A DNA stretch of 24,401 bases. Origin: a virus (taxonomy: Duplodnaviria; Heunggongvirae; Uroviricota; Caudoviricetes). Shown here one piece after another: positions 1 through 24,401 of this stretch. How positions within the stretch are numbered: position 1 is the stretch's first letter; each line of letters starts with the position of its first letter. The position numbers and the translations under genes are program-made. The stretch lies in IMG/VR virus record IMGVR_UViG_2526164690_000054; one strand, given 5' to 3'. The notes below the pieces were generated by a model. That model was not told the origin of the DNA. It did not search any database and saw only the letters and a list, made by a program, of their open reading frames with translations.

Positions 1-447
1 ATGAAAGTTAGAAGCATAGGATTTACAATAAATAACAATAACAAAAATATTAATACCGTTGACGTAATGAATGCTTTTATCAACGCATCAAACAGAGAAC
101 ACAGTCGCACAGACTATACTCGTAAAATTCTCATTTCGGATGTGAATGATTTCTATTATGGATTAGTTGTCACATTCAGAAACCAAAAAAAGAACTGTAA
201 GTCGCAATTTGTTGATGGTAAATTCCAGCTTAAAATTGAAGATCTTCAAGGAAGTGACAAACTTGCTAATTTCAACTTTTTCTTAATTAAAAAATCTAAT
301 CTTTCTGGTCTCTATATGTATCACCACGGTTCATGCAGTCTGAACACTCTCTTTTCTCATTTAGAAACAATAAGTAATGAATTTATCAGAAATCAAAATA
401 AAGAAGAAATAAAAAACTTGGTGATAAACCAAAACAAAAAGAAGTAA
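1..447 (+). CDS. hypothetical protein (AT-rich cargo; possibly 5'-partial at window edge)
   Basis: 148-aa open frame starting at the window edge; Asn/Lys-rich, AT-rich codon usage unlike the adjacent prophage genes; no recognisable catalytic or binding motif. Confidence 0.35.
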   Translation: MKVRSIGFTINNNNKNINTVDVMNAFINASNREHSRTDYTRKILISDVNDFYYGLVVTFRNQKKNCKSQFVDGKFQLKIEDLQGSDKLANFNFFLIKKSNLSGLYMYHHGSCSLNTLFSHLETISNEFIRNQNKEEIKNLVINQNKKK

Positions 448-491
448 CTGCAATAAATAAAAATACAAAGAAAGACTGACTTTTCAGCCTT

Positions 492-770
492 ATGACAAAT
501 AAAAACAACATTCAGAGTGTTTTATGTCAATTCAAAGAGATTAAAAGCACAAGCTTTAAATTTAATTATATAGATTTTAAAGGTGGACCAATGACTGCGC
601 TTGAACAATTTGTTAACACCACCACAATAGATATGAATTTTAATTCTAGCGACAGAACAAAAGTGCAACAACTATCTCAGAATCTTTCAAATATTTATAA
701 TTCTATGAGTGGAGTTGCTAAAGCACAGGTTATTGCAGTAAACCATGCAGGAATAAGAAAAAACCATTGA
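492..770 (+). CDS. hypothetical protein
   Basis: 92-aa ORF on the same strand and in the same AT-rich block as its neighbours; no recognisable motif. Confidence 0.3.
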   Translation: MTNKNNIQSVLCQFKEIKSTSFKFNYIDFKGGPMTALEQFVNTTTIDMNFNSSDRTKVQQLSQNLSNIYNSMSGVAKAQVIAVNHAGIRKNH

Positions 771-1034
771 TTTTATGAACTGCCCTGTTTTTTTTGAAAC
801 ATACGATTTCGATATAATTGCCGATAAAGTCAATGGATTGACAAACGATAATTATACAACAAACCCTGTTTTTGATATGATAAAGGAAGAAATGCTGAAC
901 GGGACGAATAAAAATGCCTTTATATGAATGGCTAATAAATAAAAGATTGAGGTATCAGTACCTTACACTGCTTGCATTCTCGATCCTGGCATTGCTTGCA
1001 CTTTACCTATTGTACAGAAACACACCTAAAGTAA

Positions 1035-1472
1035 GTGTTAACTTTTTTGAGTTTTATCATAAAAACTTACGAGGCTATCTCTTCTCCGGTTTTATTTCCG
1101 TGGGCTCTATTTTTATTGAGCCTGCATACCTTTGTCATAATAAATTTACGCGATAAGGTTTTTGCAACTCAGGAATATAAGGAAATTTATAGCATTGCCA
1201 CTGGTATACCTATTGACAAAATCAATGATAGTGTACTTTATAAACCTTTAGACAATTTATCCTCATTTATTAATACATCAATATTATGTTCTATCACAAC
1301 AGCAATTGCACAATTCACTATTGGACTTTCAACTAATTTATATGCATGCTTATTTTGCGTATGGCTTGCAATACTAACGGTATTTCTTTTATTACATTGC
1401 CTCATCATAATCAGACAAAATATTAAAATTTTATTAAAGCAACAGAGAAAAAAGGGGGGTAATTCCCCCTAA
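1035..1472 (+). CDS. putative membrane protein (possibly frameshifted; overlapping hydrophobic ORF 914-1156 in another frame)
   Basis: 145-aa ORF with several hydrophobic helix-like segments; the upstream ORF 914-1156 in a different frame is also hydrophobic and overlaps it, suggesting one gene split by a frameshift or an alternative start. Confidence 0.35.
   Translation: MLTFLSFIIKTYEAISSPVLFPWALFLLSLHTFVIINLRDKVFATQEYKEIYSIATGIPIDKINDSVLYKPLDNLSSFINTSILCSITTAIAQFTIGLSTNLYACLFCVWLAILTVFLLLHCLIIIRQNIKILLKQQRKKGGNSP
1445..1470 (-). terminator. rho-independent terminator downstream of Q (G6/C5 hairpin plus T-run on minus strand)
   Basis: GGGGGG(1454-1459)-TAATT-CCCCC(1465-1469) hairpin; on the minus strand it is followed by a T-run (A-run 1448-1453 on plus), immediately after the Q stop codon. 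Confidence 0.5.
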
Positions 1473-1474
1473 TA

Positions 1475-1831
1475 TTACAACATTGAAAGCACACCATCCA
1501 GAAAACCAAGAGCTGTTTGCAACTCTTTTCTTATTGTCCCATCAGAACACTTCTGCTTCTTTGCAATAGTTCTTAGTGAGATGCCGATAACAAAATGAGC
1601 AATAACCAACTCATACTCTTCGGGCTTATATTTCCGCAATCGCGCAACACAGCTGTCAATCATGATTCCTTCATCATCATCGCATTGTTGGCGTGTTTTC
1701 TTTCCATGAGGTAGTAAACCTTTAAACCCTGCAGCAACAGGCTGCCAGTCCACACCACTGTTATCTGCTGCAGCCCATGCACCCCAGCGGTCCAATACTT
1801 CATACATATCACGCATCAACTTTCTCCACAA
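1475..1831 (-). CDS. late-gene antitermination protein Q (lambdoid Q family)
   Basis: 118 aa with LDRWGAWAA, GFKGLLP and QCDDDEG motifs typical of E. coli prophage Q antiterminators as I recall them; last gene of the nin-like operon, followed by a terminator. Confidence 0.7.
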   Translation of the reverse strand: MWRKLMRDMYEVLDRWGAWAAADNSGVDWQPVAAGFKGLLPHGKKTRQQCDDDEGIMIDSCVARLRKYKPEEYELVIAHFVIGISLRTIAKKQKCSDGTIRKELQTALGFLDGVLSML

Positions 1832-1833
1832 AA

Positions 1834-2829
1834 TCAGGCCAGCACGCCAATTGCCAGTGCACGATCGATAAAACGAAATATCAGCTCCAGCTGGGAGCCA
1901 TACTTCTCTTCAAATGCCACGGTATCCGCATGCAGCTCGTCGTGATGCTTTCTGCACAAAGGCAACACAAAGAGGTCATGCGCTTTTGTAGCCATTCCAC
2001 CCTGACCGTGACCTATCAGGTGGTGGGGATCATCAGCAGGTTTTCCACAACATGCGCACGGCTGCGTCTTAACCCATCGCGTGTACTTTTCATTAACCCA
2101 GCGGCGACGTTTTGGGCGTAACATAAAAGACTCCGGCGACTCCGGATCCACTTTCAGCGCCAGCACCTTTTTCGCTTTATCCTGGATGATGCTGGTGGCA
2201 GGAACCGAAGGCACAAGGTCACTTTCCCGGGTGACAGACGGCACAACAGGCTTCGGTAATCTCAGTACCTTACGGGCTGCACTTTCCGGTAAGGCATCCG
2301 CCAGATCATTACGAATCAGCCACCAGCACAGTTCCGGCATTGTCACAACGTGACTGTCATCAAAACCGAGATCCCGACGCACGACAGACAACACCCAGCG
2401 GGCACAGTTATCCGTTGCCATTGATTCCAGCCGTTCCGTGAACTGATCGCGCAGCTGGTTATCGCAGTGCCAGCACAGACGGATTGCGCCCGGCGCGTGT
2501 CGCATTGTGGTCATGTTCTCGCTGTGCCAGTCGGAATGAGGCCACTGGCAGCCTTTTTCACGAAGTAACCAGCTTTCAAGACATTCCACGCCACCAGCAC
2601 GACGGATCACTGCCTCATTGCGGAACACGGCCCGAACGGCAGGATCATCCGCCAGCGGTTGTGATGCCGCCGGAACGGCACCACTGGCGAAAGATGAATA
2701 ACGTTCCGGCTCAGGCTCCAGCAGGACACGCCCCTGCATAAACAGGGGCATCAGCTCTGAACCTGGCCTGAACAATACGATCCCCATACGCGGGGCAATT
2801 TCAGGGGTCAGTAGCGCTCTCACGGTCAC
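1834..2829 (-). CDS. DUF968-like prophage protein with C-terminal HNH-like Cys/His motif
   Basis: 331 aa; C-terminus has PCACCGKP...HHLIGHGQGG...CRKHHDELH (HNH/zinc-finger-like); sits in the NinG-like position between the KilA ORFs and Q; 2-nt gap to Q. Confidence 0.6.
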   Translation of the reverse strand: MTVRALLTPEIAPRMGIVLFRPGSELMPLFMQGRVLLEPEPERYSSFASGAVPAASQPLADDPAVRAVFRNEAVIRRAGGVECLESWLLREKGCQWPHSDWHSENMTTMRHAPGAIRLCWHCDNQLRDQFTERLESMATDNCARWVLSVVRRDLGFDDSHVVTMPELCWWLIRNDLADALPESAARKVLRLPKPVVPSVTRESDLVPSVPATSIIQDKAKKVLALKVDPESPESFMLRPKRRRWVNEKYTRWVKTQPCACCGKPADDPHHLIGHGQGGMATKAHDLFVLPLCRKHHDELHADTVAFEEKYGSQLELIFRFIDRALAIGVLA

Positions 2830-2830
2830 C

Positions 2831-3211
2831 TCAATGAACGGTATCGAGCAGCTTTAACAGCTCAGGGAACCGGGATTCGAAGAAATGCGGCTGCGTCTCG
2901 CGCGGATTTGCGGGACTGGTGATGTTCTTGCCGAACATGCAGCCTTTCGCCGTCAGCGACCAGAATTTTTTGATGTTGTTAATCGCAGTGCGGCTGTATC
3001 GTTCACGTTGTTCAACGATCCCCAGCTTCGCCATCTGGTGATATGCCTGATTAGCTGTCAGGCGGATACCATACTGCTTCAGCAGTGCACTCAGTGACAG
3101 CGTGGGGCGGCTTGAGCCATCAGGCGCGTCAGCAGGAGCATCAATGGCATAGCGCGGTGCCAGATTCGGTAAGCCAACAGCCTCCTGGAGTTTCTGACAG
3201 GCTCCAAGCAC
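2831..3211 (-). CDS. KilAC (ANT-type antirepressor C-terminal) domain protein
   Basis: 126 aa; segment LSALLKQYGIRLTANQAYHQMAKLGIVEQRE resembles the KilAC domain; lies 7 nt downstream of the KilA-N ORF in a different frame. Confidence 0.5.
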   Translation of the reverse strand: MLGACQKLQEAVGLPNLAPRYAIDAPADAPDGSSRPTLSLSALLKQYGIRLTANQAYHQMAKLGIVEQRERYSRTAINNIKKFWSLTAKGCMFGKNITSPANPRETQPHFFESRFPELLKLLDTVH

Positions 3212-3218
3212 TGATGAG

Positions 3219-3662
3219 TTAGACAGGTTTTAATTCCCGGCGCATAAAGTCCAGCAGGATCACACCAGCCTGCATCTTGTCAGCAGCCTGTCCGGATAAT
3301 TTTTCCGGTGCGCTGGTTACCATGTCGAAAGTACGGATCACCTTCAGATGGAATGACGGGCTGATCCACATTGCATAGGCATACACCAGTTCTTTGCAGA
3401 CATACGTCCCCTGGCTATTTCCGCCACGAATAACGTTAACTGGCTCTATATTGACCGAGTTGCAAATCTGCAACTCGCTTATTAAACGTTCAGTTTGCTC
3501 ATTGCGGAGCCAGAATGCAGGCTTATGCTTATCCAGAGAACCGGCAGCCCTGTGCAAATCGTTCAGGCTGTAACGACCATAAGCATCACGACGAACTTCA
3601 ATACCATCAATGACCATCAGATTATTCATACTTCGTTTCTCCTCTTGATCAGGCGGCTGCAC
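3219..3662 (-). CDS. KilA-N domain protein
   Basis: 147 aa; IDGIEVRRDAYGRYSLNDLHRAAG...KPAFWLRNEQTERLISEL...RGGNSQGTYVCKELVYAYAMWISP matches the KilA-N DNA-binding domain pattern. Confidence 0.7.
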   Translation of the reverse strand: MQPPDQEEKRSMNNLMVIDGIEVRRDAYGRYSLNDLHRAAGSLDKHKPAFWLRNEQTERLISELQICNSVNIEPVNVIRGGNSQGTYVCKELVYAYAMWISPSFHLKVIRTFDMVTSAPEKLSGQAADKMQAGVILLDFMRRELKPV

Positions 3663-4038
3663 CCGCCGTTTTCTCGTACTTACTGATAGTGATCTCGACC
3701 TTCCCTTCCGGGATAACCGGTCCCCACTCCACCAGCATTCTTTTCACCTGGCTGTCGTCTTCCCACACACCCGCGTGTGTCAGGGCGTCAAACAGTGCCT
3801 TGTTATAGTTGTCCAGATCGCGGATCCTGTTATCAGGAGGAAACAACACGATCTCCACTGAAGCAGGTGCCGACGTTGGTTTTGGCAGACGACGTAACTG
3901 CTCTACTATTGCTGCACACGCCGCGCTCTGAAATTTTCGCCCCGCCGCGCTTATCAGGCTCTTACCAGCAAATGCCCCTTTGTTGGGGTGTCGCCAGTAC
4001 GTGTTCACGCTGGGCGGGAAAGGCAGGATCAGCTTCAT
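3649..4038 (-). CDS. rusA: RusA-family Holliday junction resolvase
   Basis: 129 aa; LPFPPSVNTYWRH, RIRDLDNYNKALFDALTHAGVWEDDSQV and KVEITI parallel E. coli RusA motifs including the catalytic Asp cluster; start overlaps the upstream stop (ATGA). Confidence 0.85.
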   Translation of the reverse strand: MKLILPFPPSVNTYWRHPNKGAFAGKSLISAAGRKFQSAACAAIVEQLRRLPKPTSAPASVEIVLFPPDNRIRDLDNYNKALFDALTHAGVWEDDSQVKRMLVEWGPVIPEGKVEITISKYEKTAGAAA

Positions 4039-4361
4039 ACTTTCAGGCCTCTCTCATGTAACCAGTGAGTTGCACGCAGCCTTGCGTTTTCCTCACCGGC
4101 AAGCAGTGAGCGGATAATCCCGACCGCTTCGCTGTCGTCGTCCTTCACTGCGGTATGAAGCGTGATCCCCCGGGCCACACCACGCTTTATCGTGATGACG
4201 CCTTTTTTCTCCAGTGCGCGAAGATGCTCCACCGCTGCATTCACTGAACGGTATCCCAGCATGGTTGCCACCTCCTGATTGGTTGGCGGGAAGCCACGTT
4301 CTTTCTGATAAGAAATCAGCATATCCAGCACCTGCTGCTGGCATTGAGTTAACGTCGTCAT
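4035..4361 (-). CDS. LexA N-terminal DNA-binding-domain-like protein (no S24 peptidase domain)
   Basis: 108 aa; LTQCQQQVLDMLISYQKERGFPPTNQEVATMLGYRSVNAAVEHLRALEKKGVITIKRGVARGITL parallels the LexA winged-helix N-domain; the C-terminal autocleavage domain is absent. Confidence 0.65.
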   Translation of the reverse strand: MTTLTQCQQQVLDMLISYQKERGFPPTNQEVATMLGYRSVNAAVEHLRALEKKGVITIKRGVARGITLHTAVKDDDSEAVGIIRSLLAGEENARLRATHWLHERGLKV

Positions 4362-5011
4362 GCCGCCATCTCCCTGACCAGTTTTTCCGCCTGCTGGCGA
4401 ACCTGCGCCAGAAAGGCCTCACCACATGCCTCAAGTTCATCGCGCCCGATGTAGCTGATTGCCGGTCCCTTCCAGGTCTTGTCGAAAACAGCAATAGCAC
4501 CAGCGAAGAAAGCGCCTGTCGGCACCTGCTTCTCGTCTTTCGGGATAAACCAGGCAGGCAGTTCAAAACCAATACGCCCTCGAATAAAAGCAATATGGTC
4601 CGCATCTTCCGGCCACCACACTTCGCTGGTGGCAGCTTTGATCAGGAAAACATAGCGCCCGCCTTTATCACGCATGGCACTGGCATGTTTCATGATGTAA
4701 CGCATGCCGGTGATGTATTGCCCCTCATGCTGACTGGCGCGGCTGTATGGGGGATTACCAAAGGCAGCCCCTTTAAGCTCCGCAAGACGTTCTGACCAGT
4801 CATGCGCCAGCGCGTTGTCTTCCGCCGTGTAATACGCAGCACATTTGGCGTTATCACCGTCAGTAAACAGATCCAGAACAAACGGGCCAAACAGGGTGTT
4901 CATTCCCCAGAAAATGTTGTCCGGCGTGCGCCACTGATCGCCCACTTCCTTCAGTTCATGGGCTGGTTTGTTCCGCAGTTCCACCAGCTCCTGGCAATAT
5001 TTATTACTCAT
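4358..5011 (-). CDS. phage-type DNA N6-adenine methyltransferase (Dam family)
   Basis: Contains the NPPY catalytic motif (FGNPPYS). The ATG at 5011 overlaps the PerC-like stop codon (TAATG coupling); the longest frame starts at GTG 5044. Confidence 0.8.
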   Translation of the reverse strand: MSNKYCQELVELRNKPAHELKEVGDQWRTPDNIFWGMNTLFGPFVLDLFTDGDNAKCAAYYTAEDNALAHDWSERLAELKGAAFGNPPYSRASQHEGQYITGMRYIMKHASAMRDKGGRYVFLIKAATSEVWWPEDADHIAFIRGRIGFELPAWFIPKDEKQVPTGAFFAGAIAVFDKTWKGPAISYIGRDELEACGEAFLAQVRQQAEKLVREMAA

Positions 5012-5220
5012 TAAGCCCCCACGTAATTCCCTGACAGATACCACTCATCACCCGATGCAGCGCGCTTGCTGCTTTTCCGTAAGCACCGCTCACGACGCGC
5101 CAGAAAATTGTTTCGTTCTGGCTGGGAGTGGCTTTCACGGAATGCCGACATCCACACGGTTGCAGCACGACGGTATAAGCCCCTGGACTCCAGTTCTTCA
5201 GCCTGGCGGGTCAGGCACAA
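5011..5220 (-). CDS. PerC/Pch-family transcriptional regulator
   Basis: 69 aa; AEELESRGLYRRAATVWMSAF matches the conserved core of PerC/Pch regulators (LEARGLWRRAA); TTG start in the track. Confidence 0.55.
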   Translation of the reverse strand: MCLTRQAEELESRGLYRRAATVWMSAFRESHSQPERNNFLARRERCLRKSSKRAASGDEWYLSGNYVGA

Positions 5221-5506
5221 AATTCACCCGGGGATCGTTAGTGCCGACATAGAAATTGCGCACAGGTCTGGTTTCTCGAACTGGTTGTGGTTCCGGCTCC
5301 TGCGCTCTCTCAGTCAGGCGCGGGAAATGTCTGCGTGTATCTCCTTCACAACGGTGAGCCACACGCCCACTCTGACGTAACTTGCTTGCAGACTGCAGAA
5401 CGCGCTGCCGTGAGTAACCTGTAAAAGCATCTGCAATGTCTCCGGAAGTACACCCCGGATGGGCTTCAATGAATTTCTGAACTTCATTCAAAAGACTCAT
5501 AATCAC
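5198..5506 (-). CDS. hypothetical protein (possible winged-helix)
   Basis: 102 aa; ATGA overlap with the upstream replication gene stop; no catalytic motif. Confidence 0.5.
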   Translation of the reverse strand: MIMSLLNEVQKFIEAHPGCTSGDIADAFTGYSRQRVLQSASKLRQSGRVAHRCEGDTRRHFPRLTERAQEPEPQPVRETRPVRNFYVGTNDPRVNFVPDPPG

Positions 5507-6321
5507 CCCCTGAATCCTGCCGGGATCTGGCTGTAGTCCACGTTGTCGTAACTGGCTTTGAAGTACGGGTCCTCACGTCCGGCTGCAGATACCGCAGGAA
5601 CTTCCCAGGATTCTTCGAAATGACGATCCGGACCAAAGAACGTGACAGCCTGTTTCACAAATTGTGTGCCGCTGTTACCCATCGCAGATACCCAGCCCGC
5701 GTAGCGTTTCACACCTTCCAGCATGGTTTCGGGGTTTACCCCCTCATTCAAACGGGCTTTCCAGGCTTTGAAGGCTGCAGATTTTGAATTGCCACCAGCA
5801 CGTTTGGGATATGCCAGCCATGCCTGCTCAAACTCCGGAGAGTATTCCGGTCGGTTTGAACGAACTCGCACAGACTCATCAGCAGATGCACCAACAGCTA
5901 TTGGTTCATTGACTGGTTCTTTGACTGGTTCAAAAGAGTGACTGGTTCTGGGTGAATCTCCTGCACTACCCCCTGGTGCAACTCCTGCACTACCTGGTGA
6001 ATTTGCTGCACCAGATAGTGAATTATTTGCACTACCCCCTAGTGAATCTCCTGCACCATCCAGATGAAGGAGATAGATATTACTTGAGTTACCTTTTTCA
6101 CCTTTCCGGGTGACTTTTTTTACCAGTCCGGAATCACAAAGAGCCGCAATATGATTCATCACAGAACGTTTGCTAATCTCGCACTGGTCAGCAATATGCT
6201 GGTAGCTGGGCCAGCACTCACCCTGATCGCTGGCATTATCAGCCAGCTTGATCAGAACCAGTTTTCGCAATGGATTACCCACTCGAATTTTCATCGCTTT
6301 AACCATCAGCTCCATACTCAT
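5503..6321 (-). CDS. phage replication initiation protein (N-terminal HTH, DnaT-like C-terminus)
   Basis: 272 aa; N-terminal HTH-like region (PSYQHIADQCEISKRSVMNHIAALCDSGLV), central Gly/Ser/Ala-rich low-complexity linker, C-terminal end DYSQIPAGFRG closely resembling the C-terminus of primosomal protein DnaT as I recall it. Confidence 0.7.
   Translation of the reverse strand: MSMELMVKAMKIRVGNPLRKLVLIKLADNASDQGECWPSYQHIADQCEISKRSVMNHIAALCDSGLVKKVTRKGEKGNSSNIYLLHLDGAGDSLGGSANNSLSGAANSPGSAGVAPGGSAGDSPRTSHSFEPVKEPVNEPIAVGASADESVRVRSNRPEYSPEFEQAWLAYPKRAGGNSKSAAFKAWKARLNEGVNPETMLEGVKRYAGWVSAMGNSGTQFVKQAVTFFGPDRHFEESWEVPAVSAAGREDPYFKASYDNVDYSQIPAGFRG
5905..6060. repeat. iteron-like direct repeat cluster inside the replication gene (candidate ori)
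   Basis: Repeated units seen directly: tgactggttc (5910, 5922), actggttct (5941), gtgaatctcctgcac (5952, 6042), gcactaccccct (5963, 6029), ctcctgcactacc (5958, 5982). Confidence 0.45.
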
Positions 6322-6542
6322 GCTGCACCTCCGAGATGCTTCATGTTTTTTCCGGAGCGAAAGGCTATAAGCGGCATACTGACGCGGTAATTACGGCCAA
6401 GCGGTTCACAAATCACCTTCTGACATTCACGGTCAACCAGGCTAACACGTAGAACATGCCCTGCAGGCGTGGTGTACCACTGACCGGGGCGAGGACAACG
6501 GAAAGTCTGATTGGTAAATCGTTTGAAAATATTCCGGATCAT
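6318..6542 (-). CDS. hypothetical small basic Cys-containing protein
   Basis: 74 aa; ATGA overlaps with both the upstream stop and the downstream start, so it sits in a coupled operon chain. Confidence 0.5.
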   Translation of the reverse strand: MIRNIFKRFTNQTFRCPRPGQWYTTPAGHVLRVSLVDRECQKVICEPLGRNYRVSMPLIAFRSGKNMKHLGGAA

Positions 6543-7702
6543 TTGCGCCCCCTTACCTCTGAAGAGTTCAGCGACGAATGAATAAGACGGGCAAGAAATG
6601 CCGCATCGTTAATTCGGTCATACAGACTTACAGCCAGCGATGATTCAGCTTTTTCCAGCATGGGATAAAGCTGCTGCAACCAGACCTGATGAATTGATGA
6701 AACGTAGGAATAGAGAACGCTGGCGTTATGTGCAACGTCGCTCGGTACAGAGGGCTTTGAAAGCTGTTTCTCCATCTGGTTAAAGGCATTGATGTATGCC
6801 TCTTTGAACTGGGCAGCACGTTTGCCAGTGAAGCCCATTGCCAGGAACGCGAAGCCGTCGCGGGTGATGTGGTAGCAAGGAAGTTTGCGAGTACCGCCGT
6901 TGGGCTGGTGTACCAAAATTGATGTCTCCGCAAAATTGCGGGCACAAAACTCTGGAGAACAATCCAAAATGCGGATCTTTTTCAGAACATCGTCATGACG
7001 TTTAGAGAAGAAGTCAGCAACAGCCAAAGAAGATGTAACAGCCTGACCATCAACGATGGCAATTTCAGGTTGAGAGAGGGTTGGGAGAGTAGTCATGGTG
7101 ACAGCCCCGGTAGTCAGTTTTTCAGAAAACTCACCACATGGGACGCCAATCACAGAGGTGGTGAGACGTACAGGGTTGGCGTTACCGGAGACTACCGAAC
7201 CCGGCCCGACCGAAGTCGGCCCTGTACGCCCCACCATAATTTGGGCGTAGCAATGCTCATGACACGAAAAAACCGCATGAGCGCGGTTATGCTCAGTAAT
7301 CAATTTCAGGACGCCAATCCCGGCACCCGCTTTATAAGGTGCCTGAACAGTGTAACGTCCCGGAATGGCAGAATCAATGTGCTGGTGGTCCTTCACACTC
7401 AACAAAATCACGCCTGAATTTCCACAAAGGACTAAAGCACTCATGCGGGTAGTCTTTGCGAAGATAGATAACACGCTGTGTTTCTGGCTCCCAACGAATA
7501 ACATGGACATAAAGCCCTCTTCCGTCACGAAACCAGCGGTTAAGTTCCTGCACAACTCGCCCCCCACAGTCAGGTAAAGTTCTCTGTGGTTACTTACAGC
7601 CAGGTGATTTGGTAATCTGCATTCATGCCGTAACAACAGGTGTTCAGCGACACTGACCACCAGCTGTTGCGACAAACGGTTATTTGCCGTTAAACTGTTC
7701 AT
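6539..7702 (-). CDS. Rha-domain phage regulatory protein with ~200-aa N-terminal extension
   Basis: Residues ~200-300 (VTSSLAVADFFSKRHDDVLKKIRIL...ITRDGFAFLAMGFTGKRAAQFKEAYINAFNQMEKQ) match the Rha domain pattern. Start 7702 is coupled (ATGA) to the CII-like stop; an alternative internal start at 7096 would give a Rha-only protein. Confidence 0.55.
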   Translation of the reverse strand: MNSLTANNRLSQQLVVSVAEHLLLRHECRLPNHLAVSNHRELYLTVGGELCRNLTAGFVTEEGFMSMLFVGSQKHSVLSIFAKTTRMSALVLCGNSGVILLSVKDHQHIDSAIPGRYTVQAPYKAGAGIGVLKLITEHNRAHAVFSCHEHCYAQIMVGRTGPTSVGPGSVVSGNANPVRLTTSVIGVPCGEFSEKLTTGAVTMTTLPTLSQPEIAIVDGQAVTSSLAVADFFSKRHDDVLKKIRILDCSPEFCARNFAETSILVHQPNGGTRKLPCYHITRDGFAFLAMGFTGKRAAQFKEAYINAFNQMEKQLSKPSVPSDVAHNASVLYSYVSSIHQVWLQQLYPMLEKAESSLAVSLYDRINDAAFLARLIHSSLNSSEVRGRK

Positions 7703-8262
7703 GCGTTAGTTTCTCCACAGACACAAAACGCCACGACGCCCGGAGCTGCACACTCGCGGGCGTCACTCTTTTCTGGAGCGCAAAAGATTTTGTAGACCAG
7801 TGCTGCATGCTCCTGGAGCTTCGAAATTGACAGATACAACTCATCATTAATTGCTGTCTGCTCGTGTGGCTCCACGACCCCATCTTCGATTGCCGAACGA
7901 ATCTGCTTTGAGTAATTCCCGATCTGTTCGATGACTTCCAGCAGGCGCTGGTTTATATCGGCGTTCTCTACTTCCTCAATTTCAGGAAGCGATACGAACA
8001 CCCCACCAGCAGACTGTGCGACAGCATCCGCAATGTAGTGAGTGCCAGCCGCGCGCTGTAAAACCATTGCCCATCCCAGCGGGAAAATCTGATCGCCATC
8101 GGCACGAAGGCGGTTAAATAATGCGTTCTCTGTTACATCCAGCCAGTCAGCTGCTTCAGCGTAACCACCCGGCAACGCTGCGATAGTTTTTCTGACAGCT
8201 TTCACGTACCACTCAGGCTGTTTTTCTACTTTCCAGTGATACTTACCCACGGTTAGCCTCAT
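7699..8262 (-). CDS. phage regulatory CII-like protein (CP76/YdaT-type)
   Basis: 187 aa, second gene after the Cro-like gene; architecture and motifs resemble the phage regulatory CII family as recalled; inference only. Confidence 0.5.
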   Translation of the reverse strand: MRLTVGKYHWKVEKQPEWYVKAVRKTIAALPGGYAEAADWLDVTENALFNRLRADGDQIFPLGWAMVLQRAAGTHYIADAVAQSAGGVFVSLPEIEEVENADINQRLLEVIEQIGNYSKQIRSAIEDGVVEPHEQTAINDELYLSISKLQEHAALVYKIFCAPEKSDARECAAPGVVAFCVCGETNA

Positions 8263-8293
8263 CGTTCTGTGGTTAAAAATTGAAGGTGTTCTG

Positions 8294-8494
8294 TTAATCT
8301 TTCGGATAGATATCCGGTCTTAAGTCAGATTTCGTAATTGCACCTGACGTGCATTGCTCAAGTTTTTTAGCCAGCACAAAACTGGCTTTTTTATAACCAT
8401 TGAAAACCAGCCGTAAGTAGCCTGGTGTTGAGCCAACTTTTCCGGCCAACTCGCCCTGCTGTTCTTTGGTTAAAGAGTCCCAATACGCTTTCAT
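8294..8494 (-). CDS. Cro-like HTH transcriptional regulator (YdaS/Cro family)
   Basis: Small HTH protein divergent from CI. The start at ATG 8494 is preceded by GGAGG (8505-8509 on plus); the track frame extends to 8518. Confidence 0.65.
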   Translation of the reverse strand: MKAYWDSLTKEQQGELAGKVGSTPGYLRLVFNGYKKASFVLAKKLEQCTSGAITKSDLRPDIYPKD

Positions 8495-8584
8495 ACAATA
8501 TGTACCTCCAATATACATATTACATGATTAATATGAACCTTCAAGATACTTGTACCTTATCGGTACAAAGGTTTTAATTTCTTT
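8495..8584. promoter_or_regulatory. divergent immunity-region promoter/operator
   Basis: 90-bp gap between divergent cro-like and cI genes containing the palindrome TTGTACC-ttatc-GGTACAA (8550-8568) and an extra TGTACC half-site at 8501-8506. Confidence 0.5.
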
Positions 8585-9259
8585 ATGAAAACAGTCCATG
8601 ACATCCGGCGGTCTAACGCCAGAAAACTGAGAGATGGTGTTGGCGGGAATTCTTCCTTTGCCACCATGATTGATCGCGAGCCAACCCAGACCAGCAGGTT
8701 TATGGGAGATGGTGCTACTAAAAATATCGGTGACAGCATGGCACGGCACATCGAAAAATGTTTCGACCTGCCTGTCGGATGGCTTGATCAAGAACACCAG
8801 ACCACGAACATCACAAAAAAACCTGATGTTTCAATCACTAACAAACAAATAACGTTAGTCCCTGTCATATCATGGGTACAGGCCGGAGCATGGAAAGAAG
8901 TTGGCTATTCTGAGGTTGATTTGAGCACAGCAGAAACTTATCCCTGCCCTGTACCCTGTGGCGAAATGACTTATATCTTGCGGGTGATTGGTGATTCAAT
9001 GATTGATGAGTACCGCCCGGGAGACATGATTTTTGTTGATCCCGAAGTCCCTGCCTGCCACGGTGACGACGTTATTGCATTGATGCACGATACAGGCGAA
9101 ACCACCTTCAAGCGATTGATAGAAGATGGAACACAGCGTTATCTCAAAGCATTAAACCCAAACTGGCCTGAGCCTTACATTAAGATTAACGGTAATTGCT
9201 CTATAATTGGTACAGTAATTTTCTCAGGAAAACCAAGAAGATACAAAATAAAGGCCTAA
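8585..9259 (+). CDS. CI-like prophage repressor (HTH plus S24 LexA-like peptidase domain)
   Basis: C-terminal half (VISWVQAGAW...VIGDSMIDEYRPGDMIFVDPE...TFKRLIEDGTQRYLKALNPNWP...IIGTVI) is collinear with the lambda CI cleavage domain, including the Ser (GDSM) region and a Lys. Confidence 0.85.
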   Translation: MKTVHDIRRSNARKLRDGVGGNSSFATMIDREPTQTSRFMGDGATKNIGDSMARHIEKCFDLPVGWLDQEHQTTNITKKPDVSITNKQITLVPVISWVQAGAWKEVGYSEVDLSTAETYPCPVPCGEMTYILRVIGDSMIDEYRPGDMIFVDPEVPACHGDDVIALMHDTGETTFKRLIEDGTQRYLKALNPNWPEPYIKINGNCSIIGTVIFSGKPRRYKIKA

Positions 9260-9270
9260 TCAATATTTAT

Positions 9271-9294
9271 AACCTGCTTCGGCAGGTTTTTTTA
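9271..9294 (+). terminator. rho-independent terminator after cI
   Basis: aacctgc-ttcg-gcaggtt hairpin (7-bp stem, 4-nt loop) followed by a 7-T run. Confidence 0.6.
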
Positions 9295-9297
9295 TAC

Positions 9298-9325
9298 TTG
9301 ACAATGTACCCTTGAGATACATAAT
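9298..9325 (+). promoter_or_regulatory. sigma70-like promoter (PL analogue)
   Basis: TTGACA (9298-9303), 16-bp spacer, CATAAT (9320-9325); directly after the cI terminator and facing the early-left operon. Confidence 0.4.
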
Positions 9326-9742
9326 GTATCTAAAAGAAACATGCCGCAGGCAAGATTAAACAAAATTTGGTTGTAACACGGCGTATGGCACATGCGTCGT
9401 TAGCGGTCTGGGGACGTTAAAGGGGACAATCCACTCCTTGCTCGGGCAAAAAAACCAGGTAGCCGGAATGTGCAAGTCAATGATGATGCTGATAAGACGC
9501 CTAACCAGCGCGGCGATCCGGTTTGACGCCTGGGAAGAGACCAGGGTGCAACGATGAGGGCATTTATGGAACCGCGACAAAGTGTGGTGCCGTAACTTGC
9601 TAAGTGCTCTCAGCGTTGTGGTAATCCGCGAAATGGCGCGGCGGTAAGTATGGCGGGGTTACTCTTTCCCCGTTGAGGACACCGGATTGTCAGGTTGACC
9701 ATACGCCTGAGTGACAACCCCACCACAACAGCCACTGCTTTG

Positions 9743-9875
9743 GCGGTACCAGTTTGTACACTTGCTTCCGGCTGGTACCGCTCTTTTTACAAAACAGAGA
9801 AGAGCATCACCGGACGACGGGCTCATAACCCAATCCAGCCGGGCGGCTGCCACCGCAGGTGTTCTTCTCTGTTTT
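9743..9875 (+). promoter_or_regulatory. structured leader element (terminator-like hairpin plus long inverted repeat)
   Basis: 10-bp inverted repeat gcggtaccag/ctggtaccgc (9743-9752 / 9772-9781) followed by CTCTTTTTAC; then a 14-bp inverted repeat aaaacagagaagag (9791-9804) / ttcttctctgtttt (9862-9875) enclosing a GC-rich 57-nt loop; no convincing ORF across 9330-9925. Confidence 0.3.
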
Positions 9876-9925
9876 GTGGAGAAACCAACCGACCTTGCAG
9901 GGTCGATATGATGAGGAGCAGCAAA

Positions 9926-10288
9926 ATGGCTAGCGAACGCAGTACTGATGTGCAGGCATTTATCGGGGAGCTGGACGGCGGCGTATTTGAAACCAAAATC
10001 GGCGCAGTTCTCAGTGAAGTCGCTTCCGGTGTGATGAACACGAAAACCAAAGGTAAGGTCTCGCTCAACCTGGAAATCGAACCGTTTGATGAGAACCGTG
10101 TGAAAATCAAACACAAACTCTCATATGTTCGCCCGACTAACCGCGGGAAAATTTCCGAAGAAGACACCACCGAAACGCCGATGTATGTCAATCGCGGTGG
10201 TCGACTGACTATTCTGCAGGAAGACCAGGGACAATTACTGACTCTTGCCGGTGAACCTGACGGAAAACTCCGCGCAGCAGGTCATTAA
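9926..10288 (+). CDS. hypothetical prophage protein (first gene of early-left operon)
   Basis: ATG 9926 preceded by GAGGAG (9913-9918); 120 aa; the longer track frame from 9695 has no RBS and runs through the structured leader. Confidence 0.55.
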   Translation: MASERSTDVQAFIGELDGGVFETKIGAVLSEVASGVMNTKTKGKVSLNLEIEPFDENRVKIKHKLSYVRPTNRGKISEEDTTETPMYVNRGGRLTILQEDQGQLLTLAGEPDGKLRAAGH

Positions 10289-10353
10289 TATCGTTCTTAA
10301 TTAACTGATTATTTATCTCATCACTGAATATCTTTATATAGTGAGGACTTATT

Positions 10354-11178
10354 ATGTCTCAGAACTTAGACGCAACCGCAATTAATCAAATCCATGCCCT
10401 TATTTCTGCTCAGGGTGTTAATGAAATTATCAGTAATATTGGTGCCGATGCTGTGGCATTGCCTGAGAATTTCCGCATTCATGATCTGGAAAAATTTAAT
10501 TTAAATCGCTTCCGTTTCCGTGGTGCGCTTTCCACTGCCAGCATCGATGACTTTACCCGTTATTCTAAAGATCTTGCAGATGAAGGCACCCGCTGCTTTA
10601 TCGATGCCGATAATATGCGAGCCGTCAGTGTGCTTAACCTGGGTACTATTGATGAACCAGGTCACGCAGATAACACCGCCACCCTCAAACTGAAAAAGAC
10701 AGCACCGTTTTCTGCTCTGTTGTCTGTTAATGGCGAGCGTAACTCCCAGAAGTCACTGGCAGAATGGATTGAAGACTGGGCCGACTACCTTGTGGGCTTT
10801 GATGCTAATGGTGACACCATTCAGGCAACCAAAGCGGCTGCGGCAGTCCGTAAAATCACAATTGAAGCAAACCAGACCGCTGATTTTGAAGACAATGACT
10901 TCAGCGGCAAACGCTCCCTGATGGAGTCTGTCGAAGCGAAGACCAAAGACATTATGCCAGTGGCATTTGAATTTAAATGCGTTCCGTTTGAAGGCCTGAA
11001 AGAACGTCCGTTTAAATTACGCCTCAGCATTATCACTGGCGATCGTCCTGTACTGGTTCTGCGCATTATTCAGCTGGAAGCGATGCAGGAAGAAATGGCT
11101 AACGAATTTCGTGATCTGCTTGTTGAGAAATTCAAAGACAGCAAAGTAGAAACCTTTATTGGTACTTTCACCGCCTGA
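10354..11178 (+). CDS. DUF2303-like prophage protein (YfdQ-like)
   Basis: 274 aa; size, position and sequence are reminiscent of the CPS-53 prophage YfdQ family; recollection only. Confidence 0.65.
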
Positions 11179-11190
11179 TTTCATTACTGC

Positions 11191-11212
11191 AAATGCCCCT
11201 GCGGGGGCATTT
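11191..11212 (+). terminator. possible hairpin terminator
   Basis: aaatgcccc-tgcg-ggggcattt: 9-bp stem, 4-nt loop, weak T tail. Confidence 0.3.
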
Positions 11213-11306
11213 ATGGAAACGTAATTAACTCAATAATCACCGGATGGTGAGAGCTTCCTTTTAGCAGAATTCAGCGCGGTGCAGCGCATATAAAGTGGAG
11301 AACGAA

Positions 11307-11843
11307 ATGTCATTTATTAAAACTTTTTCCGGGAAGCATTTTTATTATGACAAGATAAATAAAGACGACATCGTGATTAACGATATCGCAGTTTCCCTTT
11401 CAAATATCTGTCGCTTTGCAGGACATCTTTCACACTTCTACAGTGTCGCCCAGCATGCGGTGCTTTGCAGCCAGCTGGTGCCGCAGGAATTTGCTTTTGA
11501 AGCGTTAATGCATGATGCAACAGAAGCATATTGCCAGGACATCCCCGCGCCACTGAAACGACTTCTTCCTGACTATAAACGGATGGAAGAAAAAATAGAC
11601 GCCGTAATCCGTGAGAAATACGGGTTACCTCCTGTTATGAGCACGCCAGTGAAATATGCCGATCTCATCATGCTGGCAACCGAACGCCGCGATCTCGGAC
11701 TTGATGATGGCTCTTTCTGGCCTGTATTGGAAGGTATCCCGGCAACAGAGATGTTCAAAGTGATTCCACTGGCACCGGGCCATGCCTACGGGATGTTTAT
11801 GGAACGCTTCAACGAGTTATCGGAATTACGCAAATGTGCATAA
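11307..11843 (+). CDS. HD-domain phosphohydrolase (YfdR-like 5'-deoxynucleotidase family)
   Basis: HD-domain metal-binding residues (H..H...HD in AQHAV / MHDATEAY); ATG 11307 preceded by GGAG; 178 aa. Confidence 0.75.
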   Translation: MSFIKTFSGKHFYYDKINKDDIVINDIAVSLSNICRFAGHLSHFYSVAQHAVLCSQLVPQEFAFEALMHDATEAYCQDIPAPLKRLLPDYKRMEEKIDAVIREKYGLPPVMSTPVKYADLIMLATERRDLGLDDGSFWPVLEGIPATEMFKVIPLAPGHAYGMFMERFNELSELRKCA

Positions 11844-12712
11844 CTCATGTAGTTAGTTTTTCTGGCGGGAGAACATCTGCATATCTTGTTCACCTGATGG
11901 AAGAACAAAGAAAGGCTGGCAATAACGTCTGCTACATCTTTATGGATACCGGTTGCGAACATCCGCTGACATACCGCTTTATTCGGGAGGTTTTGAAGTT
12001 CTGGGGCATACCGCTAACTGTGTTGCAGGTCGATATAAATCCAGAGCTTGGGCAGCCAAATGGTTATACGGAATGGGAACCAAAGGATATTCAGACGCGA
12101 ATGCCGGTGCTTAAACCGTTTATGGACATGGTTAAAAAGTACGGTACGCCATACATCGGCGGCGCATTCTGTACTGACAGGCTAAAACTCACCCCTTTCA
12201 CGAAATATTGCGATGACCATTTTGGGCGAGGGAATTACATCACATGGCTCGGTATTCGTGCGGACGAACCCCGTAGGCTGAAACCGAAACCTGGCGTCCG
12301 GTATCTTGCCGAGCTGTCAGATTTTGATAAGTCGGATGTTATCCGGTGGTGGCAAAAACAACCTTTTGATTTGCAAATCCCGGAGCACCTCGGGAACTGT
12401 GTTTTTTGCATCAAAAAGTCAACGCAAAAGCTGGGGCTTGCATGTAAAGACGAACCTGGTCTGATGCGGGTTTTTAATGAACTGGTTACAGGCAAACACG
12501 TCAGGGATGGTCATCGCAGAACAGGTAAAGACGTTATGTACCGTGGTCACCTGACGCTTGACGGGATTGCCAGAATGTATGCCGACAGCGACTACAGAAG
12601 TTTGTATCAGGCGATGGTGCTGGCCAAGCGGTTTGATACTGGTTCGTGTTCCGAATCATGTGAAATCTGGGGTGACCAATTGGAGTTGAAATTCGAAGAG
12701 GTCGTGGCATGA
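11834..12712 (+). CDS. PAPS-reductase-family PP-loop protein
   Basis: N-terminal PP-loop SFSGGRTS (SGGxDS-type ATP pyrophosphatase motif); start overlaps the upstream stop. Confidence 0.75.
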   Translation: MCITHVVSFSGGRTSAYLVHLMEEQRKAGNNVCYIFMDTGCEHPLTYRFIREVLKFWGIPLTVLQVDINPELGQPNGYTEWEPKDIQTRMPVLKPFMDMVKKYGTPYIGGAFCTDRLKLTPFTKYCDDHFGRGNYITWLGIRADEPRRLKPKPGVRYLAELSDFDKSDVIRWWQKQPFDLQIPEHLGNCVFCIKKSTQKLGLACKDEPGLMRVFNELVTGKHVRDGHRRTGKDVMYRGHLTLDGIARMYADSDYRSLYQAMVLAKRFDTGSCSESCEIWGDQLELKFEEVVA

Positions 12713-12912
12713 CAATCGTAAAAACCCATACCGGTACCGTGATCACCAAAGATGGCCCGCAGGTAAAAAAATTGCACCAAACAGAGCGGATGTGGGTCGT
12801 TGGCAAAAACGAGTTTTACCACAAAGAAACTGGACGCCGCCATTTTGCAGAAAATACGCGCCGCCGACTGCTGTTAGACACCATCAAGCCTATCGAGGTG
12901 AAGCATGTTTAA
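12709..12912 (+). CDS. hypothetical small phage protein
   Basis: 67 aa; ATGA overlap with the upstream stop. Confidence 0.5.
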   Translation: MTIVKTHTGTVITKDGPQVKKLHQTERMWVVGKNEFYHKETGRRHFAENTRRRLLLDTIKPIEVKHV

Positions 12913-13144
12913 ACAGAACGAAAAAGCTATCGCTCAAATTGCTGATTATATCCCGCGTGCGTGCCGGGGTATGCAGTTGCAGGAAGCCAAAGCGCGCCTG
13001 GAGAAAAAAATTGCGCTCTATATCGATGACGGCTGTGATGCTGCCGTTCTTAACGCGGCGTTCGCGCCAGCTCTTAACAGCCATACGCGGGAGGCTTTTT
13101 TTTCGCGCATCGCAGCGCAGATCCGTAAAGGAGGCAACCAGTGA
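12905..13144 (+). CDS. hypothetical small phage protein
   Basis: 79 aa; overlaps the upstream ORF by 8 nt within the operon. Confidence 0.5.
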   Translation: MFKQNEKAIAQIADYIPRACRGMQLQEAKARLEKKIALYIDDGCDAAVLNAAFAPALNSHTREAFFSRIAAQIRKGGNQ

Positions 13145-13470
13145 GCAAGATTGACTATCAGGCACTGCGTGAGGCGGCAGAAGCAATAAAAGTCGTGGCA
13201 ACGCCGCAAAAATTGCTTGCGTTTCGTATGAAAGTCACACCGCAGGTTGTGCTGGTGCTGCTGGATGAACTAGAAGCTAAAAACAAACGCATTACAGAAC
13301 TGGAAGCGAGGGAAGTTCAATTACCGACTCGCTACGACCTTCGATATGGGCACCCAATAAATGCTGATAAGCGACATGTCATGATACCTAAAGAAAATGG
13401 CAGCTGGCTTTGCCTGATTGACTTAGAACACGCACTACGCGTCGCTGGCATTCGCATCAAAGGAGAGTGA
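13141..13470 (+). CDS. Ead/Ea22-like protein
   Basis: 109 aa; N-terminus MSKIDYQALREAAEAI resembles Ead/Ea22-like prophage proteins as recalled; GTG start overlapping the upstream stop. Confidence 0.45.
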   Translation: MSKIDYQALREAAEAIKVVATPQKLLAFRMKVTPQVVLVLLDELEAKNKRITELEAREVQLPTRYDLRYGHPINADKRHVMIPKENGSWLCLIDLEHALRVAGIRIKGE

Positions 13471-13471
13471 G

Positions 13472-14335
13472 ATGACCACTTTCACCGATAAGAAACTGAT
13501 TAAAGAAATCAAAGAGCGCATAAGCAGCCTGGACGTGCGAGACAATATTGAGCGTCGGGCTTATGAAATTGCATTGACTGCATTGACAGCGGAGCCATTT
13601 GGCATCATCGATACTTCGGGGATTGCGCTCATTAACCATGGTAGTGATGCGTATATTTGGCCCGTCAATTCGATGGAGCCGGGAGATGTACCACTATATA
13701 TCGGCCTGCCACGAATTGCACCGGCATCAATACCAGAGGCCATGACAGAGGAAAAAGCGTACTCAAATGTACAAACGAGCTGGCAGGATGCGAAATATTA
13801 CGCTACTGGCTGGAATGCCTGCCGCGCCGCCATGCTTCAGGCCAGAAACTTTCGGGAAAATAAGAATTCGTCAACCAATAATTTTCGGGAAATCGCGGAA
13901 ACGTCAACCAACTATCCGGTAATTCCTAGTGAGGTGTTGTCCGCAATCCAGAAGGTTGCCAAGATTCGTGCCGATTTCGATGATTTTGACGGTGACAGGC
14001 GAGGTATCGGTGATTATCTGGATGAGGCTGAGCAAGAGCTTATCGTTACCATTAACAAATATGCCAGTCAGTTGGCAGCAGAACCTATAGCGCCTAATGA
14101 CGTTCGAGAGCAGACAGCCATTCCGCAAGTTCCGGTAACTCCGGATGGTTGGATAAGCTGTAGTGAGCTAATGCCGAACGACGCACAGTGGTGCGTAGTG
14201 AACACAGAATACGGGTATTACGTGCAATGCTGGTCTGAAGGTCAAGGGTGGCTTGGTGATGATATCAGCATCCCTGAATGCGATGTAACCCACTGGATGC
14301 CTCTACCAGAACCGCCGCAGGAGGTGAGTCAATGA
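13472..14335 (+). CDS. DUF551-domain prophage protein
   Basis: 287 aa; C-terminal WISCSELMPND...THWMPLPEPP is the characteristic DUF551 signature. Confidence 0.6.
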   Translation: MTTFTDKKLIKEIKERISSLDVRDNIERRAYEIALTALTAEPFGIIDTSGIALINHGSDAYIWPVNSMEPGDVPLYIGLPRIAPASIPEAMTEEKAYSNVQTSWQDAKYYATGWNACRAAMLQARNFRENKNSSTNNFREIAETSTNYPVIPSEVLSAIQKVAKIRADFDDFDGDRRGIGDYLDEAEQELIVTINKYASQLAAEPIAPNDVREQTAIPQVPVTPDGWISCSELMPNDAQWCVVNTEYGYYVQCWSEGQGWLGDDISIPECDVTHWMPLPEPPQEVSQ

Positions 14336-14415
14336 GTTGGCCTGAAGCATTTGCAATTGTAGGTGTTGCAATATCGATTGCGCTGATTATTTTTTCGATT
14401 TGCCGCTGGGGATAA
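14332..14415 (+). CDS. small hydrophobic peptide (27 aa, single predicted TM helix)
   Basis: Not in the ORF track (<60 aa). ATG overlaps the upstream stop (ATGA) and is preceded by AGGAGG at 14318-14323; sequence MSWPEAFAIVGVAISIALIIFSICRWG. Confidence 0.4.
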   Translation: MSWPEAFAIVGVAISIALIIFSICRWG

Positions 14416-14419
14416 TCTC

Positions 14420-14662
14420 ATGTTCGCACTTATTCAACGCGGGCAAATATACACGGACAGGGCCGGATACCCTGTGGTGATTACTCGCTGTACGGACCGC
14501 TCTGTGTTCTTTCGACGTATGGACGGACACTCCGGGCGGGTATGCATTGGTGAGTTCAACTGCCTGTTCGAACATATTGACCACCAGCAGTATTGCAAAA
14601 TCCTGGCGGACACTGAGCAGGAAAAGCACCTGAAAAAATTGCGCGCAATGCAACGGAGGTGA
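14420..14662 (+). CDS. hypothetical small phage protein
   Basis: 80-aa ORF, coding-like composition, inside the operon. Confidence 0.5.
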   Translation: MFALIQRGQIYTDRAGYPVVITRCTDRSVFFRRMDGHSGRVCIGEFNCLFEHIDHQQYCKILADTEQEKHLKKLRAMQRR

Positions 14663-14665
14663 TAC

Positions 14666-14812
14666 ATGCATACGGTTTTTGAGTTATGGGTTCGCAAGAC
14701 ATTCGGCAATCGCTATGACCTGACGCGAGATGTTGACGGTTTCTACTGTCGTGAAATTGTGAAACGAATGTTTGAAGTGTGGTGTCACTGTCGTGGGCTG
14801 AATGTTGTGTGA
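14666..14812 (+). CDS. hypothetical small Cys-containing protein (48 aa)
   Basis: Not in the ORF track; ATG 14666 preceded by ACGGAGG (14654-14659) with 6-nt spacing. Confidence 0.4.
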   Translation: MHTVFELWVRKTFGNRYDLTRDVDGFYCREIVKRMFEVWCHCRGLNVV

Positions 14813-14820
14813 GGTGAACT

Positions 14821-15030
14821 GTGGGGCTGGATTGCGTACCTATATCAACCTACTGCCGCAACGCGGGAGAAACGGTTGATGCCGTTAACAAACGGATACA
14901 AAGAGGAATATGGAAAGAAGGGGTACATGTATTAAAAGTCGACGGGGTTAAAGAGCGTTGGGTCGACTTAATAGAGGTTTCAAAATGGGCAAGAAAGAAC
15001 AAGGATTATTATCTCTGCCAAGAGGAGTAA
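14821..15030 (+). CDS. putative excisionase (Xis-like)
   Basis: 69-aa ORF immediately upstream of and overlapping the integrase gene; rough similarity to lambda Xis in the winged-helix region. Confidence 0.5.
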   Translation: MGLDCVPISTYCRNAGETVDAVNKRIQRGIWKEGVHVLKVDGVKERWVDLIEVSKWARKNKDYYLCQEE

Positions 15031-16160
15031 CTATTCGTAAGCATAAAACTGCTTCAACACTAGTTATCACTTTCACATATAAAGGGGTTCTTTGCAGGGA
15101 GCCCCTATCTCGGCTTGAGGCAAATACACGTGGTATAAAATATGCTGAGCGCCTGCTAGGGGAGATACAAAATCAGATCGCCAGCGGAACGTTTGAATAT
15201 GCGAAATATTTCCCCAATTCCAAAAAACTGGAGTTATTCGGTGTAGTAAAGAAAACCAAAAATATTAAGTCCTATCTTGATGAATACCTGAAAATTTGCA
15301 TAAACCGTAATCTGTCGCCGTCAACCATTGGCGGTTACGAAAAATGTCTATCAGCACTATCAGAACTACATAAACTACATGTAACAGAATTGACGCCTGC
15401 GATACTAAAAAATTGGATAGCCAGCCGAAAAACTAAGCTGAAAACAATCAGGAATAACCTGTCATTTCTGCGCAGCGCCATTGATGAAGCTGTTACGGAT
15501 GGCCTGCTGACCATTAACCCGGTAACCCTCGTCAGCGCCAGCCGGTACCACGTGATCGACAGTAGCCCGAGCGCCGACGATTACGAGGTTGACCCGTTCA
15601 CGCCAGCGGAGACCCTTGCCATTTACCAGAGCTGCAGGTACAGGGAATGGGAAAACCTGTTCCGCTTTGCTTTCAATACAGGTCTGCGGAGCTCAGAACT
15701 GTGCGCGCTGCGCTGGGCTGATCTCGACACCATCGCGAACACAGCCCACGTTCAGGCGGCCAGTGTCGTAGGGGTACTTAAAGGCACCAAGACAAAAGCC
15801 GGTACCCGTAAGGTGGAGCTGAACAGTGAGGCGCTGGCAGCCCTGCAGGCGCAGAAGCAATACACCTTTATGAAAAGTGAGTTCATATTCAGCGATCCGA
15901 AAACGGGAGAACCCTGGACGAACGCCGACGCTATCCGTAAAAAAGCATGGGTGCCGACCCTGAAAAAAGCTGGTGTGCGCTACCGTAACCCGTACCAGAC
16001 GCGCCACACATTCGCCACCAGACACATTAGCCAGGGTGTAAACCTTTTCTGGCTTGCCGGGCAGATGGGGCATAAGGGGCCGGAAATGCTGTTCCGCAAT
16101 TACGGTAAATACCTGGCTGAATACGATGGTAAAACGTCTATAAATGTTGTGTCAAGCTGA
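14985..16160 (+). CDS. int: tyrosine recombinase / phage integrase (lambda Int family)
   Basis: C-terminal catalytic signature (RHTFATRH...H...Y in YQTRHTFATRHISQGV...GHKG...FRNYGKY); ATG 14985 preceded by AGAGG; track frame starts at TTG 14958. Confidence 0.85.
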   Translation: MGKKEQGLLSLPRGVTIRKHKTASTLVITFTYKGVLCREPLSRLEANTRGIKYAERLLGEIQNQIASGTFEYAKYFPNSKKLELFGVVKKTKNIKSYLDEYLKICINRNLSPSTIGGYEKCLSALSELHKLHVTELTPAILKNWIASRKTKLKTIRNNLSFLRSAIDEAVTDGLLTINPVTLVSASRYHVIDSSPSADDYEVDPFTPAETLAIYQSCRYREWENLFRFAFNTGLRSSELCALRWADLDTIANTAHVQAASVVGVLKGTKTKAGTRKVELNSEALAALQAQKQYTFMKSEFIFSDPKTGEPWTNADAIRKKAWVPTLKKAGVRYRNPYQTRHTFATRHISQGVNLFWLAGQMGHKGPEMLFRNYGKYLAEYDGKTSINVVSS

Positions 16161-16601
16161 GTACATAGGCTTAAGGCTGATGAAAATTAAGAATGAGTCT
16201 ACCATTGCTTTTTGTGAAATGAGCTATCATCTATGTTATTGATAGTTTCCATAGTTCATTTAGGTAATTGTAAATTTAATTAAAATCAATAACTTACATC
16301 ATAGCAAGAAATGGAGTGCAAATATATTTCTTGACTTCACGTAAGTTACTTTATTGCAATAAATTTTCACTAGGACAGTGCAAGGACACTGATAGTACTT
16401 GATGAGTCCCAGTACAAACTGTTATCCTGTGCTCCACAAATTCTAAAACTTTTATGTTTTTTTACTTTTCAAGAGCTTAACGTAGGTATCGGCGAAGCAC
16501 CACAACTGGAGTGAACACTATGAAAAAGACACTGACCGTAGGTTTCGGTGAAGGTTAACTACAACCTAAAATTTTAAAACAAACCTCCATTAGCACAATA
16601 A

Positions 16602-16627
16602 GGCCTCCCATGCGGAGGTCTTTTGTT
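16602..16627 (+). terminator. hairpin terminator in int-distal intergenic region
   Basis: ggcctcc-catgc-ggaggtc (7-bp stem with one G-U pair) followed by TTTTGTT; the track ATG at 16610 lies inside the loop. Confidence 0.4.
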
Positions 16628-17398
16628 ATAGGAATCAATAAGATGGCGAGAACATTAGTCAACGTCAGCGCTACAATTTTTGCTCTAATGATGATTGTCA
16701 GAGCACTTTTTACTTATATCTACCCTGGAAAACTACCATTTAGCATCGCCATCATTGATTGGCTGATCGTCATTGCTGGTTCTGGTGCAGCAATATCTTC
16801 TATCTTCTGCTTCATCAAAAAACGCTATCCAGACACTGCAGAATTTCTTCCTATGTTCAGCACTGTTTGTTATGTGATTATCCTTATTGGATATGCAATT
16901 TTAAGGTACACACCGGCCTATCAAACATCGCTTTCGATCATGGTTACAGGAATGCTCGTTGGAATGGGATGGTGGATACAATGCATAACGTCCGCTGCTA
17001 ACACGCGCAGGTCCCACACGCTGAACATGATCATTAACACCCGAACAAGCCCGGAGTACCAAAAACAGCTTCGGAACAGCACCAAATTCTATCGGGGCAT
17101 GCGTTATGTACCACAAGAACTATCAGAGTGGCGCTGCAACCCAGACAAAGAAGAATACAAGAATATGAAGGTCCCCGATGAGTACAGGGATGCCATCAAT
17201 GGCCTTTTATATATTCTTAATTATTTCGAGTTTCTTGCGCAGGGTATCAAGTTCAAGGATTTGGATGACGAATTACTGAGGGAGTGCTTCTCCAGCTTCT
17301 TACGCGGGATAGAACGTCGTGGCTTCCACATGATCTTAGAGTCTCAGAAACAGGACCCTGCAGCCTTTGAAGGAATAATCTACCTTTCAAAAAAATGG

Positions 17399-17407
17399 AA
17401 CGGAACA
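17399..17407. repeat. IS10 target-site duplication (left copy, aacggaaca)
   Basis: 9-bp direct repeat identical to 18737-18745, directly abutting the IS10 end. Confidence 0.8.
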
Positions 17408-18736
17408 CTGATGAATCCCCTAATGATTTTGGTAAAAATCATTAAGTTAAGGTGGATACACATCTTGTCATATGATCAAATGGTTTCGCGAAAAATCAAT
17501 AATCAGACAACAAGATGTGCGAACTCGATATTTTACACGACTCTCTTTACCAATTCTGCCCCGAATTACACTTAAAACGACTCAACAGCTTAACGTTGGC
17601 TTGCCACGCATTACTTGACTGTAAAACTCTCACTCTTACCGAACTTGGCCGTAACCTGCCAACCAAAGCGAGAACAAAACATAACATCAAACGAATCGAC
17701 CGATTGTTAGGTAATCGTCACCTCCACAAAGAGCGACTCGCTGTATACCGTTGGCATGCTAGCTTTATCTGTTCGGGCAATACGATGCCCATTGTACTTG
17801 TTGACTGGTCTGATATTCGTGAGCAAAAACGACTTATGGTATTGCGAGCTTCAGTCGCACTACACGGTCGTTCTGTTACTCTTTATGAGAAAGCGTTCCC
17901 GCTTTCAGAGCAATGTTCAAAGAAAGCTCATGACCAATTTCTAGCCGACCTTGCGAGCATTCTACCGAGTAACACCACACCGCTCATTGTCAGTGATGCT
18001 GGCTTTAAAGTGCCATGGTATAAATCCGTTGAGAAGCTGGGTTGGTACTGGTTAAGTCGAGTAAGAGGAAAAGTACAATATGCAGACCTAGGAGCGGAAA
18101 ACTGGAAACCTATCAGCAACTTACATGATATGTCATCTAGTCACTCAAAGACTTTAGGCTATAAGAGGCTGACTAAAAGCAATCCAATCTCATGCCAAAT
18201 TCTATTGTATAAATCTCGCTCTAAAGGCCGAAAAAATCAGCGCTCGACACGGACTCATTGTCACCACCCGTCACCTAAAATCTACTCAGCGTCGGCAAAG
18301 GAGCCATGGGTTCTAGCAACTAACTTACCTGTTGAAATTCGAACACCCAAACAACTTGTTAATATCTATTCGAAGCGAATGCAGATTGAAGAAACCTTCC
18401 GAGACTTGAAAAGTCCTGCCTACGGACTAGGCCTACGCCATAGCCGAACGAGCAGCTCAGAGCGTTTTGATATCATGCTGCTAATCGCCCTGATGCTTCA
18501 ACTAACATGTTGGCTTGCGGGCGTTCATGCTCAGAAACAAGGTTGGGACAAGCACTTCCAGGCTAACACAGTCAGAAATCGAAACGTACTCTCAACAGTT
18601 CGCTTAGGCATGGAAGTTTTGCGGCATTCTGGCTACACAATAACAAGGGAAGACTTACTCGTGGCTGCAACCCTACTAGCTCAAAATTTATTCACACATG
18701 GTTACGCTTTGGGGAAATTATGAGGGGATCTCTCAG
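17408..18736 (+). mobile_element. IS10 insertion sequence (complete, 1329 bp)
   Basis: Outside end CTGATGAATCCCCTAATGATTTTGGTAAAAATCATTAAG at 17408; inside end ...GGGGATCTCTCAG ending at 18736; encodes the 402-aa IS10 transposase; flanked by a 9-bp duplication. Confidence 0.9.
17515..18723 (+). CDS. IS10 transposase (IS4 family)
   Basis: 402-aa ORF within the IS10 ends; sequence recognised as the IS10/Tn10 transposase. Confidence 0.9.
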   Translation: MCELDILHDSLYQFCPELHLKRLNSLTLACHALLDCKTLTLTELGRNLPTKARTKHNIKRIDRLLGNRHLHKERLAVYRWHASFICSGNTMPIVLVDWSDIREQKRLMVLRASVALHGRSVTLYEKAFPLSEQCSKKAHDQFLADLASILPSNTTPLIVSDAGFKVPWYKSVEKLGWYWLSRVRGKVQYADLGAENWKPISNLHDMSSSHSKTLGYKRLTKSNPISCQILLYKSRSKGRKNQRSTRTHCHHPSPKIYSASAKEPWVLATNLPVEIRTPKQLVNIYSKRMQIEETFRDLKSPAYGLGLRHSRTSSSERFDIMLLIALMLQLTCWLAGVHAQKQGWDKHFQANTVRNRNVLSTVRLGMEVLRHSGYTITREDLLVAATLLAQNLFTHGYALGKL

Positions 18737-18745
18737 AACGGAACA
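18737..18745. repeat. IS10 target-site duplication (right copy, aacggaaca)
   Basis: 9-bp direct repeat identical to 17399-17407. Confidence 0.8.
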
Positions 18746-18998
18746 TCGTTTGTTGAAACCCACCGTTCCAACCCTAATACGGTTGAGCTCGGGGTTCCAT
18801 ATCCTTCAAACGATATGGTTGAAAAAATGGTTCAAGGTCAGCCGTTAATAGATAGCGACGCAGGGCCGGAACTTCAAGTGGCCACTTAATCTCGTTGTAT
18901 GGACCAAGAGAGGACCAGAAAATGCACTCAAAATGCACTTGAGGCATTTTTAAACAGAGAATGCATTGTTATTCAATGGGTTAAGCATTGCTCGGGCA

Positions 18999-19023
18999 CG
19001 GGTTCAACTCCCGCCAGCTCCAC
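18999..19023 (+). other. fragment resembling the 3' end of tmRNA (probable att core remnant)
   Basis: cgggttcaactcccgccagctccac matches the T-arm/acceptor 3' end of E. coli tmRNA as recalled; upstream sequence does not continue as tmRNA and no CCA follows. Confidence 0.5.
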
Positions 19024-19058
19024 TTTTTAGTTGTTTGAAGTTCAATGAAGTCTACTAA

Positions 19059-19090
19059 GCCCACACAGCACAAGCTCTGCGGGCTTTTTT
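19059..19090 (+). terminator. possible rho-independent terminator
   Basis: Imperfect hairpin gcccacacagc-acaa-gctctgcgggc (9 of 11 pairs) followed by T6. Confidence 0.4.
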
Positions 19091-19187
19091 ACGTCTATTG
19101 TCGTCCAGTGAGAATTGCTGAGAACTACGAGTTATGGCACCCTGAATGGGACCCACTAAGAAGGGTCCAAAAACCGAGGGTCCCAAA

Positions 19188-20408
19188 ATGGCAAAAATCG
19201 CTAAGAAGCTCACTGACACTGAAATCAAAAGCACCAAGCCAGCCGATAAAGAAATCAACTTGTTTGACGGTGATGGTCTGATTCTACGAATCGCTCCTTT
19301 GGCGAAAGGAGGCAAGAAAAATTGGTATTTCAGGTATGCAGTACCCGTGAGCAAGAAAAGAACCAAAATGAGCCTTGGGACATATCCTCACCTTACCCTT
19401 GCAAGAGCCAGAGCCTTACGTGATGAATATCTCTCCTTTCTGGCAAATGGTGTTGATCCCCAAATCCATAACAACGATAAGGCGAAGGCATTAAAGAGTG
19501 CTACTGAGCACACTCTCCAAGCCGTAGCGCGGAAATGGTTAGATGAGAAGGTAAAGACATCAGGTATCTCACAAGACCATGCAGCAGACATCTGGCGCAG
19601 CTTAGAGAGAAATGTCTTTCCCGGTCTGGGTAATGTCCCTATCCGACCTAAGCTCTTAAAACAACACCTTGATCCTATTGAGCAACGAGGCGTATTGGAA
19701 ACTCTACGCCGTATCATTTCACGTCTGAATGAAATCTTCCGGTGGGCAGCTACTGAAGAACTTATTGAGTTCAACCCGGCTGACAACCTTGGTCAAAGAT
19801 TCAGTAAACCAAAAAAGCAAAATATGCCTGCCCTTCCCCCAAGCGAATTGCCAAGGTTTATGGAATCTTTGACGAATGCGTCAATCCGGTTGGAAACACG
19901 TATGCTAATTGAATGGCAATTGTTGACATGGGTTCGTCCGGGTGAAGCCGTTCGCGCAAGGTGGTCTGATATTGATACAACCAACAGCATTTGGAACATT
20001 CCTGCTGATTTCATGAAAATGAAAAAGCTTCACAAAGTTCCTTTGAGTAAAGAAGCTTTGCGCATCCTTGAATTAATGAAATCAATAAGTGGGCATAGAG
20101 AATGGGTTTTCCCCAGCATAAAAGCGCCTCTTAATCATATGCATGAACAAACAGCCAACGCAGCTATCATCCGAATGGGGTTCGGAGGCGAGCTTGTAGC
20201 TCACGGTATGCGTTCTATTGCACGAACAGCGGCAGAGGAGTCTGGTAAATTCAGAGCTGAAGTTCTTGAGGCAGCGCTTGCCCACTCGAAAAAAGATGAA
20301 ATTATCGCAGCATACAATCGTGCAGAATATCTGATAGAGCGACAGAGTTTGATGCAATGGTGGAGTGATTACGTTCAAGCTCAAAGATCAAATGCTCTGG
20401 TAGCCTAA
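19188..20408 (+). CDS. P4-type tyrosine integrase (IntA-like)
   Basis: N-terminus AKKLTDTEIKSTKPADKEINLFDGDGLILRI is typical of P4-family integrases; C-terminal catalytic region (HGMRSIARTAA...AHSK...AYNRAEY); ATG 19188 preceded by GAGGG; adjacent to the tmRNA-like att fragment. Confidence 0.85.
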   Translation: MAKIAKKLTDTEIKSTKPADKEINLFDGDGLILRIAPLAKGGKKNWYFRYAVPVSKKRTKMSLGTYPHLTLARARALRDEYLSFLANGVDPQIHNNDKAKALKSATEHTLQAVARKWLDEKVKTSGISQDHAADIWRSLERNVFPGLGNVPIRPKLLKQHLDPIEQRGVLETLRRIISRLNEIFRWAATEELIEFNPADNLGQRFSKPKKQNMPALPPSELPRFMESLTNASIRLETRMLIEWQLLTWVRPGEAVRARWSDIDTTNSIWNIPADFMKMKKLHKVPLSKEALRILELMKSISGHREWVFPSIKAPLNHMHEQTANAAIIRMGFGGELVAHGMRSIARTAAEESGKFRAEVLEAALAHSKKDEIIAAYNRAEYLIERQSLMQWWSDYVQAQRSNALVA

Positions 20409-20932
20409 GTATCAGAATAGCTAATATAATCCTGAAGGTAAAGAAAATGGAAACCCTATTCAAAGTTTTTGAAAAATTTAGTTCCAGACCACTTTTTTTA
20501 TTTTTTTCGGACTCTCACTTTGTGAATTTTTTCAGAAACAATCTGTTCTGATGAATCCATCAGCAGATAACATCGCGAAATTATTCGCAGCCATGATATT
20601 AGTTGTTTTTTTACTTGGGGATTTGAATGGCTAATCTTCAAGTTCAATGTAAACCTTGAACCTCATGATCAAGGCGATATTGGACCAACAATTGGAACGG
20701 CTACTTTAGCTGTATACTTAGTTTATGCCTTTCACTTTCTCAGTGAAAATCCTGAAGCATTAAATTTAAAGTTATTAACTAACTCTGGCTTTATATACAG
20801 CACAACTCTATTATTATTCTCATTAGAATGCATGAAGCTTAGAAGACTTAAACAAAAATAAACAACATCATTGTGATGATAAATATAAAATAGGCATGGC
20901 GAAAAAAAATCACCACGCCTAAAATATAATAA

Positions 20933-22699
20933 TTATGGTAGCATCATTGATACATAATCCACACCAATCCTTGAGCTATACTGAGACGCTATAGCCTGAT
21001 ATCTTTCTGCATAACCAGTTCTCAGTTGAGATTTAAGTTTGAGTCGGACAGGAACATTTTGCACGTTGCCATCCATATTACTTAAAAACACGGCAGAAAT
21101 AATATTTTTTTCTTCGCCATCAACTGTTGTTCCATGATTCAACACCACCATATAATCAACAACAGGAAGCGTTTTATCCCCTTCGAAAATAGAGAGATAT
21201 TTTCTTTGATTTTTATGCATTACATATATATATTTCGAATGTTCAGCAAATGGCAATGCTTTACTCTGACTGGCGTTAAAAAGCTCCAGAACTTTAATGA
21301 GCCTGTGCGGACTTAATCTTACATGGTGAGGGTCGTTACCCTGAGTAGGAACCAAATCACATGCCGCAGATACACATAAATACCATTTGTTCGACTCTGT
21401 ATCAAAGAAAATAGTGCCAGTAGAAATATGACCATCTTCAAAATTCTTTGAAGACAAATTCATATTTAAAGCATGATACATTTCGTGATAAGTATCATTA
21501 TTTGATGGCAGATCCATTTTTGAAGAGCAATATTGGAGCAATGCAGCAACTCCGCTGTTAGCGTATTCATTTGAATAGCTATCAAAAACACTTTTGATAA
21601 ATTCATCCAGCGTATTATTATTTTTAAGTCTTTGATAAAGCTCTTCTGATAAATTACCAAATACAAAGTCAATATTTCTACATCTAATATCAGGCGAGTC
21701 TGATTTTAATATCTCATTTAACCACGCAGCTTGACCGTAATGATCGTTAGCCAAATGATTTACAAAAGATAAAGCCTCAGCTTCGATTGCATTCTGAATT
21801 TCAGATTTTATTAACTGATAATAAGATGGTTTCCATTCAATGAGAGAATCATTGAGAGTTTGCCAAATCCTATCTCCATCGTTTTCATGATCATCTTGAA
21901 CCTTATGAAATAGGGAGACAAAGATATTACCACATTGAATCCATTTTACTCCGCTTTCATCACCCCGAATGACATTGCCAGATGTGTTGCTAGAAATAAT
22001 TGCATTTCTAGACACAGCATATTCTGCAATCATTTTTGCAATGAAGTTTTTATCCTTTTGATCCTCCAACACAGCATCATCATGTATTAATCTTTTAATT
22101 CTTCTACAAGGCTTACTGTCTTTAATATAGGCTATTATTTCATCTCTTGTGAGAGCTTTATTACCATTATCATTTAAGTTCGGTAATACAACGTCTTCCC
22201 AATAACTTTGGACATCTTCATTATCGTAGTCAATGATCAAGCTGTTGATATCCAGAGCACCTTTGAGAGTCGATGATATCTGCATCCAAACCGTTTCTAA
22301 ATTCTCTCTAGTATATATTACAATCATATTTAAATGATCGGAGTCTTTCAAATCTTGTAATAGTTTAAGTGTTTTATCAGGTGCATTATTATCAAGATGA
22401 TAATCTACAATAATAAGATCTGATTTTCTAATCCGATCCACATCGAAATTAACAGAACCATTGTCAACATCACAAATCATATTTTTAGATTGAAAAAAGC
22501 TCTCAAGAGTAGCGGCTCGTTTAGATGAGTCAATTTTGTTGTAGTCTAAATCAACTTCGTTATTCAACGCCCTGATTGATTCAGAATACGTCAGAAAATC
22601 GTCATCAATCATGACAACGGAACGAATTGCATTTTCGCAGAAAGTTTTCTGGACAAGAGAATTATAATTTGCCACTGTCATATTAGAACTCCACTCCAT
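20933..22699 (-). CDS. receiver-like (CheY-type) N-terminal domain fused to large uncharacterised C-terminal domain
   Basis: 588 aa; N-terminal ~150 aa carries VVMIDDD (acidic pair), DLIIVDYHL (candidate phospho-Asp) and MIVIYT (conserved Thr) with receiver-like spacing; remaining ~430 aa have no recognisable motif; start overlaps the kinase gene by 17 nt. Confidence 0.6.
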   Translation of the reverse strand: MEWSSNMTVANYNSLVQKTFCENAIRSVVMIDDDFLTYSESIRALNNEVDLDYNKIDSSKRAATLESFFQSKNMICDVDNGSVNFDVDRIRKSDLIIVDYHLDNNAPDKTLKLLQDLKDSDHLNMIVIYTRENLETVWMQISSTLKGALDINSLIIDYDNEDVQSYWEDVVLPNLNDNGNKALTRDEIIAYIKDSKPCRRIKRLIHDDAVLEDQKDKNFIAKMIAEYAVSRNAIISSNTSGNVIRGDESGVKWIQCGNIFVSLFHKVQDDHENDGDRIWQTLNDSLIEWKPSYYQLIKSEIQNAIEAEALSFVNHLANDHYGQAAWLNEILKSDSPDIRCRNIDFVFGNLSEELYQRLKNNNTLDEFIKSVFDSYSNEYANSGVAALLQYCSSKMDLPSNNDTYHEMYHALNMNLSSKNFEDGHISTGTIFFDTESNKWYLCVSAACDLVPTQGNDPHHVRLSPHRLIKVLELFNASQSKALPFAEHSKYIYVMHKNQRKYLSIFEGDKTLPVVDYMVVLNHGTTVDGEEKNIISAVFLSNMDGNVQNVPVRLKLKSQLRTGYAERYQAIASQYSSRIGVDYVSMMLP

Positions 22700-24401
22700 T
22701 GAACTGGATCACAAAATTAGCGCCATCTTTTATTAAATAGTTATCGCCTTCATCAGGTTCTGAATACCATATTTTATGATGTGCAACAGCAAGGTTTTCT
22801 CGACATAGATACAGACCTACCCCATGTCCATTTGCTCTTTTGCTATAAAATAGTTCAAATAGTCGCGGGATATCATCGGTATCAATTGCCGGACCAGAAT
22901 TTGCTATGATAACCAAAGAATTCACAAAACCAATCTTTATGAGCCTATTATTTGACAGACTGACCCAATACATTGCATTGTTGATAATATTAGTAAAAAC
23001 AGGATAGATCCTTAATGGTATATCTGTTATTGCGATTTGCTTAAACTCTTCACTAAATTCAATAGTTATTCGTTGCCGTTCGAAACGCTCCCCAAAGAAC
23101 TTCAGGACATAATCCATGATATTTTTTCCAGTTATTCTCTGCCTGGATTGATAACCTGATATTTTCAAAGGTGATAAGAAACGTATTTGTTGAGTAAGCG
23201 ATCTGTGAGCATTTAACGCCAATGAAAAACCAGGGTGTTCTTTTACAGAAGTAGGAAGAGAGTTTAGTCCTCTGGTTACCATAGAATCCATTTCTTCAAG
23301 TTCATGAGATATTATCTCAACACTAATACCTAACTGTGCAAGCGCGTTTAAACTTTTAGCTTTTTCTTCAAAATATGAGCGTTCTTCTTCAGATAATGAG
23401 AATGCTGAATCTAAGTTTATACCTTCAAATAATCTATCGAGACCTTTTATTATTGATTGATATTTGAAAGTTAGGGTATCAACTGACTCAACATATAAAC
23501 TATCGAGCAAATTAAACACATTTTCAATTTGTGAATCATTATCTATTGAATCAACAACTGATATAGTTTTAGCATAATAATCACTTCGATCAACCTTTAT
23601 TTCATCGGCCCATTTTTTTAAAAGAGAATGTATCTTCTCCTCTATCGTGTTATTAAACTTAGTTAGTTTAGAATTAATAATACCTTGATTTTTTTCAAGG
23701 TGATTTTTCGCTGACAATGAAGGCTCAAGTTTATTTAATTCAGAATCAAGTTTATTAATTGCTAACTTCATTTGTAGAATATACGCAGAGAACTCATTAA
23801 ATTTATCTCTGTAGTCTCTATATTTCTCTTCATACATTCCAAGTTTTGGAGGTTTGATAGGCGTTTTAATTTCACTGCGCAACGCATCTAAGTTTGTAAG
23901 ATCACTGTCTATAATTTTAAGATAGTTTAAATCTAACGAACCATCAGTTTTATCAAGCTTAGTTTTCAGCCTTTTAACAGCCTCCAAGGAAGCATCAAGA
24001 ACTGGTGTCTGATTCTTCAAAGCTTCTGAAAAACTTTTTTGTGTTGATTTTCGAGCTTGTTGTTGAGCAGATTTTCTTAACTCTTTTTCACGCTTAACTT
24101 GTTCTAAAAGCTCTTTACGGTCATCAGAACGTGAACCAAAAAATCTATCAGCAAGTTCAGTTAACAAATTAGATATAATAGTTTTCAGTTCTCTTGCAGC
24201 CTGGTTTCTTATGAATCCCTCTCTCCCCGACTTATCTTTCAGCTCTTTATTACTGGATTGAGTAATTCCAATATAACCAAAAATCCTTCTATTAGACCAA
24301 TAATATCGCCCTGCATTCCATGAACGTCTTTCTTCTATCTGGAAGAAATCATTATCTACTCGACCATAAGGTAATACTCTCAAGCTATCCCTAAAAATCA
24401 T
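22683..24401 (-). CDS. histidine-kinase-type protein (HisKA-like H-box plus HATPase_c), 5'-partial at window edge
   Basis: Frame open to the window end; Lys/Glu-rich coiled-coil-like middle; H-box-like GISVEIISHELEEM, N-box NIINNAMYW, G1 IIANSGPAID, G2 GHGVGLYLC in canonical order and spacing. Confidence 0.65.
   Translation of the reverse strand: MIFRDSLRVLPYGRVDNDFFQIEERRSWNAGRYYWSNRRIFGYIGITQSSNKELKDKSGREGFIRNQAARELKTIISNLLTELADRFFGSRSDDRKELLEQVKREKELRKSAQQQARKSTQKSFSEALKNQTPVLDASLEAVKRLKTKLDKTDGSLDLNYLKIIDSDLTNLDALRSEIKTPIKPPKLGMYEEKYRDYRDKFNEFSAYILQMKLAINKLDSELNKLEPSLSAKNHLEKNQGIINSKLTKFNNTIEEKIHSLLKKWADEIKVDRSDYYAKTISVVDSIDNDSQIENVFNLLDSLYVESVDTLTFKYQSIIKGLDRLFEGINLDSAFSLSEEERSYFEEKAKSLNALAQLGISVEIISHELEEMDSMVTRGLNSLPTSVKEHPGFSLALNAHRSLTQQIRFLSPLKISGYQSRQRITGKNIMDYVLKFFGERFERQRITIEFSEEFKQIAITDIPLRIYPVFTNIINNAMYWVSLSNNRLIKIGFVNSLVIIANSGPAIDTDDIPRLFELFYSKRANGHGVGLYLCRENLAVAHHKIWYSEPDEGDNYLIKDGANFVIQFNGVEF

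Follow-up and report, generated by a model that had tools for sequence, protein, structure and literature searches.

The replication origin of phage lambda lies inside its initiator gene, O (Zahn and Blattner, as cited in PMC5509034). Lambda O has an N-terminal DNA-binding domain, a flexible linker and a C-terminal recruitment domain that acts through phage P; its iterons, four to five in number and partly dyad-symmetric, lie in the linker-coding DNA beside an AT-richer stretch. In a 2025 survey of 314 lambdoid phages, 34 have an O-type initiator as their whole replication module, one that 'is not yet understood' (PMC12315714). In the plaque-forming phage LLS, an O homologue that ends in ...IPEGFRG is the sole replication gene. 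DopC combines an HTH_36 domain with a 'DnaT C-terminal' motif, recognised by HHpred against 2ru8_A; its partner is the lambda-P-like DopE, and iterons are reported to be missing (Brezellec et al. 2017, PMC5509034).

The window, by which we mean the whole stretch of 24,401 nucleotides analysed, carries a prophage gene for an O-type initiator with neither loader nor helicase and in this respect belongs to the solo-initiator class of PMC12315714. The module itself is already known: the same gene and module occur in mEp460 (gp43), SfV (orf39), Stx2c-converting phages, 1720a-02 and Lys8385Vzw at 97–99% DNA identity (98% for the initiator gene against those of mEp460, the SfV type and Stx2c phages), and differ materially from the window only in iteron copy number and in a frameshift in the window's next gene. 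The annotations of these relatives read 'replication protein', 'replication protein O', 'primosomal protein I' or 'HTH domain protein'. A literature search of partial coverage returned no mechanism for replication proteins of the mEp460/SfV/Stx2c type.

Like lambda O, the window initiator follows cII-like and cro-like genes in the early right operon, and it has the same order of a predicted DNA-binding domain, a flexible linker with iterons in its coding DNA, and a proposed recruitment domain. It differs in its domain families, since its N-domain is HTH_36 and neither of the lambda O families, Phage_rep_O (N-domain) and Phg_2220_C (C-domain), matches it in Pfam; moreover, it lacks a P-type loader gene and bears a DnaT-type tail. 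It shares HTH_36 and the tail with DopC but has iterons and no P-like neighbour. Putative DopC kin from Microbulbifer (L117–L119) combine HTH_36 with the window's C-domain type, but their ends are not IPxGFRG. The O-family protein of LLS has HTH_36, linker repeats and the tail; its N-terminus matches a cluster (L236) whose C-domain is Phg_2220_C. Placed via this cluster, the LLS C-domain would differ from that of the window initiator, and the tail would be the feature that the two have in common.

The initiator gene and its neighbours

The features of the locus, with coordinates in the window, are these:

5503–6321, minus strand: replication initiator coding sequence, 272 residues, stop codon at 5503–5505; a single frame in the ORF list
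6058–6321, minus strand: N-terminal winged helix, predicted origin-binding domain (residues 1–88); Pfam HTH_36 and AlphaFold2
5848–6057, minus strand: linker-coding region (residues 89–158), predicted disordered, with the candidate origin repeats; pLDDT and allele comparison
5572–5862, minus strand: C-terminal helical domain (residues 154–250) with motifs YPKRAGGN and VKQAxTFFGPD; outside any Pfam family
5506–5538, minus strand: DnaT-type tail DYSQIPAGFRG (residues 262–272); BLASTP against E. coli DnaT
5952–6066, no strand assigned: iteron array of five units starting at 5952, 5976, 5997, 6018 and 6042; Tandem Repeats Finder and repeat search
5902–5949, no strand assigned: four 12-nt repeats TGGTTCwTTGAC (GAACCAGTCA on the coding strand), repeat family D2; Tandem Repeats Finder
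5011–5506, minus strand: winged-helix (MarR-like)–PerC regulator directly downstream, not a loader; Pfam MarR_2 and PerC
6318–6542, minus strand: 74-residue frame; its stop and the start of the initiator share ATGA; PHROG 1153, E 1.3e-45

The product matches the PHROG 270 profile, 'replication initiation protein', over its full length (residues 3–271, E 2.5e-88). Pfam places HTH_36 on residues 17–67 (E 2.8e-11), and AlphaFold2 models residues 1–88 as a winged helix of four helices and a β-hairpin wing at pLDDT 80–93, in agreement with the N-terminal HTH proposed in a preliminary description of this DNA. Across residues 91–158 the pLDDT falls to 25–42; the sole difference between alleles of 242–302 residues is in 7–8-residue repeat units within this linker, and the stretch encoded by the repeats (residues 89–124) is rich in Gly, Ser and Ala.

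Within the C-domain there is no match to Pfam DnaB_2 or DnaD, and comparison with the DnaD C-domain and with phage replisome organizers gives low scores. It is a helical domain unrelated to DnaT and may be of the DnaD-like or replisome-organizer-like kind. The DDBH2 domains of DnaD and DnaB(Bsu) and the SPP1 G38P/G39P-type organizers belong to Gram-positive systems with DnaI-type loaders. Some other members of the window's C-domain family carry Phage_rep_O (6 of 107).

HMMs for phage DnaC-like loaders and DnaB-like helicases match none of the ORFs of the window, in line with the preliminary description, which reported that no P/DnaC-like or DnaB-like gene follows the initiator. The initiator is followed by the MarR-like winged-helix/PerC gene, Dam, a LexA-like DNA-binding protein and RusA. 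The 102-residue protein previously named as the next gene does correspond to an ORF there, but it is really the front half of a 162-residue winged-helix–PerC gene, which a 1-nt insertion near 5224, seen in alignment with mEp460, has split into ORFs of 102 and 69 residues; PHROG 1324 spans both halves. The 74-residue gene lies directly upstream of the initiator in L005–L007 also and is a conserved partner of the window's N-domain type.

The DnaT-type tail and the loci that carry it

In BLASTP against E. coli DnaT, using a sequence checked to be identical to PDB 9zbt_D, only SQIPAGFRG of the window initiator aligns, to SQIPPGFRG, with 8 of 9 residues identical and E 0.01 in this single comparison. 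Beyond these last nine residues there is no BLASTP similarity to the N-terminal oligomerisation/PriB-binding domain or the linker of DnaT. PF17948, the three-helix ssDNA-binding domain of DnaT, does not match the window initiator in Pfam even at E ≤ 10, and hhalign against DnaT gives a probability of 6–15%. The C-terminal likeness to DnaT that had been noticed earlier is thus borne out by alignment and by its recurrence on other phage initiators, while the DnaT-like domain proposed with it is not found.

In 18 DnaT sequences, R161, D162, S167, D170, I173, P174, G176, F177, R178 and G179 are invariant. Initiators of the family with no more than 60% identity terminate in ...ISEPDxxIPPGFRG, to be compared with ...VSEPDSQIPPGFRG in DnaT. 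Many phage initiators have the tail in such a longer form, of about 17 residues, and in relatives such as YdaU 13–15 of 17 residues match DnaT (primosomal protein i). Initiators from 26 viral clusters, Rac YdaU of E. coli K-12 and protein O of LLS all end in the tail. It is found on at least four types of C-domain, namely the window's type, PF17948, Phg_2220_C and the YdaU type. The window's own tail is without the upstream 'EPD' part that most carriers have. A β-clamp-binding motif was considered for QIPxGF and rejected, as the Gln varies among carriers, with E, T, A and S also seen at this position. Judged from the alignments, the resemblance to DnaT is that of a C-terminal peptide motif on an unrelated helical domain and not a product of chance, and the tail is a portable motif. 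We found no prior description of a DnaT tail in phage initiators in a literature search of partial coverage.

YdaU, which ends in ...QVNTVSLPDSAIPPGFRG, resembles the window initiator also in its internal repeats and in its position after ydaS and ydaT (cro/cII-like). It differs in having a DUF1376 N-domain and another C-domain, and in being followed by the loader YdaV, 50% identical to DnaC, where the window has no loader. DnaT itself has neither a sequence-specific DNA-binding domain nor iterons, but dnaT stands immediately upstream of a DnaC-type loader gene, as do the initiator genes of many tail-bearing phages; the host dnaT–dnaC gap is 2 nt, like that of phage initiator–loader pairs.

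No DnaB-like helicase was found in tail-bearing loci, about 200 in total: there is none for the 117 viral ORFs, the 8 other lineages or the 81 window-type loci. Pfam analysis of 97 ORFs downstream of tail-bearing initiators revealed no DnaB family among the 25 of 67 families listed. The largest ORFs downstream of solo initiators, scanned one at a time as possible hidden helicases, turned out to encode DNA methylases, a protease of the subtilase type or AAA proteins. Where the window's closest alleles carry another tail (SGLGxMSD...F or GFxxDYGxxDCNW), a 292-residue IstB-like loader and a DnaB-like helicase follow in 17 of 17 loci. Such locus counts overstate independence, as modules pass between the lineages, which are themselves related; at the level of clusters, a helicase is present in the locus for 0 of 21 tail-bearing clusters and 5 of 16 others, a difference that reaches only p = 0.01 (Fisher).

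Loaders adjoining tail-bearing initiators share 48–50% identity with E. coli DnaC from end to end, whereas for those adjoining other initiators the identity is 31–33% and is confined to the AAA+ part. The tail is exchanged jointly with the downstream gene module, and the boundary is sharp. The simple rule that a DnaT tail means a solo initiator fails for P0150/L088 and L100–L106, which carry both the tail and a DnaC-like loader. The rule was therefore revised to the absence of a phage helicase together with a DnaC-orthologous or host loader. In the loci examined, the tail is associated exclusively with replication modules that have no helicase of their own.

A candidate origin within the coding sequence

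The five iteron units, 21–24 nt long, are spaced by 24, 21, 21 and 24 nt. Their core, GTGAATCTCCTGCAC on the plus strand, reads GTGCA-N5-TTCAC on the coding strand and is a partial dyad. Tandem Repeats Finder reports an array of 24-nt period at 5952–6056 (4.6 copies, score 77), with which a second repeat search agrees. The 15-nt core has six matches with at most three mismatches in the 24.4-kb window, four of them within the array, against 0.62 expected, and none of 100 shuffles reaches six. The same program reports a 12-nt array at 5902–5932 (score 55), and the region of the 12-nt repeats is 89–100% conserved between alleles. With arrays at 5902–5949 and 5952–6066, the direct repeats that had been placed at 5905–6060 inside the gene are confirmed, their limits having been off by no more than a few bases. 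The GC content shows a modest dip, to 0.40 at 5900–5949 and 0.36–0.40 at 6050–6124, compared with about 0.52 in the flanks. The 12-nt repeats, as the most AT-rich stretch adjoining the iterons, are a candidate unwinding region, although only a mildly AT-rich one. DnaA boxes are absent from the initiator gene, the 13 in the whole window (6.7 expected) all lying elsewhere, so that help from DnaA at the origin is not indicated.

Alleles that share the window's N-domain, from Raoultella, E. coli, Phytobacter and Kosakonia (L002, L005, L091 and L093; proteins 70–81% identical), have the core four to five times at the corresponding place in the gene. It is absent from the initiators with other N-domains in which it was sought, and other initiators of the family have different linker repeats of their own. 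The linker is the best-conserved DNA of the gene between alleles, at 82–100% identity against 51–76% in the domain-coding flanks. A scan of viral contigs for related loci returned near-identical loci only, and is informative on repeat copy number but not on diversity. The linker repeats could in principle be no more than coding repeats that are prone to slippage and specify a flexible Gly/Ser/Ala linker, with the real origin elsewhere; every unit spacing is a multiple of three, and copy number differs between alleles as slippage would give. Disordered linkers normally diverge fastest, however, whereas here the DNA identity of diverged alleles is highest in the linker, and the core both follows the type of N-domain and has a partial dyad that is read directly in the sequence. 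Moreover, an origin in linker-coding DNA is the established lambdoid arrangement, as in lambda ori and gene O. We consider slippage alone very improbable as an account of these repeats. The earlier suggestion of an origin within the initiator gene gains support from the comparison of alleles, and the repeats are probably part of such an origin.

Helicase recruitment and its implications

By analogy with lambda O and its origin, the five iterons at 5952–6066 would serve as binding sites for the winged-helix N-domain, and the initiator, once bound, would oligomerise and help to open the AT-richer 12-mer region at 5902–5949. Unlike lambda O, which works through P, it would act without a phage-encoded partner: the flexible tail on the helical C-domain would dock host DnaB–DnaC, most likely via the DnaC-type loader, and the host helicase would load on the opened origin much as DnaT is thought to deliver DnaB–DnaC at the restart primosome. 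We therefore read the window gene as a lambdoid-phage replication initiator with a candidate origin inside its own coding sequence; this, taken jointly with a tail that recruits host DnaB–DnaC, is our best model, and we give it a probability of about 0.55. The preliminary description had proposed that host primosome components in general are recruited through a DnaT-like domain; of this, the tail peptide is real and the domain is not supported, and the pattern of neighbouring genes favours DnaB–DnaC as the putative partner. Since the association is with the absence of a phage helicase, it does not separate DnaB from DnaC. To our knowledge, lambda-type phages also have no helicase and make no use of a DnaT-type tail, which is therefore one of several solutions.

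The association with helicase-free loci is also compatible with a motif directed at PriA or PriB. [quoted passage not shown] The tail, in which acidic residues precede IPxGF, is loosely like the C-terminal DDDIPF peptide of SSB, which is bound by PriA; its Phe, however, precedes Arg-Gly, unlike the terminal Phe of SSB, whose carboxylate is critical. A PriA contact with the SSB tail is mentioned in PMC4129139, and DnaT is a partner of PriA and PriB (PMC13377028). RecBCD helps the solo-initiator phage LLS (PMC12315714), which suggests recombination- or restart-linked replication. Nevertheless, the DnaT contacts seen by cryo-EM are those of the helical C-domain with PriA and of the linker with PriB (PMC13377028), and the window protein has neither of these parts. 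The tail covaries, moreover, with a DnaC-orthologous loader and the lack of a phage helicase, neither of which a PriA contact predicts, and we regard involvement of the restart machinery as unlikely. It is a little harder still to credit that the tail has no specific partner and is a conserved extension that assists DnaT-like and DnaD-like domains in binding ssDNA or in self-assembly; in solo phages, recruitment of the helicase would then fall to another route, for example the C-domain core, transcription or R-loops, or recombination-dependent replication. The C-domain core, present in 4482 clusters, is indeed far more widely spread than the tail, which contains Phe and Arg, and the C-terminal region of DnaT is described in PMC4129139 as conserved, ssDNA-binding and abundant in aromatic and basic residues. 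The crystallised DNA-binding unit, however, is DnaT 84–153, which excludes the tail (PMC4132743), and an acidic EPD segment is unexpected in a DNA-binding peptide. The attachment of the tail to four or more unrelated C-domains and its exchange with the downstream module at a sharp boundary fit selection for a partner better than a generic aid to DNA binding.

Recruitment of host DnaB–DnaC by the tail leads to a wider reading, which we put forward tentatively and at somewhat less than even odds for the whole. The DnaT peptide ...EPDxxIPxGFRG would be the missing DnaB–DnaC docking motif, which at least 20 enterobacterial phage initiator lineages would have captured, or share, as a means of loading the host helicase, with four or more unrelated C-domains as its bearers. 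The motif would make a phage loader dispensable in solo-initiator phages, and the host dnaT–dnaC operon would descend from a phage initiator–loader pair of the YdaU–YdaV type. The 2026 preprimosome structures leave unknown the route by which PriA–PriB–DnaT recruits DnaB–DnaC; the tail is not discussed there, and the DnaT N-domain, rather than the tail, is suggested as a possible DnaB/DnaC contact (PMC13377028).

The tail is thus a candidate recruitment element in solo-initiator phages and in PriA–PriB–DnaT restart alike, and one short peptide makes both questions of helicase recruitment directly testable. It may explain how phages without their own helicase or helicase loader replicate, among them the Stx2c-converting phages of pathogenic E. 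coli, which have the same solo module as the window. Never found with a phage helicase and always with a DnaC-orthologous or host loader in the loci examined, the tail offers a simple sequence marker for predicting the dependence of temperate phages on host DnaB and DnaC.

Setting of the initiator gene

The initiator gene at 5503–6321 (-) is a single ORF of 272 codons in the ORF list of the window, and its product matches PHROG 270, 'replication initiation protein', with an E-value of 2.5e-88. The gene belongs to the early-right operon of a lambdoid prophage carried by an E. coli chromosome; O111 and O26 STEC genomes match the entire window at 99% identity. The gene order along transcription is as follows.

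cI-like repressor, on the opposite strand
cro/YdaS-like gene and cII (CP76)-like gene
Rha/Ash regulator
74-aa ORF, 6318–6542 (-), then the initiator, 5503–6321 (-)
winged-helix–PerC regulator, 5011–5506 (-), Dam, LexA-like DNA-binding protein and RusA

The module recurs at 97–99% DNA identity in the deposited phages mEp460, Stx2c-converting phages, phiSTEC1575-Stx2k, Lys8385Vzw and 1720a-02, in which the gene is variously annotated as 'replication protein', 'replication protein O', 'primosomal protein I', 'DnaD domain' and 'HTH domain protein'. As sequence, the gene and its module are already known; as mechanism, the initiator is an unexplained variant of the lambdoid type.

The 74-aa ORF (PHROG 1153, unknown function) and the initiator overlap at the latter's start codon (ATGA). 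Other E. coli alleles with this type of N-domain also have the ORF, whatever their tail, which makes it a possible accessory factor of the origin or the N-domain. The gene following the initiator encodes a winged-helix (MarR-like)–PerC fusion, 162 residues long in mEp460. An extra A near 5224 (GGGTGAATTTT here versus GGGTGATTTT) splits it into ORFs of 102 and 69 aa; the extra base could be a sequencing error or a genuine variant, or could mark a pseudogene.

Repeats within the gene

Direct repeats inside the gene, noted in the preliminary description, were recovered by Tandem Repeats Finder and a repeat finder as two arrays.

5952–6056, 21–24-nt array; five iteron units starting at 5952, 5976, 5997, 6018 and 6042
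5902–5949, 12-nt array

Allowing up to three mismatches, the 15-nt core, GTGAATCTCCTGCAC, is matched at six places in the window, where 0.62 would be expected; six were reached in 0 of 100 shuffles. On the coding strand it reads GTGCA-N5-TTCAC, a partial dyad. Two iteron-like sites lie outside the array, at 5335–5349 (+) in the downstream regulator gene (GTGTATCTCCTTCAC, two mismatches) and at 7539–7553 (+) in the Rha/Ash gene (GTTAAGTTCCTGCAC, three mismatches); these may have arisen by chance or may act as auxiliary binding sites.

Repeats of this kind might be mere coding slippage. Three comparisons argue that selection acts on the repeat DNA, not on the encoded peptide: length varies by whole units, the core is tied to the N-domain, and identity peaks in the linker. 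Alleles of 242–302 aa differ in the linker stretch solely by whole 7–8-aa units, and 80 near-identical viral loci encode proteins of 268–299 aa with four to six cores. Alleles that share the N-domain and are 70–81% identical in protein, from Raoultella/Klebsiella, a second E. coli lineage, Phytobacter and Kosakonia, carry four or five copies of the identical core at the equivalent place in the gene. A search of the genes of family members with other N-domains did not find this core; these have different linker repeats of their own, such as TGACCCnTC at 15-nt spacing in locus L088 and AACAGATGTTCAA, present four times, in ydaU of the Rac prophage. Nucleotide identity between alleles is highest, 82–100%, at gene nt 262–397, which comprise the iterons and 12-mers, and only 51–76% in the flanks coding for folded domains, the linker itself being predicted to be disordered. 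AT content is highest in the 12-mer stretch (GC 0.40), which is a candidate for the unwinding element. An origin inside the initiator gene is the classic arrangement of lambdoid phages, and the window gene is laid out alike.

Domains and the DnaT-type tail

The N-terminal HTH of the preliminary description was borne out by a Pfam HTH_36 match at residues 17–67 (E = 2.8e-11) and by a confident AlphaFold2 winged helix spanning residues 1–88. Residues 91–158 are predicted with very low confidence and the C-domain (154–250; motifs YPKRAGGN and VKQAxTFFGPD) is helical in the model. This C-domain occurs very widely (4482 clusters at 50% identity), and a Pfam scan of 107 members found no family covering it in any of them; their N-domains include HTH_36 (31), DUF1376 (13), Phage_rep_O (6) and others. 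Fold comparison gave weak but coherent best matches for the C-domain, namely the DnaD-like C-domains 2zc2 and 2i5u and SPP1 G39P. Predicted viral structures add phage replication proteins, DUF1376 proteins, replisome organizers and DnaD (E = 2e-9 to 1e-3).

A DnaT-like C-terminal domain had also been proposed. The DnaT DNA-binding domain, PF17948, gave no match to the window protein at E ≤ 10, and hhalign assigned the C-domain a probability of 6–15% against DnaT. BLASTP against DnaT (reference sequence identical to PDB 9zbt_D) confined the alignment to the last nine residues, SQIPAGFRG and SQIPPGFRG, respectively. The resemblance is one of tail, not domain.

The tail falls in a conserved part of DnaT, R161, D162, S167, D170, I173, P174, G176, F177, R178 and G179 being invariant in 18 enterobacterial sequences. 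Family members no more than 60% identical to the window C-domain end in ...ISEPDxxIPPGFRG, DnaT in ...VSEPDSQIPPGFRG, and Rac YdaU of E. coli K-12 in ...QVNTVSLPDSAIPPGFRG, almost the DnaT tail. Searching viral contigs with a DNA pattern for PDxxIPxGFRG-stop yielded 117 initiator ORFs, which form 26 clusters at 70% identity. By Pfam, the N-domains of tail carriers are HTH_36, DUF1376, Phage_rep_O or unassigned, and at least four C-domain types are represented, one being genuine PF17948 (locus L180, E = 4e-18) and another Phg_2220_C. Judged from its sequence distribution, this terminal motif is both conserved and portable. We found no description of it as common to phage initiators in the literature, coverage of which was incomplete.

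Known systems include phage LLS (PMC12315714), a plaque-forming example. Its O-family protein has linker repeats, ends in ...IPEGFRG and matches at its N-terminus the L236 cluster, in which Pfam gives HTH_36 and Phg_2220_C. DopC is described (Brezellec et al. 2017, PMC5509034) as joining HTH_36 to a DnaT C-terminal motif, adjoining the P-like DopE and lacking iterons.

Initiator-like proteins with both PF17948 and the tail (L180 6958–7773 (-); P0390–P0403) occur in Salmonella and Enterobacter phages and prophages. They are 62% identical to the C-terminal half of DnaT, tail included, are named 'DnaT-like ssDNA-binding domain-containing protein' at NCBI, and are solo, with neither phage loader nor helicase alongside, in the viral loci seen. 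Other recurrent tails on the window's C-domain type (P0133, P0139, P0200, P0242, P0254; L107, L108, L110) are HSGFxxRDYGxTxxPxWA+, ...YGETEIPDWARD / LELPAWARD and, in Burkholderia, ...(E/D)(Y/F)IDV; such peptides may select other loaders or helicases as partners, or may suit hosts without DnaT. In Microbulbifer genomes (L117–L119), HTH_36 and this C-domain type adjoin a short ORF and a LexA-like repressor; the proteins end in ...WPQVDFPARVV, not a DnaT-type tail, and may correspond to the DopC–DopE pair of Brezellec 2017.

Neighbouring genes and proposed helicase recruitment

HMMs for DnaC-like loaders and DnaB-like helicases matched no ORF of the window, in agreement with the preliminary description. 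The nearest alleles with another tail (...SGLGxMSDxFG...F or ...GFSEQDYGxxDCNW) are followed by an IstB-like 292-aa loader and a DnaB-like helicase of about 455 aa at 17 of 17 loci. The two allele types are alike as far as FFGPDRHFE-W and diverge completely beyond; hence tail and downstream genes move together. Tail-bearing loci had no DnaB-like helicase among 117 viral ORFs, eight further lineages and 81 window-type loci. The DnaB family was absent among the 25 families listed of 67 from a Pfam analysis of 97 non-redundant downstream ORFs, and the largest of these ORFs, scanned singly, were methylases or a protease. Tail-bearing initiators are either solo or have, 0–7 nt downstream, a 245–250-aa loader with 48–50% full-length identity to E. 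coli DnaC, whereas the 292-aa loaders share 31–33% in the AAA+ part only. Host dnaT and dnaC, 2 nt apart, have the layout of these phage pairs. At cluster level the helicase contrast (0/21 versus 5/16, Fisher p = 0.01) is modest because lineages are few and modules are exchanged.

In the Rac prophage of E. coli K-12 (L124 2120–3730), YdaU (DUF1376) is followed by YdaV, 50% identical to DnaC. The same tight layout in dnaT–dnaC (L245 1239–2518) suggests joint domestication of dnaT and dnaC from a phage initiator–loader pair. Downstream of another tail-bearing initiator (L242 4661–8051 (+)), a 384-aa AAA ATPase and a 754-aa subtilase-family protein look like a defence-type cassette inserted in the early operon.

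By analogy with lambda, the winged helix would bind the intragenic iterons, and the bound initiator would oligomerise and then open the adjacent region. The C-domain with its DnaT-type tail would bring in host DnaB–DnaC, probably via a DnaC-type loader, making a phage loader unnecessary. The tail might otherwise be a PriA/PriB-directed or SSB-tail-like motif, or a generic aid to single-stranded-DNA binding or self-assembly; it is the covariation of tail and gene neighbourhood from which we infer recruitment of host DnaB–DnaC. The elements of the preliminary description were all found in place. Its interpretation is supported in part: an origin inside the gene and recruitment from the host are plausible, and the 'DnaT-like domain' was wrong. 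The tail offers a concrete and cheap experimental handle on the initiator mechanism and on DnaT itself.

Follow-up and report, generated by a model that had tools for sequence, protein, structure and literature searches.

DicF, studied since about 1990, was among the first small RNAs described, and both P1 and E. coli K-12 rank among the best-annotated genomes. In sRNAs of the 3'ETS-leuZ type, the 5' end is made by RNase E. A tRNA-like fold serves as a processing signal in RNAs that are cut by RNase P, such as the C4 RNA of phages P1 and P7 and MALAT1-mascRNA. ROOL and GOLLD are large, intricately folded RNAs of phages and prophages that often lie beside tRNAs or are interleaved with them, and their function is unknown. 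The prophage sRNAs of E. coli O157 were reportedly catalogued by Tree et al. in 2014 using Hfq cross-linking. The boxA element has the consensus UGCUCUUUAACAA. The put RNAs act in cis as antiterminators, and their read-through of terminators depends on the zinc-binding domain of the RNA polymerase beta' subunit. In K-12, the 5' end of DicF is made by RNase E, and this end pairs with xylR, while the loop/3' region pairs with ftsZ and pykA; intrinsic termination sets the 3' end of the 53-nt form, and cleavage by RNase III that of the 72-nt form (PMC5069750). The put RNA of phage HK022 is about 70 nt long and consists of two adjacent stem-loops (PMC9378689).

The locus was analysed in a 24,401-nt stretch of Caudoviricetes DNA (IMG/VR record IMGVR_UViG_2526164690_000054), referred to as the window. 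Positions are those of the window, and all features are on the plus strand except the operator-like repeats, which were given no strand. The intrinsic terminator of the cI-like repressor gene ymfK was located at 9271-9296 by a terminator scan (hairpin 9271-9288 and a T-run), and phages Ayreon and SfV carry a terminator annotation for its equivalent. Directly after this terminator, the initial annotation had noted a promoter-like element, and a PL-like sigma-70 promoter, TTGACA-16-CATAAT, was found at 9298-9325. It matched the consensus at 11 of 12 positions and was the top-scoring site within 8200-10500, with a predicted transcription start near 9332. The equivalent promoter carries an annotation in phage Ayreon. 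Two adjoining operator-like 19-mers, ATGTACC-N6-ATACAT, were identified by pattern search at 9304-9342 (9304-9322 and 9324-9342). The first has an exact copy at 8500-8518 in the cI/cro intergenic region, and these were the only two exact copies, one for each control region. Related 19-mers were found at 8533-8551 and 8550-8568 on the cI/cro side and at 9324-9342 on the promoter side. The search with up to 3 mismatches gave 15 matches, a number reached by 0 shuffles. Because the 19-mer overlaps the promoter and recurs at cI/cro, the promoter looks like a repressor-controlled PL.

The region following the promoter did not appear to encode a protein. On the plus strand of 9326-9925, no ATG ORF of at least 20 aa was found and stops were present in all three frames (5, 7, and 12), and RefSeq annotates nothing between ymfK and yfdP. 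This agreed with the earlier description of about 600 nt without a convincing ORF. A protein-coding reading of the leader was ruled out by the absence of ATG ORFs and Shine-Dalgarno sequences and by the stops in every frame. An in-frame extension of yfdP from a TTG at 9695 was also rejected, since it would cross the terminator and the hairpins and had no Pfam match. The end of the leader (9890-9928, from sequence, fold, and the RefSeq CDS start) carries a small hairpin at 9890-9905, the Shine-Dalgarno sequence GAGGAG at 9913-9918, and the yfdP start codon at 9926-9928. YfdP (9926-10288) showed no Pfam match and no Arg-rich N-terminus. This meant that the first downstream protein was not N-like, as had been stated, and that neither the leader nor YfdP supplied an N-like gene. 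We read 9326-9925 as the untranslated 5' portion of an early-left (PL) transcript that is under repressor control in a lambdoid prophage of the SfV/e14 type; taken jointly with the processed RNA array described below, we gave this reading about an even chance.

The leader as a whole was highly structured. The minimum free energy of the plus-strand fold had a z-score of −3.9, and 0 of 100 shuffles was equally stable. G-U pairs were frequent on the plus strand only, for example in the closing stem of module B (UG 41, GU 48), which fits an RNA transcribed from that strand. An RNA from the minus strand was rejected because its fold was less stable (z = −3.1 vs −3.9) and the frequent G-U pairs would become A-C mismatches. 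The leader was a mosaic with sharp boundaries between modules, in the order A, A3, B, T, and C. In the window and 17 related loci, no Rfam 15 family matched modules A, B, A3, or C at gathering or permissive thresholds. The Rfam matches in these sequences were tRNA, DicF (K-12), C4, isrK, and RNA-OUT, all outside modules A, B, and C. Covariation across homologues, which had been proposed as a check, supported modules A and B and the A3/C class. Together with the fold and the lack of an ORF, it bore out the view of a conserved, highly structured, non-coding early-left leader.

Module A was the first of these elements, and its core (9378-9545) was a conserved pseudoknotted RNA, analysed in 113 unique copies. 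It consists of hairpin Ha (9379-9399), helix H2 (9406-9410 with 9456-9460), a variable insert, the invariant GUAGCCGGAAUGUGCAAG (9459-9476), hairpin H5 with a 7-nt YUMACCA loop (9497-9511), a pseudoknot that pairs 9503-9506 with 9520-9523, and, at 9529-9545, a hairpin whose loop is GGAAGAG. Among the 113 copies, the 28 pairs of the model were 95.5% paired, compared to 29-48% when the partner column was slid, and 12 of them showed compensatory changes. The invariant core of 18 nt was kept across Enterobacteriaceae genera. Module A occurred in P1, P7, Uetakevirus (epsilon15-like), and lambdoid phages, and some copies had a promoter directly upstream. The variant of the window was present in 1262 of 5426 E. 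coli genomes (23%; megablast), and among the matches listed for 12 genomes, 0 had an annotated feature under module A.

Two long hairpins of one class were found on either side of module B and the terminator. The A3-type hairpin (9549-9618), supported by covariation and recurrence, has a variable interior, an outer stem (CAACG 9549-9553 with CGUUG 9614-9618), and an inner stem (GAGGGCA 9556-9562 with UGCUCUC 9605-9611). At least 10 sequence variants of the inner stem remained compatible with pairing. The 3' end of A3 is the junction motif GUUGUGG, and about 56 distinct phage contexts had a hairpin of this type 5' of a tRNA or a tRNA-like cassette. Module C (9789-9879) was a second hairpin of the same class, with a fold of −47 kcal/mol. 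Its stem of 21-23 bp, formed by 9789-9811 and 9858-9879, surrounds about 46-49 nt of branched interior, with a three-way junction that includes a conserved GGGCUCAUAACCC hairpin, and its 3' end is GUUUUGUGG. Across 24 sequence variants, including that of SfV, changes in the stem were compensated. The 14-bp inverted repeat reported earlier was thus present, but its length had been underestimated, since it was an 18-nt repeat with 94% identity within the 21-23 bp stem.

Module B (9615-9729) was a tRNA-like element supported by covariation and by the equivalence of its slot to that of a tRNA. Its closing stem pairs 9615-9622 with 9722-9729. Inside it lie hairpin P2 (9626-9641), P3 (9642-9645 with 9681-9684), which encloses a variable hairpin (9654-9672), and hairpin P4 (9685-9719), and a pseudoknot joins GUAUGG (9648-9653) with CCAUAC (9699-9704). 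The 36 pairs were 95.9% paired, compared to 31-56% when slid, and compensatory changes were observed in 9 pairs, compared to 3.3 in shuffles. The closing stem, P2, P4, and the pseudoknot were 96-99% paired with compensatory changes, a likeness to tRNA in architecture only. In the pseudoknot, the triplets were UAU/AUA in 92 sequences, CAU/AUG in 7, and UAU/AUG in 2. The covariation set was of limited diversity, with 88% mean identity, and the collection patterns had fixed two conserved stretches. A metagenome scan for pseudoknot variants gained little diversity. Window positions 9615-9737 aligned with K-12 1649251-1649373 in the Qin prophage at 89.4% identity over 123 nt, and this segment ends 9 nt before dicF. 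The leader of P1 ban likewise begins with module B, at a site that GenBank labels a 'dicF-like region', and a truncated copy was found in an Actinobacillus phage record.

The slot occupied by module B was shared with true tRNAs. About 56 contexts had the same order of A core, A3 hairpin, a cassette closed by GUUGUGG...CCACAAC, and a DicF-like terminator. The cassette took four forms, namely a true tRNA-Arg, a 77-nt element, a tRNA with a 64-nt insert, and tRNA-like multi-hairpin elements including module B. In Uetakevirus, the tRNA-Arg (Rfam tRNA 73 bits) begins at the GUGG of the shared ...CGUU|GUGG junction, which is exactly the start of module B. In one intermediate (L200), the anticodon arm of a tRNA is swapped for the 64-nt insert; its acceptor stem is UGUGGUU/AACCACA and it scored 43.9 bits with the Rfam tRNA model. 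The 77-nt cassette (L235), a second putative intermediate, had cloverleaf proportions and a T-arm. In another cassette (L189), a loop-loop 'elbow' covaried from GCUGAU/AUCAGC to GCUAAU/AUUAGC. An integron attC-like reading of GTTGTGG...CCACAAC was rejected, as neither the core-site consensus nor the orientation fitted. No tRNA or tmRNA was detected in the window by ARAGORN, and the tRNA model RF00005 had no match in 9200-10000 at E ≤ 10. Module B showed no anticodon arm, its central arm being the variable hairpin with a 9-nt loop, and no 3' NCCA, since AACAGCCA follows the closing stem on the 3' side. In addition, the closing stems of the cassettes reach 3 bp past tRNA +1, which is not the canonical geometry of an RNase P substrate. 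Judged by slot equivalence, the intermediates, and the overall architecture, module B would be called tRNA-like, and it is probably tRNA-derived.

A single-stranded linker (9730-9741) separates module B from the intrinsic terminator T (9742-9788), which occupies the DicF position and is a candidate sRNA of the DicF family. Its hairpin GGCGGTACCAG...CTGGTACCGC (9742-9781) had a stability of −21.2 kcal/mol and is followed by TCTTTTT at 9782-9788. The 10-bp hairpin and CTCTTTTTAC named in the initial annotation corresponded to these two parts. A simple terminator scan overlooked 9742-9788 because the loop is longer than 8 nt. The heptamer GGCGGTA at 9640 and 9742 resembled the RfaH ops element, although neither the 3' half of the ops consensus nor its position 8 was matched. 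The pairing of cassette and terminator was constant, with a hairpin and U-run within 130 nt downstream in 85 of 88 unique module B contexts. The hairpins in these contexts had 48 different sequences, and the terminator form was kept. SfV has neither module A nor module B and retains another tRNA-like cassette, the same terminator, and module C, so the constant unit was the cassette, the terminator, and the hairpin.

The relationship to DicF was examined by alignment. Terminator T and dicF shared the scaffold and U-tail only (UUUGGCGGUAyCAGUUU and CCGCyCUUUUUA), and the regions through which DicF pairs with its targets, the 5' end and the loop/3' region, were not conserved in the candidate sRNA of the window. 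The Rfam DicF model (RF00039) gave no match in 9200-10000 even at E ≤ 10, while K-12 dicF, the positive control, scored 76.7 bits against a threshold of 48. In the K-12 sequence, the RNase III cut that ends the 72-nt form maps to the closing stem of the cassette that follows. In Uetakevirus phages, a DicF-like terminator lies 3' of a tRNA-Arg. These results indicated that terminator T is a diverged relative of DicF, and its product may be an sRNA of the 3' trailer type; jointly with the array reading, we judged the case for and against such a product to be balanced. An sRNA had been the second alternative in the initial annotation, and it gained ground from the hairpin and U-run at the DicF position, the same upstream 123-nt segment with 89% identity, and the shared scaffold. 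By extrapolation, the window sRNA might act in trans. Since its seed differs from that of DicF, it should target different host mRNAs.

We propose that the leader is a polycistronic array of processed non-coding RNAs, comprising a tRNA-like element, a leaky terminator, and a 3' trailer sRNA of the DicF family, a model that we believe and doubt in about equal measure. PL would fire once the repressor is lost. Many polymerases would halt at the 9742-9788 terminator and yield a precursor of about 450 nt, which RNase P would cut 5' of the tRNA-like element, and RNase E would cut in the linker 3' of it. The product would be a U-tailed sRNA, probably Hfq-binding and equivalent to the sRNAs of tRNA 3' external transcribed spacers. 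Polymerases that read through would yield the yfdP-yfdQ-...-int mRNA. The long hairpins A3 and C are likely RNase III sites that would separate the units and set the 5' end of the mRNA. The distal genes of the operon include the integrase gene at its end, and an efficient terminator would demand some read-through, which counts against the array model. The model assigns no function to module A, the best-conserved piece.

Other explanations were weighed on the same features. The initial annotation had suggested an RNA-based antitermination element. In this reading, the nascent transcript would fold at module A, module B, or both and bind the transcribing RNA polymerase, as put does, and the polymerase would pass the nearby terminator and those beyond it with the RNA in place of N. 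The lack of an N-like gene suits this, as does the strong-looking terminator between PL and needed genes, with the integrase gene at the operon end. Intricate conserved folds lie just after promoters in the window, at P1 Pban, and in a related locus (L219), module B directly precedes the first terminator in 85 of 88 contexts, and a long untranslated RNA would otherwise be exposed to Rho. The comparison with put and nut elements matched neither. A blastn-short search of the leader against HK022 24000-31000 returned only chance 10-14-mers outside the put regions, and the architecture of 115-170 nt (module A about 170 nt with 5 helices including a pseudoknot, module B 115 nt with a multi-helix junction and a pseudoknot) differs from the two stem-loops of about 70 nt in put. 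A search of the 24.4-kb window for further copies of any leader segment gave none outside the leader, so the rightward early operon lacks a second copy. The CTCTTTTTAC string described earlier as boxA-like was the U-tail of the terminator, and nut/boxA was rejected as a general feature because the boxA consensus GCTCTT[TA]A followed module A in only 3 of 106 related contexts. No boxB hairpin was found in the leader after 9779-9792, and no N gene. Real tRNAs or unrelated cassettes may fill the module B slot, SfV retains a similar early-left operon without A and B, and the Uetakevirus array is a small separate unit amid oppositely oriented structural genes. Termination does occur at the K-12 DicF terminator (PMC5069750). 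Antitermination of this kind is thus unlikely. A riboswitch-like attenuator, in which module B would be an aptamer for a ligand or factor that decides whether the adjacent terminator forms, is highly improbable. The layout is aptamer-like, with a pseudoknotted multi-helix junction directly 5' of an intrinsic terminator, and GGCGGUA occurs in both module B (9640) and the 5' arm of the terminator (9742), so that the 3' arm could pair with either. However, there was no Rfam riboswitch match, the P1 version lacks the GGCGGUA repeat, and the linker (12-50 nt) and the terminator sequence differ freely among variants; no alternative helix is conserved across them, and the repeat would permit one in some variants only. 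The supposed aptamer slot may house a tRNA or unrelated cassettes, and no metabolic gene is conserved downstream.

The exchangeable cassettes could also be free, trans-acting mimics, perhaps together with module A, that serve as decoys or scaffolds for tRNA-binding enzymes of the host, tRNA-targeting defence nucleases, or RNA polymerase. The terminator would then do no more than end the gene. Such a role could coexist with the processing model but would locate the function elsewhere. The cassettes occupy the slot of real phage tRNAs with intermediates, the 'elbow' pairing is kept and covaries in L189, some module A copies have their own promoter directly upstream, and module A is found from P1-like and epsilon15-like to lambdoid phages and in 23% of E. 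coli genomes. Large tRNA-adjacent phage RNAs (ROOL, GOLLD) are a known unexplained class. No partner protein was conserved nearby, and the part replaced is the anticodon arm, which is the usual target of tRNA nucleases. The high exchangeability of the cassettes fits a structural or processing role equally well, and we considered the mimic explanation improbable. The extreme mosaicism, with junctions at short shared motifs such as GUUGUGG, would also be expected if the leader were debris of decayed phage tRNA genes and recombination linkers, with only the terminator and promoter functional. The truncated module B in the Actinobacillus phage record and the ability of SfV to manage without A and B point the same way. 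However, compensatory changes retain at least 20 base pairs in A and B, and pairs in A3/C as well, the 18-nt core of module A is invariant across Enterobacteriaceae genera, and the fold beats shuffles (z = −3.9). Decay would erase covariation, the invariant core, and fold stability, so these signals count against debris, which we regarded as very unlikely.

The analysis offers an origin for DicF as the trailer of a phage tRNA or tRNA-like gene, and it defines a family of tRNA-derived cassettes with a retained 'elbow' contact. It also describes the pseudoknotted module A of about 170 nt, which lambdoid, P1-like, and epsilon15-like phages have in common and which about one in four complete E. 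coli genomes contains. A further outcome is a modular grammar that describes how the untranslated heads of early operons are put together in N-less temperate phages. Conserved folded RNAs beside dicF and in the P1 ban leader had no Rfam family despite heavy study. A limited search of the literature on DicF found no link of dicF to RNase P or tRNA-like elements. Nor were the leader modules described among the matches listed in the literature search, which did not extend to Faubladier & Bouche 1994 (J Bacteriol 176:1150), the older paper nearest to the subject. It is conceivable, though rather doubtful, that module A, alone or with the tRNA-like cassette, represents a new functional class of phage RNA, either modifying polymerase or acting as a free ROOL/GOLLD-like RNA on a host tRNA-linked or RNA-processing pathway, with DicF as the 3' trailer of a decayed phage tRNA gene. 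If module A modified polymerase, N-less temperate phages would use it to transcribe through their own terminators.

Finally, the leader was compared with the known systems. Like lambda nut, it lies just 3' of PL, and CGCUCUUUUUACAA at 9779-9792 resembles boxA. However, this string consists of the terminator's 3' arm and U-tail and matches inexactly, and the K-12 and P1 versions do not have it. Like HK022 put, it would be a structured nascent RNA of a lambdoid phage without N, located close to the 5' end of the early transcript and ahead of terminators. It differs from put in showing no sequence similarity, in its size and fold, in being present as a single copy in one operon, and in having modules that are exchangeable and sometimes absent. 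The leader resembles ROOL and GOLLD in being large, intricately folded, phage-encoded, and tRNA-associated, but its hosts are Enterobacteriaceae and it is a chain of independently exchangeable modules instead of one conserved large fold; the ROOL and GOLLD covariance models had no match in the window or the related loci. As in the 3'ETS sRNAs, for example 3'ETS-leuZ, the putative sRNA lies between a tRNA or tRNA-like structure and the terminator of the operon. In contrast to them, the tRNA is replaced in the window by a non-chargeable derivative that escapes tRNA models, processing would occur as proposed above, and the unit sits inside the leader of a protein-coding phage operon. In the case of DicF, Qin has ydfABC ahead of the RNA region and no module A core, whereas the window has module A and no small ORFs. 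The two loci otherwise share a cI/DicA-type repressor gene, a repressed promoter, an untranslated RNA, an intrinsic terminator, and small early-left genes, and the operator-bearing promoter after the cI-like gene gives the window a layout that matches dicA to dicF in Qin.

The initial annotation placed a PL-like promoter after the cI terminator, and its observation was confirmed. The cI terminator was present at 9271-9288, and the promoter, TTGACA-16-CATAAT at 9298-9325, agreed with the consensus at 11 of 12 positions. Its spacer contained a 19-mer, ATGTACC-N6-ATACAT (9304-9322), with an exact second copy in the control region between cI and cro (8500-8518). Related operator-like 19-mers started at 8533, 8550 and 9324. 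This gave three in the cI/cro intergenic region (8500-8568) and two over the promoter (9304-9342). Judged from sequence, the five are a candidate operator set for the immunity type of this prophage, and a promoter with such copies looks like what is expected of a repressor-controlled PL. The leader had been described as lacking a convincing ORF. On the + strand, 9326-9925 contained no ATG ORF of 20 codons or more, with stops in all frames and no Shine-Dalgarno sequence. It was also highly structured, as stated (z = −3.9; 0 of 100 shuffles folded as well). The hairpin with a terminator-like tail was found at 9742-9781, followed by UCUUUUU. The inverted repeat was real, but the 14 bp first given became a stem of 21-23 bp (9789-9811 with 9858-9879), which enclosed a branched interior. 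YfdP was not N-like, in line with the earlier description.

The leader region matched, at 100% identity, a prophage carried by E. coli O26:H11 str. 11368 and by many other O26 and O103 strains. In RefSeq, ymfK (8585-9259) was a LexA-family repressor gene with Peptidase_S24, the cro-like gene ymfT was divergent from it, and no feature was annotated between ymfK and yfdP (9926-10288). yfdP was followed by yfdQ (DUF2303), yfdR and further genes, the last being the integrase gene. The same 671 bases occurred at 98-99% identity in phages cdtI, Ayreon and 2H10 and in Stx2c phages, where short hypothetical ORFs or none were annotated. Elsewhere in the window, Rfam matched C4 antisense RNA (7154-7241, 82 bits) and isrK (7266-7342, 59 bits) on the - strand (7154-7342), both within the RefSeq 'Rha family phage regulatory protein' ORF (6551-7702). 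These matches suggested that an immunity module of the P1/P7 c4-icd-ant type lies within the lambdoid early-right operon, and that the annotated start of the Rha-family CDS may run through two RNA genes. RNA-OUT (17453-17522, - strand, 98.8 bits) adjoined a 402-aa ORF at 17515-18723; together they are an insertion sequence of the IS10 type, which lies downstream of the region with the prophage integrase.

Phage genome searches split the leader into pieces of separate distribution. The segment 9365-9621, with module A (9378-9545) and the A3 hairpin (9549-9618), recurred at 77-82% identity in phage P1/P7 and Uetakevirus phages. The P1/P7 copy was located directly 3' of tRNA-Ile and ahead of ban, and in epsilon15-like Uetakevirus (TL-2011b, O157 typing phage 9, SPN1S) the copy was directly ahead of tRNA-Arg. 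The segment 9615-9737 (module B) was present in many lambdoid prophages; it also starts the P1 ban leader and overlaps the 'dicF-like region' of the P1 GenBank record. The segment 9741-9930, with the terminator, module C and the yfdP ribosome-binding site, recurred in SfV, SfIV, ST64B and others. SfV was without modules A and B, and it kept an A3 remnant, another tRNA-like cassette, the same terminator and module C. The part that stays constant is therefore a cassette, either tRNA or tRNA-like, with a terminator and then a long hairpin after it.

The sequence 3' of module A was surveyed in 106 distinct loci of about 56 context types, and one shared plan was seen across them. The module A core was followed by the long A3 hairpin (...CAAC-nn-GAGAGCAyU...AGUGCUCUC-nn-CGUUGUGG), a cassette closed by GUUGUGG...CCACAAC, often a small hairpin, a DicF-like terminator and a further A3-type hairpin. 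Module C (9789-9879) was the hairpin of this last position, and pairing in the A3/C class was kept in at least 10 inner-stem sequence variants. The cassette slot held a real tRNA-Arg in 28 of 127 loci, its +1 G being the fourth base of GUUGUGG. In related locus L235, a 77-nt element had, as judged from its sequence, cloverleaf proportions and a T-arm. In related locus L200 (1077-1203, - strand), a tRNA had a 64-nt insert in place of the anticodon arm (Rfam tRNA, 43.9 bits) and kept the acceptor stem UGUGGUU/AACCACA, D arm and T arm. This gene may encode a tRNA with an intron, or it may represent an intermediate on the way to the tRNA-like cassettes. The slot was also filled by cassettes keeping the T arm only, by module B, and by several tRNA-like classes with an acceptor-like stem, a D-position hairpin and a T-position hairpin stacked on the 3' strand. 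The loops of these classes were complementary (GCUGAU/AUCAGC), and both sides were changed together in one locus, L189 (GCUAAU/AUUAGC). The slot equivalence with tRNA was observed, as was the anatomy of the array. Much longer ORF-free stretches, of several hundred nt, were seen in a Candidatus Erwinia dacicola contig (L245) and in loci L151, L152, L181 and L200. Hairpins with a GGAAGAG loop were repeated in them, together with A3-type hairpins and nested cassettes; apparently, such an array can expand into a large composite RNA.

Conservation and covariation were followed in module A using its 18-nt core GUAGCCGGAAUGUGCAAG (9459-9476), which led to 113 distinct copies, grouped in 40-45 clusters. 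The 28 pairs of the five helices were 95.5% paired, compared to 29-48% with the partner columns slid, and 12 pairs had compensatory changes. Pair 9383:9395 was GC in 74 and AU in 34 copies, 9409:9457 was CG in 57 and UA in 53, 9498:9510 was CG in 79 and GC in 27, and the pseudoknot pair 9503:9523 was CG in 86 and AU in 24. Module A is a conserved pseudoknotted RNA. Some copies had a promoter directly 5', and locus L219 ran from a terminator through TTGACA-18-TACATT to module A, parallel to the window. By megablast, the window's variant was found in 1262 of 5426 complete E. coli genomes; no annotated feature lay under module A in the 12 matches listed, and no Rfam family matched it. The core had 27 matches in species-representative genomes, nearly all in Enterobacteriaceae genera and one in Azonexus. 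An exact match outside Enterobacterales was located in Azonexus hydrophilus (Betaproteobacteria; L258, 4648-4665). Matches were also seen in a few MAG contigs with the labels Bacteroides, Oscillospiraceae and Bacillota, which probably represent phage DNA of enterobacteria that was mis-binned.

About 100 distinct copies of module B (9615-9729) were collected by pattern scans of IMG/VR and metagenomes. The proposed structure had a closing stem (GUUGUGGy with rCCACAAC), hairpin P2, P3 enclosing a variable hairpin, hairpin P4 and a pseudoknot (GUAUGG with CCAUAC). This fold was 95.9% paired, compared to 31-56% with the partner columns slid, and nine pairs had compensatory changes, compared to 3.3 in shuffles. 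The covariation among homologues that the initial annotation had suggested as a check was found in both modules. The pseudoknot triplets were UAU/AUA in 92 sequences, CAU/AUG in 7 and UAU/AUG in 2. A hairpin with a U-run followed within 130 nt 3' in 85 of 88 distinct contexts. Since these hairpins had 48 different sequences, the terminator form was conserved and the DicF sequence was not. The alignment had 88% mean identity and limited diversity, and the search patterns fixed two stretches; the support was good, not overwhelming. The heptamer GGCGGTA, which equals bases 1-7 of the RfaH ops element, occurred twice on the + strand, in module B (9640-9646) and as the 5' arm of the terminator (9742-9748), and was conserved in most variants of both. 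A 5'-truncated module B, 85% identical, was present in Actinobacillus phage vB_Apl-pPE4 (L008, 2988-3119; recorded host Actinobacillus pleuropneumoniae), with a DicA-like repressor gene on its upstream side and genes for kil and exodeoxyribonuclease VIII (recE-like) on its downstream side. Such a Rac-like early region of the E. coli type is unexpected in a record with this host.

Module B was 89% identical over 123 nt to K-12 1649251-1649373 in Qin, ending 9 nt before dicF. The window hairpin-terminator therefore stands at the DicF position. Only UUUGGCGGUAyCAGUUU and CCGCyCUUUUUA were shared with dicF, and the DicF regions pairing with xylR, ftsZ and pykA (PMC5069750) were not conserved. The Rfam DicF model had no match in the window, with K-12 dicF as the positive (76.7 bits). 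The sRNA alternative of the initial annotation was borne out in this form: position and scaffold make the hairpin a diverged relative of DicF, and by the family model it is not a member. In K-12 Qin, dicF was preceded by an A3-type hairpin with module B and followed by another tRNA-like cassette. This second cassette (UUUUGUGAUGUGG-UGAAUGCGGCUGAGCGC...CACCUGGAGGCACCAGGCACUGCAUCACAAAA) was unannotated in the dicF-dicB interval (L007, 2449-2590). RNase E makes the DicF 5' end, and the 3' end of 72-nt DicF is RNase III-dependent (PMC5069750). The published RNase III end mapped within the closing stem of the second Qin cassette.

In the simplest and most likely account, known enzymes would process the head of the PL transcript as they do a tRNA precursor. 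Cleavage by RNase P would be on the 5' side of the tRNA-like element; on its 3' side, the single-stranded linker would be cleaved by RNase E, as for the DicF 5' end, and the intrinsic terminator would supply the U-tail. The product would be equivalent to a small RNA of the tRNA 3' external transcribed spacer, for which 3'ETS-leuZ is the comparison case. RNase III could plausibly cut in the long A3/C hairpins, which would separate the units and define the 5' end of yfdP mRNA. The terminator may also attenuate the early-left genes, which would be expressed from read-through transcripts. We infer in this way the RNA ends, the enzymes, the terminator efficiency and any trans-acting role, and for a tRNA-precursor-like array yielding a DicF-type small RNA we consider the chances evenly balanced.

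RNA-based antitermination of the put type, as initially suggested, is a possible reading, and something must permit expression beyond the terminator. However, every testable put feature failed when the comparison was run: there was no similarity to putL or putR, the architecture of the modules differed, and no copy was present in the rightward operon. The modules were also exchangeable or absent in related functional phages. A nut-type control was excluded by the lack of boxB and an N gene, and the string noted as boxA-like was the terminator tail. For a riboswitch, no conserved alternative pairing was seen among the modules, and this reading is unlikely. A trans-acting mimic role of the cassettes or module A would be compatible with the data, with no partner in its support. 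Pure decay was contradicted by the compensatory changes. For the finding as a whole, the function of module A and the manner of passing the terminator were both the main uncertainty and the main upside.

The literature searched, DicF papers included, gave no description of a DicF-tRNA tie, the modules or their grammar. DicF-type loci, tRNA-like structures and tRNA-trailer sRNAs are known kinds. Three points appeared to be new: the tie between the DicF family and a cassette that is a tRNA or tRNA-like; the presence of conserved structured RNAs without an Rfam family in module A, module B and the A3/C hairpin class; and one modular grammar common to lambdoid, P1-like and epsilon15-like phages.

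Follow-up and report, generated by a model that had tools for sequence, protein, structure and literature searches.

Does an insertion sequence within a prophage gene mark the selected loss of a harmful function or an incidental transposition, and what did the interrupted gene encode? These questions are raised by a locus in a 24,401 nt stretch of phage DNA (IMG/VR record IMGVR_UViG_2526164690_000054; referred to throughout as the window), in which a copy of IS10 splits a gene encoding a protein with a DUF4760 domain. IS insertions are a frequent path to gene loss, and a sequence-only reading of this DNA had proposed that the element disabled a toxic or costly gene through counter-selection. 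The analysis described here points instead to a recent, neutral insertion into a membrane protein gene preceded by a conserved leader.

Anatomy of the insertion

The element is a complete, apparently active IS10 (Table 1). IS10, a member of the IS4 family, is 1329 bp long and delimited by imperfect terminal inverted repeats of around 23 bp; in this copy, 17 of the first 22 positions at the two ends match. The transposase, the ORF of which begins at element position 108, matches the NCBIfam IS4-family transposase model NF033591 with 404 bits (cut-off 152) and Pfam DDE_Tnp_1 (PF01609) with 87 bits; its name in RefSeq is 'IS4-like element ISVsa5 family'. The RNA-OUT antisense RNA (RF00240) was detected at 98.8 bits (E 1e-20; gathering score 41), with transcription running towards the DUF4760 gene and antisense to it. 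No feature within the element differs from known IS10 (IS10-right of Tn10), to thousands of copies of which it is 99-100% identical, and 2833 plasmid records match its sequence at 99% identity or above.

The window contains exactly two copies of the flanking 9-mer, AACGGAACA, both of them abutting IS10, and the chance of a match for one given pair of 9-mers is 4^-9. When compared by eye, it agrees at three of the six specified positions with the hotspot consensus for IS10 insertion, NGCTNAGCN, which represents a preference and not a requirement. It is a non-preferred (non-hotspot) target, as many transpositions would lead one to expect. The sequence-only reading had described a complete IS10 with ends at 17408 and 18736 between identical 9-mers, and both observations stand.

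The DUF4760 gene is the last in an ssrA-integrated lambdoid prophage, and lies, as had already been recognised, between the prophage integrase and an attachment site remnant. This remnant is a 3' fragment of the tmRNA gene with an E value of 0.008, below the Rfam gathering score; in E. coli O26:H11 11368, a complete ssrA is found at the opposite end of the same ~54 kb prophage. The integrase of the next island, outside the prophage, matches NF007246 (429 bits) and Pfam Arm-DNA-bind_3, Phage_int_M and Phage_integrase. PGAP places the start of the prophage integrase at 14985.

Table 1. Features of the interrupted locus, in coordinates of the window
Feature	Coordinates	Strand	Remarks
Tyrosine integrase of lambdoid prophage	14958-16160	+	Pfam Arm-DNA-bind_2 and Phage_integrase; WP_000516611.1
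Upstream mini-ORF, 12 codons, MKKTLTVGFGEG-stop	16520-16558	+	GGAG Shine-Dalgarno-like sequence upstream
Intrinsic terminator, AAGGCCTCC-CATGC-GGAGGTCTT and T run	16600-16626	+	Ends ~20 nt before gene start
DUF4760 gene, 5' part, codons 1-255	16643-17407	+	Four TM helices and whole Pfam DUF4760 match
IS-fused ORF, present state, 310 aa	16643-17575	+	255 native and 55 IS10-encoded residues
Target duplication, left copy, 9 bp, AACGGAACA	17399-17407		Abuts IS10
Complete IS10	17408-18736	+	Outside end on left; 1329 bp
RNA-OUT antisense RNA of IS10	17453-17522	-	Rfam RF00240, full length
IS10 transposase, 402 aa, intact	17515-18723	+	NF033591, PF01609
Target duplication, right copy, AACGGAACA	18737-18745		Abuts IS10
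DUF4760 gene, orphaned 3' part, codons 256-302 and stop	18746-18889	+	
ssrA (tmRNA) 3' fragment, right attachment site remnant of prophage	18978-19025	+	Rfam tmRNA
CP4-57-type integrase of next island, outside prophage	19146-20408	+	NF007246, Pfam domains

The interrupted gene and its product

IS10 separates codons 255 and 256 of a 302 codon gene, and excising the element together with one copy of the repeat restores an uninterrupted 909 nt ORF, in keeping with the ~300 aa protein previously reconstructed. The start of this ORF had been assigned to 16610, which proved incorrect: the ATG at that position falls in the loop of the terminator hairpin (16600-16622), whereas the ATG at 16643, preceded by the Shine-Dalgarno sequence AGGA at 16631, is the start used both by PGAP and in the alignment of homologues, and gives a product of 302 aa. 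That the two flanks are contiguous in other genomes follows from the reconstructed 1363 bp empty site: many E. coli genomes match it end to end at 100% identity, with the gene annotated as encoding a 'DUF4760 domain-containing protein', and the intact copy in O26:H11 11368 is ECO26_RS19450. In the interrupted state, the last 47 native residues, comprising 16% of the protein, are exchanged for 55 encoded by the IS, whereas the TM region and Pfam domain remain, as do the leader and start. The resulting 310 aa ORF is annotated by PGAP as an intact protein, WP_024184092.1.

The product is predicted to be a four-TM inner membrane protein, its DUF4760 domain being all-alpha and cytoplasmic, which agrees with the multi-TM region and soluble domain of the sequence-only reading. 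The Pfam model (PF15956) is matched at residues 106-252 with 59 bits (cut-off 25), and all 39 aligned homologues match it too. An AlphaFold model with a pLDDT of 88 has four helices at the N terminus and a domain that is also helical, model residues 267-295 being confident, and the DUF4760 domain is placed in the cytoplasm because K/R-rich loops follow TM2 and TM4; both termini of the protein are predicted to lie on that side. The orphaned 3' part includes the residues S256, E259, G271 and P275, which are invariant in 30-39 homologues down to 42% identity.

The family as a whole comprises 528 clusters at 50% identity, made up of small, membrane-anchored proteins; among the best 150 of the 528 representative clusters, ranging from 78 to 343 aa, no informative domain fusion was found in distant relatives. 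Neither an informative fold match nor a transporter, enzyme or resistance domain was detectable in the protein, and the literature on DUF4760 (PF15956) consists of one table entry, with no functional account. The only match of the query to the defence models of PADLOC-DB 2.0 was a spurious one to DrmMII (E 0.003), and the 39 homologues matched none of them. Homology to P22 SieA was rejected, profile comparison with hhalign returning a probability of 0.7%, and an 'RYP' following a TM helix in both proteins is a coincidence. An invariant RRxH after TM4 had suggested a HEPN-like RNase; HEPN motifs have the spacing R-x4-6-H, rather than the R-x2-H seen here, and no HEPN fold was present among the matches.

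Distribution in temperate phages

The family is represented in 41 IMG/VR viral contigs, and DUF4760 genes occur as single-gene morons in temperate phages of Enterobacterales, Pseudomonas, Shewanella, Halomonas and Acinetobacter. The slot occupied varies: between integrase and attachment site in E. coli; in P. aeruginosa and phage Riah, between the lysis genes and the host's queA; between the Q antiterminator and holin genes, on the opposite strand; and between the tail chaperone and tape measure genes in Acinetobacter phage TRS1. One homologue adjoins a CBASS operon. Homologues are thereby found in at least four different moron slots in unrelated temperate phages, bearing out the accessory position earlier attributed to the gene, which behaves as a wandering single-gene moron or self-contained cassette.

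A shift in base composition relative to neighbouring genes, sometimes taken as a mark of morons, was not seen, the GC content being 44.1% in the DUF4760 gene, 48.5% in the integrase and 44.7% across the window. Good sites of the sigma-70 promoter form TTGAC(A/G)-17-TAnnnT lie upstream at several loci (L027, L017, L116 and L113); in a scan of the window, no promoter with this consensus passed ahead of the mini-ORF. A weak, bulged hairpin with a T run, identified by eye, follows the stop codon of the gene at about 18925-18955.

The mini-ORF and terminator leader

Upstream of every homologue examined for which upstream DNA was available, with the exception of one distant relative, there is a mini-ORF of 7-19 codons, followed by an intrinsic terminator and, 20-35 nt further on, the start codon of the gene. 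Conservation of this leader upstream of the DUF4760 family is a new result and seems undescribed; nothing was found in the literature on the mini-ORF peptide or on leader-controlled morons. All 33 distinct regions of the subfamily contain the mini-ORF, always ending G-x-G-x-G-stop (V-G-F-G-E-G-stop in the window), such that three Gly codons fall within the last five in every case; such mini-ORFs arise in background sequence at no more than 0.03 per 430 nt. Synonymous changes in the codons for Gly, Phe and Val leave the peptide end fixed, and a GGAG-type Shine-Dalgarno sequence lies 5-10 nt upstream of the ATG at 31 of the 32 loci listed. The terminator, a perfect stem of 7-12 bp with a T run, is likewise found in all 33 leaders; at least nine different stem sequences occur among them, each perfectly paired.

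The ending of the mini-ORF follows the clade of the protein, being VGFGEG in Enterobacterales, IGYGEG in the Pantoea/Serratia-like group, GVG(E/A)G in Pseudomonas and DGYGI(G/S) in Acinetobacter, and relatives at 22-36% identity retain both mini-ORF and hairpin, with the endings GYGIS, GDGYA, GWGG and GVEG. The VGFGEG-stop motif is not exclusive to DUF4760 loci. Scanning IMG/VR with an exact degenerate pattern returned 37 matches, 25 of them upstream of DUF4760 and 12 elsewhere, a rough estimate being that a comparable number would be expected by chance in a collection of this size. Of these 12, most lie in other frames or at the ends of longer ORFs, or make up a terminase gene's ribosome-binding site; two, L153 and L151, stay odd.

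This arrangement suggests a mechanism in which transcription of the DUF4760 gene would require read-through of the terminator, with translation of the mini-ORF, whether through its Gly codons or through the nascent or free peptide, probably setting the level of read-through. The protein would then be made conditionally, or at a low level only. In the order of its parts, from Shine-Dalgarno-preceded short ORF to intrinsic terminator to gene, the leader resembles the leader-peptide attenuators of the thrL, trpL and hisL type, and E. coli thrL itself ends G-N-G-A-G-stop. It differs from these in governing a phage membrane protein rather than a biosynthetic operon, in having three alternating Gly codons at its very end instead of a run of a single codon, and in lacking an alternative pairing conserved from lineage to lineage. 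The leader of the window matched no Rfam leader family.

Folding does not predict a thermodynamic antiterminator: whichever codon of the mini-ORF is given a ribosome footprint, the terminator retains a probability of ~0.95 in 30 of 31 leaders. A hairpin pairing the G-rich end of the ORF with the segment after its stop is significant in some lineages only, and successive 1:2, 2:3 and 3:4 pairings between three segments can be drawn in L024 and L023, being absent or weak in most lineages. A classical three-hairpin attenuator, with the 1:2 pairing significant in some lineages only and the 2:3 pairing mostly weak, may or may not operate here.

Possible roles of the protein

Judging by context, the ancestral protein was most likely an accessory factor of the prophage, made conditionally and acting at the membrane, with exclusion or abortive infection as example roles; that it was specifically an exclusion or abortive factor, conditionally expressed, is at most plausible. 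Lambda RexB, an inner membrane abortive infection effector of ~144 aa with four TM helices, is similarly prophage-encoded, but has no cytoplasmic domain and requires RexA. The product of a DUF4760 gene also shares with HK97 gp15 and P22 SieA, prophage-encoded inner membrane superinfection exclusion proteins (PMC3594210, PMC10883804), its origin in a single small add-on gene and its predicted inner membrane location, and the TRS1 gene occupies exactly the slot, between tail chaperone and tape measure, that holds the exclusion moron gene 15 in HK97 (PMC3594210). By contrast, there is no sequence relation, and DUF4760 proteins have a large, conserved cytoplasmic domain. Furthermore, whereas reviewed exclusion morons are described as carrying a promoter and a terminator of their own and being expressed from the repressed prophage (PMC3594210), the DUF4760 gene lies behind a mini-ORF and terminator.

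It is conceivable, if somewhat doubtful, that the protein is not directed against phage, and instead benefits the lysogen as a stress-responsive membrane protein when translation is perturbed, for instance by glycyl-tRNA shortage or ribosome-targeting toxins. Leader-type gating is used by amino acid operons and inducible antibiotic resistance genes, which the present arrangement resembles; the placement of the Gly codons in every subfamily leader and the lack of similarity to any PADLOC defence model are in accordance with such a role. However, no domain of a transporter, an enzyme or a resistance function can be detected, the family has strong links to temperate phages and their moron slots, and one member sits beside a CBASS operon.

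Alternatively, the mini-ORF could encode a trans-acting partner peptide, such as a labile antitoxin or ligand, for a membrane effector. The terminator would stop most transcripts before the membrane protein gene and leave the peptide in excess, as the mccA-terminator-mccB arrangement sets stoichiometry in microcin C. Such a peptide would suit a leader in which the universal element is the peptide end and not an RNA pairing, in which that ending shifts with the protein clade and for which no thermodynamic antiterminator is predicted. We nevertheless regard it as unlikely, given that 7-12 residues is very short for a specific protein ligand, and that classical attenuators also fail equilibrium folding, such that a kinetic mechanism may still operate.

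Cause and consequence of the insertion

We infer that the insertion is a recent, neutral by-product of an IS10 burst, and not a selected inactivation, because only two strains have the split gene and both carry at least 40 copies of IS10. The exact IS10 junction was recovered from two of 5426 genomes, both of them bovine E. coli O111:H11. Uninterrupted homologues are plentiful: this allele occurs in 79 complete E. coli genomes and is intact in 77 of them, at 99.9-100% identity, the two split copies being those of O111:H11, while the carriers of the 100% identical empty site (about 77 complete E. coli) are mostly O26:H11. Genomes with IS10 have it in a median of two places; only nine of 20,395 records reach the 40 or more places found in both O111:H11 chromosomes. 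The event itself, in a genome in which an IS burst is under way, is routine and of small importance.

As assessed from residue conservation and the structural model, the insertion probably abolishes function, because the lost segment contains residues invariant across the subfamily and, in the model, packs onto the domain. Everything conserved family-wide is still present in the truncated protein. There is a small chance that the 310 aa fusion is still made, and either still works or works differently: the Pfam match stops at residue 252, the family-wide conserved columns stop near W252 and many distant members terminate within ~10 residues of this point, and the leader and start are intact, with PGAP treating the fusion as an intact protein. 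Against this, residues 256-275 include four invariant and two near-invariant positions in the four-TM subfamily and are modelled with a pLDDT of ~90 and a bridge to model residues 164-165, the hydrophobic stretch LMNPLMILVKIIKLRWIHIL opens the new tail, and RNA-OUT and pOUT are directed into the gene in the antisense orientation.

That the gene was toxic or costly in this host, such that the IS10 allele rose by disabling it, is very improbable: the upstream terminator should hold the gene off by default, as for a harmful product, but the great majority of E. coli carriers keep it intact and near-identical, the exceptional IS10 load of both mutants makes many random insertions expected, and loss of only the last 16%, with the domain kept, would be a poor means of silencing a toxin.

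Conclusions

The best explanation for the locus as a whole, and one that we consider likely, is an IS10 burst insertion into a terminator-gated prophage membrane protein cassette that encoded a conditional accessory factor. More tentatively, and with far less chance of being correct than not, DUF4760 cassettes may constitute undescribed phage-borne, translation-gated membrane modules, in which a mini-ORF acting as a new ribosome-sensing leader, or as a peptide antitoxin or ligand, would together with the terminator control or partner a membrane-anchored exclusion, abortive or addiction factor. A leader of this kind could sense glycyl-tRNA or peptide release after Gly.

The main use of the IS10 case is as a caution, for in RefSeq the ORF fused to the IS is listed as an intact protein. 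Of greater interest than the IS10 event is the cassette that it interrupted: its invariable mini-ORF and terminator leader provides a concrete and cheap experimental handle on how the gene is switched on, and hence on its role, and, should this leader sense the status of translation, it would represent a rare instance of leader peptide control acting on a phage accessory gene.

An IS10 element interrupts a prophage DUF4760 gene

The sequence-only reading had described a complete IS10 flanked by a 9 bp target duplication, and both are present: the 1329 bp element, with its outside end at the left, is bounded by imperfect terminal inverted repeats (CTGATGAATCCCCTAATGATTTT and the reverse complement CTGAGAGATCCCCTCATAATTTC, identical at 17 of the first 22 positions), and the 9-mer AACGGAACA, which occurs exactly twice within the window, directly abuts it on either side. 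The target fits only half of the positions specified by the IS10 hotspot consensus. The transposase scores 404 bits against the NCBIfam IS4-family transposase model, also matches Pfam DDE_Tnp_1 and is named 'IS4-like element ISVsa5 family' in RefSeq. The element, which has matches of ≥99% identity in 2833 plasmid records, is a complete, apparently functional IS10.

Once IS10 is excised together with one of the two 9-mers, the flanks join into an open 909 nt reading frame of 302 aa, in agreement with the suggestion that a protein of about 300 aa would be restored in frame. Contiguity of the flanks was confirmed in related genomes, as the reconstructed 1363 bp empty site has full-length, 100% identical counterparts in many complete Escherichia coli genomes, mostly O26:H11, where the gene is annotated 'DUF4760 domain-containing protein'; the intact empty site establishes that IS10 has interrupted the gene. 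Both PGAP and the alignment of homologues place the start codon at the ATG at 16643, rather than at the one at 16610, which sits within the loop of a terminator hairpin.

Features surrounding the interrupted DUF4760 gene
Feature	Coordinates	Strand	Description
Tyrosine integrase	14958-16160		5' of the gene, as are early-left genes of the lambdoid prophage
mini-ORF	16520-16558		12 codons, MKKTLTVGFGEG-stop, after a GGAG Shine-Dalgarno-like sequence
Terminator	16600-16626		G+C hairpin and T run; DUF4760 start 20 nt further
IS-fused ORF	16643-17575		255 native and 55 IS10-encoded residues, 310 aa
IS10 element	17408-18736	+	1329 bp
RNA-OUT	17453-17522	-	Full-length Rfam match, 98.8 bits (gathering score 41)
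IS10 transposase ORF	17515-18723	+	402 aa, sole long ORF of the element
ssrA 3' fragment	18978-19025		Downstream of the interrupted gene
CP4-57-type integrase	19146-20408		Part of a second island, beyond the ssrA fragment

Strain 11368 of O26:H11 has its complete ssrA ~54 kb leftward, at the opposite end of the same prophage, so that the prophage ends with the interrupted gene, which is placed between integrase and attR. The ssrA-proximal end in this strain (locus L128, 3604541-3614161) harbours espK, espN and nleL, which encode type III secretion effectors, hence accessory cargo is found at both prophage ends. The stretch 19016-19090 matches the IsrM sRNA model from Salmonella at its two ends, with 51 bits, well short of the 376-bit gathering score, and includes a terminator-like hairpin at 19072-19086, just past the ssrA remnant. 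On the CP4-57-type mobile island, the minus strand at 20933-24401 carries a two-component-like gene pair, for which there is no PADLOC model, encoding 588 aa Response_reg_2 (PF19192) and 572 aa HEF_HK/HATPase_c kinase-like proteins; the start codon of the latter gene marks the exact end of the window.

Age and consequences of the insertion

Of 5426 complete E. coli genomes, only those of the bovine O111:H11 strains 88.0502 and 88-19539 contain the exact left junction. IS10 ends are present at ≥40 places in both chromosomes, a load reached by only 9 of 20,395 records, with the median carrier having two. Seventy-nine genomes carry the gene at ≥99% identity; it is unbroken in 77 and split only in the two O111:H11 strains. 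Together, these observations indicate a recent, lineage-specific insertion in a genome then in the midst of an IS10 burst. There is no sign that the gene has been lost recurrently or under selection, and this distribution lends no support to the earlier proposal that it was inactivated because it was toxic or costly. The insertion is genuine, complete and recent, bearing out the structural part of the sequence-only reading, and taken alone it is unremarkable.

IS10 breaks the gene after codon 255, such that the last 47 residues of the protein are lost and replaced by IS10-encoded residues starting with a hydrophobic stretch. The fusion retains the four N-terminal helices and, in its entirety, the Pfam match to DUF4760 (residues 106-252, 59 bits), and PGAP annotates it as an intact 'DUF4760 domain-containing protein' (WP_024184092.1), not as a pseudogene; in the wider family, conservation ends near W252 and many members stop there. 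Among 30-39 aligned homologues, with identities down to 42%, the lost segment has four positions that never vary (S256, E259, G271 and P275) and two that hardly do (V258 and R262), and it is confidently modelled by AlphaFold (mean pLDDT 88) as bridging to domain residues 164-165 in model numbering. RNA-OUT and its promoter are oriented antisense, into the DUF4760 gene. On balance, the insertion is likely to have caused loss of function.

The N-terminal 120 residues of the uninterrupted protein form four hydrophobic helices, the last extending into a conserved juxtamembrane motif (AAN-RR-HTLN), followed by an all-helical domain with invariant polar residues N193, E196, D206, D208, E214, C215, E224, R225, E233 and Q235. 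Helices 2 and 4 are each followed by a K/R-rich loop, which places the two termini, and the C-terminal domain with them, on the cytoplasmic side. The protein matched no other NCBIfam family, no PADLOC model, only families of unknown function in PHROGs and nothing in a PDB profile search; in the literature searched, DUF4760 appears only as an entry in a genomic-island table. Searching 1.84 billion representative proteins yielded 528 DUF4760 clusters, the best 150 of which, all 78-343 aa, contained no informative fusion. In one 425 aa homologue (P0002, on a 20 kb Logan contig), the DUF4760 part gives way beyond residue ~267 (…SNPNT) to a C-terminus resembling agmatinase (PF00491), probably through a deletion or assembly chimera.

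A mini-ORF and terminator precede DUF4760 genes

The chief new result is a family-wide leader, consisting of a mini-ORF and an intrinsic terminator. This layout is found in all 33 distinct leader regions of loci with upstream sequence from the main subfamily, the close four-helix homologues, each having a perfect 7-12 bp stem and T run 8-45 nt past the stop codon; the stems come in at least nine different sequences, so the hairpin is kept as a structure. The peptides, including MKMIISVGFGEG, MKNTFTVGFGEG, MRNLEIGYGEG, MKLETGVGAG, MKMLKTGVGEG and MMNVGFGEG, all end G-x-G-x-G-stop, a motif with a background of ≤6e-5 per codon, or ~0.03 per 430 nt upstream region (all frames of all fetched DNA). 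The peptide end stays fixed under synonymous changes in the codons for its three Gly residues and for Phe, Val and Tyr, and all three stop codons occur, always directly 3' of the third Gly. The mini-ORF has its own Shine-Dalgarno sequence in 31 of the 32 loci listed.

Relatives at 22-36% identity keep the mini-ORF and hairpin in this order, with related or looser endings (DGYGIG, DGYGIS, DGIGLG, EGDGYA, EGWGG, SGVEG, IGCEE, SGCNE and STGDI). From Enterobacterales to Acinetobacter, a 7-19 codon mini-ORF with a Gly-rich end and a terminator lie 5' of all DUF4760 genes examined bar that of one distant relative. With a gap of just 20-35 nt between terminator and start codon, the gene would be transcribed by read-through only. 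No Rfam family matched the leader region, and no description of this leader was found in the literature. An exact IMG/VR scan for the VGFGEG-stop coding pattern gave 37 matches, 25 preceding DUF4760 genes and the other 12 mostly attributable to chance, other frames or ribosome-binding sites. Two contigs have similar arrangements with no DUF4760 gene downstream: a bare seven-codon SD-ATG-VGFGEG-stop followed by a terminator (L153:1783-1803), and a 51 aa ORF holding IGYGEG and VGFGEG, again followed by a terminator (L151:767-787).

Possible modes of action of the leader

Some lineages have, immediately 3' of the stop, a segment that pairs with the G-E-G codons and could also pair with the terminator's 5' arm, allowing the 1:2, 2:3 and 3:4 pairings of the textbook attenuator to be drawn; the clearest case is locus L024 (1:2 at -15.6 kcal, z -5.8; 2:3 at -8.0 kcal). 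No such pairing was found in many other lineages, pointing to the peptide end or its Gly codons as the universal element. E. coli thrL likewise ends G-N-G-A-G-stop, its G-rich end forming part of the antiterminator. Equilibrium folding with a 28 nt ribosome footprint at any codon kept the terminator at a probability of ~0.95 in 30 of 31 leaders, a kinetic mechanism being outside the reach of this test.

The leader may sense ribosome stalling at the Gly codons, or at release after Gly. Alternatively, the peptide may act in trans in the manner of a labile antitoxin, since the terminator would ensure its excess over the membrane protein; the mini-ORF ending shifts with the protein clade, which is compatible with peptide-protein co-evolution. 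Sensing and a trans-acting peptide may also operate together.

DUF4760 as a wandering single-gene cassette

Close relatives are present on 41 IMG/VR viral contigs, and the gene occupies diverse positions. In E. coli, homologues lie right after the integrase at the prophage end, adjoining varied neighbouring islands or host glaH, and in Pseudomonas aeruginosa prophages and phage Riah DUF4760 comes last, with the lysis cassette on one side and host queA on the other. A 71% identical homologue in a metagenomic phage is on the opposite strand between the Q antiterminator and holin, and one in Pantoea lies close to baseplate genes at the end of a prophage. In Acinetobacter phage TRS1, the gene has the same slot, between tail chaperone and tape measure, as the gene 15 moron of HK97, the product of which is an inner-membrane exclusion protein (PMC3594210). 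In the Dryocola sp. BD613 chromosome (L020, L021), an 81% identical gene is found in a defence-island context outside any obvious prophage, adjoining a fragment of an integrase as well as a CBASS operon (SMODS, SAVED, Cap2-like).

These positions support classifying the gene as a moron. It is possible that the product is a membrane defence or exclusion factor, which would fit both the gene's position and a default-off leader. The leader layout makes the DUF4760 family accessible to experiment.

Follow-up and report, generated by a model that had tools for sequence, protein, structure and literature searches.

What is a short piece of a tmRNA gene doing between two integrase genes, and what does it tell us about the mobile elements on either side of it? 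The stretch of viral DNA in which this question arises (24,401 nt, hereafter the window) is of EHEC-type Escherichia coli, its closest relatives being the O111:H11 strains 88.0502 and 88-19539 at 99.7% identity. Our comparisons lead us to conclude, with high confidence, that a 25-nt block in the window represents the 3′ end of the tmRNA gene ssrA, displaced from the gene and lying at the boundary of two elements that used one target at different times. We are just as confident that this fragment serves as attR of a lambdoid prophage and at the same time preserves the old ssrA-proximal junction of a P4-type island. The feature at the centre of this reading is the following.

18992-19023, + strand: displaced ssrA 3′ fragment, very probably the lambdoid attR core and the former ssrA-proximal island junction (exact over 18999-19023; 3 nt of CCACCAC missing, so that CCA is not fully encoded)

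The block itself, CGGGTTCAACTCCCGCCAGCTCCAC at 18999-19023 on the + strand, is present as a single copy in the window, even when up to three mismatches are allowed, and the number of chance matches expected for it there is zero. E. coli O26:H11 11368 has an annotated ssrA whose last 25 nt, through "CCAC", are identical to the block; they span the T-loop, the 3′ strand of the T-stem, the 3′ acceptor strand, the discriminator A and the first C of CCA. Upstream of the block, similarity to ssrA continues weakly over 7 further nt (5/7 matches). A permissive scan with the Rfam tmRNA model (RF00023) places the block at model positions ~343-374 as a 5′-truncated match of 22.8 bits (E 1e-7), below the gathering threshold. 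At gathering, Rfam reports no tmRNA over the whole window, its matches being limited to RNA-OUT, C4 and isrK elsewhere in it, and ARAGORN finds no tRNA or tmRNA gene over the same stretch; a full-length tRNA-like domain with a tag reading frame is thus not found in the window by either program. Since the window holds no tRNA or tmRNA gene, the block is a fragment: it is not an RNA gene and cannot make tmRNA, and the sole role plausibly left to it is as the core site for Int/Xis-mediated excision of the prophage.

To the left of the fragment lies the early region of a lambdoid prophage, whose last features before the junction are these.

14821-15030, + strand: candidate excisionase (Xis) gene of the lambdoid prophage, extending into the start of int (an ORF; the same position is annotated 'excisionase' in strain 2013C-4538)
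14985-16160, + strand: tyrosine integrase gene of the lambdoid prophage, ssrA-specific type (Arm-DNA-bind_2 and Phage_integrase domains)
16643-17407, + strand: 5′ part of a DUF4760 gene, an accessory gene of the phage that lies between int and attP and is split by IS10 (Pfam DUF4760; breakpoint mapped)
17408-18736, + strand: IS10 (ISVsa5), 1329 bp, with a 9-bp target duplication, AACGGAACA, at 17399-17407 and 18737-18745 (ends verified)
18737-18889, + strand: 3′ part of the DUF4760 gene, colinear with an IS-free relative up to the stop codon
18920-18966, + strand: probable Int arm-type sites of the lambdoid attR P arm (AAATGCAC at 18920 and 18931, 11-bp spacing; degenerate AATGCAT at 18960)

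The lambdoid Int is 92% identical to that of phage LMessi, which has a matching attP, while the candidate Xis has no Pfam or NCBIfam match. Between int and the ssrA fragment sits the disrupted DUF4760 gene, which in IS-free strains is uninterrupted and encodes 302 aa; the IS10 within it carries RNA-OUT at 17453-17522 (98.8 bits) and a DDE transposase gene at 17515-18723. The repeat AAATGCAC occurs just twice in the 24.4-kb window, as the 11-bp-spaced pair ~70 bp left of the core, and in O26 a matching pair with the same spacing lies at the opposite prophage end, ~95 bp to the right of ssrA (locus coordinates 6995 and 7006); both pairs are kept in the LMessi attP. Judged by this arrangement, the pairs flanking both junctions are probably the arm sites to which Int would bind. 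The far end of the O26 prophage holds T3SS effector loci, and no stx is found in the part of the prophage that lies within the window.

To the right of the fragment come first a trailer and an integrase gene.

19024-19092, + strand: island-supplied ssrA 3′ trailer with intrinsic terminator, now orphaned from ssrA (hairpin 19057-19086, T6 at 19087-19092; fold and terminator scan)
19148-19184, + strand: three GGG(A/T)CC(C) motifs with 15-nt spacing just 5′ of the int start codon (starts at 19148, 19163 and 19178; the outer two form an inverted pair)
19188-20408, + strand: P4/CP4-57-type tyrosine integrase gene of the remnant island (Pfam domains; 3-aa in-frame deletion after residue 152)

The stem-loop and its T6 tract are homologous to the K-12 ssrA terminator and contain one stem mismatch. 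In the prophage-free O111:H11 8D and strain 503025 the same trailer, from 19024 onward, stands directly 3′ of an intact ssrA, so that what follows the gene in such relatives is island trailer and not unrelated sequence. A scan of genome contigs for the trailer returned three loci, none of them in Salmonella. As separate observations, a Raoultella genome carries the same trailer after an intact tmRNA gene, and a Photorhabdus scaffold contains a near-identical module of fragment, trailer and int with a different integrase before it. The Salmonella IsrM model (RF02763) also aligns to 19016-19090 at both of its ends; we rejected an IsrM sRNA gene here, the match scoring 51.5 bits against a gathering threshold of 376, with 253 of the 329 model positions missing.

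The integrase that follows has the three domains of the P4 type (Arm-DNA-bind_3, PF13356, 2.2e-22; Phage_int_M, PF22022, 1.4e-18; Phage_integrase, PF00589, 1.8e-19) and is 48% identical to the IntA of K-12 CP4-57. Its catalytic motifs RPGE (250), HGMR (339), LAHS (364) and AAYNR (374) align with those of K-12 IntA, with R..HxxR..H..Y kept, and it scores 429.6 bits against NCBIfam PRK09692, whose cut-off is 434. RefSeq relatives start the protein at 19188, whereas the first ATG of the ORF is at 19146. Against the 8D copy, 406 of 409 residues match, the three others being an extra NEI that 8D, in common with the usual allele, retains. Of the motifs just upstream, GGGTCC occurs three times in the window, two of them within 19148-19184, and K-12 has a different triple repeat, of AGGCCCA type, at the equivalent place; the P4-type element may use these motifs as arm-type or regulatory sites. 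The original prediction, made from the letters of this DNA, had recognized the tmRNA-like 25-mer, an imperfect terminator hairpin and a P4-family integrase after it, with a lambdoid integrase on the left and an AT-rich island on the right. Each of these held up: the block is exact ssrA sequence with a truncated Rfam tmRNA match, the hairpin and T6 tract are present, the integrase has its three domains, and the flanks are the Int gene at 14985-16160 and a stretch of 33-37% GC.

An isolated fragment, however exact, leaves its partner to be found, and the window holds the fragment alone; the intact ssrA and the second att copy lie outside it, and their linkage is drawn from related genomes. O26:H11 11368 has, in this order, smpB, an intact ssrA (locus coordinates 6542-6904, + strand), a prophage of ~58 kb, the fragment (~58 kb downstream, + strand) and the P4 int island, all in direct orientation, the prophage comprising effector, tail, head, lysis and early genes, int and DUF4760. 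The lambdoid prophage of this strain thereby shows the Islander signature of an intact tDNA, a displaced fragment in the same orientation and a tyrosine integrase of its own. The prophage of 88.0502 and 88-19539 adjoins dusA and not ssrA at its far end and has a second integrase there, which suggests recombination or inversion between two prophages; the attL partner in the source strain may therefore lie elsewhere owing to an inversion or a hybrid prophage.

The converse arrangement, with island and no phage, is found as well. A synthetic query of 938 nt, joining ssrA to window positions 19024-19600, matches at 100% over its length in O111:H11 8D, O26 H19 and others, and the island follows ssrA directly, as expected of an empty phage site, in 967 of 5426 complete E. 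coli genomes. With a tighter junction query, the joint of phage end, fragment and island is found in 76 genomes. For the free form, LMessi provides a contiguous attP whose left arm matches window 18890-18998 and in which the ssrA 3′ end forms the core; its right arm agrees with the sequence on the phage side of the ssrA junction in O26. Both a contiguous attP in a free element and an empty attB in relatives have therefore been found for the lambdoid prophage. Even the base immediately 5′ of the 25-mer conforms to what attR and attL should have: the phage A in the window, the host G in the intact gene. The comparisons proposed with the original prediction thus gave concordant answers: the fragment aligned exactly with ssrA, the second att copy and the intact tmRNA gene were located at the far prophage end in O26:H11 11368, outside the window, and empty-site strains were found (8D, 503025 and the 967 genomes).

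These junctions also bear on whether ssrA was the target of the phage at all. Prophages are known to integrate into prophages in STEC (PMC8112680), and the right flank of the fragment is island DNA, as it would be if the phage had entered the P4-type island, or another prophage, at an internal site and the fragment belonged just to the island attL. We consider this highly improbable, because in the empty-site genomes the insertion point falls exactly within the ssrA 3′ end, with the left breakpoint at the base before the 25-mer, because the intact ssrA of lysogens has phage-derived sequence 3′ of the core, and because the ssrA 3′ end forms part of the phage attP itself. The lambdoid prophage, we conclude, very probably recombined with ssrA, and the question becomes what kind of element it displaced.

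20447-20861, + strand: small ORF of the island (138 aa in relatives), disrupted in the window by loss of a single T at two places, each within a T8 run
20933-24401, - strand: island cargo in 33-37% GC DNA, encoding a Response_reg_2 protein (20933-22699) and an HEF_HK/HATPase_c protein (22683-24401)

Beyond its integrase, the island consists of little more than these genes. The two single-T losses in the small ORF are probably homopolymer sequencing errors. [quoted passage not shown] Further right, beyond the window, come an IS3, a truncated alpha-amylase pseudogene and glaH-lhgO-gabDT, the same neighbourhood that lies downstream of ssrA and CP4-57 in K-12, and the island ends distally with the IS3 against the truncated amylase gene. 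No second copy of the ssrA 3′ end (≤3 mismatches) and no direct repeat was found in the window and the 20 kb to its right. IS3 insertion alone was rejected as the cause of this missing end, since the IS3-free CP-1639 record joins the island directly to the truncated amylase gene; that record contains no distal att copy either. Lacking a partner att site, the island is not expected to excise. It is an immobile remnant of 5-7 kb, made up of int, the small ORF and the two-component-like pair.

The original prediction had also proposed that two integrative elements sit in tandem at one att site, with the fragment as their shared junction. The junction at ssrA stands, while the tandem must be qualified, the island having no distal att: what stands here is a decayed island with a prophage inserted before it, not two intact elements. 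Nor is this a strict Islander tandem array, in which each member needs its integrase and its fragment, the distal member here having lost the latter. Could phage and island nevertheless be one composite mobile element with two integrases, moving as a unit, with the fragment as an internal relic? Their adjacency in 76 genomes and the deposition of one phage record, phi467, with both parts lend this some colour, but the island occurs without the phage in the 967 genomes above, LMessi lacks the island but has the attP and Int, and the island, with no distal att, is fixed beside the amylase-gene remnant and glaH, all of which leaves the composite reading with very little probability. An origin of the block unrelated to site-specific recombination, whether as chance or tRNA-like similarity or as the relic of a duplicated ssrA, can be dismissed as practically negligible in probability, for although the exact match is just 25 nt and has no second copy in the window, no chance matches are expected, the block ends precisely at the phage/host breakpoints, and arm repeats and integrases flank it on both sides.

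Returning to a prophage inserted at ssrA in front of an older island, we propose the following course of events, in which the recombination event, the binding of the arm sites and the order of arrival are modelled on the established behaviour of tyrosine integrases at tDNAs (PMC4383910). A P4/CP4-57-type island would have entered the ssrA 3′ end first, supplying the gene with a 3′ end, trailer and terminator, and would later have lost its distal end to become an immobile remnant. The lambdoid, effector-carrying prophage would have come next, its Int recombining attP with the regenerated ssrA within the 25-32 nt of identity. In this exchange the phage attP would have given ssrA a new, perfect 3′ end with CCA together with its own downstream sequence, and the old ssrA 3′ end, with the island behind it, would have been pushed ~58 kb downstream.

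The arrangement so reconstructed is real but ordinary, and is already known and described for EHEC O111/O26. Its nearest counterpart is CP-1639 of E. coli O111:H- 1639/77 (GenBank AJ304858; cited as Creuzburg et al. 2005 in PMC8065619), where, as in the window, a lambdoid prophage at ssrA is followed by the same island, with intA, two hypothetical genes and a gene for a histidine-kinase-like protein, annotated there as 'remnant integrative element', and then by the amylase-gene remnant and the glaH region. In contrast to the window, CP-1639 has a Stx1 prophage with other early genes and a phage-proximal region cut up by IS629; its intA is truncated, no displaced fragment survives, and there is no IS3 at the distal end. 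The prophage in the window differs from it in turn by the IS10 in its DUF4760 gene. More generally, ssrA is a site of Stx-phage integration in O111 (PMC2323221, PMC8065619).

CP4-57 of K-12 resembles the window island in having a P4-type IntA gene immediately after ssrA and in supplying the ssrA 3′ end and a homologous terminator, but its integrase is just 48% identical, its cargo is different, it has kept its distal fragment and it can excise. The K-12 psaA, annotated at the CP4-57 attR at the far end of that element, is a scar of the same sort, a short and degenerate piece of the ssrA 3′ end that marks an element boundary; psaA is distal in CP4-57, whereas the fragment in the window is proximal to its island, a second element having inserted. 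Among phages, LMessi shares with the window prophage its Int (at 92%) and an attP with the ssrA 3′ end flanked by ATGCAC-type repeats, but has no DUF4760 gene between int and attP and differs elsewhere in its genome; as related known systems, the PhiR12 phages and further lambdoid phages that integrate at ssrA can be grouped with it. A paper by Williams from 2003, 'Traffic at the tmRNA gene', is said by papers that cite it to have described tandem arrays and degenerate fragments at ssrA. The Islander study describes the regenerated tDNA with its displaced 3′ fragment, tandem arrays with the newest arrival nearest the intact gene, crossover in the T-arm/3′ region and the tmRNA gene as the most enriched target (PMC4383910). 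Table 1 of PMC10107115, which draws on Williams 2003, lists many ssrA elements whose displaced fragments have small deletions in CCAGCTCCACCA.

A deletion of this kind also sets the fragment apart from the usual junction of ssrA and island. It reads CTCCAC-TTTTT, 3 nt fewer than the CTCCACCAC-TTTTT of strain 503025, LMessi and the O26 attL. This 3-nt deletion is present in the O26 11368 reference as well; sequencing error was rejected as an explanation both for it and for the 9-nt deletion in the integrase gene, each of which recurs across many independent assemblies. Among the best 20 of the 76 lysogen junctions, UTAK-6 alone has the undeleted form. The deleted form is moreover the sole ssrA in ~11 prophage-free strains, 8D and H19 included. 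What the deletion leaves is the acceptor stem, the discriminator and one C, and it is therefore plausible that such an ssrA transcript would be matured by exonuclease trimming and the CCA-adding enzyme. Lysogens, for their part, owe to the phage attP a perfect, CCA-encoding 3′ end of ssrA as well as a new terminator. It is conceivable, though in our judgement unlikely, that in the O26/O111/O103 EHEC lineage, where the island-supplied ssrA 3′ end lacks these 3 nt, carriage of the prophage would improve tmRNA maturation and its loss would return the cell to an allele dependent on the CCA-adding enzyme, a mild benefit or addiction that might be compared with the alteration of ssrA upon CP4-57 excision in K-12.

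For the annotation of such genomes, the fragment sets the right boundary of an effector-carrying EHEC prophage at window position 19023. The integrase downstream belongs to a separate, older, immobile island remnant and so should be kept apart from the prophage, in which the phi467 record includes it. With ssrA a well-known hotspot of integration, the locus studied here offers a clean worked example of how successive elements use it, with little import beyond correct annotation. If any one point may perhaps repay experiment, it is the 3-nt deletion through which encoded CCA is lost; some prophage-free strains have no ssrA copy but the one so affected.

The displaced 3' end of ssrA, the tmRNA gene, that forms the attR of the lambdoid prophage is itself damaged: 3 nt of its CCACCAC repeat are missing (window 19018-19028; compare L006 12356-12370 and L005 9356-9367), and the fragment therefore encodes CCA incompletely. 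Among the best 20 of the 76 lysogen junctions, the undeleted form occurs only in UTAK-6. The same deleted end terminates the sole ssrA of about 11 prophage-free strains of O26/O111 type, 8D and H19 among them; in lysogens the ssrA end is perfect, and the phage is its source.

Beyond this end, the trailer and terminator are island DNA, and here the Rfam model of IsrM, a Salmonella island sRNA, aligns to window 19016-19090 with both of its ends matched but a gap of 253 positions between them; the alignment scores 51.5 bits, where the gathering threshold is 376. The ends of IsrM seem to be homologous to the island-supplied ssrA trailer and terminator.

Scaffold 24 of Photorhabdus heterorhabditis SF41 (L011, 1329-4014) holds a near-identical, undeleted copy of the fragment with a perfect terminator stem and the same P4-type integrase, directly preceded by a different integrase gene; we take this module to reflect either a recent transfer or an E. 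coli-like contaminant contig. The deposited record of phage phi467 (LN997803.1; L008, 3762-7286) does not stop at the ssrA fragment but goes on into the P4-type island, including intA and cargo, and its right boundary has therefore been placed too far out.

Further features of the prophage and of the island are as follows.

Features of the window beside the ssrA fragment
7154-7342, minus strand: C4 antisense RNA, scoring 82 bits, next to isrK, scoring 59 bits, prophage early region
17408-18736: complete IS10 (ISVsa5) with RNA-OUT, flanked by a 9-bp target duplication, AACGGAACA
19148-19184: three GGG(A/T)CC(C) motifs at an exact 15-nt spacing, just 5' of the int start codon
About 20493-20500 and 20606-20613: single-base losses in T8 runs
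[quoted passage not shown]

On the prophage side, C4 and isrK form the RNA module of ant/immunity type that is usual in prophages of this kind. The IS10 copy splits a phage DUF4760 gene lying between int and attR, an insertion that is missing from most related genomes. At the left end, window 1-1500 is very AT-rich (31% GC), and its two hypothetical genes, which adjoin the phage antiterminator Q gene, look like accessory (moron-type) cargo. At its far end, in the genomes most similar to the window, the prophage carries a second integrase, of dusA type, and adjoins dusA-pspG-dnaB rather than ssrA-smpB (L002, 32320-34543, within NZ_CP077567.1 1289000-1338000), which implies a hybrid prophage, a large inversion between the prophages at ssrA and at dusA, or an assembly error.

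Within the island, the P4-type integrase has lost 9 nt in frame at window 19643/19644 relative to the allele of 8D and O26 11368, removing NEI after residue 152, a deletion common to several O111/O103-type genomes. Of the three motifs upstream, the outer two are reverse complements of each other, and all may be binding sites for Int or a regulator; K-12 has another, different triple repeat at the equivalent position. A 138-aa ORF, unbroken in every relative compared, is frameshifted in the window by the loss of one base from each of two T8 runs, and at both places the source assembly probably contains a homopolymer sequencing error. PADLOC v2 returned nothing significant for the cargo pair, its single match being marginal (E 0.007); in PMC8011034, Response_reg_2/HEF_HK pairs of this kind are described as two-component-like, paraMORC-related and linked to restriction-modification loci.

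Follow-up and report, generated by a model that had tools for sequence, protein, structure and literature searches.

We conclude, with a probability of roughly 0.8, that the pair of minus-strand genes ending the window (the whole 24,401-nt stretch of DNA analyzed here) is a degraded copy of a known three-gene mobile module and most likely an inert fossil. The window copy is unlikely to work because it has lost both the methylase and the N-terminal ATPase of the kinase; if restriction needs the complete kinase, this joint loss is of a kind that one would expect a cell to tolerate. The earlier note had read the pair as a new phosphorelay-based system; its observation was partly confirmed, and its interpretation is partly supported. 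Its claim of novelty did not survive, as the pair is already known: Bellieny-Rabelo, Pretorius & Moleleki described it in silico in 2021 as the HEF_HK/Response_reg_2 pair (Genome Biol Evol, PMC8011034), the source of Pfam families PF19191 and PF19192. That study, which already included E. coli members, reported 91.6% linkage between the kinase and receiver genes across 644 regions, C5 methylases upstream and an N-terminal HATPase_c_3 domain in 83% of members (PMC8011034).

A kinase and a receiver-effector gene in an AT-rich block

The DNA of the window is that of E. coli, with O26:H11 strain 11368 as its nearest match. The pair lies in a block with a GC content of 0.32–0.37, compared with ~0.44–0.56 in the adjacent prophage, in agreement with the AT-rich island first described. 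It comprises a 5΄-truncated HEF_HK-type histidine-kinase gene (22683..24401, minus strand; 572 aa; annotated in RefSeq as 'ATP-binding protein', WP_000577251.1) and an intact receiver-effector gene on the same strand (20933..22681, minus strand; 582 aa; WP_000214985.1). The open reading frame (ORF) of the latter extends to 22699 (588 aa from the first ATG), and the start at 22681, which yields 582 aa, is used by RefSeq and by 91% of homologues. With this conserved start, the two genes are separated by a 1-nt spacer; the two minus-strand ORFs proposed earlier are present, but the overlap ascribed to them (17 nt) arises only from the upstream ATG. A terminator-like hairpin (20891..20921, minus strand), composed of a 12-bp stem followed by a T-run and located 12 nt 3΄ of the receiver-effector stop codon, probably marks the end of the operon.

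All four kinase motifs that had been noticed by eye were found at their places on the minus strand, namely the H-box ISHELEEM (23289–23312), the N box NIINNAMYW (22965–22991), G1 ANSGPAID (22881–22904) and G2 GHGVGLYLC (22803–22829). The profile searches suggested as a check matched HATPase_c (PF02518; E = 1.9e-11, 44.8 bits against a cutoff of 26.4) and HEF_HK (PF19191; E = 1.2e-5, 26.1 bits against a cutoff of 24.1) in the window kinase and Response_reg_2 (PF19192; E = 3.7e-31) in the receiver-effector, so that the kinase-like and receiver-like genes are real. Among PDB entries, the Thermotoga kinase ThkA was matched (E = 7e-7 with the single sequence and 7.5e-12 with a profile). The window kinase ORF corresponds to aa 417–988 of the 988-aa intact protein and contains the coiled-coil region, the DHp/H-box and the HATPase_c catalytic domain; the phospho-accepting histidine is His366 in the window copy and His782 in the full-length kinase.

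The Response_reg_2 receiver domain (21830..22681, minus strand; aa 1–284) contains the acidic pair D26/D27, the phospho-acceptor D93, T124 and a beta5 strand ending in K260, and these five residues are invariant in 57 receivers. The pair accordingly displays the classical two-component features (in the kinase, a DHp phospho-acceptor His and the ATP-binding catalytic domain; in the receiver, the acidic pocket, Thr and Lys), which upholds its derivation from a two-component kinase and receiver.

An effector region of approximately 300 amino acids

The receiver fold carries a helical insertion (aa 145–226) between alpha4 and beta5 and reaches ~aa 283, so that the effector part measures ~300 aa. 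Of the earlier description of ~430 aa with no recognizable domain, the lack of a known domain stands and the length does not. In the structure confidently predicted for the receiver-effector (AF2 pLDDT 85.6), the effector region (20936..21829, minus strand; aa 285–582) is organized as a helical bundle (aa 287–410), followed by a beta-rich domain with a C-terminal helix (aa 411–569). Conserved effector motifs are SEIQN (293–297), N406, TGT (421–423), SxACDxVPxQ (438–447), QLR (552–554) and RxGxD (571–575).

No Pfam or PADLOC family was matched by the effector. The receiver-effector contained no PD-(D/E)xK, HNH or other nuclease motif, and neither this protein nor the kinase showed a recognizable nuclease motif or fold by Pfam, PDB profile or Foldseek searches. 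A Foldseek comparison of the effector model with the PDB returned nothing below E = 0.12, and a receiver-effector profile obtained 0 matches among PDB sequences. When an effector-domain profile was compared with 1.84 billion representative sequences, the best 150 of 658 matches had the same architecture only, and a profile of the receiver domain alone, used to seek other fused effectors, returned just 16 fragments. The 2021 paper left the last 300 aa of the receiver-effector unanalyzed (PMC8011034).

A mobile island inserted at the tmRNA gene

The intact module is carried by a P4-type-integrase island inserted at ssrA (tmRNA). In the window, a P4-type tyrosine integrase is encoded at 19146..20408 (plus strand), and the earlier assignment of this gene is borne out by three Pfam domains: Arm-DNA-bind_3 (2.2e-22), Phage_int_M (1.4e-18) and Phage_integrase (1.8e-19). 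The same integrase gene adjoins ssrA-smpB in an intact enterobacterial island (L002). The att junction, and hence the island start, is a tmRNA 3΄-end-like sequence, GGGTTCAACTCCCGCCAGCTCCA (19000..19027, plus strand), as judged by comparison with the ssrA/island junction in L002, whose homology to the window begins at position 19000. The idea of a mobile island at a tRNA or tmRNA site was therefore correct, resting on both the integrase and the tmRNA att site. To the left of the att junction, a lambdoid prophage and IS10 were observed in tandem. A small hydrophobic ORF (20447..20872, plus strand; 138 aa; WP_000448925.1) is kept beside the module in enterobacterial islands; in the window it is frameshifted, with a stop after 34 aa.

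Loss of the upstream half in an IS3-associated event

The 5΄ end of the kinase gene had been assumed to lie outside the window. Window position 24401 corresponds to codon 417 of the intact kinase, and homology to L002 carries on for only 122 nt outside the window, reaching codon 376 of 988, where it stops against an IS3 inverted repeat. Beyond the kinase in O26:H11 strain 11368 lie an IS3 pseudogene and then ygaQ, glaH and gabDTP. Extending the sequence upstream, as had been proposed, thus yielded neither a kinase sensor nor a DtcB-like gene, but IS3 followed by the chromosomal ygaQ remnant; the sensor half of the kinase is absent from the genome of the window.

This arrangement bears directly on the possibility of a working Detocs-type anti-phage phosphorelay with a novel effector, whose sensor, and perhaps a DtcB-like buffer, would lie just off-window. 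In its favour, the kinase core and receiver are real, the locus is a mobile island with an integrase, and Detocs itself shows that two-component architectures can be immune and their effectors swappable (bioRxiv 10.1101/2023.01.24.525353). However, with IS3 and chromosomal genes at the place where a sensor and a receiver-only gene were expected, such a system is very improbable.

Homologues with 99% identity in Klebsiella, Serratia and Salmonella are 988 aa in length and begin with an N-terminal HATPase_c_3 (GHKL) domain, which the window kinase lacks; the linked upstream C5 methylase is likewise absent from the window copy. The missing HATPase_c_3 domain is a secondary loss and not the mark of a different family. 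Across 5,426 complete E. coli genomes, no match was obtained with the sequence of the methylase and N-terminal kinase part; the kinase/receiver remnant was found in 586 (~10%), and an identical kinase/IS3 junction in 483. In the E. coli lineage of the window, an IS3-associated event eliminated kinase codons 1–375 (~40% of the gene, with the N-terminal ATPase in its entirety) along with the methylase and the remainder of the island, leaving the C-terminal 613 codons of the kinase (annotated as 572 aa from an internal Met) and an intact receiver-effector gene. The 2021 paper is silent on the widespread E. coli allele being a truncation (PMC8011034).

Conservation of the remnant in E. coli

We further considered whether the truncated kinase and the intact receiver-effector still function as a sensor-less orphan pair, acting as a constitutive or otherwise regulated toxin, a defence module or an addiction remnant. 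Retained function would account for both ORFs being kept open in hundreds of genomes: they are uninterrupted and at least 99% identical in ~560 complete E. coli genomes. The receiver-effector gene differs from the L002 allele by 12 synonymous and 2 non-synonymous changes (dN/dS 0.04), and this small number of non-synonymous changes, together with the open ORFs, also speaks against an inert fossil. Moreover, the DHp and catalytic domains are complete, on which basis the remnant may possess residual kinase activity; a Shine-Dalgarno-like AGGA is located 3 nt upstream of the internal Met417; and weak outward promoter-like matches occur inside IS3. However, the high identity and the junction common to 483 genomes fit recent common descent equally well as selection, and the synonymous divergence is probably mostly older than the truncation. 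The kinase remnant exhibits 6 non-synonymous versus 3 synonymous changes, and the promoter matches agree with the consensus at only 9 of 12 positions. In addition, partial copies of the receiver gene are numerous in the databases (a cluster of 453-aa fragments with 1,605 members and a 234-aa cluster with 457), and one complete genome (H36) has an IS3-family insertion within the pair. Continued function of the orphan pair is accordingly improbable, and we favour the inert fossil.

The intact three-gene module in relatives

When intact, the module comprises three genes, which encode a C5 DNA methylase, a 972–994-aa kinase with two GHKL domains and a 582–644-aa receiver-effector. We examined it in five places where it is intact or nearly so: the tmRNA island of Enterobacterales (L002), a second Salmonella island, the cargo of a Tn7-like element in Acinetobacter (with an HTH neighbour beside the methylase), a conjugative element in Acidobacteria and, in a metagenome, an insertion between housekeeping genes. 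In L002, a 99%-identical Serratia/Klebsiella island, the three genes span 8812–14717. The triad is self-contained: the methylase, kinase and receiver-effector occurred together in all five contexts, with no further shared nuclease and with a stand-alone receiver gene in none (0/5). On two of the mobile elements (the second Salmonella island and the Acidobacteria element), Abi, type IV restriction and toxin-antitoxin (TA) genes lie near the module. In the PADLOC search, only the methylases of intact relatives gave matches, to the models MTase_II, DruM and DrmMII. The methylase and kinase genes overlap by 20 nt or 4 nt and the kinase and receiver genes by 1–8 nt, and these overlaps suggest co-translation of the triad.

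From the N-terminus, the intact kinase comprises a MORC/MutL/Hsp90-like HATPase_c_3 domain, a conserved middle region, a coiled coil, the HEF_HK DHp domain and HATPase_c. Both the kinase and the receiver-effector are soluble proteins with no transmembrane segments. An alignment of 18 kinases showed no variation at His782/Glu783 or in the N and G boxes, and the N-terminal Bergerat motifs (E32/N36, DxGxG and GxxGxG) are likewise invariant in the kinase alignment.

Kinase genes of 572 aa are also annotated in Salmonella, Klebsiella, Yersinia, Morganella and Pectobacterium. A natural short isoform was ruled out as an explanation of the 572-aa form in Salmonella (L005), where the 994-codon frame is open. 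This Salmonella genome still carries a 572-aa gene model, possibly copied from the truncated E. coli model. A 572-aa model placed on an open 994-codon frame hides the MORC-like half from annotation-based surveys.

A possible mechanism for the intact family

Judging from its gene context, the intact family may serve in defence as a phosphorelay gated by methylation. In such a scheme, the methylase would mark host DNA, and the N-terminal GHKL ATPase would sense foreign DNA lacking this mark, in a DNA- or nucleotide-dependent manner. Sensing would lead to autophosphorylation on His782 by the C-terminal catalytic domain, the phosphate would move to Asp93 of the receiver, and the C-terminal effector, possibly a MazF/CcdB-like barrel, would be released to exert a toxic activity, with restriction or abortive infection as the outcome. 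Our literature searches found no experiment on any member of the HEF_HK/Response_reg_2 family.

Alternatively, the intact family might be a regulatory two-component system for linked methylase or restriction-modification (R-M) genes, with the C-terminal 300 aa of the receiver protein as a novel DNA-, ligand- or protein-binding output. The authors of the 2021 study favour a regulatory role over R-M systems (PMC8011034). However, no HTH or other DNA-binding domain was found by Pfam, NCBIfam or fold searches, and the methylase is the sole consistently linked gene, which leaves no separate restriction gene to regulate. Furthermore, a ~990-aa kinase with two ATPase domains and a MORC-like head would be heavy machinery for one methylase, and the module resides on mobile elements amid Abi, type IV restriction and TA genes. 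We therefore consider a purely regulatory role unlikely. That the parent family is a new immune or addiction module, in which the MORC-like head would read DNA methylation and His-to-Asp phosphotransfer would activate a toxin of novel or MazF/CcdB-like fold, is a tentative proposal that we hold at somewhat less than even odds. If true, the family would represent an R-M system wired through a phosphorelay, and the remnant in E. coli would illustrate, as a naturally 'disarmed' allele, that toxicity requires the kinase head.

Significance

The window locus is a decayed copy of a family already in Pfam and the literature and should be listed neither as a new defence system nor as a variant of Detocs. 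The E. coli allele is a truncation present in ~10% of complete genomes, yet RefSeq calls it an ordinary 572-aa 'ATP-binding protein'. The parent triad, found on islands, Tn7-like and conjugative elements and possessing a 300-aa effector that matches no known domain, makes a reasonable candidate defence module of the methylation-gated phosphorelay type.

Comparison with known systems

PADLOC-DB 2.0 includes models for Detocs. When the window proteins, the full-length kinase and the proteins of neighbouring island genes were searched against this database, no kinase or receiver model was matched. Detection of Detocs requires dtcA (a TPR-kinase), dtcB (a stand-alone receiver) and dtcC (a receiver with a PNP or other effector) jointly (bioRxiv 10.1101/2023.01.24.525353). 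Our module resembles Detocs in that a mobile or defence locus encodes a soluble histidine kinase together with a receiver that bears a non-DNA-binding output, and in its conserved phospho-His and phospho-Asp residues; the receiver-effector is no more than an architectural analogue of DtcC. In contrast to Detocs, a DtcB-type receiver-only gene was found neither in the window nor in O26:H11 strain 11368 or the intact loci, the N-terminus of the intact kinase is a GHKL domain (HATPase_c_3) instead of TPR, and the effector attached to the receiver matches no PNP or other known family, including the known Detocs effectors. The conserved third gene is a DNA methylase, and the proposal of a Detocs-type system was abandoned on these grounds.

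The intact family is also similar to prokaryotic MORC/paraMORC proteins, sharing an N-terminal GHKL ATPase with Bergerat motifs and a position beside DNA cytosine methylases on mobile elements. However, paraMORC1-5 have S5 domains and helicase or nuclease partners or fusions (Iyer, Abhiman & Aravind 2008, PMC2292703), whereas the GHKL head of the intact family is fused to a complete histidine-kinase core with a receiver protein as its partner, and the window copy retains none of this head. A V. cholerae WASA paper, which names paraMORC only for a GHKL-Shedu fusion, was set aside as unrelated.

With respect to the MazF/Kid/CcdB fold, the effector showed no sequence or profile similarity and no Foldseek match (when its alignment was compared by hhalign with manually entered sequences of MazF, Kid, ChpBK and CcdB, the probability was <1%), and the catalytic residues of MazF are not evident. 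The domain moreover forms part of a 582-aa protein, and no antitoxin gene accompanies it. As for R-M systems, the methylase is found in intact relatives only, and the kinase and receiver-effector contain no recognizable nuclease. The methylation-associated defence system (MADS), which also combines a kinase and a methylase, was ruled out as an eight-gene operon with different components.

The closest known system is the HEF_HK/Response_reg_2 module itself. The window pair shares with it both Pfam signatures above the gathering thresholds, gene adjacency and gene order, and its 99%-identical intact relatives have the N-terminal HATPase_c_3 domain and the upstream C5 methylase, whereas the window copy differs by the loss of that kinase half and of the methylase, owing to IS3.

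A truncated copy of the HEF_HK/Response_reg_2 pair

The kinase and receiver-effector pair in the window is a truncated remnant of a known family. An earlier note on this DNA had proposed a novel effector for the pair. The pair itself was published in 2021 by Bellieny-Rabelo, Pretorius and Moleleki, who defined both of its domains, and these have been Pfam entries since then (PF19191, PF19192; PMC8011034). They reported an adjacency of 91.6% across 644 regions from 628 strains, C5 methylases often upstream and Vsr downstream, an excess of R-M domains in the neighbourhood, and HATPase_c_3 in 83% of the kinases, and proposed the paraMORC ATPases (Iyer et al. 2008) as the origin (PMC8011034). Our literature search found no functional study of the family later than 2021.

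We confirmed the two minus-strand ORFs of the earlier note at 20933-22699 (receiver-effector; 588 aa, open frame) and 22683-24401 (kinase; 572 aa), in a block that is AT-rich as claimed (GC 32-37%, versus ~44-56% in the adjoining prophage). Because the conserved start of the receiver-effector is 22681, which gives 582 aa as in RefSeq, the genes abut, and the proposed overlap disappears. A second AT-rich block (GC 0.31-0.32) occupies the left end of the window (1-1500) and contains three ORFs on the plus strand (1-447, 492-770 and 914-1156).

All four kinase motifs listed in the note were located on the minus strand (23289-23312, 22965-22991, 22881-22904 and 22803-22829). The profile search that it had proposed gave matches above the gathering thresholds for both HATPase_c (E 1.9e-11) and HEF_HK (PF19191; E 1.2e-5), and the solved Thermotoga kinase ThkA also matched (E 7e-7 with a single sequence, 7.5e-12 with a profile). 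Since the Pfam profiles and ThkA match the same region, the motifs are, judged by sequence comparison, beyond chance.

The receiver fold extends to ~aa 283, as helices inserted at aa 145-226 push beta5, which carries the invariant Lys260, towards the C-terminus; this leaves ~300 aa, rather than the ~430 aa supposed previously, without a recognisable domain. The effector (aa 285-582) is predicted to form a helical bundle, a beta-rich domain and a terminal helix, with the strongly conserved motifs SEIQN, N406, TGT, SxACDxVPxQ, QLR and RxGxD, and had no match in Pfam, NCBIfam, PADLOC or PDB by sequence and profile methods. Its profile recovered 658 clusters (50% identity) from 1.84 billion representatives. 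Among the best 150 of these, all full-length proteins carried the effector behind a ~280-aa N-terminal region, so the effector and the Response_reg_2 receiver appear to be one fixed unit.

Genomic setting in E. coli

Chromosomes of E. coli O26, O103 and related strains matched the region at 100% identity, and 586 of 5,426 complete E. coli genomes carried the remnant. The order in O26:H11 strain 11368 is lambdoid prophage, prophage integrase, DUF4760 gene, P4-type integrase, 138-aa ORF, 'response regulator receiver domain' (582 aa), 'ATP-binding protein' (572 aa) and an IS3 pseudogene, followed by a ygaQ remnant, glaH, lhgO and gabDTP. The annotation-level inference of a kinase and a receiver-effector on an island was right. 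A tmRNA 3'-end-like att copy (variant T-arm and acceptor stem) at 19000-19027, in a window with no tmRNA gene, marks a tandem array of the prophage and the P4-type island, both at the ssrA att site. The hydrophobic 138-aa ORF (WP_000448925.1; 20447-20872, plus), which had no Pfam or PADLOC match, is flanked by the integrase gene and the receiver gene in all enterobacterial copies of the island, and is frameshifted in the window, with a stop after 34 aa.

The DUF4760 gene (16610-17575, plus; 321 aa, E 8e-16), between the prophage integrase and the island, looks like moron-type cargo. An IS10-type insertion (17407-18736) affects its 3' end; the element carries a 402-aa DDE_Tnp_1 transposase (17515-18723) and the antisense RNA-OUT (17453-17522; 98.8 bits), and strain 11368 lacks it in a region that is otherwise 99.8% identical. 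The prophage regulatory region contains a C4 antisense RNA (82 bits) beside the Hfq-binding sRNA isrK (59 bits) at 7154-7342 (minus).

Truncation of the kinase

Kinase homologues with 99% identity in Klebsiella, Serratia and Salmonella have 988 aa and combine HEF_HK and HATPase_c with a GHKL domain at the N-terminus, HATPase_c_3 (PF13589). Window position 24401 corresponds to codon 417 of this protein. The 5' end had been described simply as off-window; in strain 11368, however, the frame runs only 41 codons further, to codon 376, where homology ends against an IS3 terminal inverted repeat that supplies the stop codon. The exact junction is common to 483 E. coli genomes; on sequence grounds, therefore, E. 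coli carries one and the same truncation, which has been inherited widely and whose annotation starts at an internal Met. The segment of the intact island encoding the methylase and the kinase N-terminus had no matches in the 5,426 genomes at megablast sensitivity. The sensor head and methylase were lost in one IS3-associated event.

With these parts lost and the 138-aa neighbour frameshifted, the best-supported reading is that the window system is disabled. The remnant might still do something in E. coli: both ORFs are open in ~560 genomes, the kinase core is complete, and the receiver gene differs from the intact allele by 12 synonymous and 2 non-synonymous changes. These arguments are weak, however, given that the copies are near-clonal and that the divergence is probably, for the most part, older than the truncation; moreover, the kinase remnant has 3 synonymous versus 6 non-synonymous changes.

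In many non-E. coli genomes, the kinase is annotated at exactly 572 aa from the same internal Met (including homologue records P0052, P0058, P0059, P0062-64, P0068, P0070 and P0071). At the one locus checked in full (Salmonella enterica GCA_009435335.1, L005:6735-9719), the full 994-codon frame is open, and the short call, which conceals the GHKL/MORC-like half of the kinase, is apparently an annotation artefact that may have been taken over from the abundant E. coli model. E. coli receiver-effector fragments recorded as 'partial' form very large clusters (453 aa, 1,605 member sequences; 234 aa, 457; records P0129, P0379 and P0127), which suggests that in many draft genomes the gene is cut off by a contig break, possibly where another IS has inserted into the remnant, as found in the complete genome NZ_CP071711.1.

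The intact module

In the intact Serratia/Klebsiella island, which starts directly after the tmRNA CCA end, smpB, ssrA, a P4-type integrase and the 138-aa ORF are followed on the opposite strand by genes for a C5 DNA methylase (402 aa), a kinase (988 aa) and a receiver-effector (582 aa), the first two overlapping by 20 nt, and then by relaxase and further integrase genes. The three genes also co-occurred in four further contexts: a second Salmonella island, Tn7-like cargo in Acinetobacter, an Acidobacteria conjugative element, and a metagenomic contig with an insertion between housekeeping genes. In Acinetobacter (L007:9777-11104), the methylase gene runs convergently to the kinase-receiver pair and follows the gene for a 71-aa HTH_3 protein, which is reminiscent of the controller (C) proteins in classical R-M systems. 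The five contexts shared no fourth gene, recognisable nuclease or stand-alone receiver; neighbours included AbiEii, an HNH_2/ScoMcrA-SBD protein, YjhX toxin, HipA and ArdC, which are typical of mobile-element and defence cargo. Methylase, two-ATPase histidine kinase and receiver-effector form a conserved and mobile triad of tightly packed genes, in which the predicted catalytic and phospho-acceptor residues of the H-box, the receiver and both ATPase domains are intact.

Proposed mechanism and comparison with Detocs

We propose, with a probability of roughly 0.35-0.4 for the scheme as a whole, that the methylase would mark self DNA, the MORC/MutL-like kinase head would sense unmarked DNA or a nucleotide signal, His782 would be phosphorylated and pass its phosphate to Asp93, and the effector would then be released as a toxic activity. 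The main alternative, which we consider unlikely, is the regulatory link to R-M systems on which the 2021 authors speculated in their in silico work (PMC8011034). The parent family, which is open to direct testing, is of interest for its effector, which lacks a match to known domains.

The earlier note had compared the pair with Detocs. Detocs requires the TPR-kinase DtcA, the receiver-only DtcB and the receiver-PNP DtcC together (bioRxiv 10.1101/2023.01.24.525353). We rejected this analogy, since the pair departs from the definitions of DtcA, DtcB and DtcC alike and neither the remnant nor the full-length kinase had a kinase or receiver match in PADLOC-DB 2.0. Furthermore, the effectors of Detocs are swappable, whereas the receiver and effector described here form a fixed combination among the matches listed.
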